Below, piece after piece: positions 1 to 64,000 of a stretch of 64,000 nt of DNA. Below the pieces are notes generated by a model, which was not told the origin of the DNA, ran no database searches, and was given only the letters and a program-made list of their open reading frames with translations. The stretch is from Paragordius varius (Eukaryota; Animalia; Nematomorpha): the NCBI GenBank assembly GCA_964247055.1, contig OZ176057.1, positions 6,138,001 through 6,202,000 on the forward strand. The letters are read 5' to 3'. Each line of letters begins with the position of its first letter. Within the stretch, counting starts at the first letter, position 1. The position numbers and the translations under genes are program-made.

Positions 1-340
1 TTATTTTTTATTTTAAATTTTAAATCAATATCAACTTCATGATTAAGCAAGTTAATCTTTATTAATTCCCTAAAATTATTTGGAATTTATAAGATTTTAA
101 CGACTAATTATATATAAGTTTCTGGTTTATTATTACAATTTTTCATTGAAAACATGTTAAGTTATAATTTTGTTGGATTGGAAAAAATTATTTCATTAAA
201 AAAGTGGTTTTTGAATAAATTATTTTTTTTAAATGAATAAATATATAATAAATAAACAGAATTAGGTTAAAAATTAATAAAATAAAACCTACATCCAAAA
301 ATTATGGTTAATACAAAATTTAAAAATTTTAAGGATTAAC

Positions 341-445
341 TTGAGGTGTTTAAGGACCAACTTGAAGTGTTTAAGGACCGAAGTGTTAAAGGACCAACTT
401 AAAGTGTAACAACTTAGAGTGTCTAAAGAACTTAAAACGTTTATG
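341..445. repeat. Degenerate 21-bp tandem repeat AACTTGAAGTGTTTAAGGACC
   Basis: About 5 decaying monomers, plus one inverted monomer at 19298-19320. Confidence 0.75.
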
Positions 446-904
446 GACACTCTGAATAATTTATTTATCACACAAGTCATAAATCAATATTGCAAATATT
501 TTTTAGATGAATTTTTTTAAACTATGTTATTGCTTTCACGGTTCCATTTAGGGTATCATAGTGTTCCATGCTCATTTTTGCTTCATTTTTTGTATCAAGC
601 TACTGATTTCAGTACTAAACGGTTTTTGCAAATCAAAATCATTATTAAAGTCCATTTAGCAGTTTATTTTATTATAAAACTTGATCACGAGAGATGCCTG
701 AAGTCGTATTATGCGTTAACATACATTCTTTCATTTCAAATTATGTTGCTAATAATCGGCTTTGATATTAAACTTTATTTTATGTAAAAAAATATAACTA
801 ACCTATAAAATTTTGAAACTATGGCAGAAATTTAGCAATATTCCAAAAAATTTACTTAGATATAAAATTTACCTTAATATAAAACCAAATTGCTTTTGCC
901 CTAG

Positions 905-1663
905 GTACAGGTTATCAGCCAGTCCCCTCAAGCAGTCCAGGAGGTAGTACGACGACCCCAGAATTAAACACGCCACCTAATGAATCTCGTGATTCCGATG
1001 ATGAAAAAAAGCGTAAAAAAGGAAGCAGTCATCACAAATCAAAGAGTAGAGGCGATGATAAGGGAACCTCCAAAAAAAGCTCAAAACATGACATTGATGG
1101 TATGGATTTATATGGAATTTGTGTTCATCTAAAATCTTAGTAGATTTATTTTACATGCTGTGTTTGCTAGTCCAATAAGAATATATGTCTGTATAAAGGG
1201 TTTTTTTGTAAGTTTCAATAAAATTTTTGAATAAAATAAAATTTTTGTAAGGAGAGTTTTTACGAAAGTTACAATTCATGGTTAAAAGGATCTGAAATTG
1301 GTATCTTTTATGTTAAAAAGTTTCGTCACTATTCCCTTGCTTTGCAACATACTATGATGGATACTAATTAGACTGATTAACAATATAATTTACCCTAAAT
1401 CATTTACATATTTAGTAGACAAAAAAGCCAAGAAAAAAGAAAGTGGCATTAAAATTAGTGCATCAGGGACAACAGACAAAAAATCAAGTAAAACGAAAGA
1501 TTTGACAAAATCCTCGTCGTCTGGAACCAAAAAAGATAAAAAAACCTCTAAAAGTGGAAAACGGGATGAATCACAATCTCCGGCACCCGCAAGTGATTCC
1601 AAAGACAAACAAAAGAAAAAAGATAAAGCCTCGCCTGATAATAAGAAGAAGGGCAAAAAATAG
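905..1663 (+). CDS. 3' exons (905-1099, 1416-1663) of a gene encoding a basic Lys/Ser-rich low-complexity region; product unknown
   Basis: cctag|GT acceptor, G|gtatgg donor and tttag(tag) acceptor. Open frame TGYQPVPSSSPGG...KKRKKGSSHHKSKS...KKAKKKESG...DNKKKGKK*. The paralog keeps the frame through several indels. Confidence 0.8.
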
Positions 1664-2130
1664 TGTTTTAACTTTGTTTTTAGGACCGGTCTAGTCCTTA
1701 AGATTTGATTGGAACTTGTAATTTTTAAGCGTTTACTTCATGCATATATCTATCAATTCAAAAGAATTATGTTAAAATAAAGGCCATTTTATACGCATAT
1801 GATATTTGTAAACTAATGTTTTATTAGTTGTTAAGATTATCACAAACCTTAAAAACTTTTATTGTTTTGATATATTAAACAGCTATTTGAGTATCAAATC
1901 ATATTTTACAATATTACTATGATCTTATATTATATGGACACTAAAATTTTTTTGCCAAAGAATTGAATGTAAATATTAACTAGAATTGTTACCCAAATAT
2001 AACACTTTTGCAATTTATTCATAATATTTTAATAAATGATATATTGATTTATATAAACTATATAATAGCACAAAAAAGCTAAGAAATTTATAATTTTGGT
2101 GTGTTTGAAAAAAATAAAAAATAAAATAAA

Positions 2131-5100
2131 TTATTTTGAGCAATGTTTTTCGTGGATGTAAGGACCAACACAGCTGGCATACGACATGGCGTGATTTATG
2201 TAATGTTGTTCAAACGTTCCACTAAACAAATGAGCATTCCGTCCTAAGCAATATCGTATTCGAATATAAGTACAGTAAAAAGTTAAATTATACGGACAGA
2301 CAAAACGTAAAACATATGTATGTCTTTTTTTAAAAGACAACCATACTTTTTAAATTTTGATTTTTTGAAATATAAATCTGTTTAAAATTGCAAAAAACAA
2401 ATAAGGTAATCCCTTAGTAAACAACGACAGACATTATGAAACTTTAAATTATAAGGACAAACTTAAATACACTATGGTCAAGTTTATATTACTGGAAAGC
2501 TATAAATTATTGCCAAATAGCATATGTAGCAAAGAGAATTATTTGATAGTAAAAAGTAAAAAAATAACTATAAGCCAATAATACTGCCCTTTGTTGTATA
2601 TGTTATTTAGCAACAAAGTCAAATAGTTTTTTTAACAATATCTTTTTTTAGAACTGATTGTTTAAAGTGATATTTAAATGATAAATATTTTTTTACATAT
2701 TTTTATATAATAAACTAATGTTAAAAGTATGGTGTTTTTCGAATAAAAATTGTCATTACATTTTTACCTTTTACCCGCATAATTTCAATTTTGCTTTATA
2801 TCTATGTAACTCAACGATCTAAATAAGTTTTAAAAAAATTTAATAAATATTTTTATATTTTTTTCCTAAAACACTTTTATAGAAATGTTTAAATGAAAAT
2901 TTTGTTTTATAAATACCTATTGCATATACAGGCACATCTTCGCCTCCATGACTTTCCTCACTTAAAGGTATAGCAGCTTGAGCTTGATAATCGGGATCAT
3001 CTGATAAAAATTTATTAATACTAAATTTAATAAAGTTTATATTCCTACAAAGTAAAATTCGACATATATTTTAGTGAAAATTTGAATTTTGTGATCTTTT
3101 TACGTTCAAAGATTATTAGTTATTAAAATTTATGTTTAAAATAATTTCCATTATGTTGAAGTACCAATTTATACTTTGTTTTACCAAAAGACAACCATAT
3201 TAAATCTTAAAACTGTGTAATAACTCTTTTAGTATGTTTTGCCCTCTGAAATATAAATTTTATAAAAATTGTAACAGCAAAAATTAAAATTATAAAAATC
3301 AATCATAAATGCTAAAAGACAATTAATTTTAGCCATACTTTTCTAACCCTCAATTTTATGATTAAGAAATATAGAAATGTATATTAGTGGCACAATCAAT
3401 TACAGTGTGCATTTAAAAGATCGAAAAAAAAGAAAGAAATAATTGTTTATTCAACATTTAGTTACACTATTGTGGATATTGCCCCCAACTATAGAGCTGT
3501 GAAATAAGCAAGCATCATAATGCATACTGTATTTATTTACATTTTATTTACGTTATATTATCATAAAAAACTCTTTGTAAGAAACATATGTGTTTTTAGG
3601 TTTTGTCTTTATAACTTACAATTATTTTTTTTTCAAATTAAATTTTAAGATTGAAATAAAGAATGTTGTATTATTATGGCAGTTACAAAACAACTTCATA
3701 GATGTAAAAAACCAATTTTTGTGTTTCTAACATCGGGCCTTTGGTTATATATTTTAGTGTTTAGCCCGCCAGGTCCGTTCCCATACGTTAGCGGTGTATA
3801 AGGCATATCATCTACATCCGATAATTCAAATTCCCGCGTTAGATATTCTCGGTTTAAACCTAAAATTTAAGGTATTAAAAAAGCATGTCCTGTGAAAAGT
3901 CAATTTAAGGTTCTTTGTTAGGAAATATTATAATAAAACATTTTAATATGTTAAAAACAGCAAATATTACATATTTATTAGAAGGATTAAATAACCAAAT
4001 ATTATAAGTATTCCATTCCGTTCCAAAAAAATTAAAAAAAAGAAAGGACTGATCTCATCAAAATCGGTTCTGGTTCCAATGCCTGAATATGTATTTATTC
4101 TTTTTCATTAAACATGTGATTATATAGTACAGGGTATATAAAGCAAAATTTTTAATAAATACTAACCAAAAATAGGGTTTCCCCTTAACGGATAGCCCCC
4201 AAGATTAAACACGTGTGAATGGTCAGCTGTTACTATAATTAACGTTTCAGATTCATCAGCTGTCTTATTTTCTTCATCCAGATCAGCTGATTTTTGAGTT
4301 CGATCCACGAGGTAAGAAACAACTTTTTCCAACTCTAGCGTTTCTTCCAAAGCTAGTCTGGCCTTCCCTTCATGATGTGCGTGATCTATGCGACTTCCTG
4401 GTAGTTTAAAATAAGATTGAAACTTTTAAATAAAGTTATACAAACAAAAAGACAAATAATTATTTAAAAGACAACAACCATACTTTTTACAACTTTTATT
4501 CTATATAAACTATTTTTTAATTAACTATGAAATATATTGTGTTAATTATCAACCTATTTCATAATTTGCGCATTTAAAGCAGTATAGCGATCTTGACCTA
4601 TTTATCCTTTGAATAATAGCCAAAATTTCAAGGAGTCGAATTGAAAAAATTGCTAAAAATAATTTTATTTTGGCTAACTTATTGTATATGGAAAATAATA
4701 GTATTTTTTTGATTTTATAGCTAATTTATTTTAAATTACAAAATAGATATAATAATTAAGAACGAAAAGGGCTAAAAATAATAAATGCTCCTATTTCAAA
4801 CCCAAGCAAATTAATTTTTTGTTTTGGTTCCTATTGTTTTTTGCTAATATGTGTTGATAATTTGTATTGTAATGATTATTTAATAAGTCACAGTTTGGTG
4901 TACACTATTACTTGAACAATTAAAATAAACCATTAAATAAAAAAATATTTAAAAATAAAACAATCAATATATTTTAAAAAAACAAAAGTTATATTTTCAG
5001 ATATACGGTTTAAATTTTTAAAATTAAATGAAAATTATCGATATATCATATATACCTTCGACCAATAAAAAATATCCGGCGTCGTCTTTGTTGGATAAAA

Positions 5101-5196
5101 TGTCAACTGCTTTGGTGACCATTTCAAGCAAAGTCGGTTCAGAACTACTCGCCTCTTTTTTCGATACGTAACTCATGAGATCGTGGGCAAACAAGC
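2131..5196 (-). CDS. ALP: Alkaline phosphatase, five 3' exons only (5056-5196, 4167-4397, 3713-3859, 2917-3000, 2131-2243); 5' half not found
   Basis: All four introns are GT-AG, phase 1, and join into one open frame: GLFAHDLMSY...YFLLVEG-SRIDHAHHEG...TLIIVTADHSHVF...GYPLRGNPIFG...PYTPLTYGNGPG...YQAQAAIPLSEESHGGEDVPVYAIG...EQHYINHAMSYASCVG...HC. These are metazoan ALP metal-binding motifs. Confidence 0.9.
2332..2739. mobile_element. MITE-like insertion in the last ALP intron (copies 37907-38314, 43627-44034; paralog 62297-62729)
   Basis: Imperfect terminal inverted repeats AAAAGACAACCATACTTTT / AAAAGTATGGTGTTTTT. The same motif recurs at ~3186, ~3331, ~4466 and as a pair at 60781/60926. Confidence 0.5.
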
Positions 5197-5899
5197 CTGT
5201 GTTACAGTGAGGGGGAATATTACAAATATTTTGCACAGTTAATAATATACCCTCCTCAAATTTTCAAAAGCATCTATGCACACGTCAACCTAAATTAAAT
5301 TTATAATTTAATATACTGTGCAAGTTTGTAAGCCAAAATCAGCGATTTGCTCAACAATATTTTAGCATAATTGGTGTTTCTGGCAAATTATATATCCCAC
5401 ATCTTAGGAATAATTTAAAATTTTGAAGTAAAATGACATGATATCCATTTATTATGTATTTGATAATAGAATTTCCAAATATTTTTTCATTATTAAGAAG
5501 GCTAAGATTTCCGTGGAATAACTTTGAATTGACAATGACATCGGTATAATCGGAGTGATAACCAGATGAATTAAATGAACTTGTGCGTTCCATGTGCAAA
5601 ATTTAATATATCATATTTATGCAGGCAATACATTAATTATATAGCACCCCATATAAAATATATTAGCATATTCCAACCAATTCCGCTGATTTAATAGTTA
5701 AAGAGAGCATATAACATAGAATTGAGCTAATAAAGAAAATCAAAATTAATTAAAAAGAAGATCTAAGGACAAGCTTAAGTGTTTACAGAATTGTCAGTTT
5801 ATGTAATTTGCAATTTGGAAAACCAGAGTACATATAATATGGATTTATTGAGTGGTTTGAGCACCTATGATTGCAATCAGAAAAATATTTATATGTAAA

Positions 5900-6335
5900 T
5901 GCTGATTGAAAAACCTAATTTGAAGGCTTTAGGCCTTCTTCTCCAATGGCAACCAGGGATGGGGACGTGAATCAAGACTATCAACCATGGATTGTTACGC
6001 GAATCAAGGAACGAACCGAAGGGATCTTTTATGAGGTAAATCTATCATTTAGGTGTGATCTCCGCGGGAAAAGCGTACATTACGGAATCTAGAAGCCCTG
6101 GACAGATCAAATGCTGGGGATTTGGGACTGGACGATTGATGGAGCGACACAGGAAGAGGAACCTACTAATTGCGAGGTAATCTTAATTTTTAGGTCTGGG
6201 TGGACTTTGGCACATTGGGGAGGAGAGATCTGTTGGGATGAAGCTCTTGGGAATGTCCAGATGGGGAGAAGGCAAATCGTGCCTGGAGCTGATGGATGGC
6301 AAGACGCACTCAAGTATCTCATTGGGGATGATTGC
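5900..6335. other. GC-richer relic segment of unknown origin (decayed gene or TE fragment); copies 22082-22517, 40031-40466, paralog ~59430-59870
   Basis: Sharp GC rise and several overlapping 60-128 aa ORFs, none of which stays intact in the paralog. Confidence 0.5.
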
Positions 6336-6336
6336 A

Positions 6337-6535
6337 CAACAAACTCTCATTATACTTGTGGAGAGTTTTTGGGCCAAATGACTCTCTAATGGGAGGAATA
6401 AATCCTCCTTTACAAGGGTGGGGAAAATGAGCTCGTTTGAAAGAGTTTTTTTCCTTACTTGTGTTAAGGAGCATTTATTTCTCCCATTAGAGAGTTGGCG
6501 CAAAAACTCTCCACAAGTATAATGAGAGTTTGTTG
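6337..6535. repeat. ~200-bp foldback inverted repeat (copies 22519-22717, ~59227-59425)
   Basis: 6337-6371 is the perfect reverse complement of 6501-6535 (35 bp). Pairing continues imperfectly inward to an apex near 6439. Confidence 0.93.
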
Positions 6536-6545
6536 CAGGCCCGCA

Positions 6546-6606
6546 AGTCCAAAATTGTATTTTGAGCACTCTTACTCCCGGACGCTCAAAATAAAATTTT
6601 GGACTT
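6546..6606. repeat. Second hairpin, ~22-bp arms
   Basis: agtccaaaattgtattttgagc ... gctcaaaataaaattttggact. Confidence 0.88.
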
Positions 6607-6638
6607 AGAATATTTTTTAATTTTTTTTCTCGCCCTTT

Positions 6639-6652
6639 GGGGGGGGGGGGGG
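6639..6652 (+). repeat. Poly-G tract (G14; G14 at 22821-22834; C17 at 59107-59123)
   Basis: Read directly. Confidence 0.97.
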
Positions 6653-6992
6653 TTATATATATTTATTTATATTTTTTAATTTTTTTTTAATCAAAAAATC
6701 ATAATAAAATCAGGATTATTTATTAACAAATATTATTATTTAATATTAAAAATATCATTCTTGTCTAGTCTTGAGTTATTCTTGATTTTCTGTCAATTTG
6801 TTATATCCAGTTTTTGTATCATTTTTGAATATTCATTTATCGTTGTTGAGATTATTTAGATAGTTTCAGAATCTATAAAATTGTTTTTATTTATTTATAA
6901 AAAATATTCATTTTCTTTGATATAGTATCTTGTCTAGTTAGCTCTCATGATTTTGGGTCAATTCATCATTTTAATTAATTTCATATATTATT

Positions 6993-8410
6993 AATACTTT
7001 AATCCTAAATAACAAAAGAATTATATGAAATTTATCCTAAAAAATTTAAAGTTTTAAAGAAATTAGCTGTTTATGTCAGAGGTTTTTGCGATAATAGCGG
7101 AAAAATTAGCGTTAAAAATGTTTGTGATAAAGTTCGAACTTAAAACCTGAAACAACCAATACATTAATAAATTTACCGACTTTTTTAAGAACTTTACCCT
7201 AACTTAAACCTCGAAACCCTAAATGTAGTTAAAAAGAGTTTTTTAAAAAAATCAAAAACCTTAATAAAGAGAGGCTATTTTTGTGAGAAGAGAAAAGTCA
7301 GAAAAAATAGAAAATGACCTGCTCCCTATTTCAAAGTAATGGCTATCATTAAAAAAAGGAAATTCAGAGATTTAGTTAGGTTATATAAATTTATAAATGA
7401 ACCAACTCCAATCCCTCTCCCTAACTCTAGCCCACAAACTCAAAACCCTTAAAGTGGTTTAAACCGAGATCGATAAAAATTTTACTCAAAAACCGAAATA
7501 TAAACTTAAAATCTCAAAATAGGTTTTAGAGATAAATATTGAGGTTTTTAAAACCAGCTGTATTTGAATAAAGATATCAGTAATATAATCTGTTAAAAAA
7601 AACTCTGGTTTTCAAACAAAATAGAGTCTTTTATTATTATAGATAAAATAATTAACAAAAAAAATAGGTCAGAAATTATAAAAAATGAGAATAATGTGCT
7701 CCCTATTTTATAATTATGAATATCATTTAAACCAATCTGCAAAATTCTGAGACAAAGATTTAATTTAAAAAGAAACCGAGGAAGTCCTGCGGACTTCTTT
7801 AAGAAAATGAACCAACTCCAACCCCTCACCCTAACCCTAGCCCAGAAACTCGAAAAACCTTATAGTTCTTTAAACCTAAATCAATAAATTTTGCTCAAAA
7901 ACCATAATAACAGCTTTAAAGGGTCATAAGAAATGAGATAAAGATTTACTCACAAGTATTAGCGGTAATAGGTTAGAGTTTAACATTGACGTTTTGTAAA
8001 TTTAAATTTTAAACCAGCTTAAACGACTCATATTACACCAAAAACACGTGATACTTTAATCCTAATAAAAAGAATTGTATGAAATTTATCCTAAAAAATA
8101 AAAAGTTTCAAAGAAATCAGCTGTCTATGTCAGAGGTTTTTGCGTAAATACCTCAAACAACCAATATATAAATTAATTTGCGGACTTCTTTAAGAACCTG
8201 ACCCTAACTTAAAACTAGAAACCATAAATGTAGTTAAAAAAGAGTTTTCTAAAAATTTTATTCAAATATAATCAAGAGAGCATTTTTTTGTTAGAAGAGA
8301 AAAGTCAAAAAAAAGGTTATATAAATTTATAGAATAGAAATGCGCTCCAATCCCTCACCCTAACCCTAGCCCACAAACTCGAAACCCTTAAAGTGCTTTA
8401 AACCTGATTA
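6993..8410. repeat. Degenerate direct repeats of a ~0.4-0.5 kb element carrying CCCTCACCCTAACCCTAGCCC-type motifs (copies 23175-24592, 57349-58766)
   Basis: 6993-7460 aligns with 8051-8410 (period ~1.06 kb), and there is a partial third copy at ~7680-7880. Confidence 0.85.
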
Positions 8411-8429
8411 ATTAAAACATCTGATTCTT

Positions 8430-8660
8430 AAAAACAAATAATAATTAAAAACAACAGATTTATTAAAACAACTGATTTATAAAAACAACTGATTGATATA
8501 AACAAACGATAAATTAAAACAAACGATAAATAAAAACAACTGAAGAACTGATTAATGATAAATAATCATTTAAATACAAATAATTAATAAACACAAATAA
8601 TAAAACTTATTAATTAAAACAACTGATTAATTAAAACAACTGATTAATACAACAGATTTA
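8430..8660. repeat. Short degenerate array of the 17-bp AAAAACAACTGATTAAT repeat
   Basis: Same monomer as 10801-12172. Confidence 0.8.
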
Positions 8661-9999
8661 TCTGAATAATAAGGAAAAAATAAAAAATATTTATACAATT
8701 GGTTATTAATAACGTAAAAAGTAACTAAAAATATATACGTAAATAGTTTAATTGGTATGGCAGCAATGAAGTGGATACTATATTGTTTCCTAAAAATAAA
8801 ATAAAATATAAAGTCAAAACAAATAATCACATAAAAATAAATATCTTGAAACTATTAAATAATTATAGGTATCAAATTCAAAAAACAGCTGATCAAGAAA
8901 AATGGTTATTTAAAAAAATTTATAAAGTTTGTTATAAAAAAGTGATATTTTGTTATTTTGCGGTAAAAATTAAAGGAACAATATTATATATCTTAATAAA
9001 AATAACTAATTTGTTTTAAATCAAAAATTTATTATAAATAGTTAATTTATTAAAAAAATGATTAATTAAATCAATTATATTATTATATATGCAATAATTC
9101 AGCAAAAATTATATAAATTTATTATAATATTTCGATTACTACAGGTAATCTTTGTCAAACGTAAAAATAAAATTAAATTCTTTAATTAAAGAGCATTAAA
9201 ATCGACTCATCAATTTTATTAAAAAAAGTAGTTATTTTGAGAAAAAAATGTAAAGTTGAAAAACTAGTAAAAAAATCTGTTCTAAAATTTAATCTAAATA
9301 TAATTAATTACCAAGTTCATCCATAATATTCAATTACGCTTTTTCAATAGACTTCGTTTACGTTTCGGGCTGCTGATTACATAAACAACACATTCTACAG
9401 TAAATTAAAGAAAAATGTAATAATTAAGGATTAAATATTATGTTACAATAATAAATAAAAAAAATTTACAAACGATAGAAAATTTATATTCTACATACTC
9501 TACATATTCTTTTTAAAAAAATTTCAACTATCTTTAGAATATCTCAAGTTAACCAATTGAAAACAACTGTAAGATAAAACCAATTATTACAAACTGATTA
9601 AAAACAACTAATAAACAGGTGATAAATGCTAATTACATAAAAAAAGTTGATTATGATAATATGGATTTATACAGAATTTATAAAACAAAACAATTGGATT
9701 AACAAAAATACTTAAATAATATTCAAAATTTATCAACAAAATATAAAATAATAATTACCCAATTCCCAAAACATTCCAGGTATTTCTACATCAGTTTTGT
9801 TGAAGTCAGTCCTGCGTACTTCTGTAAGACATCACACATTCTAAACAAAAAAAATAGTATGTTACAATATATTGAGATTAATATTATAAAAATGCTATTT
9901 AAAATGGCTAGCTAATTGGTTAAAATAATAAAATTTATAAAAAAAAAGGTGGCATATGTTTGCAGAAAAACAATTTTGCGGTTTTAAAAAAGTTTGCCA

Positions 10000-10790
10000 T
10001 TTTTTAAAGAATTTCAGCGCATTTTTGATTTAAAAAGAATATTTACGCTTTTTAAACAATATTGAAAGTTTTTAGAGAGCTTTAGTGGTTTTTAGAAAAC
10101 TTTTAGGGATTTTAAATTTTTTAGCAATTTTAAGAGAATTTCAAGCGCATTTGTTTGATTTAAAAGGAATTTTAGCTATATTTTAAAAATTTTAGCATTT
10201 TAAGAAAGTTTTAGCGGTTTTAAGGAAGTTTTATCATTACATTGTTATCCGGTTATTAAATTGTAACCGGTTTTTAGAATATTTCTAAAGAAGTAGACTT
10301 TTAGCTGGTTGGAGCGTTTTTAGAAAGTTTAAGCGGTTTTAGAAAATTTTAGCGGTTTTTAGAGAATTTCAAACGCATTTTTTATTTAAAAGGAATTTTA
10401 GCGGTTTTTAGAAAGTTTTAGAGGTTTTTAAGAAATTTTAGCAATTTTTAGAGAATTTCAAACTTTTTTGATTTAAAAGGAATTTTAGCGGTTTTTATAA
10501 GGTTTTAGCGGTTTTTATAAGGTTTTAGCGGTTTTTATAAGGTTTTAGCGGTTTTTATAAGGTTTTAGCGGTTTTTATAAAATTTTAGCGGTTTTTAGGA
10601 AATTTTAGCGATTTTAAGAGAATTAAACGCATTATTTTGAGTTAAAAGGAATTTTAGCGATATTTTAAAAATTTTAGCCATTTTTAGGATGTTTTAGCGG
10701 TTTTAAAGAGAGTTTTAGCGGTTTTTTAATTCGGTTTTTAATATAACTTTTTAGATAGTTTTGGCGGTTTTTAGATAAACTTATAATTAT
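10000..10790. repeat. Degenerate ~20-bp minisatellite TTTTAGCGGTTTTTATAAGG (copies 26182-26972, 54969-55759)
   Basis: Four perfect monomers near 10484-10563, flanked by variants. Confidence 0.9.
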
Positions 10791-10800
10791 AATCAACATA

Positions 10801-12172
10801 ATAAAAAAAACTGATTATAAGAACTGATTAATAAAAACAACTGATTTATAAAAACAACTGATTTATAAAAACAACTGATTTATAAAAACAACTGATTTAT
10901 AAAAACAACTGATTTATAAAAACAACTCATTTATAAAAACAACTCATTTATAAAAACAACTCATTTATAAAAACAACTGATTTATAAAAATAACTGATTT
11001 ATAAAAACAAATGATTAATAAAAACAAATGATTAATAAAAACAACTGATTAATACAACTGATTAATAAAATCAACTGATTAATAAAATCAACTGATTAAT
11101 AAAATCAACTGATTAATAAAATCAACTGATTAATAAAATCAACTGATTAATAAAACAACTGATTAATAAAATCAACTAATTAATTAAAACAACTGATTAA
11201 TAAAAACAACTGATTAATAAAAACAACTGATTAATAAAAACAAATGATTAATAAACACAACTGATTAATAAAAACAACTGATTAATAAAAACAACTGATT
11301 AATAAAAACAACTGATTAATAAAAACAACTCATTAATTAAAACAATTGTAATTAAAAACAACTGATTAATAAAAACAACTGATTAATAAAAACAACTGAT
11401 TAATAAAAACAACTGATTAATAAAAACAACTGATTAATAAAAACAACTGATTAATAAACACAACTGATTAATAAACACAACTGATTAATAAAAACAACTG
11501 ATTAATAAAAACAACTGATTAATAAAAACAACTGATTAATAAAAACAACTGATTAATAAAAACAACTGCTTAATAAAAACAACTGATTAATTAAAACAAC
11601 TGATTAATTAAAACAACTGATTAATTAAAACAACTGATTAATTAAAACAACTGATTAATTAAAACAACTGATTAATTAAAACAACTGATTAATTTAAACA
11701 ACTGATTAATTTAAACAACTGATTAATAAAAACAACTGATTAATCAAAACAAATGAATAATTAAAATAACTAGTTGAATAAAAACAACTGATTAATAAAA
11801 ACAACTGTTTAATTAAAACTGATTAATAAAAACAATTGAATAATTAAAATAACTAGTTGAATAAAAATAACTGTTAATAAAATAAATGATTAATAACAAC
11901 TGATTAATAAAAATAACTGATTAATTAAAACAACTGATTAATTAAAACAACTGATTAATAAAAACAAATGATTATTTAAAACAATTTAAAACAACTGATT
12001 AATAAAAACAACTGATTAATAAAAACAACTGATTAATAAAAACAACTGATTAATAAAAACAACTGATTAATAAAAACAACTGATTAATTAAAACAACTGA
12101 TTAATTAAAACAACTGATTAATTAAAACAAATGATTACTAAAACAATGATTAATAAAAACAACTGATTAAAA
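10801..12172. repeat. 17-bp minisatellite AAAAACAACTGATT(A/T)AT, roughly 80 monomers
   Basis: Tandem array read directly. Confidence 0.97.
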
Positions 12173-12699
12173 ATCTTTTAAAATTATTTTAAAAAATTCA
12201 ACGGTTTCAATAATGTTAAATATATATTTTAAAATAAAATTTCTGTTTAATATAACTATAATAATAAATTACTTATTTGAATTATAAAACAGTAAAAAAA
12301 TTACCGAATTCCGAAATATCAAGTTAAAATCTATTCATTTATGATTCGTTTCAGTTTTTCCGCAAATAATTGATTGAGGCAATACATTCTAAAAAAATAA
12401 ATATATAAATTGATAAATATAAACGATTAATTACAATATAATAATTCAAAAAAACGCTATTTAAGAATGAATGATATGTTTTGTGTTTAAATATTTAAAA
12501 AACCGATTTGCGGACATTTTATTAAGCAATTTTGTAGAATTGAGTGAAGTCATATATACAATTTAAGCATTTTTCAAAAAACTTGCGATTTTTAGGCAAT
12601 TATTATTATCTACAACATTTGGATTTATAGGCATATTTTTAACTAATTTTTACCTAATTATAAGTATATTTTTAGCAGATTATAAGTATATTTTAACTG

Positions 12700-13620
12700 A
12701 TTTTAAGGAAATTTTTAGCAAATATTAACAAAAGTTTAATCGATTTTTAACAAATATTAAGGCAACTTTAACCGATTTTTAGCAAATTTTAAGGAAACTT
12801 TAACCGATTAGCAAATTTTAAGGAAACTTTAACCGATTTTTAGCAAATTTTAAGGAAACTTTAACCGATTTTTAGCAAATTTTAAGACAAATTTTAACCG
12901 ATTTTTAGCAAATTTTAAGAAAACTTTAACCGATTTTTAGCAAATTTTAAGGAAACTTTAACCGATTAGCAAATTTTAAGGAAACTTTAACCGATTAGCA
13001 AATTTTAAGGAAACTTTAACCGATTATTAGCAGATTTTAGAAATGTTTAACCGATTTTTAGCAAATTTTAAGGAAACTTTAACCGATTTTTAGCAAATTT
13101 TAAGAAAACTTTAACCGATTAGCAAATTTTAAGAAACTTTAACCGATTTTTAGCAAATTTTAAGGAAACTTTAACCGATTTTTAGCAAATTTTAAGAAAA
13201 CTTTAACCGATTTTTAGCAAATTTTAAGGAAACTTTAACCGATTAGCAAATTTTAAGGAAACTTTAACCGATTAGCAAATTTTAAGGAAACTTTAATCGA
13301 TTTTTAGCAAATTTTAAGGAAACTTTAATCGATTTTTAGCAAATTTTAAGAAAAGTTTAATGGATTTTTAGCAAATTTTAAGAAAACTTTAACGGATTTT
13401 TAGCAAATTTTAAGGATACTTTAACCGATTTTTAGCAAATTTTAAGGTAACTTTAACCAATTTTTAGCAAATTTTAAGGAAATTTTAACCGATTTTTAGC
13501 AAATTTTAAGGTAACTTTAACCAATTTTTAGCAAATTTTAAGAAAACTTTAACCGATTTTTAACAAATTTTAAGGAAATTTTAACCGATTTTTGAAATTT
13601 ACAACCTTTAACCAATTTTT
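12700..13620. repeat. 32/29-bp minisatellite (TTT)TTAGCAAATTTTAAGGAAACTTTAACCGA, roughly 30 monomers
   Basis: Tandem array read directly. Confidence 0.96.
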
Positions 13621-13870
13621 ATAACTTCTAATTGATTTTTAAACAATTTCTCACTTTTTTTAACAAACTTTTAACAGTTTTTAATAATTTTAGTATATAT
13701 TTGCGAAACTTTAAAACCATTTTTATTATTTTTTAAACTACCTTAAGAAGTTTTATGCATGAAAAAATAGAAGACATGAAAAGAAGGCGTTATATCAATG
13801 AATAAACGTCAGAAAATCCCAAGAAACCAATTTGTTGTGCATATTTAAATACTAGGAATTTTTTAGAGGA

Positions 13871-14080
13871 GAGGTGGCCAACACGCTGCTCTCCAAAATA
13901 TTGAGACTGCACGAGTTTTAAGAAAATTTAAGGGAAATTCACTATCTTAAACAAATTTCTGAACGGAATTTTAAGGAATTTTGACAATTTCCCAAAAAAT
14001 GATAATAAAATAGTGGTTTCTACAGCATCATTTTTTATATCTAATAAAATTTTAGTTAATGCGGCCCGCGAAGCCATATA
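13871..14080. mobile_element. Possible hAT-type non-autonomous relic
   Basis: gAGGTGGCCAAC resembles CAGGGGTGGCCAAC-type hAT termini, and TGCGGCCCGCG is a common hAT subterminal motif. Only short motifs support this. Confidence 0.35.
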
Positions 14081-14929
14081 ATATGAATTTATTTGTTAAG
14101 AAATTAAATTTTATAGGACAAGCATGCACAATAACAACATAAGTACGTACACCTTTATATGTTAACATTTCCTCTCCCTTATCAAAATTTTTTTACATGA
14201 TTTTAGAGAAAAAAATTCAATACAAAAATATTTTACCAAGTGCTAAATATGTAAAATTATTTTAAATTGCAAGGATATTTTAGATTTCAAAACAGGCAAG
14301 CATCTAAATAATTTTAACAAATGTTCACCTTTCTATTTATTTCATCTTCCTTAAACAAATGAAAAAAAAATAAATTATAAAAGATCAAGAAACCCACTTG
14401 TTAGCAATATATTACTATAGTAATTAAACATGTATTTATTTTTTTAAAAAAAATGGAAAATTACAGTATAATTAAAAAAATATTACTGGGTTTGTGTTAA
14501 TGTATTTGCCAGATAGAATTCTCAATTAAATTATAGGCTAATAGCAAGAAAAGATTCTTCTTGTTGAAGTCAATAAATGTTCTTTACTATCAATCGTATC
14601 TGACAATATTTTAATGCAAACCCAGCAATGCATTTGTAATTATACTGTATATATATATATAAAACATGCAAAACTTACATATATTGTTTGATGATTACAA
14701 TTTTATTGGAACGAATTTTCCCATCATTTCAGTCGTATAATATCAACCATGTTTGCAATAATTTGTCTTTTAATTGGTGGTTATATTGTACATTGTTTCT
14801 AGGATTAGGTTGGACAGTTTCCTTTTTTTTCAATTAACAATGGTAGTATTCTAATAATTAAATAAAAACAATTTACTTTATATAGATAGTAATGGCAATA
14901 CATTGTATAGCAAAGGGAAGTTGCATATG

Positions 14930-15350
14930 CACCCAATCTATCCACAGGATCTCAAAAAATGTGCGAGGAAAAAAAAATTAAATAAATCAAAAAAAGTAAA
15001 ATTTTCGCCCTTTATATAGGCCGAAATGTATATGTAATCTTTTTATCCAATCAAATTAATGTGTGCATTTGCGCCTTTTTCTCCCCCCTTCTGGAAAAAT
15101 GTTTCTTCACATATCTTTCGTTTCCCTCTCTTATTATTCCTATTATGTATTATATTACTTATTCCCTCCCTTTCTTTACTGCGCATTAACATTGTTTGGG
15201 CGCCTCTATTTTATTATTCCCTCTCCCCCCCATGTGCACATTCCAATAAAACATATTACATTATAATATAGCATCCATCCATCCATCATATATATATAAA
15301 TAAATCTTTTTTCATTATTACAATAATAATGTTATTTGGCTGGCGCCTAT
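14930..15350. promoter_or_regulatory. Promoter-like island (CCAAT boxes, E2F-like GCGCC/TCGCCC motifs, CT-rich tracts)
   Basis: CCAAT at 14933 and 15047; TTTTCGCCC at 15002, TTTGCGCC at 15068, TTTGGGCGCC at 15195 and TGGCGCC at 15341, in an otherwise CpG-poor region. Motif evidence only. Confidence 0.25.
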
Positions 15351-16599
15351 AAAGAATGTAAATCGTATTCAGAGAAAAATATGTTAAAAAAATATGGCAA
15401 TAATATTTTAACAATCTCCCTCTCTCTATTAATAATAAATGATAAATTTAAATTTATTTTCATACTTGAATGTTTGATTACACAAATGGCTAATATCATC
15501 AAAAATTAATTAATTAATTAATTAATCTAATTTGTTTCAATATTAAAATAACAAATTTTAATAGAGGTATTTAAGTTTTAACCTGTGTAATTTGATTAAT
15601 ATATTGGTTCATAATTTAGTGATCTTGGAATTTTTTTTCTAAAATAACGCAGATGGTTTTTAAAAAGTTTATAGATTATTATCTAAAAGATTTATAATTA
15701 TTTTAATTTTATGCTTTGTGCAATCAACTAATATCAATTTAATGTTAAAATCAAATACATCATATAATAAGCTTTCAACAACAAGAGCTCTGATTTTTTT
15801 GGATTTCCATTTCATTAAAATCAATCATCACAGATAGTTTATTTAGGTAAAAGATATTTAAAGTGTGCTTACGATAATTACCAATATATGATAATTCTCT
15901 ATTAATTTATACTAATATATATATTAATTTTAAAATGGGAATCAATCAAATATAAGTTATTATTCTGTTTTAATTCAATTAAAAAAATATGTAAATAAGA
16001 TTGAAAATAAGTTATGTCCTGTGGGGATAAGGGTTAAGGTAAGAAGTTTGGTTTCAGTTTTTAAACAGAAAGCTGAAAATCTGTTTTTCATTAAGAGTTA
16101 TCTGTATTAAACCAAAATTTAAACTTTTTTTATAGCATAGAACGATACAGAATATCTGGGAATGGCTAACTTAACATTCAATAACCTTTAAAAGTGTAAT
16201 AATTCTCAATTGAGAAATGGTTGAATCCTAACAATTTTATTTAAAATTAAAACATCGTTCATGCGAAAATGTCTTTAGAATTAAACAGGAATCAACAGTT
16301 TAGGTTAAATATTAACTAATCTTTCAAAAATCAATCAAAAGAGTTTCTTCATTTAATAATTATGTATAACCACACGACAATAACATGAACTAACTAAAAC
16401 ACGATATCAATGTTGGATAAAAATATCAATAAATTCCTCAACTTTTTTAATAATTAGTTCCCGTTAGCTGAAAAAGCTGAATATAAATCTTATTTTAAAA
16501 CAATAGGCATTTCAAATTCTTTACTACGATTTAAAAAACCAATAAAAATATTTGGTTATATGGTAAAAAATGTAAATTATTTCAATCCTTAGTTTATGT

Positions 16600-16710
16600 A
16601 AGGTTTCGAGTTTGTGGGCTAGGGTTAGGGTGAGGGATTGGAGTTGGTTCATTTCCTTAAAGAAGTCCGCAGGACTTCCTCGGGCTGCGTAGCAGGCCGA
16701 GACCCACGCA
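16600..16710 (+). mobile_element. Best-preserved end of a dispersed non-autonomous repeat: G4 motif plus two hairpins (copies 32782-32892, 49049-49159 minus)
   Basis: GGGCTAGGGTTAGGGTGAGGG at 16616-16636, GAAGTCC-GCA-GGACTTC at 16662-16678 and CTCGGGCTGC-GTA-GCAGGCCGAG at 16679-16701. The same module occurs inverted at 7778-7860. Confidence 0.55.
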
Positions 16711-17412
16711 TTTTCTTTTTACTTATACCTTATATTTATGGTGGATAATTATGTACTTGAATATAAAAATATCATTTTAACATTATTTATAATAGAGAGA
16801 TAGGTAAAATATGTTGAATTGTTTTAGGAAATAATTAGAGATCGGTGTAAAGAGCATTGGATACATTAAGCTATAAGGAATTACAAAGATTACATAATGT
16901 TTACATTTAATTTTTATTATCCAAATCTTAATATATATATTATATAGTTTAGGCATAGTTATATAATTTTTATCTACTTTAATGAAAATGTGTTGGCTAA
17001 AAATTATTGGCAAGTATTCTGCTAATTATATATTGATTTTCAAATAAATAAAACTTTTCCAACAAATCTTATATTATTTTTAGATGTTTTTTTAAAAAAT
17101 TAAAAATTAATTACTATTTAAAACTAGAATGCTTTGTCCAAACTAGACCACTTAAATTTAAAAATAGGAAATTAATGATAAACATAGCTAAATTCAAAAA
17201 TTATTTCTTTTTTAATTGTATATTCATGGCATTATAAGTTTAATTATTAAAAATTTTAGGTTTCTGCAGGAAAAATTGTGCATTGCTCTAAGTTACATGG
17301 TGTCAAGAATAAAATGTTAAATAAGGAAATTATATTTAATCATTAATATATGTGCAAGATTTATTTATATGTTTTTGGCGTCAAATAAGATTCATAGAAA
17401 TTTTATTTGTAA

Positions 17413-17485
17413 GCTAAGGTTAGGTTAGATATTAGAGTTGGTTCATTTATCTAAAAAAGTCCGCAGGACTTCTTCGGGCTGCGAA
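17413..17485 (+). mobile_element. Degenerate copy of the same G4/hairpin module
   Basis: gctaaggttaggttag...gagttggttcattt...aagtccgcaggacttcttcgggctgcg. Confidence 0.55.
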
Positions 17486-19034
17486 ACAGGCTAAGAACAT
17501 CCGTTGTTGTTTTAGATTTAAATTTAATTAAAATCACTATAACATCGCTCATATACAAATACAAAAATTAATTTTATCAAACAAGGATATTATTCCTAAC
17601 AAAACCATTTATGAAACCAAAAAATTGGTTATAATATAGTATTTTTATCACAAATAAAAATTCGAAATAGTTTAAAATAAATTTTTCAGATAATAGTAGT
17701 AGAACAAAATCAATATTGAAAGTTCAGCTCTATGTAAGGTATTGCAATTGTTTTAGGTTCAAAAGAAGACTTGTAAAGCAATAAAGTATTAAAATTTAGG
17801 TCAAAATATTTAATTTTAAGGATTGTAAATATCGGTGTTAATACTCTCAATATATATAATAAAGATTAAAAAATGAGGATCTGGTCAACTTGCATATATA
17901 TATATATTATATAATTTTATGAATATATAATTATTTAAAGCTTTTATTATTTTATTTTGGTATAATAGTGATTAATATTGGTAAGCAAATAACCTTGAAA
18001 TCATAATAATATTTACCCATATATATATATATATATATGAATGAGTTATCAGACCTTCACAGATATAATTACCCATGATGTAATATATAAGAGGCATCAA
18101 TACAATTTAAATATAAAATATCCATATTAAAAAAATTTATTTATATTCTCATCTTTATTGGAGTCAAAAATATTTTTGCCATACTACATAAATTATATTT
18201 AAACATCAACATTAACGATATAAGCTAATTTTATTTAAGTCCAAATTTTTTAATCCAAATTAATTTCTTTTATGCTAGGTGGTATTCATACATACATAAA
18301 TTCAAAAATTTGCTTCACAATACAAAATTACTCTTTCGGGCAGAATGGTTCATTATATGTTTACTTTGTTTCGAAAAAGTTATGGCATTTAGAATGCGTC
18401 GTTTAGTTGAAAATATTTTACAGTTTTCAATGGATTTACGAATTGAACAAACTAAAACTTCAACTTTATTCGAAAAGCAAATGTGGGCCTGATTCCGTAT
18501 CAAATATGGAAGTTAAGCGTAATATTTGGATCTTGCAGTATGTAGCAAATATAAATGTTATTTTTGTTTTTACAATTTTGACCTTTGTAAACTTTAATGA
18601 CAATCAATATATCTACCCCTTATTTTGCAATTGAAAATGTTTAAAATTTTTTGAAAAATCTTTTAAGTTTGCAAATATGGTTGCCATTTGTAAAAAAAAA
18701 TAGTTTTTATATTTTATAACGTATTTTCCGTGTATTTTTTAATATTTACTGTATATGTAACGATTTTGCTGATAAATATTTCACATATTTGTCTAATTCA
18801 CTTCCTTAACAAACCAACATTATTTCTAATTAAATCCTTTTTTATCATTTCCTGTTTTTTCTCTATATATCTGTGTAGGAAATCATAGGAACGAACATAT
18901 ATAATCAAAACAAGGCTTCCTCCCCGTTTTTGCGACAATGTTGCTGGCAAACAATGTCATTACATTATTCTTTAGTCTCATTACATAGGCCTTTTTCAAA
19001 TTTTGGCTATTGAATTTGCCTTCATTCCTACTCG

Positions 19035-19122
19035 ATGAAGATATTAAACAGATTTATTCAAATGTTGGCCAAGGATGAAAAGATTTGTGATATTGTGCGC
19101 AAACGGAAAAAGAATAAAAAAG
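19035..19122 (+). CDS. Candidate upstream exon of the Lys/Ser-rich gene (copies 35217-35304 and 46637-46724 minus)
   Basis: ATG...MKILNRFIQMLAKDEKICDIVRKRKKNKK then G|gtatta, a phase-1 donor compatible with the phase-1 acceptor at U905 of the next unit. Unverified. Confidence 0.3.
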
Positions 19123-19393
19123 GTATTATTCAAATAATATTTAAAATAAAATTTTTAAATGTGTTCAAGTTTGTTAACTTTGAAGATTTAAAATATACCT
19201 TTATTTACTGTGGCAAAGTTTATTACTTTTTGTAGTTTTGATTACCTTATCGAACTGTATGCGGGTAGATATGGTGGGATATATTGCACTTTAAGAGTGT
19301 CCTTGAACACTTCAGGTTTGTCCTTTGACTTTTTTGTTTTGTTTTTAACTTTTATCTTCCACTCGGACATCATTCAATTTTATCGTTTTTAAC

Positions 19394-20128
19394 TTATTTT
19401 TTATTTTAAATTTTAAATCAATATCAACTTCATGATTAAGCAAGTTAATCTTTATTAATTCCCTAAAATTATTTGGAATTTATAAGATTTTAACGACTAA
19501 TTATATATAAGTTTCTGGTTTATTATTACAATTTTTCATTGAAAACATGTTAAGTTATAATTTTGTTGGATTGGAAAAAATTATTTCATTAAAAAAGTGG
19601 TTTTTGAATAAATTATTTTTTTTAAATGAATAAATATATAATAAATAAACAGAATTAGGTTAAAAATTAATAAAATAAAACCTACATCCAAAAATTATGG
19701 TTAATACAAAATTTAAAAATTTTAAGGATTAACTTGAGGTGTTTAAGGACCAACTTGAAGTGTTTAAGGACCGAAGTGTTAAAGGACCAACTTAAAGTGT
19801 AACAACTTAGAGTGTCTAAAGAACTTAAAACGTTTATGGACACTCTGAATAATTTATTTATCACACAAGTCATAAATCAATATTGCAAATATTTTTTAGA
19901 TGAATTTTTTTAAACTATGTTATTGCTTTCACGGTTCCATTTAGGGTATCATAGTGTTCCATGCTCATTTTTGCTTCATTTTTTGTATCAAGCTACTGAT
20001 TTCAGTACTAAACGGTTTTTGCAAATCAAAATCATTATTAAAGTCCATTTAGCAGTTTATTTTATTATAAAACTTGATCACGAGAGATGCCTGAAGTCGT
20101 ATTATGCGTTAACATACATTCTTTCATT
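19394..20128 (+). repeat. Head-to-tail continuation of the unit (U1-735), cut by a gap
   Basis: Matches 1-735 and ends at the first N. Confidence 0.97.
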
Positions 20129-20329
20129 NNNNNNNNNNNNNNNNNNNNNNNNNNNNNNNNNNNNNNNNNNNNNNNNNNNNNNNNNNNNNNNNNNNNNNNN
20201 NNNNNNNNNNNNNNNNNNNNNNNNNNNNNNNNNNNNNNNNNNNNNNNNNNNNNNNNNNNNNNNNNNNNNNNNNNNNNNNNNNNNNNNNNNNNNNNNNNNN
20301 NNNNNNNNNNNNNNNNNNNNNNNNNNNNA
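20129..20329. other. Assembly gap (~200 N)
   Basis: Run of N. The near-fixed size suggests a scaffolding placeholder rather than a measured distance. Confidence 0.99.
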
Positions 20330-20348
20330 ATTTTTAATAAATACTAAC

Positions 20349-21378
20349 CAAAAATAGGGTTTCCCCTTAACGGATAGCCCCCAAGATTAAACACGTGTGA
20401 ATGGTCAGCTGTTACTATAATTAACGTTTCAGATTCATCAGCTGTCTTATTTTCTTCATCCAGATCAGCTGATTTTTGAGTTCGATCCACGAGGTAAGAA
20501 ACAACTTTTTCCAACTCTAGCGTTTCTTCCAAAGCTAGTCTGGCCTTCCCTTCATGATGTGCGTGATCTATGCGACTTCCTGGTAGTTTAAAATAAGATT
20601 GAAACTTTTAAATAAAGTTATACAAACAAAAAGACAAATAATTATTTAAAAGACAACAACCATACTTTTTACAACTTTTATTCTATATAAACTATTTTTT
20701 AATTAACTATGAAATATATTGTGTTAATTATCAACCTATTTCATAATTTGCGCATTTAAAGCAGTATAGCGATCTTGACCTATTTATCCTTTGAATAATA
20801 GCCAAAATTTCAAGGAGTCGAATTGAAAAAATTGCTAAAAATAATTTTATTTTGGCTAACTTATTGTATATGGAAAATAATAGTATTTTTTTGATTTTAT
20901 AGCTAATTTATTTTAAATTACAAAATAGATATAATAATTAAGAACGAAAAGGGCTAAAAATAATAAATGCTCCTATTTCAAACCCAAGCAAATTAATTTT
21001 TTGTTTTGGTTCCTATTGTTTTTTGCTAATATGTGTTGATAATTTGTATTGTAATGATTATTTAATAAGTCACAGTTTGGTGTACACTATTACTTGAACA
21101 ATTAAAATAAACCATTAAATAAAAAAATATTTAAAAATAAAACAATCAATATATTTTAAAAAAACAAAAGTTATATTTTCAGATATACGGTTTAAATTTT
21201 TAAAATTAAATGAAAATTATCGATATATCATATATACCTTCGACCAATAAAAAATATCCGGCGTCGTCTTTGTTGGATAAAATGTCAACTGCTTTGGTGA
21301 CCATTTCAAGCAAAGTCGGTTCAGAACTACTCGCCTCTTTTTTCGATACGTAACTCATGAGATCGTGGGCAAACAAGC
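20349..21378 (-). CDS. ALP: Alkaline phosphatase exons (copies of U4167-4397 and U5056-5196)
   Basis: Identical copy at +16182: exons 20349-20579 and 21238-21378. Confidence 0.88.
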
Positions 21379-24300
21379 CTGTGTTACAGTGAGGGGGAAT
21401 ATTACAAATATTTTGCACAGTTAATAATATACCCTCCTCAAATTTTCAAAAGCATCTATGCACACGTCAACCTAAATTAAATTTATAATTTAATATACTG
21501 TGCAAGTTTGTAAGCCAAAATCAGCGATTTGCTCAACAATATTTTAGCATAATTGGTGTTTCTGGCAAATTATATATCCCACATCTTAGGAATAATTTAA
21601 AATTTTGAAGTAAAATGACATGATATCCATTTATTATGTATTTGATAATAGAATTTCCAAATATTTTTTCATTATTAAGAAGGCTAAGATTTCCGTGGAA
21701 TAACTTTGAATTGACAATGACATCGGTATAATCGGAGTGATAACCAGATGAATTAAATGAACTTGTGCGTTCCATGTGCAAAATTTAATATATCATATTT
21801 ATGCAGGCAATACATTAATTATATAGCACCCCATATAAAATATATTAGCATATTCCAACCAATTCCGCTGATTTAATAGTTAAAGAGAGCATATAACATA
21901 GAATTGAGCTAATAAAGAAAATCAAAATTAATTAAAAAGAAGATCTAAGGACAAGCTTAAGTGTTTACAGAATTGTCAGTTTATGTAATTTGCAATTTGG
22001 AAAACCAGAGTACATATAATATGGATTTATTGAGTGGTTTGAGCACCTATGATTGCAATCAGAAAAATATTTATATGTAAATGCTGATTGAAAAACCTAA
22101 TTTGAAGGCTTTAGGCCTTCTTCTCCAATGGCAACCAGGGATGGGGACGTGAATCAAGACTATCAACCATGGATTGTTACGCGAATCAAGGAACGAACCG
22201 AAGGGATCTTTTATGAGGTAAATCTATCATTTAGGTGTGATCTCCGCGGGAAAAGCGTACATTACGGAATCTAGAAGCCCTGGACAGATCAAATGCTGGG
22301 GATTTGGGACTGGACGATTGATGGAGCGACACAGGAAGAGGAACCTACTAATTGCGAGGTAATCTTAATTTTTAGGTCTGGGTGGACTTTGGCACATTGG
22401 GGAGGAGAGATCTGTTGGGATGAAGCTCTTGGGAATGTCCAGATGGGGAGAAGGCAAATCGTGCCTGGAGCTGATGGATGGCAAGACGCACTCAAGTATC
22501 TCATTGGGGATGATTGCACAACAAACTCTCATTATACTTGTGGAGAGTTTTTGGGCCAAATGACTCTCTAATGGGAGGAATAAATCCTCCTTTACAAGGG
22601 TGGGGAAAATGAGCTCGTTTGAAAGAGTTTTTTTCCTTACTTGTGTTAAGGAGCATTTATTTCTCCCATTAGAGAGTTGGCGCAAAAACTCTCCACAAGT
22701 ATAATGAGAGTTTGTTGCAGGCCCGCAAGTCCAAAATTGTATTTTGAGCACTCTTACTCCCGGACGCTCAAAATAAAATTTTGGACTTAGAATATTTTTT
22801 AATTTTTTTTCTCGCCCTTTGGGGGGGGGGGGGGTTATATATATTTATTTATATTTTTTAATTTTTTTTTAATCAAAAAATCATAATAAAATCAGGATTA
22901 TTTATTAACAAATATTATTATTTAATATTAAAAATATCATTCTTGTCTAGTCTTGAGTTATTCTTGATTTTCTGTCAATTTGTTATATCCAGTTTTTGTA
23001 TCATTTTTGAATATTCATTTATCGTTGTTGAGATTATTTAGATAGTTTCAGAATCTATAAAATTGTTTTTATTTATTTATAAAAAATATTCATTTTCTTT
23101 GATATAGTATCTTGTCTAGTTAGCTCTCATGATTTTGGGTCAATTCATCATTTTAATTAATTTCATATATTATTAATACTTTAATCCTAAATAACAAAAG
23201 AATTATATGAAATTTATCCTAAAAAATTTAAAGTTTTAAAGAAATTAGCTGTTTATGTCAGAGGTTTTTGCGATAATAGCGGAAAAATTAGCGTTAAAAA
23301 TGTTTGTGATAAAGTTCGAACTTAAAACCTGAAACAACCAATACATTAATAAATTTACCGACTTTTTTAAGAACTTTACCCTAACTTAAACCTCGAAACC
23401 CTAAATGTAGTTAAAAAGAGTTTTTTAAAAAAATCAAAAACCTTAATAAAGAGAGGCTATTTTTGTGAGAAGAGAAAAGTCAGAAAAAATAGAAAATGAC
23501 CTGCTCCCTATTTCAAAGTAATGGCTATCATTAAAAAAAGGAAATTCAGAGATTTAGTTAGGTTATATAAATTTATAAATGAACCAACTCCAATCCCTCT
23601 CCCTAACTCTAGCCCACAAACTCAAAACCCTTAAAGTGGTTTAAACCGAGATCGATAAAAATTTTACTCAAAAACCGAAATATAAACTTAAAATCTCAAA
23701 ATAGGTTTTAGAGATAAATATTGAGGTTTTTAAAACCAGCTGTATTTGAATAAAGATATCAGTAATATAATCTGTTAAAAAAAACTCTGGTTTTCAAACA
23801 AAATAGAGTCTTTTATTATTATAGATAAAATAATTAACAAAAAAAATAGGTCAGAAATTATAAAAAATGAGAATAATGTGCTCCCTATTTTATAATTATG
23901 AATATCATTTAAACCAATCTGCAAAATTCTGAGACAAAGATTTAATTTAAAAAGAAACCGAGGAAGTCCTGCGGACTTCTTTAAGAAAATGAACCAACTC
24001 CAACCCCTCACCCTAACCCTAGCCCAGAAACTCGAAAAACCTTATAGTTCTTTAAACCTAAATCAATAAATTTTGCTCAAAAACCATAATAACAGCTTTA
24101 AAGGGTCATAAGAAATGAGATAAAGATTTACTCACAAGTATTAGCGGTAATAGGTTAGAGTTTAACATTGACGTTTTGTAAATTTAAATTTTAAACCAGC
24201 TTAAACGACTCATATTACACCAAAAACACGTGATACTTTAATCCTAATAAAAAGAATTGTATGAAATTTATCCTAAAAAATAAAAAGTTTCAAAGAAATC

Positions 24301-26982
24301 AGCTGTCTATGTCAGAGGTTTTTGCGTAAATACCTCAAACAACCAATATATAAATTAATTTGCGGACTTCTTTAAGAACCTGACCCTAACTTAAAACTAG
24401 AAACCATAAATGTAGTTAAAAAAGAGTTTTCTAAAAATTTTATTCAAATATAATCAAGAGAGCATTTTTTTGTTAGAAGAGAAAAGTCAAAAAAAAGGTT
24501 ATATAAATTTATAGAATAGAAATGCGCTCCAATCCCTCACCCTAACCCTAGCCCACAAACTCGAAACCCTTAAAGTGCTTTAAACCTGATTAATTAAAAC
24601 ATCTGATTCTTAAAAACAAATAATAATTAAAAACAACAGATTTATTAAAACAACTGATTTATAAAAACAACTGATTGATATAAACAAACGATAAATTAAA
24701 ACAAACGATAAATAAAAACAACTGAAGAACTGATTAATGATAAATAATCATTTAAATACAAATAATTAATAAACACAAATAATAAAACTTATTAATTAAA
24801 ACAACTGATTAATTAAAACAACTGATTAATACAACAGATTTATCTGAATAATAAGGAAAAAATAAAAAATATTTATACAATTGGTTATTAATAACGTAAA
24901 AAGTAACTAAAAATATATACGTAAATAGTTTAATTGGTATGGCAGCAATGAAGTGGATACTATATTGTTTCCTAAAAATAAAATAAAATATAAAGTCAAA
25001 ACAAATAATCACATAAAAATAAATATCTTGAAACTATTAAATAATTATAGGTATCAAATTCAAAAAACAGCTGATCAAGAAAAATGGTTATTTAAAAAAA
25101 TTTATAAAGTTTGTTATAAAAAAGTGATATTTTGTTATTTTGCGGTAAAAATTAAAGGAACAATATTATATATCTTAATAAAAATAACTAATTTGTTTTA
25201 AATCAAAAATTTATTATAAATAGTTAATTTATTAAAAAAATGATTAATTAAATCAATTATATTATTATATATGCAATAATTCAGCAAAAATTATATAAAT
25301 TTATTATAATATTTCGATTACTACAGGTAATCTTTGTCAAACGTAAAAATAAAATTAAATTCTTTAATTAAAGAGCATTAAAATCGACTCATCAATTTTA
25401 TTAAAAAAAGTAGTTATTTTGAGAAAAAAATGTAAAGTTGAAAAACTAGTAAAAAAATCTGTTCTAAAATTTAATCTAAATATAATTAATTACCAAGTTC
25501 ATCCATAATATTCAATTACGCTTTTTCAATAGACTTCGTTTACGTTTCGGGCTGCTGATTACATAAACAACACATTCTACAGTAAATTAAAGAAAAATGT
25601 AATAATTAAGGATTAAATATTATGTTACAATAATAAATAAAAAAAATTTACAAACGATAGAAAATTTATATTCTACATACTCTACATATTCTTTTTAAAA
25701 AAATTTCAACTATCTTTAGAATATCTCAAGTTAACCAATTGAAAACAACTGTAAGATAAAACCAATTATTACAAACTGATTAAAAACAACTAATAAACAG
25801 GTGATAAATGCTAATTACATAAAAAAAGTTGATTATGATAATATGGATTTATACAGAATTTATAAAACAAAACAATTGGATTAACAAAAATACTTAAATA
25901 ATATTCAAAATTTATCAACAAAATATAAAATAATAATTACCCAATTCCCAAAACATTCCAGGTATTTCTACATCAGTTTTGTTGAAGTCAGTCCTGCGTA
26001 CTTCTGTAAGACATCACACATTCTAAACAAAAAAAATAGTATGTTACAATATATTGAGATTAATATTATAAAAATGCTATTTAAAATGGCTAGCTAATTG
26101 GTTAAAATAATAAAATTTATAAAAAAAAAGGTGGCATATGTTTGCAGAAAAACAATTTTGCGGTTTTAAAAAAGTTTGCCATTTTTTAAAGAATTTCAGC
26201 GCATTTTTGATTTAAAAAGAATATTTACGCTTTTTAAACAATATTGAAAGTTTTTAGAGAGCTTTAGTGGTTTTTAGAAAACTTTTAGGGATTTTAAATT
26301 TTTTAGCAATTTTAAGAGAATTTCAAGCGCATTTGTTTGATTTAAAAGGAATTTTAGCTATATTTTAAAAATTTTAGCATTTTAAGAAAGTTTTAGCGGT
26401 TTTAAGGAAGTTTTATCATTACATTGTTATCCGGTTATTAAATTGTAACCGGTTTTTAGAATATTTCTAAAGAAGTAGACTTTTAGCTGGTTGGAGCGTT
26501 TTTAGAAAGTTTAAGCGGTTTTAGAAAATTTTAGCGGTTTTTAGAGAATTTCAAACGCATTTTTTATTTAAAAGGAATTTTAGCGGTTTTTAGAAAGTTT
26601 TAGAGGTTTTTAAGAAATTTTAGCAATTTTTAGAGAATTTCAAACTTTTTTGATTTAAAAGGAATTTTAGCGGTTTTTATAAGGTTTTAGCGGTTTTTAT
26701 AAGGTTTTAGCGGTTTTTATAAGGTTTTAGCGGTTTTTATAAGGTTTTAGCGGTTTTTATAAAATTTTAGCGGTTTTTAGGAAATTTTAGCGATTTTAAG
26801 AGAATTAAACGCATTATTTTGAGTTAAAAGGAATTTTAGCGATATTTTAAAAATTTTAGCCATTTTTAGGATGTTTTAGCGGTTTTAAAGAGAGTTTTAG
26901 CGGTTTTTTAATTCGGTTTTTAATATAACTTTTTAGATAGTTTTGGCGGTTTTTAGATAAACTTATAATTATAATCAACATA

Positions 26983-28354
26983 ATAAAAAAAACTGATTAT
27001 AAGAACTGATTAATAAAAACAACTGATTTATAAAAACAACTGATTTATAAAAACAACTGATTTATAAAAACAACTGATTTATAAAAACAACTGATTTATA
27101 AAAACAACTCATTTATAAAAACAACTCATTTATAAAAACAACTCATTTATAAAAACAACTGATTTATAAAAATAACTGATTTATAAAAACAAATGATTAA
27201 TAAAAACAAATGATTAATAAAAACAACTGATTAATACAACTGATTAATAAAATCAACTGATTAATAAAATCAACTGATTAATAAAATCAACTGATTAATA
27301 AAATCAACTGATTAATAAAATCAACTGATTAATAAAACAACTGATTAATAAAATCAACTAATTAATTAAAACAACTGATTAATAAAAACAACTGATTAAT
27401 AAAAACAACTGATTAATAAAAACAAATGATTAATAAACACAACTGATTAATAAAAACAACTGATTAATAAAAACAACTGATTAATAAAAACAACTGATTA
27501 ATAAAAACAACTCATTAATTAAAACAATTGTAATTAAAAACAACTGATTAATAAAAACAACTGATTAATAAAAACAACTGATTAATAAAAACAACTGATT
27601 AATAAAAACAACTGATTAATAAAAACAACTGATTAATAAACACAACTGATTAATAAACACAACTGATTAATAAAAACAACTGATTAATAAAAACAACTGA
27701 TTAATAAAAACAACTGATTAATAAAAACAACTGATTAATAAAAACAACTGCTTAATAAAAACAACTGATTAATTAAAACAACTGATTAATTAAAACAACT
27801 GATTAATTAAAACAACTGATTAATTAAAACAACTGATTAATTAAAACAACTGATTAATTAAAACAACTGATTAATTTAAACAACTGATTAATTTAAACAA
27901 CTGATTAATAAAAACAACTGATTAATCAAAACAAATGAATAATTAAAATAACTAGTTGAATAAAAACAACTGATTAATAAAAACAACTGTTTAATTAAAA
28001 CTGATTAATAAAAACAATTGAATAATTAAAATAACTAGTTGAATAAAAATAACTGTTAATAAAATAAATGATTAATAACAACTGATTAATAAAAATAACT
28101 GATTAATTAAAACAACTGATTAATTAAAACAACTGATTAATAAAAACAAATGATTATTTAAAACAATTTAAAACAACTGATTAATAAAAACAACTGATTA
28201 ATAAAAACAACTGATTAATAAAAACAACTGATTAATAAAAACAACTGATTAATAAAAACAACTGATTAATTAAAACAACTGATTAATTAAAACAACTGAT
28301 TAATTAAAACAAATGATTACTAAAACAATGATTAATAAAAACAACTGATTAAAA
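26983..28354. repeat. 17-bp minisatellite, copy
   Basis: Copy at +16182. Confidence 0.96.
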
Positions 28355-28881
28355 ATCTTTTAAAATTATTTTAAAAAATTCAACGGTTTCAATAATGTTA
28401 AATATATATTTTAAAATAAAATTTCTGTTTAATATAACTATAATAATAAATTACTTATTTGAATTATAAAACAGTAAAAAAATTACCGAATTCCGAAATA
28501 TCAAGTTAAAATCTATTCATTTATGATTCGTTTCAGTTTTTCCGCAAATAATTGATTGAGGCAATACATTCTAAAAAAATAAATATATAAATTGATAAAT
28601 ATAAACGATTAATTACAATATAATAATTCAAAAAAACGCTATTTAAGAATGAATGATATGTTTTGTGTTTAAATATTTAAAAAACCGATTTGCGGACATT
28701 TTATTAAGCAATTTTGTAGAATTGAGTGAAGTCATATATACAATTTAAGCATTTTTCAAAAAACTTGCGATTTTTAGGCAATTATTATTATCTACAACAT
28801 TTGGATTTATAGGCATATTTTTAACTAATTTTTACCTAATTATAAGTATATTTTTAGCAGATTATAAGTATATTTTAACTG

Positions 28882-29802
28882 ATTTTAAGGAAATTTTTAG
28901 CAAATATTAACAAAAGTTTAATCGATTTTTAACAAATATTAAGGCAACTTTAACCGATTTTTAGCAAATTTTAAGGAAACTTTAACCGATTAGCAAATTT
29001 TAAGGAAACTTTAACCGATTTTTAGCAAATTTTAAGGAAACTTTAACCGATTTTTAGCAAATTTTAAGACAAATTTTAACCGATTTTTAGCAAATTTTAA
29101 GAAAACTTTAACCGATTTTTAGCAAATTTTAAGGAAACTTTAACCGATTAGCAAATTTTAAGGAAACTTTAACCGATTAGCAAATTTTAAGGAAACTTTA
29201 ACCGATTATTAGCAGATTTTAGAAATGTTTAACCGATTTTTAGCAAATTTTAAGGAAACTTTAACCGATTTTTAGCAAATTTTAAGAAAACTTTAACCGA
29301 TTAGCAAATTTTAAGAAACTTTAACCGATTTTTAGCAAATTTTAAGGAAACTTTAACCGATTTTTAGCAAATTTTAAGAAAACTTTAACCGATTTTTAGC
29401 AAATTTTAAGGAAACTTTAACCGATTAGCAAATTTTAAGGAAACTTTAACCGATTAGCAAATTTTAAGGAAACTTTAATCGATTTTTAGCAAATTTTAAG
29501 GAAACTTTAATCGATTTTTAGCAAATTTTAAGAAAAGTTTAATGGATTTTTAGCAAATTTTAAGAAAACTTTAACGGATTTTTAGCAAATTTTAAGGATA
29601 CTTTAACCGATTTTTAGCAAATTTTAAGGTAACTTTAACCAATTTTTAGCAAATTTTAAGGAAATTTTAACCGATTTTTAGCAAATTTTAAGGTAACTTT
29701 AACCAATTTTTAGCAAATTTTAAGAAAACTTTAACCGATTTTTAACAAATTTTAAGGAAATTTTAACCGATTTTTGAAATTTACAACCTTTAACCAATTT
29801 TT
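28882..29802. repeat. 32/29-bp minisatellite, copy
   Basis: Copy at +16182. Confidence 0.95.
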
Positions 29803-32800
29803 ATAACTTCTAATTGATTTTTAAACAATTTCTCACTTTTTTTAACAAACTTTTAACAGTTTTTAATAATTTTAGTATATATTTGCGAAACTTTAAAACC
29901 ATTTTTATTATTTTTTAAACTACCTTAAGAAGTTTTATGCATGAAAAAATAGAAGACATGAAAAGAAGGCGTTATATCAATGAATAAACGTCAGAAAATC
30001 CCAAGAAACCAATTTGTTGTGCATATTTAAATACTAGGAATTTTTTAGAGGAGAGGTGGCCAACACGCTGCTCTCCAAAATATTGAGACTGCACGAGTTT
30101 TAAGAAAATTTAAGGGAAATTCACTATCTTAAACAAATTTCTGAACGGAATTTTAAGGAATTTTGACAATTTCCCAAAAAATGATAATAAAATAGTGGTT
30201 TCTACAGCATCATTTTTTATATCTAATAAAATTTTAGTTAATGCGGCCCGCGAAGCCATATAATATGAATTTATTTGTTAAGAAATTAAATTTTATAGGA
30301 CAAGCATGCACAATAACAACATAAGTACGTACACCTTTATATGTTAACATTTCCTCTCCCTTATCAAAATTTTTTTACATGATTTTAGAGAAAAAAATTC
30401 AATACAAAAATATTTTACCAAGTGCTAAATATGTAAAATTATTTTAAATTGCAAGGATATTTTAGATTTCAAAACAGGCAAGCATCTAAATAATTTTAAC
30501 AAATGTTCACCTTTCTATTTATTTCATCTTCCTTAAACAAATGAAAAAAAAATAAATTATAAAAGATCAAGAAACCCACTTGTTAGCAATATATTACTAT
30601 AGTAATTAAACATGTATTTATTTTTTTAAAAAAAATGGAAAATTACAGTATAATTAAAAAAATATTACTGGGTTTGTGTTAATGTATTTGCCAGATAGAA
30701 TTCTCAATTAAATTATAGGCTAATAGCAAGAAAAGATTCTTCTTGTTGAAGTCAATAAATGTTCTTTACTATCAATCGTATCTGACAATATTTTAATGCA
30801 AACCCAGCAATGCATTTGTAATTATACTGTATATATATATATAAAACATGCAAAACTTACATATATTGTTTGATGATTACAATTTTATTGGAACGAATTT
30901 TCCCATCATTTCAGTCGTATAATATCAACCATGTTTGCAATAATTTGTCTTTTAATTGGTGGTTATATTGTACATTGTTTCTAGGATTAGGTTGGACAGT
31001 TTCCTTTTTTTTCAATTAACAATGGTAGTATTCTAATAATTAAATAAAAACAATTTACTTTATATAGATAGTAATGGCAATACATTGTATAGCAAAGGGA
31101 AGTTGCATATGCACCCAATCTATCCACAGGATCTCAAAAAATGTGCGAGGAAAAAAAAATTAAATAAATCAAAAAAAGTAAAATTTTCGCCCTTTATATA
31201 GGCCGAAATGTATATGTAATCTTTTTATCCAATCAAATTAATGTGTGCATTTGCGCCTTTTTCTCCCCCCTTCTGGAAAAATGTTTCTTCACATATCTTT
31301 CGTTTCCCTCTCTTATTATTCCTATTATGTATTATATTACTTATTCCCTCCCTTTCTTTACTGCGCATTAACATTGTTTGGGCGCCTCTATTTTATTATT
31401 CCCTCTCCCCCCCATGTGCACATTCCAATAAAACATATTACATTATAATATAGCATCCATCCATCCATCATATATATATAAATAAATCTTTTTTCATTAT
31501 TACAATAATAATGTTATTTGGCTGGCGCCTATAAAGAATGTAAATCGTATTCAGAGAAAAATATGTTAAAAAAATATGGCAATAATATTTTAACAATCTC
31601 CCTCTCTCTATTAATAATAAATGATAAATTTAAATTTATTTTCATACTTGAATGTTTGATTACACAAATGGCTAATATCATCAAAAATTAATTAATTAAT
31701 TAATTAATCTAATTTGTTTCAATATTAAAATAACAAATTTTAATAGAGGTATTTAAGTTTTAACCTGTGTAATTTGATTAATATATTGGTTCATAATTTA
31801 GTGATCTTGGAATTTTTTTTCTAAAATAACGCAGATGGTTTTTAAAAAGTTTATAGATTATTATCTAAAAGATTTATAATTATTTTAATTTTATGCTTTG
31901 TGCAATCAACTAATATCAATTTAATGTTAAAATCAAATACATCATATAATAAGCTTTCAACAACAAGAGCTCTGATTTTTTTGGATTTCCATTTCATTAA
32001 AATCAATCATCACAGATAGTTTATTTAGGTAAAAGATATTTAAAGTGTGCTTACGATAATTACCAATATATGATAATTCTCTATTAATTTATACTAATAT
32101 ATATATTAATTTTAAAATGGGAATCAATCAAATATAAGTTATTATTCTGTTTTAATTCAATTAAAAAAATATGTAAATAAGATTGAAAATAAGTTATGTC
32201 CTGTGGGGATAAGGGTTAAGGTAAGAAGTTTGGTTTCAGTTTTTAAACAGAAAGCTGAAAATCTGTTTTTCATTAAGAGTTATCTGTATTAAACCAAAAT
32301 TTAAACTTTTTTTATAGCATAGAACGATACAGAATATCTGGGAATGGCTAACTTAACATTCAATAACCTTTAAAAGTGTAATAATTCTCAATTGAGAAAT
32401 GGTTGAATCCTAACAATTTTATTTAAAATTAAAACATCGTTCATGCGAAAATGTCTTTAGAATTAAACAGGAATCAACAGTTTAGGTTAAATATTAACTA
32501 ATCTTTCAAAAATCAATCAAAAGAGTTTCTTCATTTAATAATTATGTATAACCACACGACAATAACATGAACTAACTAAAACACGATATCAATGTTGGAT
32601 AAAAATATCAATAAATTCCTCAACTTTTTTAATAATTAGTTCCCGTTAGCTGAAAAAGCTGAATATAAATCTTATTTTAAAACAATAGGCATTTCAAATT
32701 CTTTACTACGATTTAAAAAACCAATAAAAATATTTGGTTATATGGTAAAAAATGTAAATTATTTCAATCCTTAGTTTATGTAAGGTTTCGAGTTTGTGGG

Positions 32801-35800
32801 CTAGGGTTAGGGTGAGGGATTGGAGTTGGTTCATTTCCTTAAAGAAGTCCGCAGGACTTCCTCGGGCTGCGTAGCAGGCCGAGACCCACGCATTTTCTTT
32901 TTACTTATACCTTATATTTATGGTGGATAATTATGTACTTGAATATAAAAATATCATTTTAACATTATTTATAATAGAGAGATAGGTAAAATATGTTGAA
33001 TTGTTTTAGGAAATAATTAGAGATCGGTGTAAAGAGCATTGGATACATTAAGCTATAAGGAATTACAAAGATTACATAATGTTTACATTTAATTTTTATT
33101 ATCCAAATCTTAATATATATATTATATAGTTTAGGCATAGTTATATAATTTTTATCTACTTTAATGAAAATGTGTTGGCTAAAAATTATTGGCAAGTATT
33201 CTGCTAATTATATATTGATTTTCAAATAAATAAAACTTTTCCAACAAATCTTATATTATTTTTAGATGTTTTTTTAAAAAATTAAAAATTAATTACTATT
33301 TAAAACTAGAATGCTTTGTCCAAACTAGACCACTTAAATTTAAAAATAGGAAATTAATGATAAACATAGCTAAATTCAAAAATTATTTCTTTTTTAATTG
33401 TATATTCATGGCATTATAAGTTTAATTATTAAAAATTTTAGGTTTCTGCAGGAAAAATTGTGCATTGCTCTAAGTTACATGGTGTCAAGAATAAAATGTT
33501 AAATAAGGAAATTATATTTAATCATTAATATATGTGCAAGATTTATTTATATGTTTTTGGCGTCAAATAAGATTCATAGAAATTTTATTTGTAAGCTAAG
33601 GTTAGGTTAGATATTAGAGTTGGTTCATTTATCTAAAAAAGTCCGCAGGACTTCTTCGGGCTGCGAAACAGGCTAAGAACATCCGTTGTTGTTTTAGATT
33701 TAAATTTAATTAAAATCACTATAACATCGCTCATATACAAATACAAAAATTAATTTTATCAAACAAGGATATTATTCCTAACAAAACCATTTATGAAACC
33801 AAAAAATTGGTTATAATATAGTATTTTTATCACAAATAAAAATTCGAAATAGTTTAAAATAAATTTTTCAGATAATAGTAGTAGAACAAAATCAATATTG
33901 AAAGTTCAGCTCTATGTAAGGTATTGCAATTGTTTTAGGTTCAAAAGAAGACTTGTAAAGCAATAAAGTATTAAAATTTAGGTCAAAATATTTAATTTTA
34001 AGGATTGTAAATATCGGTGTTAATACTCTCAATATATATAATAAAGATTAAAAAATGAGGATCTGGTCAACTTGCATATATATATATATTATATAATTTT
34101 ATGAATATATAATTATTTAAAGCTTTTATTATTTTATTTTGGTATAATAGTGATTAATATTGGTAAGCAAATAACCTTGAAATCATAATAATATTTACCC
34201 ATATATATATATATATATATGAATGAGTTATCAGACCTTCACAGATATAATTACCCATGATGTAATATATAAGAGGCATCAATACAATTTAAATATAAAA
34301 TATCCATATTAAAAAAATTTATTTATATTCTCATCTTTATTGGAGTCAAAAATATTTTTGCCATACTACATAAATTATATTTAAACATCAACATTAACGA
34401 TATAAGCTAATTTTATTTAAGTCCAAATTTTTTAATCCAAATTAATTTCTTTTATGCTAGGTGGTATTCATACATACATAAATTCAAAAATTTGCTTCAC
34501 AATACAAAATTACTCTTTCGGGCAGAATGGTTCATTATATGTTTACTTTGTTTCGAAAAAGTTATGGCATTTAGAATGCGTCGTTTAGTTGAAAATATTT
34601 TACAGTTTTCAATGGATTTACGAATTGAACAAACTAAAACTTCAACTTTATTCGAAAAGCAAATGTGGGCCTGATTCCGTATCAAATATGGAAGTTAAGC
34701 GTAATATTTGGATCTTGCAGTATGTAGCAAATATAAATGTTATTTTTGTTTTTACAATTTTGACCTTTGTAAACTTTAATGACAATCAATATATCTACCC
34801 CTTATTTTGCAATTGAAAATGTTTAAAATTTTTTGAAAAATCTTTTAAGTTTGCAAATATGGTTGCCATTTGTAAAAAAAAATAGTTTTTATATTTTATA
34901 ACGTATTTTCCGTGTATTTTTTAATATTTACTGTATATGTAACGATTTTGCTGATAAATATTTCACATATTTGTCTAATTCACTTCCTTAACAAACCAAC
35001 ATTATTTCTAATTAAATCCTTTTTTATCATTTCCTGTTTTTTCTCTATATATCTGTGTAGGAAATCATAGGAACGAACATATATAATCAAAACAAGGCTT
35101 CCTCCCCGTTTTTGCGACAATGTTGCTGGCAAACAATGTCATTACATTATTCTTTAGTCTCATTACATAGGCCTTTTTCAAATTTTGGCTATTGAATTTG
35201 CCTTCATTCCTACTCGATGAAGATATTAAACAGATTTATTCAAATGTTGGCCAAGGATGAAAAGATTTGTGATATTGTGCGCAAACGGAAAAAGAATAAA
35301 AAAGGTATTATTCAAATAATATTTAAAATAAAATTTTTAAATGTGTTCAAGTTTGTTAACTTTGAAGATTTAAAATATACCTTTATTTACTGTGGCAAAG
35401 TTTATTACTTTTTGTAGTTTTGATTACCTTATCGAACTGTATGCGGGTAGATATGGTGGGATATATTGCACTTTAAGAGTGTCCTTGAACACTTCAGGTT
35501 TGTCCTTTGACTTTTTTGTTTTGTTTTTAACTTTTATCTTCCACTCGGACATCATTCAATTTTATCGTTTTTAACTTATTTTTTATTTTAAATTTTAAAT
35601 CAATATCAACTTCATGATTAAGCAAGTTAATCTTTATTAATTCCCTAAAATTATTTGGAATTTATAAGATTTTAACGACTAATTATATATAAGTTTCTGG
35701 TTTATTATTACAATTTTTCATTGAAAACATGTTAAGTTATAATTTTGTTGGATTGGAAAAAATTATTTCATTAAAAAAGTGGTTTTTGAATAAATTATTT

Positions 35801-36479
35801 TTTTTAAATGAATAAATATATAATAAATAAACAGAATTAGGTTAAAAATTAATAAAATAAAACCTACATCCAAAAATTATGGTTAATACAAAATTTAAAA
35901 ATTTTAAGGATTAACTTGAGGTGTTTAAGGACCAACTTGAAGTGTTTAAGGACCGAAGTGTTAAAGGACCAACTTAAAGTGTAACAACTTAGAGTGTCTA
36001 AAGAACTTAAAACGTTTATGGACACTCTGAATAATTTATTTATCACACAAGTCATAAATCAATATTGCAAATATTTTTTAGATGAATTTTTTTAAACTAT
36101 GTTATTGCTTTCACGGTTCCATTTAGGGTATCATAGTGTTCCATGCTCATTTTTGCTTCATTTTTTGTATCAAGCTACTGATTTCAGTACTAAACGGTTT
36201 TTGCAAATCAAAATCATTATTAAAGTCCATTTAGCAGTTTATTTTATTATAAAACTTGATCACGAGAGATGCCTGAAGTCGTATTATGCGTTAACATACA
36301 TTCTTTCATTTCAAATTATGTTGCTAATAATCGGCTTTGATATTAAACTTTATTTTATGTAAAAAAATATAACTAACCTATAAAATTTTGAAACTATGGC
36401 AGAAATTTAGCAATATTCCAAAAAATTTACTTAGATATAAAATTTACCTTAATATAAAACCAAATTGCTTTTGCCCTAG

Positions 36480-37238
36480 GTACAGGTTATCAGCCAGTCC
36501 CCTCAAGCAGTCCAGGAGGTAGTACGACGACCCCAGAATTAAACACGCCACCTAATGAATCTCGTGATTCCGATGATGAAAAAAAGCGTAAAAAAGGAAG
36601 CAGTCATCACAAATCAAAGAGTAGAGGCGATGATAAGGGAACCTCCAAAAAAAGCTCAAAACATGACATTGATGGTATGGATTTATATGGAATTTGTGTT
36701 CATCTAAAATCTTAGTAGATTTATTTTACATGCTGTGTTTGCTAGTCCAATAAGAATATATGTCTGTATAAAGGGGTTTTTTGTAAGTTTCAATAAAATT
36801 TTTGAATAAAATAAAATTTTTGTAAGGAGAGTTTTTACGAAAGTTACAATTCATGGTTAAAAGGATCTGAAATTGGTATCTTTTATGTTAAAAAGTTTCG
36901 TCACTATTCCCTTGCTTTGCAACATACTATGATGGATACTAATTAGACTGATTAACAATATAATTTACCCTAAATCATTTACATATTTAGTAGACAAAAA
37001 AGCCAAGAAAAAAGAAAGTGGCATTAAAATTAGTGCATCAGGGACAACAGACAAAAAATCAAGTAAAACGAAAGATTTGACAAAATCCTCGTCGTCTGGA
37101 ACCAAAAAAGATAAAAAAACCTCTAAAAGTGGAAAACGGGATGAATCACAATCTCCGGCACCCGCAAGTGATTCCAAAGACAAACAAAAGAAAAAAGATA
37201 AAGCCTCGCCTGATAATAAGAAGAAGGGCAAAAAATAG
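36480..37238 (+). CDS. Lys/Ser-rich gene 3' exons, copy (36480-36674, 36991-37238)
   Basis: Copy at +35575. Confidence 0.8.
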
Positions 37239-37705
37239 TGTTTTAACTTTGTTTTTAGGACCGGTCTAGTCCTTAAGATTTGATTGGAACTTGTAATTTT
37301 TAAGCGTTTACTTCATGCATATATCTATCAATTCAAAAGAATTATGTTAAAATAAAGGCCATTTTATACGCATATGATATTTGTAAACTAATGTTTTATT
37401 AGTTGTTAAGATTATCACAAACCTTAAAAACTTTTATTGTTTTGATATATTAAACAGCTATTTGAGTATCAAATCATATTTTACAATATTACTATGATCT
37501 TATATTATATGGACACTAAAATTTTTTTGCCAAAGAATTGAATGTAAATATTAACTAGAATTGTTACCCAAATATAACACTTTTGCAATTTATTCATAAT
37601 ATTTTAATAAATGATATATTGATTTATATAAACTATATAATAGCACAAAAAAGCTAAGAAATTTATAATTTTGGTGTGTTTGAAAAAAATAAAAAATAAA
37701 ATAAA

Positions 37706-39434
37706 TTATTTTGAGCAATGTTTTTCGTGGATGTAAGGACCAACACAGCTGGCATACGACATGGCGTGATTTATGTAATGTTGTTCAAACGTTCCACTAA
37801 ACAAATGAGCATTCCGTCCTAAGCAATATCGTATTCGAATATAAGTACAGTAAAAAGTTAAATTATACGGACAGACAAAACGTAAAACATATGTATGTCT
37901 TTTTTTAAAAGACAACCATACTTTTTAAATTTTGATTTTTTGAAATATAAATCTGTTTAAAATTGCAAAAAACAAATAAGGTAATCCCTTAGTAAACAAC
38001 GACAGACATTATGAAACTTTAAATTATAAGGACAAACTTAAATACACTATGGTCAAGTTTATATTACTGGAAAGCTATAAATTATTGCCAAATAGCATAT
38101 GTAGCAAAGAGAATTATTTGATAGTAAAAAGTAAAAAAATAACTATAAGCCAATAATACTGCCCTTTGTTGTATATGTTATTTAGCAACAAAGTCAAATA
38201 GTTTTTTTAACAATATCTTTTTTTAGAACTGATTGTTTAAAGTGATATTTAAATGATAAATATTTTTTTACATATTTTTATATAATAAACTAATGTTAAA
38301 AGTATGGTGTTTTTCGAATAAAAATTGTCATTACATTTTTACCTTTTACCCGCATAATTTCAATTTTGCTTTATATCTATGTAACTCAACGATCTAAATA
38401 AGTTTTAAAAAAATTTAATAAATATTTTTATATTTTTTTCCTAAAACACTTTTATAGAAATGTTTAAATGAAAATTTTGTTTTATAAATACCTATTGCAT
38501 ATACAGGCACATCTTCGCCTCCATGACTTTCCTCACTTAAAGGTATAGCAGCTTGAGCTTGATAATCGGGATCATCTGATAAAAATTTATTAATACTAAA
38601 TTTAATAAAGTTTATATTCCTACAAAGTAAAATTCGACATATATTTTAGTGAAAATTTGAATTTTGTGATCTTTTTACGTTCAAAGATTATTAGTTATTA
38701 AAATTTATGTTTAAAATAATTTCCATTATGTTGAAGTACCAATTTATACTTTGTTTTACCAAAAGACAACCATATTAAATCTTAAAACTGTGTAATAACT
38801 CTTTTAGTATGTTTTGCCCTCTGAAATATAAATTTTATAAAAATTGTAACAGCAAAAATTAAAATTATAAAAATCAATCATAAATGCTAAAAGACAATTA
38901 ATTTTAGCCATACTTTTCTAACCCTCAATTTTATGATTAAGAAATATAGAAATGTATATTAGTGGCACAATCAATTACAGTGTGCATTTAAAAGATCGAA
39001 AAAAAAGAAAGAAATAATTGTTTATTCAACATTTAGTTACACTATTGTGGATATTGCCCCCAACTATAGAGCTGTGAAATAAGCAAGCATCATAATGCAT
39101 ACTGTATTTATTTACATTTTATTTACGTTATATTATCATAAAAAACTCTTTGTAAGAAACATATGTGTTTTTAGGTTTTGTCTTTATAACTTACAATTAT
39201 TTTTTTTTCAAATTAAATTTTAAGATTGAAATAAAGAATGTTGTATTATTATGGCAGTTACAAAACAACTTCATAGATGTAAAAAACCAATTTTTGTGTT
39301 TCTAACATCGGGCCTTTGGTTATATATTTTAGTGTTTAGCCCGCCAGGTCCGTTCCCATACGTTAGCGGTGTATAAGGCATATCATCTACATCCGATAAT
39401 TCAAATTCCCGCGTTAGATATTCTCGGTTTAAAC
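37706..39434 (-). CDS. ALP: Alkaline phosphatase, last three exons (39288-39434, 38492-38575, 37706-37818)
   Basis: Identical copy at +35575. The upstream exons sit at the other end of this contig. Confidence 0.88.
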
Positions 39435-39721
39435 CTAAAATTTAAGGTATTAAAAAAGCATGTCCTGTGAAAAGTCAATTTAAGGTTCTTTGTTAGGAAA
39501 TATTATAATAAAACATTTTAATATGTTAAAAACAGCAAATATTACATATTTATTAGAAGGATTAAATAACCAAATATTATAAGTATTCCATTCCGTTCCA
39601 AAAAAATTAAAAAAAAGAAAGGACTGATCTCATCAAAATCGGTTCTGGTTCCAATGCCTGAATATGTATTTATTCTTTTTCATTAAACATGTGATTATAT
39701 AGTACAGGGTATATAAAGCAA

Positions 39722-39921
39722 NNNNNNNNNNNNNNNNNNNNNNNNNNNNNNNNNNNNNNNNNNNNNNNNNNNNNNNNNNNNNNNNNNNNNNNNNNNNNNN
39801 NNNNNNNNNNNNNNNNNNNNNNNNNNNNNNNNNNNNNNNNNNNNNNNNNNNNNNNNNNNNNNNNNNNNNNNNNNNNNNNNNNNNNNNNNNNNNNNNNNNN
39901 NNNNNNNNNNNNNNNNNNNNN
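39722..39921. other. Assembly gap (200 N)
   Basis: Run of N. Confidence 0.99.
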
Positions 39922-41169
39922 TCTTTCAAACGAGCTCATTTTCCCCACCCTTGTAAAGGAGGATTTATTCCTCCCATTAGAGAGTCATTTGGCCCAAAAA
40001 CTCTCCACAAGTATAATGAGAGTTTGTTGTGCAATCATCCCCAATGAGATACTTGAGTGCGTCTTGCCATCCATCAGCTCCAGGCACGATTTGCCTTCTC
40101 CCCATCTGGACATTCCCAAGAGCTTCATCCCAACAGATCTCTCCTCCCCAATGTGCCAAAGTCCACCCAGACCTAAAAATTAAGATTACCTCGCAATTAG
40201 TAGGTTCCTCTTCCTGTGTCGCTCCATCAATCGTCCAGTCCCAAATCCCCAGCATTTGATCTGTCCAGGGCTTCTAGATTCCGTAATGTACGCTTTTCCC
40301 GCGGAGATCACACCTAAATGATAGATTTACCTCATAAAAGATCCCTTCGGTTCGTTCCTTGATTCGCGTAACAATCCATGGTTGATAGTCTTGATTCACG
40401 TCCCCATCCCTGGTTGCCATTGGAGAAGAAGGCCTAAAGCCTTCAAATTAGGTTTTTCAATCAGCATTTACATATAAATATTTTTCTGATTGCAATCATA
40501 GGTGCTCAAACCACTCAATAAATCCATATTATATGTACTCTGGTTTTCCAAATTGCAAATTACATAAACTGACAATTCTGTAAACACTTAAGCTTGTCCT
40601 TAGATCTTCTTTTTAATTAATTTTGATTTTCTTTATTAGCTCAATTCTATGTTATATGCTCTCTTTAACTATTAAATCAGCGGAATTGGTTGGAATATGC
40701 TAATATATTTTATATGGGGTGCTATATAATTAATGTATTGCCTGCATAAATATGATATATTAAATTTTGCACATGGAACGCACAAGTTCATTTAATTCAT
40801 CTGGTTATCACTCCGATTATACCGATGTCATTGTCAATTCAAAGTTATTCCACGGAAATCTTAGCCTTCTTAATAATGAAAAAATATTTGGAAATTCTAT
40901 TATCAAATACATAATAAATGGATATCATGTCATTTTACTTCAAAATTTTAAATTATTCCTAAGATGTGGGATATATAATTTGCCAGAAACACCAATTATG
41001 CTAAAATATTGTTGAGCAAATCGCTGATTTTGGCTTACAAACTTGCACAGTATATTAAATTATAAATTTAATTTAGGTTGACGTGTGCATAGATGCTTTT
41101 GAAAATTTGAGGAGGGTATATTATTAACTGTGCAAAATATTTGTAATATTCCCCCTCACTGTAACACAG

Positions 41170-44100
41170 GCTTGTTTGCCCACGATCTCATGAGTTACGT
41201 ATCGAAAAAAGAGGCGAGTAGTTCTGAACCGACTTTGCTTGAAATGGTCACCAAAGCAGTTGACATTTTATCCAACAAAGACGACGCCGGATATTTTTTA
41301 TTGGTCGAAGGTATATATGATATATCGATAATTTTCATTTAATTTTAAAAATTTAAACCGTATATCTGAAAATATAACTTTTGTTTTTTTAAAATATATT
41401 GATTGTTTTATTTTTAAATATTTTTTTATTTAATGGTTTATTTTAATTGTTCAAGTAATAGTGTACACCAAACTGTGACTTATTAAATAATCATTACAAT
41501 ACAAATTATCAACACATATTAGCAAAAAACAATAGGAACCAAAACAAAAAATTAATTTGCTTGGGTTTGAAATAGGAGCATTTATTATTTTTAGCCCTTT
41601 TCGTTCTTAATTATTATATCTATTTTGTAATTTAAAATAAATTAGCTATAAAATCAAAAAAATACTATTATTTTCCATATACAATAAGTTAGCCAAAATA
41701 AAATTATTTTTAGCAATTTTTTCAATTCGACTCCTTGAAATTTTGGCTATTATTCAAAGGATAAATAGGTCAAGATCGCTATACTGCTTTAAATGCGCAA
41801 ATTATGAAATAGGTTGATAATTAACACAATATATTTCATAGTTAATTAAAAAATAGTTTATATAGAATAAAAGTTGTAAAAAGTATGGTTGTTGTCTTTT
41901 AAATAATTATTTGTCTTTTTGTTTGTATAACTTTATTTAAAAGTTTCAATCTTATTTTAAACTACCAGGAAGTCGCATAGATCACGCACATCATGAAGGG
42001 AAGGCCAGACTAGCTTTGGAAGAAACGCTAGAGTTGGAAAAAGTTGTTTCTTACCTCGTGGATCGAACTCAAAAATCAGCTGATCTGGATGAAGAAAATA
42101 AGACAGCTGATGAATCTGAAACGTTAATTATAGTAACAGCTGACCATTCACACGTGTTTAATCTTGGGGGCTATCCGTTAAGGGGAAACCCTATTTTTGG
42201 TTAGTATTTATTAAAAATTTTGCTTTATATACCCTGTACTATATAATCACATGTTTAATGAAAAAGAATAAATACATATTCAGGCATTGGAACCAGAACC
42301 GATTTTGATGAGATCAGTCCTTTCTTTTTTTTAATTTTTTTGGAACGGAATGGAATACTTATAATATTTGGTTATTTAATCCTTCTAATAAATATGTAAT
42401 ATTTGCTGTTTTTAACATATTAAAATGTTTTATTATAATATTTCCTAACAAAGAACCTTAAATTGACTTTTCACAGGACATGCTTTTTTAATACCTTAAA
42501 TTTTAGGTTTAAACCGAGAATATCTAACGCGGGAATTTGAATTATCGGATGTAGATGATATGCCTTATACACCGCTAACGTATGGGAACGGACCTGGCGG
42601 GCTAAACACTAAAATATATAACCAAAGGCCCGATGTTAGAAACACAAAAATTGGTTTTTTACATCTATGAAGTTGTTTTGTAACTGCCATAATAATACAA
42701 CATTCTTTATTTCAATCTTAAAATTTAATTTGAAAAAAAAATAATTGTAAGTTATAAAGACAAAACCTAAAAACACATATGTTTCTTACAAAGAGTTTTT
42801 TATGATAATATAACGTAAATAAAATGTAAATAAATACAGTATGCATTATGATGCTTGCTTATTTCACAGCTCTATAGTTGGGGGCAATATCCACAATAGT
42901 GTAACTAAATGTTGAATAAACAATTATTTCTTTCTTTTTTTTCGATCTTTTAAATGCACACTGTAATTGATTGTGCCACTAATATACATTTCTATATTTC
43001 TTAATCATAAAATTGAGGGTTAGAAAAGTATGGCTAAAATTAATTGTCTTTTAGCATTTATGATTGATTTTTATAATTTTAATTTTTGCTGTTACAATTT
43101 TTATAAAATTTATATTTCAGAGGGCAAAACATACTAAAAGAGTTATTACACAGTTTTAAGATTTAATATGGTTGTCTTTTGGTAAAACAAAGTATAAATT
43201 GGTACTTCAACATAATGGAAATTATTTTAAACATAAATTTTAATAACTAATAATCTTTGAACGTAAAAAGATCACAAAATTCAAATTTTCACTAAAATAT
43301 ATGTCGAATTTTACTTTGTAGGAATATAAACTTTATTAAATTTAGTATTAATAAATTTTTATCAGATGATCCCGATTATCAAGCTCAAGCTGCTATACCT
43401 TTAAGTGAGGAAAGTCATGGAGGCGAAGATGTGCCTGTATATGCAATAGGTATTTATAAAACAAAATTTTCATTTAAACATTTCTATAAAAGTGTTTTAG
43501 GAAAAAAATATAAAAATATTTATTAAATTTTTTTAAAACTTATTTAGATCGTTGAGTTACATAGATATAAAGCAAAATTGAAATTATGCGGGTAAAAGGT
43601 AAAAATGTAATGACAATTTTTATTCGAAAAACACCATACTTTTAACATTAGTTTATTATATAAAAATATGTAAAAAAATATTTATCATTTAAATATCACT
43701 TTAAACAATCAGTTCTAAAAAAAGATATTGTTAAAAAAACTATTTGACTTTGTTGCTAAATAACATATACAACAAAGGGCAGTATTATTGGCTTATAGTT
43801 ATTTTTTTACTTTTTACTATCAAATAATTCTCTTTGCTACATATGCTATTTGGCAATAATTTATAGCTTTCCAGTAATATAAACTTGACCATAGTGTATT
43901 TAAGTTTGTCCTTATAATTTAAAGTTTCATAATGTCTGTCGTTGTTTACTAAGGGATTACCTTATTTGTTTTTTGCAATTTTAAACAGATTTATATTTCA
44001 AAAAATCAAAATTTAAAAAGTATGGTTGTCTTTTAAAAAAAGACATACATATGTTTTACGTTTTGTCTGTCCGTATAATTTAACTTTTTACTGTACTTAT

Positions 44101-44235
44101 ATTCGAATACGATATTGCTTAGGACGGAATGCTCATTTGTTTAGTGGAACGTTTGAACAACATTACATAAATCACGCCATGTCGTATGCCAGCTGTGTTG
44201 GTCCTTACATCCACGAAAAACATTGCTCAAAATAA
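41170..44235 (+). CDS. ALP: Alkaline phosphatase, five 3' exons (41170-41310, 41969-42199, 42507-42653, 43366-43449, 44123-44235)
   Basis: Inverted copy. Splice sites read directly: cacag|GCTTG, GAAG|gtatat, ccag|GAAGT, TTTG|gttagt, ttag|GTTTA, ATTG|gttttt, tcag|ATGAT, ATAG|gtattt, ttag|GACGG ... TAA. Confidence 0.9.
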
Positions 44236-44702
44236 TTTATTTTATTTTTTATTTTTTTCAAACACACCAAAATTATAAATTTCTTAGCTTTTTTGTGCTA
44301 TTATATAGTTTATATAAATCAATATATCATTTATTAAAATATTATGAATAAATTGCAAAAGTGTTATATTTGGGTAACAATTCTAGTTAATATTTACATT
44401 CAATTCTTTGGCAAAAAAATTTTAGTGTCCATATAATATAAGATCATAGTAATATTGTAAAATATGATTTGATACTCAAATAGCTGTTTAATATATCAAA
44501 ACAATAAAAGTTTTTAAGGTTTGTGATAATCTTAACAACTAATAAAACATTAGTTTACAAATATCATATGCGTATAAAATGGCCTTTATTTTAACATAAT
44601 TCTTTTGAATTGATAGATATATGCATGAAGTAAACGCTTAAAAATTACAAGTTCCAATCAAATCTTAAGGACTAGACCGGTCCTAAAAACAAAGTTAAAA
44701 CA

Positions 44703-45461
44703 CTATTTTTTGCCCTTCTTCTTATTATCAGGCGAGGCTTTATCTTTTTTCTTTTGTTTGTCTTTGGAATCACTTGCGGGTGCCGGAGATTGTGATTCAT
44801 CCCGTTTTCCACTTTTAGAGGTTTTTTTATCTTTTTTGGTTCCAGACGACGAGGATTTTGTCAAATCTTTCGTTTTACTTGATTTTTTGTCTGTTGTCCC
44901 TGATGCACTAATTTTAATGCCACTTTCTTTTTTCTTGGCTTTTTTGTCTACTAAATATGTAAATGATTTAGGGTAAATTATATTGTTAATCAGTCTAATT
45001 AGTATCCATCATAGTATGTTGCAAAGCAAGGGAATAGTGACGAAACTTTTTAACATAAAAGATACCAATTTCAGATCCTTTTAACCATGAATTGTAACTT
45101 TCGTAAAAACTCTCCTTACAAAAATTTTATTTTATTCAAAAATTTTATTGAAACTTACAAAAAACCCCTTTATACAGACATATATTCTTATTGGACTAGC
45201 AAACACAGCATGTAAAATAAATCTACTAAGATTTTAGATGAACACAAATTCCATATAAATCCATACCATCAATGTCATGTTTTGAGCTTTTTTTGGAGGT
45301 TCCCTTATCATCGCCTCTACTCTTTGATTTGTGATGACTGCTTCCTTTTTTACGCTTTTTTTCATCATCGGAATCACGAGATTCATTAGGTGGCGTGTTT
45401 AATTCTGGGGTCGTCGTACTACCTCCTGGACTGCTTGAGGGGACTGGCTGATAACCTGTAC
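44703..45461 (-). CDS. Lys/Ser-rich gene 3' exons, inverted copy (45267-45461, 44703-44950)
   Basis: Reverse complement of 905-1663. Confidence 0.8.
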
Positions 45462-48400
45462 CTAGGGCAAAAGCAATTTGGTTTTATATTAAGGTAAATT
45501 TTATATCTAAGTAAATTTTTTGGAATATTGCTAAATTTCTGCCATAGTTTCAAAATTTTATAGGTTAGTTATATTTTTTTACATAAAATAAAGTTTAATA
45601 TCAAAGCCGATTATTAGCAACATAATTTGAAATGAAAGAATGTATGTTAACGCATAATACGACTTCAGGCATCTCTCGTGATCAAGTTTTATAATAAAAT
45701 AAACTGCTAAATGGACTTTAATAATGATTTTGATTTGCAAAAACCGTTTAGTACTGAAATCAGTAGCTTGATACAAAAAATGAAGCAAAAATGAGCATGG
45801 AACACTATGATACCCTAAATGGAACCGTGAAAGCAATAACATAGTTTAAAAAAATTCATCTAAAAAATATTTGCAATATTGATTTATGACTTGTGTGATA
45901 AATAAATTATTCAGAGTGTCCATAAACGTTTTAAGTTCTTTAGACACTCTAAGTTGTTACACTTTAAGTTGGTCCTTTAACACTTCGGTCCTTAAACACT
46001 TCAAGTTGGTCCTTAAACACCTCAAGTTAATCCTTAAAATTTTTAAATTTTGTATTAACCATAATTTTTGGATGTAGGTTTTATTTTATTAATTTTTAAC
46101 CTAATTCTGTTTATTTATTATATATTTATTCATTTAAAAAAAATAATTTATTCAAAAACCACTTTTTTAATGAAATAATTTTTTCCAATCCAACAAAATT
46201 ATAACTTAACATGTTTTCAATGAAAAATTGTAATAATAAACCAGAAACTTATATATAATTAGTCGTTAAAATCTTATAAATTCCAAATAATTTTAGGGAA
46301 TTAATAAAGATTAACTTGCTTAATCATGAAGTTGATATTGATTTAAAATTTAAAATAAAAAATAAGTTAAAAACGATAAAATTGAATGATGTCCGAGTGG
46401 AAGATAAAAGTTAAAAACAAAACAAAAAAGTCAAAGGACAAACCTGAAGTGTTCAAGGACACTCTTAAAGTGCAATATATCCCACCATATCTACCCGCAT
46501 ACAGTTCGATAAGGTAATCAAAACTACAAAAAGTAATAAACTTTGCCACAGTAAATAAAGGTATATTTTAAATCTTCAAAGTTAACAAACTTGAACACAT
46601 TTAAAAATTTTATTTTAAATATTATTTGAATAATACCTTTTTTATTCTTTTTCCGTTTGCGCACAATATCACAAATCTTTTCATCCTTGGCCAACATTTG
46701 AATAAATCTGTTTAATATCTTCATCGAGTAGGAATGAAGGCAAATTCAATAGCCAAAATTTGAAAAAGGCCTATGTAATGAGACTAAAGAATAATGTAAT
46801 GACATTGTTTGCCAGCAACATTGTCGCAAAAACGGGGAGGAAGCCTTGTTTTGATTATATATGTTCGTTCCTATGATTTCCTACACAGATATATAGAGAA
46901 AAAACAGGAAATGATAAAAAAGGATTTAATTAGAAATAATGTTGGTTTGTTAAGGAAGTGAATTAGACAAATATGTGAAATATTTATCAGCAAAATCGTT
47001 ACATATACAGTAAATATTAAAAAATACACGGAAAATACGTTATAAAATATAAAAACTATTTTTTTTTACAAATGGCAACCATATTTGCAAACTTAAAAGA
47101 TTTTTCAAAAAATTTTAAACATTTTCAATTGCAAAATAAGGGGTAGATATATTGATTGTCATTAAAGTTTACAAAGGTCAAAATTGTAAAAACAAAAATA
47201 ACATTTATATTTGCTACATACTGCAAGATCCAAATATTACGCTTAACTTCCATATTTGATACGGAATCAGGCCCACATTTGCTTTTCGAATAAAGTTGAA
47301 GTTTTAGTTTGTTCAATTCGTAAATCCATTGAAAACTGTAAAATATTTTCAACTAAACGACGCATTCTAAATGCCATAACTTTTTCGAAACAAAGTAAAC
47401 ATATAATGAACCATTCTGCCCGAAAGAGTAATTTTGTATTGTGAAGCAAATTTTTGAATTTATGTATGTATGAATACCACCTAGCATAAAAGAAATTAAT
47501 TTGGATTAAAAAATTTGGACTTAAATAAAATTAGCTTATATCGTTAATGTTGATGTTTAAATATAATTTATGTAGTATGGCAAAAATATTTTTGACTCCA
47601 ATAAAGATGAGAATATAAATAAATTTTTTTAATATGGATATTTTATATTTAAATTGTATTGATGCCTCTTATATATTACATCATGGGTAATTATATCTGT
47701 GAAGGTCTGATAACTCATTCATATATATATATATATATATGGGTAAATATTATTATGATTTCAAGGTTATTTGCTTACCAATATTAATCACTATTATACC
47801 AAAATAAAATAATAAAAGCTTTAAATAATTATATATTCATAAAATTATATAATATATATATATATGCAAGTTGACCAGATCCTCATTTTTTAATCTTTAT
47901 TATATATATTGAGAGTATTAACACCGATATTTACAATCCTTAAAATTAAATATTTTGACCTAAATTTTAATACTTTATTGCTTTACAAGTCTTCTTTTGA
48001 ACCTAAAACAATTGCAATACCTTACATAGAGCTGAACTTTCAATATTGATTTTGTTCTACTACTATTATCTGAAAAATTTATTTTAAACTATTTCGAATT
48101 TTTATTTGTGATAAAAATACTATATTATAACCAATTTTTTGGTTTCATAAATGGTTTTGTTAGGAATAATATCCTTGTTTGATAAAATTAATTTTTGTAT
48201 TTGTATATGAGCGATGTTATAGTGATTTTAATTAAATTTAAATCTAAAACAACAACGGATGTTCTTAGCCTGTTTCGCAGCCCGAAGAAGTCCTGCGGAC
48301 TTTTTTAGATAAATGAACCAACTCTAATATCTAACCTAACCTTAGCTTACAAATAAAATTTCTATGAATCTTATTTGACGCCAAAAACATATAAATAAAT

Positions 48401-51400
48401 CTTGCACATATATTAATGATTAAATATAATTTCCTTATTTAACATTTTATTCTTGACACCATGTAACTTAGAGCAATGCACAATTTTTCCTGCAGAAACC
48501 TAAAATTTTTAATAATTAAACTTATAATGCCATGAATATACAATTAAAAAAGAAATAATTTTTGAATTTAGCTATGTTTATCATTAATTTCCTATTTTTA
48601 AATTTAAGTGGTCTAGTTTGGACAAAGCATTCTAGTTTTAAATAGTAATTAATTTTTAATTTTTTAAAAAAACATCTAAAAATAATATAAGATTTGTTGG
48701 AAAAGTTTTATTTATTTGAAAATCAATATATAATTAGCAGAATACTTGCCAATAATTTTTAGCCAACACATTTTCATTAAAGTAGATAAAAATTATATAA
48801 CTATGCCTAAACTATATAATATATATATTAAGATTTGGATAATAAAAATTAAATGTAAACATTATGTAATCTTTGTAATTCCTTATAGCTTAATGTATCC
48901 AATGCTCTTTACACCGATCTCTAATTATTTCCTAAAACAATTCAACATATTTTACCTATCTCTCTATTATAAATAATGTTAAAATGATATTTTTATATTC
49001 AAGTACATAATTATCCACCATAAATATAAGGTATAAGTAAAAAGAAAATGCGTGGGTCTCGGCCTGCTACGCAGCCCGAGGAAGTCCTGCGGACTTCTTT
49101 AAGGAAATGAACCAACTCCAATCCCTCACCCTAACCCTAGCCCACAAACTCGAAACCTTACATAAACTAAGGATTGAAATAATTTACATTTTTTACCATA
49201 TAACCAAATATTTTTATTGGTTTTTTAAATCGTAGTAAAGAATTTGAAATGCCTATTGTTTTAAAATAAGATTTATATTCAGCTTTTTCAGCTAACGGGA
49301 ACTAATTATTAAAAAAGTTGAGGAATTTATTGATATTTTTATCCAACATTGATATCGTGTTTTAGTTAGTTCATGTTATTGTCGTGTGGTTATACATAAT
49401 TATTAAATGAAGAAACTCTTTTGATTGATTTTTGAAAGATTAGTTAATATTTAACCTAAACTGTTGATTCCTGTTTAATTCTAAAGACATTTTCGCATGA
49501 ACGATGTTTTAATTTTAAATAAAATTGTTAGGATTCAACCATTTCTCAATTGAGAATTATTACACTTTTAAAGGTTATTGAATGTTAAGTTAGCCATTCC
49601 CAGATATTCTGTATCGTTCTATGCTATAAAAAAAGTTTAAATTTTGGTTTAATACAGATAACTCTTAATGAAAAACAGATTTTCAGCTTTCTGTTTAAAA
49701 ACTGAAACCAAACTTCTTACCTTAACCCTTATCCCCACAGGACATAACTTATTTTCAATCTTATTTACATATTTTTTTAATTGAATTAAAACAGAATAAT
49801 AACTTATATTTGATTGATTCCCATTTTAAAATTAATATATATATTAGTATAAATTAATAGAGAATTATCATATATTGGTAATTATCGTAAGCACACTTTA
49901 AATATCTTTTACCTAAATAAACTATCTGTGATGATTGATTTTAATGAAATGGAAATCCAAAAAAATCAGAGCTCTTGTTGTTGAAAGCTTATTATATGAT
50001 GTATTTGATTTTAACATTAAATTGATATTAGTTGATTGCACAAAGCATAAAATTAAAATAATTATAAATCTTTTAGATAATAATCTATAAACTTTTTAAA
50101 AACCATCTGCGTTATTTTAGAAAAAAAATTCCAAGATCACTAAATTATGAACCAATATATTAATCAAATTACACAGGTTAAAACTTAAATACCTCTATTA
50201 AAATTTGTTATTTTAATATTGAAACAAATTAGATTAATTAATTAATTAATTAATTTTTGATGATATTAGCCATTTGTGTAATCAAACATTCAAGTATGAA
50301 AATAAATTTAAATTTATCATTTATTATTAATAGAGAGAGGGAGATTGTTAAAATATTATTGCCATATTTTTTTAACATATTTTTCTCTGAATACGATTTA
50401 CATTCTTTATAGGCGCCAGCCAAATAACATTATTATTGTAATAATGAAAAAAGATTTATTTATATATATATGATGGATGGATGGATGCTATATTATAATG
50501 TAATATGTTTTATTGGAATGTGCACATGGGGGGGAGAGGGAATAATAAAATAGAGGCGCCCAAACAATGTTAATGCGCAGTAAAGAAAGGGAGGGAATAA
50601 GTAATATAATACATAATAGGAATAATAAGAGAGGGAAACGAAAGATATGTGAAGAAACATTTTTCCAGAAGGGGGGAGAAAAAGGCGCAAATGCACACAT
50701 TAATTTGATTGGATAAAAAGATTACATATACATTTCGGCCTATATAAAGGGCGAAAATTTTACTTTTTTTGATTTATTTAATTTTTTTTTCCTCGCACAT
50801 TTTTTGAGATCCTGTGGATAGATTGGGTGCATATGCAACTTCCCTTTGCTATACAATGTATTGCCATTACTATCTATATAAAGTAAATTGTTTTTATTTA
50901 ATTATTAGAATACTACCATTGTTAATTGAAAAAAAAGGAAACTGTCCAACCTAATCCTAGAAACAATGTACAATATAACCACCAATTAAAAGACAAATTA
51001 TTGCAAACATGGTTGATATTATACGACTGAAATGATGGGAAAATTCGTTCCAATAAAATTGTAATCATCAAACAATATATGTAAGTTTTGCATGTTTTAT
51101 ATATATATATACAGTATAATTACAAATGCATTGCTGGGTTTGCATTAAAATATTGTCAGATACGATTGATAGTAAAGAACATTTATTGACTTCAACAAGA
51201 AGAATCTTTTCTTGCTATTAGCCTATAATTTAATTGAGAATTCTATCTGGCAAATACATTAACACAAACCCAGTAATATTTTTTTAATTATACTGTAATT
51301 TTCCATTTTTTTTAAAAAAATAAATACATGTTTAATTACTATAGTAATATATTGCTAACAAGTGGGTTTCTTGATCTTTTATAATTTATTTTTTTTTCAT

Positions 51401-52138
51401 TTGTTTAAGGAAGATGAAATAAATAGAAAGGTGAACATTTGTTAAAATTATTTAGATGCTTGCCTGTTTTGAAATCTAAAATATCCTTGCAATTTAAAAT
51501 AATTTTACATATTTAGCACTTGGTAAAATATTTTTGTATTGAATTTTTTTCTCTAAAATCATGTAAAAAAATTTTGATAAGGGAGAGGAAATGTTAACAT
51601 ATAAAGGTGTACGTACTTATGTTGTTATTGTGCATGCTTGTCCTATAAAATTTAATTTCTTAACAAATAAATTCATATTATATGGCTTCGCGGGCCGCAT
51701 TAACTAAAATTTTATTAGATATAAAAAATGATGCTGTAGAAACCACTATTTTATTATCATTTTTTGGGAAATTGTCAAAATTCCTTAAAATTCCGTTCAG
51801 AAATTTGTTTAAGATAGTGAATTTCCCTTAAATTTTCTTAAAACTCGTGCAGTCTCAATATTTTGGAGAGCAGCGTGTTGGCCACCTCTCCTCTAAAAAA
51901 TTCCTAGTATTTAAATATGCACAACAAATTGGTTTCTTGGGATTTTCTGACGTTTATTCATTGATATAACGCCTTCTTTTCATGTCTTCTATTTTTTCAT
52001 GCATAAAACTTCTTAAGGTAGTTTAAAAAATAATAAAAATGGTTTTAAAGTTTCGCAAATATATACTAAAATTATTAAAAACTGTTAAAAGTTTGTTAAA
52101 AAAAGTGAGAAATTGTTTAAAAATCAATTAGAAGTTAT

Positions 52139-53059
52139 AAAAATTGGTTAAAGGTTGTAAATTTCAAAAATCGGTTAAAATTTCCTTAAAATTTGTTAAA
52201 AATCGGTTAAAGTTTTCTTAAAATTTGCTAAAAATTGGTTAAAGTTACCTTAAAATTTGCTAAAAATCGGTTAAAATTTCCTTAAAATTTGCTAAAAATT
52301 GGTTAAAGTTACCTTAAAATTTGCTAAAAATCGGTTAAAGTATCCTTAAAATTTGCTAAAAATCCGTTAAAGTTTTCTTAAAATTTGCTAAAAATCCATT
52401 AAACTTTTCTTAAAATTTGCTAAAAATCGATTAAAGTTTCCTTAAAATTTGCTAAAAATCGATTAAAGTTTCCTTAAAATTTGCTAATCGGTTAAAGTTT
52501 CCTTAAAATTTGCTAATCGGTTAAAGTTTCCTTAAAATTTGCTAAAAATCGGTTAAAGTTTTCTTAAAATTTGCTAAAAATCGGTTAAAGTTTCCTTAAA
52601 ATTTGCTAAAAATCGGTTAAAGTTTCTTAAAATTTGCTAATCGGTTAAAGTTTTCTTAAAATTTGCTAAAAATCGGTTAAAGTTTCCTTAAAATTTGCTA
52701 AAAATCGGTTAAACATTTCTAAAATCTGCTAATAATCGGTTAAAGTTTCCTTAAAATTTGCTAATCGGTTAAAGTTTCCTTAAAATTTGCTAATCGGTTA
52801 AAGTTTCCTTAAAATTTGCTAAAAATCGGTTAAAGTTTTCTTAAAATTTGCTAAAAATCGGTTAAAATTTGTCTTAAAATTTGCTAAAAATCGGTTAAAG
52901 TTTCCTTAAAATTTGCTAAAAATCGGTTAAAGTTTCCTTAAAATTTGCTAATCGGTTAAAGTTTCCTTAAAATTTGCTAAAAATCGGTTAAAGTTGCCTT
53001 AATATTTGTTAAAAATCGATTAAACTTTTGTTAATATTTGCTAAAAATTTCCTTAAAAT
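52139..53059. repeat. 32/29-bp minisatellite, inverted copy
   Basis: Reverse complement of 12700-13620. Confidence 0.95.
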
Positions 53060-53586
53060 CAGTTAAAATATACTTATAATCTGCTAAAAATATACTTATA
53101 ATTAGGTAAAAATTAGTTAAAAATATGCCTATAAATCCAAATGTTGTAGATAATAATAATTGCCTAAAAATCGCAAGTTTTTTGAAAAATGCTTAAATTG
53201 TATATATGACTTCACTCAATTCTACAAAATTGCTTAATAAAATGTCCGCAAATCGGTTTTTTAAATATTTAAACACAAAACATATCATTCATTCTTAAAT
53301 AGCGTTTTTTTGAATTATTATATTGTAATTAATCGTTTATATTTATCAATTTATATATTTATTTTTTTAGAATGTATTGCCTCAATCAATTATTTGCGGA
53401 AAAACTGAAACGAATCATAAATGAATAGATTTTAACTTGATATTTCGGAATTCGGTAATTTTTTTACTGTTTTATAATTCAAATAAGTAATTTATTATTA
53501 TAGTTATATTAAACAGAAATTTTATTTTAAAATATATATTTAACATTATTGAAACCGTTGAATTTTTTAAAATAATTTTAAAAGAT

Positions 53587-54958
53587 TTTTAATCAGTTGT
53601 TTTTATTAATCATTGTTTTAGTAATCATTTGTTTTAATTAATCAGTTGTTTTAATTAATCAGTTGTTTTAATTAATCAGTTGTTTTTATTAATCAGTTGT
53701 TTTTATTAATCAGTTGTTTTTATTAATCAGTTGTTTTTATTAATCAGTTGTTTTTATTAATCAGTTGTTTTAAATTGTTTTAAATAATCATTTGTTTTTA
53801 TTAATCAGTTGTTTTAATTAATCAGTTGTTTTAATTAATCAGTTATTTTTATTAATCAGTTGTTATTAATCATTTATTTTATTAACAGTTATTTTTATTC
53901 AACTAGTTATTTTAATTATTCAATTGTTTTTATTAATCAGTTTTAATTAAACAGTTGTTTTTATTAATCAGTTGTTTTTATTCAACTAGTTATTTTAATT
54001 ATTCATTTGTTTTGATTAATCAGTTGTTTTTATTAATCAGTTGTTTAAATTAATCAGTTGTTTAAATTAATCAGTTGTTTTAATTAATCAGTTGTTTTAA
54101 TTAATCAGTTGTTTTAATTAATCAGTTGTTTTAATTAATCAGTTGTTTTAATTAATCAGTTGTTTTAATTAATCAGTTGTTTTTATTAAGCAGTTGTTTT
54201 TATTAATCAGTTGTTTTTATTAATCAGTTGTTTTTATTAATCAGTTGTTTTTATTAATCAGTTGTTTTTATTAATCAGTTGTGTTTATTAATCAGTTGTG
54301 TTTATTAATCAGTTGTTTTTATTAATCAGTTGTTTTTATTAATCAGTTGTTTTTATTAATCAGTTGTTTTTATTAATCAGTTGTTTTTATTAATCAGTTG
54401 TTTTTAATTACAATTGTTTTAATTAATGAGTTGTTTTTATTAATCAGTTGTTTTTATTAATCAGTTGTTTTTATTAATCAGTTGTTTTTATTAATCAGTT
54501 GTGTTTATTAATCATTTGTTTTTATTAATCAGTTGTTTTTATTAATCAGTTGTTTTTATTAATCAGTTGTTTTAATTAATTAGTTGATTTTATTAATCAG
54601 TTGTTTTATTAATCAGTTGATTTTATTAATCAGTTGATTTTATTAATCAGTTGATTTTATTAATCAGTTGATTTTATTAATCAGTTGATTTTATTAATCA
54701 GTTGTATTAATCAGTTGTTTTTATTAATCATTTGTTTTTATTAATCATTTGTTTTTATAAATCAGTTATTTTTATAAATCAGTTGTTTTTATAAATGAGT
54801 TGTTTTTATAAATGAGTTGTTTTTATAAATGAGTTGTTTTTATAAATCAGTTGTTTTTATAAATCAGTTGTTTTTATAAATCAGTTGTTTTTATAAATCA
54901 GTTGTTTTTATAAATCAGTTGTTTTTATTAATCAGTTCTTATAATCAGTTTTTTTTAT
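53587..54958. repeat. 17-bp minisatellite, inverted copy
   Basis: Reverse complement of 10801-12172. Confidence 0.96.
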
Positions 54959-57900
54959 TATGTTGATTATAATTATAAGTTTATCTAAAAACCGCCAAAA
55001 CTATCTAAAAAGTTATATTAAAAACCGAATTAAAAAACCGCTAAAACTCTCTTTAAAACCGCTAAAACATCCTAAAAATGGCTAAAATTTTTAAAATATC
55101 GCTAAAATTCCTTTTAACTCAAAATAATGCGTTTAATTCTCTTAAAATCGCTAAAATTTCCTAAAAACCGCTAAAATTTTATAAAAACCGCTAAAACCTT
55201 ATAAAAACCGCTAAAACCTTATAAAAACCGCTAAAACCTTATAAAAACCGCTAAAACCTTATAAAAACCGCTAAAATTCCTTTTAAATCAAAAAAGTTTG
55301 AAATTCTCTAAAAATTGCTAAAATTTCTTAAAAACCTCTAAAACTTTCTAAAAACCGCTAAAATTCCTTTTAAATAAAAAATGCGTTTGAAATTCTCTAA
55401 AAACCGCTAAAATTTTCTAAAACCGCTTAAACTTTCTAAAAACGCTCCAACCAGCTAAAAGTCTACTTCTTTAGAAATATTCTAAAAACCGGTTACAATT
55501 TAATAACCGGATAACAATGTAATGATAAAACTTCCTTAAAACCGCTAAAACTTTCTTAAAATGCTAAAATTTTTAAAATATAGCTAAAATTCCTTTTAAA
55601 TCAAACAAATGCGCTTGAAATTCTCTTAAAATTGCTAAAAAATTTAAAATCCCTAAAAGTTTTCTAAAAACCACTAAAGCTCTCTAAAAACTTTCAATAT
55701 TGTTTAAAAAGCGTAAATATTCTTTTTAAATCAAAAATGCGCTGAAATTCTTTAAAAAATGGCAAACTTTTTTAAAACCGCAAAATTGTTTTTCTGCAAA
55801 CATATGCCACCTTTTTTTTTATAAATTTTATTATTTTAACCAATTAGCTAGCCATTTTAAATAGCATTTTTATAATATTAATCTCAATATATTGTAACAT
55901 ACTATTTTTTTTGTTTAGAATGTGTGATGTCTTACAGAAGTACGCAGGACTGACTTCAACAAAACTGATGTAGAAATACCTGGAATGTTTTGGGAATTGG
56001 GTAATTATTATTTTATATTTTGTTGATAAATTTTGAATATTATTTAAGTATTTTTGTTAATCCAATTGTTTTGTTTTATAAATTCTGTATAAATCCATAT
56101 TATCATAATCAACTTTTTTTATGTAATTAGCATTTATCACCTGTTTATTAGTTGTTTTTAATCAGTTTGTAATAATTGGTTTTATCTTACAGTTGTTTTC
56201 AATTGGTTAACTTGAGATATTCTAAAGATAGTTGAAATTTTTTTAAAAAGAATATGTAGAGTATGTAGAATATAAATTTTCTATCGTTTGTAAATTTTTT
56301 TTATTTATTATTGTAACATAATATTTAATCCTTAATTATTACATTTTTCTTTAATTTACTGTAGAATGTGTTGTTTATGTAATCAGCAGCCCGAAACGTA
56401 AACGAAGTCTATTGAAAAAGCGTAATTGAATATTATGGATGAACTTGGTAATTAATTATATTTAGATTAAATTTTAGAACAGATTTTTTTACTAGTTTTT
56501 CAACTTTACATTTTTTTCTCAAAATAACTACTTTTTTTAATAAAATTGATGAGTCGATTTTAATGCTCTTTAATTAAAGAATTTAATTTTATTTTTACGT
56601 TTGACAAAGATTACCTGTAGTAATCGAAATATTATAATAAATTTATATAATTTTTGCTGAATTATTGCATATATAATAATATAATTGATTTAATTAATCA
56701 TTTTTTTAATAAATTAACTATTTATAATAAATTTTTGATTTAAAACAAATTAGTTATTTTTATTAAGATATATAATATTGTTCCTTTAATTTTTACCGCA
56801 AAATAACAAAATATCACTTTTTTATAACAAACTTTATAAATTTTTTTAAATAACCATTTTTCTTGATCAGCTGTTTTTTGAATTTGATACCTATAATTAT
56901 TTAATAGTTTCAAGATATTTATTTTTATGTGATTATTTGTTTTGACTTTATATTTTATTTTATTTTTAGGAAACAATATAGTATCCACTTCATTGCTGCC
57001 ATACCAATTAAACTATTTACGTATATATTTTTAGTTACTTTTTACGTTATTAATAACCAATTGTATAAATATTTTTTATTTTTTCCTTATTATTCAGATA
57101 AATCTGTTGTATTAATCAGTTGTTTTAATTAATCAGTTGTTTTAATTAATAAGTTTTATTATTTGTGTTTATTAATTATTTGTATTTAAATGATTATTTA
57201 TCATTAATCAGTTCTTCAGTTGTTTTTATTTATCGTTTGTTTTAATTTATCGTTTGTTTATATCAATCAGTTGTTTTTATAAATCAGTTGTTTTAATAAA
57301 TCTGTTGTTTTTAATTATTATTTGTTTTTAAGAATCAGATGTTTTAATTAATCAGGTTTAAAGCACTTTAAGGGTTTCGAGTTTGTGGGCTAGGGTTAGG
57401 GTGAGGGATTGGAGCGCATTTCTATTCTATAAATTTATATAACCTTTTTTTTGACTTTTCTCTTCTAACAAAAAAATGCTCTCTTGATTATATTTGAATA
57501 AAATTTTTAGAAAACTCTTTTTTAACTACATTTATGGTTTCTAGTTTTAAGTTAGGGTCAGGTTCTTAAAGAAGTCCGCAAATTAATTTATATATTGGTT
57601 GTTTGAGGTATTTACGCAAAAACCTCTGACATAGACAGCTGATTTCTTTGAAACTTTTTATTTTTTAGGATAAATTTCATACAATTCTTTTTATTAGGAT
57701 TAAAGTATCACGTGTTTTTGGTGTAATATGAGTCGTTTAAGCTGGTTTAAAATTTAAATTTACAAAACGTCAATGTTAAACTCTAACCTATTACCGCTAA
57801 TACTTGTGAGTAAATCTTTATCTCATTTCTTATGACCCTTTAAAGCTGTTATTATGGTTTTTGAGCAAAATTTATTGATTTAGGTTTAAAGAACTATAAG

Positions 57901-60473
57901 GTTTTTCGAGTTTCTGGGCTAGGGTTAGGGTGAGGGGTTGGAGTTGGTTCATTTTCTTAAAGAAGTCCGCAGGACTTCCTCGGTTTCTTTTTAAATTAAA
58001 TCTTTGTCTCAGAATTTTGCAGATTGGTTTAAATGATATTCATAATTATAAAATAGGGAGCACATTATTCTCATTTTTTATAATTTCTGACCTATTTTTT
58101 TTGTTAATTATTTTATCTATAATAATAAAAGACTCTATTTTGTTTGAAAACCAGAGTTTTTTTTAACAGATTATATTACTGATATCTTTATTCAAATACA
58201 GCTGGTTTTAAAAACCTCAATATTTATCTCTAAAACCTATTTTGAGATTTTAAGTTTATATTTCGGTTTTTGAGTAAAATTTTTATCGATCTCGGTTTAA
58301 ACCACTTTAAGGGTTTTGAGTTTGTGGGCTAGAGTTAGGGAGAGGGATTGGAGTTGGTTCATTTATAAATTTATATAACCTAACTAAATCTCTGAATTTC
58401 CTTTTTTTAATGATAGCCATTACTTTGAAATAGGGAGCAGGTCATTTTCTATTTTTTCTGACTTTTCTCTTCTCACAAAAATAGCCTCTCTTTATTAAGG
58501 TTTTTGATTTTTTTAAAAAACTCTTTTTAACTACATTTAGGGTTTCGAGGTTTAAGTTAGGGTAAAGTTCTTAAAAAAGTCGGTAAATTTATTAATGTAT
58601 TGGTTGTTTCAGGTTTTAAGTTCGAACTTTATCACAAACATTTTTAACGCTAATTTTTCCGCTATTATCGCAAAAACCTCTGACATAAACAGCTAATTTC
58701 TTTAAAACTTTAAATTTTTTAGGATAAATTTCATATAATTCTTTTGTTATTTAGGATTAAAGTATTAATAATATATGAAATTAATTAAAATGATGAATTG
58801 ACCCAAAATCATGAGAGCTAACTAGACAAGATACTATATCAAAGAAAATGAATATTTTTTATAAATAAATAAAAACAATTTTATAGATTCTGAAACTATC
58901 TAAATAATCTCAACAACGATAAATGAATATTCAAAAATGATACAAAAACTGGATATAACAAATTGACAGAAAATCAAGAATAACTCAAGACTAGACAAGA
59001 ATGATATTTTTAATATTAAATAATAATATTTGTTAATAAATAATCCTGATTTTATTATGATTTTTTGATTAAAAAAAAATTAAAAAATATAAATAAATAT
59101 ATATAACCCCCCCCCCCCCCCCCAAAGGGCGAGAAAAAAAATTAAAAAATATTCTAAGTCCAAAATTTTATTTTGAGCGTCCGGGAGTAAGAGTGCTCAA
59201 AATACAATTTTGGACTTGCGGGCCTGCAACAAACTCTCATTATACTTGTGGAGAGTTTTTGCGCCAACTCTCTAATGGGAGAAATAAATGCTCCTTAACA
59301 CAAGTAAGGAAAAAAACTCTTTCAAACGAGCTCATTTTCCCCACCCTTGTAAAGGAGGATTTATTCCTCCCATTAGAGAGTCATTTGGCCCAAAAACTCT
59401 CCACAAGTATAATGAGAGTTTGTTGTGCAATCATCCCCAATGAGATACTTGAGTGCGTCTTGCCATCCATCAGCTCCAGGCACGATTTGCCTTCTCCCCA
59501 TCTGGACATTCCCAAGAGCTTCATCCCAACAGATCTCTCCTCCCCAATGTGCCAAAGTCCATCAACACCTAAAAATTAAGATTACCTCGCAATAAGTAGG
59601 TTCCTCTTCCAGTGTCGCTCCATCAATCGTCAAGACCCAAATCGCCAGCATTTGATGTGTCTAGGGCTTCTAGATTCCCCAATATACGCTTTTCTAGCAG
59701 AGTTTCCATTACACCTAAATGATAGATTTACCTCATAAAAGATCCCTTCAGTTCGTTCCTTGATTCGCGTAACAATCCTTGGTTGCTTGTCTTGAATCAC
59801 GTCCCCATCCCTGGTTGCCATTGGAGAAGAAGGCCTAAAGCCTTCAAATTGGATTTTTCAATCAGCATTGACATATAATTTTTTTTCTGATTGCAATCAT
59901 AGGTGCTCAAACCACTCAATAAATCTATATATGTACCCTTCTGTTCTAAATTCCAAATTACATAAACTAACAATTTTGTGAACACTTAAGCTTGTCCTTA
60001 CATCTTCTTTTTAACTAATTTTGATTTTCATTATTAGCTCAATTCTATGTTATATGCTCTCTTTATCTATTAAATCAGCGGAATTGGTTGGAATATGCCA
60101 ATATATTTTATATGGGGTGCTATATAATTAATGTATCGCCTGCATATATAGGATATATTAAATTTTGCACATGGAATGCACAAATTCATTTGATTCATCT
60201 GATTATCACTACGATTATACCGATGTCATTGTCAATTCAAAGTTATTCCACATTATCAAATACATAATAAATGGATATCATGTCATTTTACTTCAAAATA
60301 TTCCTAAGATGTGGGATATATAATTTGGGAACACCAATTACGCAAAAATATTGTTGTGCAAATCGCTGATTTTGACTTACAAACTTGCACAGTATATTAA
60401 ATTATAAATTTAATTTAGGTTGACGTGTACATAGATGCTGGAAGACGATACGATTTATCAAGGGAGATATTAA

Positions 60474-62923
60474 CAGTTCTACACTTGTATTAACCAAAGT
60501 GTTTCTATTGATCGATTAAGGGATCATACCATAGACTCATCACTAACTGAAAATAGTAATGATATTCTCAGTAATAATAAAAAAGATCAGACGCCTTTTA
60601 TACAGCACCCTACACTGTGTCGAGATATAGGTTGGCAATTGGTAAACCAAAGCCCCGGCAATAAACTAAAACTATTTTTTTTCATAGTTCTTTTATTATT
60701 CTACAAAGCAGTGTAAAATTGGATATAATGTATGGTATATTTACCGTAAAAATTAAAATTATAAAAGAGATAATATTTTTAAAAACCAACCATACTTTTT
60801 GATTCTTGATTTATATAAATATAACTCATGGTTTTATACTGCAAAGTTGAAATTCATAAGTATATCGGTAAAACAATCAATTATATATTTAACAATTGTA
60901 GTTTTATAATTAAAAATTAAGGTTTAAAAAAGTATGTTGTTGTGTTTTAAAAAATATTGGCCTTTATATTTTAAAGTTTTATCCGTATAAATTCAATTTT
61001 ACTGTAATTTAAACAATATTTTTCTATTTTTAGAAAAGAGCAGTACCTGTGACATTTAATACATAGTATTAATGGATAATTATTTTAATTAAAAGTGAAA
61101 CTGTTTTATTATTAAACTTAATCATTGGAGATAAAACCAAAAAAGCAACACTTTTTTTGAAACCGCAATCAAAAACAGTTTTAATTACGACCTCTCCTTT
61201 TTTATCACATAAATATAAGAAGATTGATTTAAAACGATTTGTTTAATATTATATCCAAACTTAAAACCTTAATATTTATGCCTTTTTTCATCTTGTTTTA
61301 AAACTTTTTATTTGCCTTAAATGTTAGGTTTAAACCGAGAATATCTGACGCGGGAATTTGAATTATCGGATGTAGATGATTTGCCTTATACACCGTTAAC
61401 GTATGGAAACGGACCTGGCGGGCTAAACACTAAAATATATAACCAAAGGCCCGATGTTAGAAACACAAAAATTGGTTTTTTACATCTATGAAGTTGTTTT
61501 GTAACTGCCATAATAATACAACAATCTTTATTTCAATTAATTTGAAATTAAAATTTTTAATTGTAAGTTATTAAGACAACACTTAAAAAGTGAAAAACAC
61601 ATATGTTTCTAATAAACAAAACAATACATTATTTTTATGTTTATATTATAACCTTAATAAAATTAAAAGGAATGGAACGTAATACAGATATCTCTTTCTA
61701 TTTCCTTAAAAAACTAATGGTTAGAAAAGTATGGTTAAAAAATATTTGTTTAATAACTCCAATTTTTCCTGTCACAATTTTGATAAAATTACTATTTCAA
61801 AGTAAAAACTAAAAGAGTTGATTTAATATGGTTGTCTTTTTGTAAAACAAAGTATCAGTTGGTTTTTCAAAATAATGGAAATTATTTAAAACAGGAATTT
61901 TAATAGCTAATAATCTTTGAACGTAAAAAGATCACTAAATTCAAATTTTCACCAAAATATATGCCAAATTTTACTTTGTAGGAATATAAATTTTATTAAA
62001 TTTAGTATTAATAAATTTTGTGTTAATTAGACGATCCCGATTATCAAGCTCAAGCGGCTATACCTTTAAGTGAGGAAAGTCATGGAGGCGAAGATGTGCC
62101 TGTATATGCAATAGGTATTTATAAAACAAAATTTTTATTTAATCATTTTTATATTTATAAAAGTGTTTTAGGAAAAAAATAAAATAATTTTTATTAAAAA
62201 AATTTTAAAACTTATTTAGATCGTTGAGTTACATGTATATAAAGCGAAAATTGAAATTATGCGGGTAAAAGGTAAAAATGTAATGACAATTAATTGAAAA
62301 ACACCATACTTTTTAACATTAGTTTAGCCTATAAAAATAATTTATGTAAAAAATCTTTATCATTTAAATATAACTTTTTTTTCATTTTAAACAATCAGTT
62401 TTACAAAAAAGATATTGTTATCGTTCAAAAAAATATTGTCTTTGTTGCTAAATAGCATAGACAGCAAAGGGCAGTATTATTGCCTTATAGTTATTTTTTT
62501 ACTTTTTACTATCAAATAATTCTTTGCTGCATATGCTATTTGGCAATAATTAATAGCTCTTCAGCAATATATATACTTAATCATAGTGTATTTAAGTTTG
62601 GTCTGCTGTTTAATTTAAATTTCATAATGTCTGTCGCTGTTTACTAAGGGACTACCTTATTTGTTTTTTGCATTTTTAAACATTGATATTTCAAAAAAAA
62701 AACAAAATTAAAAAGTATGGTTGTCTTTTAAAAAAAGAAAAACATATTTAGGTTTTGTCCGTATAATTTAAATTTTTACTGTACTTATATTTGAATACGA
62801 TATTGCTTAGGACGGAATGCTCATTTGTTTAGTGGAACGTTTGAACAACATTACATAAATCACGCCATGTCGTATGCCAGCTGTGTTGGTCCTTACATCC
62901 ACGAAAAACATTGCTCAAATTAA
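60474..62923 (+). pseudogene. ALP: Diverged alkaline phosphatase paralog: an upstream CRDIGWQLVNQSPGNKLK segment plus the last three exons (61328-61474, 62031-62114, 62811-62923); middle exons missing
   Basis: The last three exons differ from U at only 7 positions. 60618-60671 translates to CRDIGWQLVNQSPGNKLK, resembling ALP CKDIAxQL...(VIMGGG). No LVEG, RIDH or TADHSH exon is seen in 60672-61327. Confidence 0.75.
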
Positions 62924-63388
62924 TTTATTTTATTCTTTTTTTATAATGTTTTATTTTTTTCCAAACACCCCAAAATTATAAATTTCTTAGCTTTTTTGTG
63001 CTCTATAGTTTATATAAATCAATATATCATTTATTAAAATATTATGAATAAATTGCAAAAGTGTTATATTTGGGTAACAATTGTAGTTAATAATTACATT
63101 CTATTCTTTGGCAAAAGAATTTTAGTGTCCAGTTTAAATATAATATAAGATCATAGAATATTGTAAAATATAATTTGATACTCAAATAGCTGTTTAATAT
63201 AGCAAAACAATAAAGTCTTAAAGGATTGCGTAATCTTAACCAATAAAACATAAGTTTACAAATATCATATGCGCATGAAATGGCCTTTATTTTACATTGA
63301 TAGATAAATGCTTTAAGTAAACGCTTAAAAATTACAAGTTCCAATCAAATCTTAAGGACTAGACACGTCCTAAAAACAAAGTTAACCA

Positions 63389-63624
63389 CTATTTTTTGCC
63401 CTTTTTCTTATTATCAGGCGATGATCCTTTATCTTTTTTCTTTTGTTTGTCTTTGGAATCACTTGCGGGTGCCGGAGATTGGGATTCATCCCGTTTTCCA
63501 CTTTTAGAGGACTTATCTTTTTTGGTGCCAGACGAGGATTTGGTCAAATCTTTCGTTTTACTTGATTTTTTGTCTGTCCCTCCTGTAATTTTGACGCCAC
63601 TTTCTTTTTTCTTGGCTTTTTTGT
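63389..63624 (-). CDS. Last exon of the diverged Lys/Ser-rich paralog
   Basis: taatag|AC acceptor. Reads DKKAKKKESGVKITGGTDKKSS...GSSPDNKKKGKK*; all indels relative to U are in-frame. Confidence 0.8.
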
Positions 63625-63765
63625 CTATTAAACAGGTGATTAAATACATGGTTTATATAATTTTTTAATCTTAAAAAAAATATAACTGTATGTAATCAAC
63701 ACATTGGACCAAAAAATAGAATTAAAAAAAATTTTTTTAACTATCTAAAGAAAATTTCTTTGGAC

Positions 63766-63850
63766 GAGGTGTGTCAACATAAATGGCTCCTTTAGCCCGA
63801 ATTTTTGGATAGAAAATTCAAACGGGCCGCATTCACAAAATATGTGGCAT
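63766..63850. mobile_element. Possible hAT-type relic
   Basis: gAGGTGTGTCAAC followed by CGGGCCGCATT (the reverse complement of the motif at 14058-14068). Confidence 0.3.
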
Positions 63851-64000
63851 TAAAAAATATTTTACTTTAAACATAAACTGTAACGTATTTTAACATTTAA
63901 TAGTTCATTGCCGAATTTCGGAAAGATTTTAGTCAGATTGTTTAAGAAAATCAATGTACTTTGATTTCGTAAAATTTTTTATTTTAAATTTCAGGGCAGT

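Follow-up and report, generated by a model that had tools for sequence, protein, structure and literature searches.

The contig that fills the middle of the window, by which we mean the whole stretch of 64,000 nucleotides analysed here, is very probably the assembler's one-turn rendering of a chromosomal repeat that is very recent, all but perfect and arranged head to tail, with a period of 19,393 bp. Its host scaffold, C8, belongs to a 110.5-Mb animal genome of 25% GC, and none of the contigs resembles human sequence. We refer to the repeat unit as U and to the four contigs that carry it, in scaffold order and with their orientation, as Z (-), A (+), B (+) and C (-); B is the middle contig.

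One repeat unit in four contigs

The period could be measured inside contig A, where window positions 1-735 are exactly repeated at 19394-20128. Contig A comprises U16616-19393, a full U (window 1-19393) and U1-735, amounting to 22,906 bp or 1.18 units, and its opening 3,513 bases recur at its end. Contig B is U rotated by 4,146 bases, of equal length and with a sole mismatch (U1201 T>G), and a single difference across 19,393 bases rules out a chance match. This bears out an earlier note on this DNA, which had described the middle contig as one circularised 19.4-kb unit. The same note placed the contig start at 20330, one base too late (the N run ends at 20328, and B opens with U4147), and reported three A's instead of four at the closure; this was a counting slip, as joining AAAGCAA to AATTTTT restores the four A's of contig A with nothing missing.

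Only two sites vary among the perfect copies. At U1201, T is unique to contig A among the assembled copies, and contig C has G (window 45165). At the other site, a poly-G run, contig C carries three additional G's (window 59121-59123), because of which its period, read from the perfect unit into the following paralog, is 19,396. The variant states of B (G at U1201, short poly-G) are exactly those of the Z-side copy, and the satellite blocks have the same length in all assembled copies. Since the T at U1201 is limited to A, this contig is a further copy or another allele and not a simple re-copy of Z and C, an observation that counts against the one-turn rendering proposed above.

The window contains only two runs of N, and three N gaps occur in the 324 kb examined, each of them within the perfect repeat. 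That the N runs in the window are masked stretches rather than gaps could be ruled out, as the U coordinates jump at each.

Features of the window (positions in the window, with unit coordinates in brackets or notes)
Feature	Position	Strand	Notes
Contig A, in-window part	1..20128	+	contig start at C8:6135223, 2,777 bp before the window
Scaffold gap A/B	20129..20328	.	200 N; true discontinuity, U735 then U4147
Contig B	20329..39721	+	U4147..19393, 1..4146; one unit exactly; mismatch at 36776
ALP fragment exon 2	20347..20607 (U4165-4425)	-	Pfam 262-329; TNAP residues 316-383; TADHSH motif
ALP fragment exon 1	21209..21445 (U5027-5263)	-	Pfam PF00245 positions 219-264
GC-rich element 'rep' in B	21452..22882 (U5270-6700)	.	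non-coding dispersed repeat
Foldback in rep	22515..22719 (U6333-6537)	.	about 200 nt, 21-nt loop
Three satellite blocks in B	26498..29803 (U10316-13621)	.	20 bp x19, 17 bp x82, 32 bp x29
ALP fragment exon 5	37709..37924 (U2134-2349)	-	TNAP residues 448-483
ALP fragment exon 4	38418..38645 (U2843-3070)	-	Pfam 369-405; HGGEDV motif
ALP fragment exon 3	39274..39441 (U3699-3866)	-	YGNGPG motif region; by motif only
Scaffold gap B/C	39722..39921	.	200 N
Contig C, perfect part	39922..59561	-	reverse complement U6444..1 then 19393..6201; 1.01 units
P, old GC-rich element paralog	59562..60251	-	~U6200..5513, 93% identity
Old paralog of ALP 3' region	61820..63632	-	U3206..1411, 88%; last, partial older-array unit

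Chromosomal anchoring and exchange junctions

Both sides of the perfect repeat are tied to the chromosome. Contig Z holds a perfect copy over U6445-19393 and U1-5307, followed by a paralog of 94% identity (Q), by older units of 81-92% identity and by the complete alkaline phosphatase (ALP) gene. In contig C, the perfect part is followed by a 93% paralog (P), by the 88% paralog of the partial unit and by unique DNA. Head-to-tail copies at a constant period lie inside single contigs (A and C). The last base of Z is U6445 and the first base of C is U6444, in phase across A and B (chance of such a match, ~1 in 19,393), and we thus conclude that Z and C are a single sequence that was cut once and into which A and B were inserted. 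When joined, Z and C give the order P, M, R, M, Q, the Q flank lying at C8:~6.115 Mb and the P flank at C8:~6.199 Mb. Each M block is 18,500 bp long, and the two are distinct copies because one runs into R and the other into Q. This uncut contig, at 1.95 units, already spans the array. The perfect copies with chromosomal anchors number at least two, and the assembled total reaches 4.1 unit-equivalents. All 100% matches to U in the assembly are on C8, no additional U contigs were found among the unplaced scaffolds when the whole assembly was searched, and U14000-15700 is present four times in the entire assembly, every copy on C8, which leaves the "high-copy" amplicon of the earlier note unsupported.

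The diverged paralogous units into which Z and C run (85-94% identity) belong to an older array of ~25-27-kb units, which starts from the complete ALP gene at C8:6032331 and ends ~700 bp past the window, at C8:6202714. Beyond the partial unit of contig C follow 140 kb without U homology. Judged from match tables only, at least five scaffolds carry arrays of this unit family, which elsewhere in the genome run to about 8-10 units or more; other arrays lie at C7 8.52-8.73 Mb, C8 5.28-5.52 Mb and C4 1.21-1.34 Mb.

The switch from perfect copy to 93% paralog in contig C, correctly located by the earlier note at window 59562 (U6200/6201), is sharp and lies within the GC-rich element; we refer to it as junction J1. 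Such a sudden paralog-to-perfect switch in a shared repeat is like that of NAHR (unequal crossover), as is the spacing of paralogous positions, which equals the period. A single NAHR event, however, predicts a full-unit perfect block and a hybrid central repeat, whereas at lag 19,393 the perfect block extends over 18,500 bp, 893 bp less than one unit. Furthermore, the unit's own GC-rich piece, R, shares 95.1% identity with Q and 92.3% with P and differs from P and Q alike at about 16 sites common to both; we rejected R as a P/Q hybrid and regard it as a third paralog. The short perfect block and the third paralog thus require at least two exchanges, or one event plus conversion. The earlier note had derived U from recombination between GC-rich segments. 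An exchange at U6200, with a hybrid junction remaining at the edge of the array, agrees with J1, but a single recombination between P and Q does not yield U. A 2.8-kb block of 98.6% identity, centred on the GC-rich element, connects two older units whose elements are 100% identical; exchange or conversion thus recurs at this element.

We propose that the repeat was born in the older array, among its tandem 25-27-kb paralogous units, via unequal exchange of neighbouring units, with at least two exchange events and with one breakpoint within the GC-rich foldback-bearing element and another at its edge. Long-read assemblers emit cyclic contigs for organelles, plasmids and perfect tandem repeats, and B is like such contigs in being one period long, in having an arbitrary start and in having a linear companion with overlapping ends, although we found nothing citable in the literature on such contigs arising from tandem repeats. 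The copies are identical beyond typical accurate long-read length, so that reads within the repeat would close into a cycle in the assembly graph and yield B, exactly one period long, together with the slightly longer linear A; both would later have been placed in the cut of the array-crossing contig. If multi-mapping reads were used to polish the assembly, the copies could owe part of their perfect identity to an artefact. As to true copy number, we lean slightly towards a single chromosome having more than two.

A truncated phosphatase gene and a foldback-bearing repeat

Unit U carries only the 3' half of ALP, as five minus-strand exon ORFs. Exons U5027-5263, U4165-4425 and U2843-3070 were matched singly to PF00245 rather than as a joined spliced model, and U4165-4425 and U2134-2349 matched solved TNAP chains. 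The remaining exon, U3699-3866, was assigned by motif only, from the YGNGPG motif of TNAP. The limits of exon 1 are ORF bounds and not splice sites. Contig B is cut within the intron that separates exons 2 and 3, the order being 21445-21209, 20607-20347, then around the closure to 39441-39274, 38645-38418 and 37924-37709. The exons are therefore in order only if B is circularised, as the earlier note had argued, but what it called a gene is a 3' fragment. No complete PF00245 domain is present: U holds profile positions 219-405 and a C-terminal exon only, and the N-terminal catalytic half (positions 2-149) occurs nowhere but at C8:6032331-6035063 and on C6. The complete ALP gene lies 100 kb upstream, and the homology of U to the full gene ends at U5253. 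When extra exons were sought as conserved peaks between U and the older units, identity stayed level throughout, at about 0.9-0.96, and was uninformative. Unlike an organelle genome or plasmid with dense ORFs, B is overlapped by only five ORFs of 90 aa or longer, two of which read through an N gap and one of which extends into contig C.

The GC-rich element, rep, occurs in each unit of the family and also as single copies elsewhere in the genome. Its foldback is followed by a 62-nt hairpin (U6545-6606) and then by the poly-G run. We rejected rep as protein-coding exons with two 17-nt "introns": there was no Pfam match and no third-position excess in the substitutions between paralogs, and 4-nt and 8-nt indels fall within the putative frame. 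It was likewise rejected as a known RNA, with only sub-threshold hairpin look-alikes being recovered (snoR125, at 31 bits where the gathering score is 100, and families of miRNA precursors). The break between Z and C is located in the 21-nt loop of the foldback, a position with a chance of about 0.1% that is left unexplained by a one-turn assembly product. No hairpins were found at the remaining contig ends (U16616, U735 and U4147).

Alternative readings and significance

A and B might be leftover or other-haplotype contigs of just two anchored copies (P-M-R-M-Q), stacked by scaffolding. Such a false duplication, which we consider possible but rather unlikely, would account for the exact abutment of Z and C, for an uncut contig that had already crossed the array and for the identity of the variant states of B with those of the Z-side copy. 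The orientation of A and B, opposite to that of Z and C, is also as expected of unorientable contigs. Against it, the T of contig A at U1201 is missing from both anchored copies, indicating at least another allele, and the cutting of a contig to admit A and B suggests outside evidence of more copies. A collapsed amplicon with tens of perfect chromosomal copies, four of them shown in the assembly, seems improbable to us: an assembler cannot count perfect units longer than the reads, and long arrays of the unit family do exist elsewhere, but the sequence gives no sign of more than 4.1 unit-equivalents and the copies differ at the two variant sites only.

Tandem repeats are known to give rise to eccDNA (PMC3225859), and B is like such circles in comprising exactly one chromosomal repeat unit and in its size class; it differs in being known from sequence alone, a sequence that is the same as that of the chromosomal array. 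We regard it as very improbable that B is a true eccDNA of one unit, popped out by recombination of identical neighbours, coexisting with the chromosomal copies and abundant enough to assemble alone. The perfect closure of B on itself and the matching ends of contig A would fit a circle. However, a perfect tandem repeat by itself suffices for a cyclic contig, and no U contigs were found on unplaced scaffolds. A circle from identical units has no diagnostic junction, and none was seen in B, all of whose adjacencies, including the closing point between U4146 and U4147, recur in A and in C (window 42219-42220), the latter being tied to chromosomal flanks. Junction J1 at the array edge would free another circle, one with the old P-side block, and not B. 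Judged on the assembled contigs, there was neither a circle junction nor an excess of copies beyond the chromosome, and these contigs would neither support nor exclude a circle. Of what the earlier note proposed, recent amplification and a cyclic contig of a perfect repeat hold up, but the contig lends no support to eccDNA, given the anchoring on both sides and the lack of a B-specific junction. We also rejected a mitochondrial or plasmid origin of this 19.4-kb, 25% GC circle: unlike cyclic contigs of organelles or plasmids, B contains spliced nuclear gene fragments and no tRNA or rRNA, with no tRNAs and no Rfam match at gathering score being found.

The chromosomal repeat that we favour resembles a class of arrays exemplified by human TSPY/DYZ5, a macrosatellite array of about 20-kb units. 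The shared traits are head-to-tail units of ~20 kb, a near-identical centre with diverged edges, a gene or gene fragment per unit and presumed unequal exchange. In contrast to TSPY/DYZ5, U holds just the truncated 3' half of ALP, satellites and a foldback-bearing repeat, and its family has arrays on at least five scaffolds. It is highly doubtful, but conceivable, that the 20-26-kb unit family is an actively turning-over macrosatellite, with the foldback as a break or recombination hotspot, an array caught in mid-expansion with unit circles as intermediates or by-products, and the contig break in the loop as a real fragile or processed site.

The practical consequence is that about 40-80 kb near the end of C8 should be read as a region of uncertain copy number and arbitrary contig orientation, and as neither four ordered copies nor a circle. 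These points are modest, and none of them changes current understanding. The locus is nevertheless a clean case of a young duplication, in which even the three satellite blocks are identical between copies, nested in an older array whose exchange junctions can still be seen and bearing a truncated ALP copy, and it shows that several scaffolds of this very AT-rich genome carry tandem units of unusually large size that form one family.

A perfect repeat spread over four contigs

The 110.5-Mb assembly (44 scaffolds, 25% GC) holds the window (C8:6138001-6202000) as three stretches set apart by two 200-N runs. The first 735 bases of the first stretch recur at its end, with a period of 19,393 bp (the unit U, window 1-19393, numbered as in the earlier note; U-numbers count within it). 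As the earlier note had proposed, the middle contig, B, is exactly one U, rotated by 4,146 bases and of equal length, with a single mismatch at win 36776 (U1201; win, window coordinates). It begins one base before the claimed 20330, and the reported one-base deficit at the join (three A's instead of four) was a counting slip: AAAGCAAAATTTTT at the join has all four A's, and the closure of B is exact.

In the 324 kb examined around the window, we found a third 200-N gap (C8:6135023-6135222, 2.8 kb left of the window), and C8 therefore carries four contigs of U, here called Z, A, B and C. No contig resembles human DNA. No N gaps in these 324 kb lie outside the perfect repeat, and, assembly-wide, these are the only contigs that match U at 100%. 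Since the last base of Z (U6445) meets the first base of C (U6444), a phase match expected by chance in about 1 of 19,393 cases, Z and C are a single sequence with one cut, into which A and B were set.

Read in U orientation, C then Z, the order is P (to U6200), M, R, M and Q (from U5308), where M is the perfect block (U6201-19393 plus U1-5307; 18,500 bp), R is the GC-rich piece of the unit itself (U5308-6200), and P and Q are older flanking paralogs. Because one M leads into R and the other into Q, the two blocks are distinct copies in the chromosome, and each is linked to a flank of its own. On the P side, the fall in identity (100% to 93%) comes precisely at U6200/6201 (win 59562); beyond this junction lie an 88% paralog of the alkaline phosphatase (ALP) region (win 61820-63632) and, next outward, an 83% paralog of U463-1118, and no U homology was found past C8:6202714 over 140 kb. 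On the Q side, identity falls to about 94% at U5307/5308, followed by older units of 81-92% identity.

The assembled copies differ at two places only, U1201 (T in A; G in B, C and Z) and the poly-G run U6631-6644 (three G longer in the copy adjoining P), and the three satellite blocks are identical in all of them. The duplication is thus very recent, with the caveat that polishing by reads that map to several copies can raise their apparent similarity. Two copies are beyond doubt, and the assembly contains 4.1 unit-equivalents; the T found only in A means either a third copy or the other allele.

Features of the unit U, its contigs and related arrays
Feature	Position	Strand or orientation	Details
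Contig Z	ends at C8:6135022	reverse	
Contig A	U16616-19393, full U, U1-735	forward	22,906 bp
Contig B	win 20329-39721	forward	
Contig C	from win 39922	reverse	
Cut between Z and C	U6444/6445 (C8:6135022 / win 39922)		end of Z 2,978 bp left of window
GC-rich element	U5270-6700 (win 5270-6700; also 21452-22882, 40166-41096)		GC up to 46%
Foldback	U6333-6537		about 200 nt; arms 6381-6427 and 6449-6495
Satellite blocks of U			20 bp x19; 17 bp x82; 32 bp x29
ALP exon ORF	U5027-5263	-	Pfam PF00245 positions 219-264
ALP exon ORF	U4165-4425	-	Pfam 262-329; TNAP residues 316-383
ALP exon ORF	U3699-3866	-	YGNGPG motif only
ALP exon ORF	U2843-3070	-	Pfam 369-405
ALP exon ORF	U2134-2349	-	TNAP residues 448-483
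Array	C7 8.52-8.73 Mb		about ten units, 19-33 kb apart
Array	C8 5.28-5.52 Mb		
Array	C4 1.21-1.34 Mb		
Array	C9 3.48-3.57 Mb		
Array	C1 14.58-14.67 Mb		

Assembler cycle or circle

The sequence shows a perfect tandem repeat anchored in the chromosome, with a unit that exceeds typical accurate long reads in length. In overlap and string graphs, reads that never leave such a repeat close into a cycle, which assemblers output as a one-period contig, often together with a linear contig whose ends overlap. B would be the one-period contig and A the linear one; because both fit such output, B is explained without a circle. A less likely alternative is that B is an extrachromosomal circle (eccDNA) popped out between identical units. 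Such a circle would have no diagnostic junction, and eccDNAs that are exact multiples of tandem repeats are common (PMC3225859). However, B contains nothing that is absent from the chromosome, and the sole hybrid junction present, at U6200/6201, would have freed a different circle. Of the earlier suggestion of an eccDNA or a recent high-copy tandem amplicon, we retain the recent perfect tandem repeat in the chromosome and see no need for a circle.

The GC-rich element and the inferred exchanges

The earlier note had suggested that recombination between two paralogous GC-rich segments would give the unit. A single unequal crossover between flanking repeats predicts a perfect block of a full unit and a Q/P-hybrid central repeat. 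The perfect block is 893 bp short of one unit, and there are about 16 shared sites at which R matches neither P nor Q (identity of R 95.1% to Q, 92.3% to P and 95.8% to O1, a copy of the element from an older unit further left). This rules out the single event, and we infer that at least two exchanges were required. For example, R-M could have been duplicated before a crossover of P with R at U6200; one exchange plus one conversion would be another route.

Both end points lie within the GC-rich element or at its edge. Two older units share a 2.8-kb block (C8:6087885-6090670 and C8:6114487-6117267) of 98.6% identity centred on the element, which is 100% identical over U5560-6690, whereas the rest of these units differs by about 10%. 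The block looks like a gene-conversion tract and would be an independent sign that the element is a preferred exchange site.

The element occurs in every large unit, and alone as single copies on C2, C5, C9 and at C8:0.67 Mb. Besides the foldback, it contains a 62-nt hairpin and a poly-G run; folding of U6320-6620 (301 nt, including the second hairpin) gave -98.6 kcal/mol (z = -18.5). An Rfam search of the element returned only sub-threshold hairpin look-alikes, and a coding role was rejected (no Pfam match, paralog differences without codon periodicity, 4-nt and 8-nt indels). It may be what remains of a foldback or MITE-like transposon, or else a hairpin-RNA locus. The cut between Z and C falls in the 21-nt loop of the foldback (chance about 0.1%), and no hairpins were found at the remaining contig ends of the repeat; the cut could stem from how reads or the assembler behave at a strong palindrome, or the site could be genuinely fragile.

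The unit family and its ALP fragment

Searched singly, exon by exon, five ORFs in U correspond to ALP. In B, whose ends fall in the intron that separates exons 2 and 3, their order is correct only when read through the closure, as had been noted. The supposed gene is not complete: U carries the 3' half, and no more, of an ALP of animal type. Two genes alone contain profile positions 2-149, the complete gene at C8:6032331-6042270, to which U homology ends at U5253, and another on C6 (C6:6435427-6444536); both are animal-type and apparently complete. At the head of an older array of 25-27-kb units stands the C8 gene, whose 3' half was copied into all units of the array. These units begin with this 3' half and end with the GC-rich element. 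The rightmost unit has apparently lost the first two fragment exons. Just downstream of the fragment, on the opposite (+) strand, two Lys- and Ser-rich open frames (win 883-1137 and 1358-1660) have no Pfam match; they may be terminal exons of what was ALP's neighbour gene before the duplications.

Longer satellite blocks are the main source of the extra length of older units. The 17-bp satellite (TAATAAAAACAACTGAT, win 10799-12170) amounts to 1.4 kb in U versus about 10 kb in older units. A 51-bp relative lies at U8406-8543 (win 8404-8661), and long relatives occur in other arrays, at C2:15.011-15.016 Mb and at C8:6.053-6.057 Mb.

The GC-rich element, U7200-9100, U14000-15700 and U16300-18800 have 72-90% matches in regularly spaced arrays on five scaffolds (table), with units of about 20-33 kb. 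Several adjacent units in these arrays score identically against U in the match tables, a hint that recent local duplication has happened there as well. ALP pieces are confined to the array described here. U is thus the youngest unit in a family of very large tandem units that extends across the genome, and in this array the unit has captured a gene fragment.
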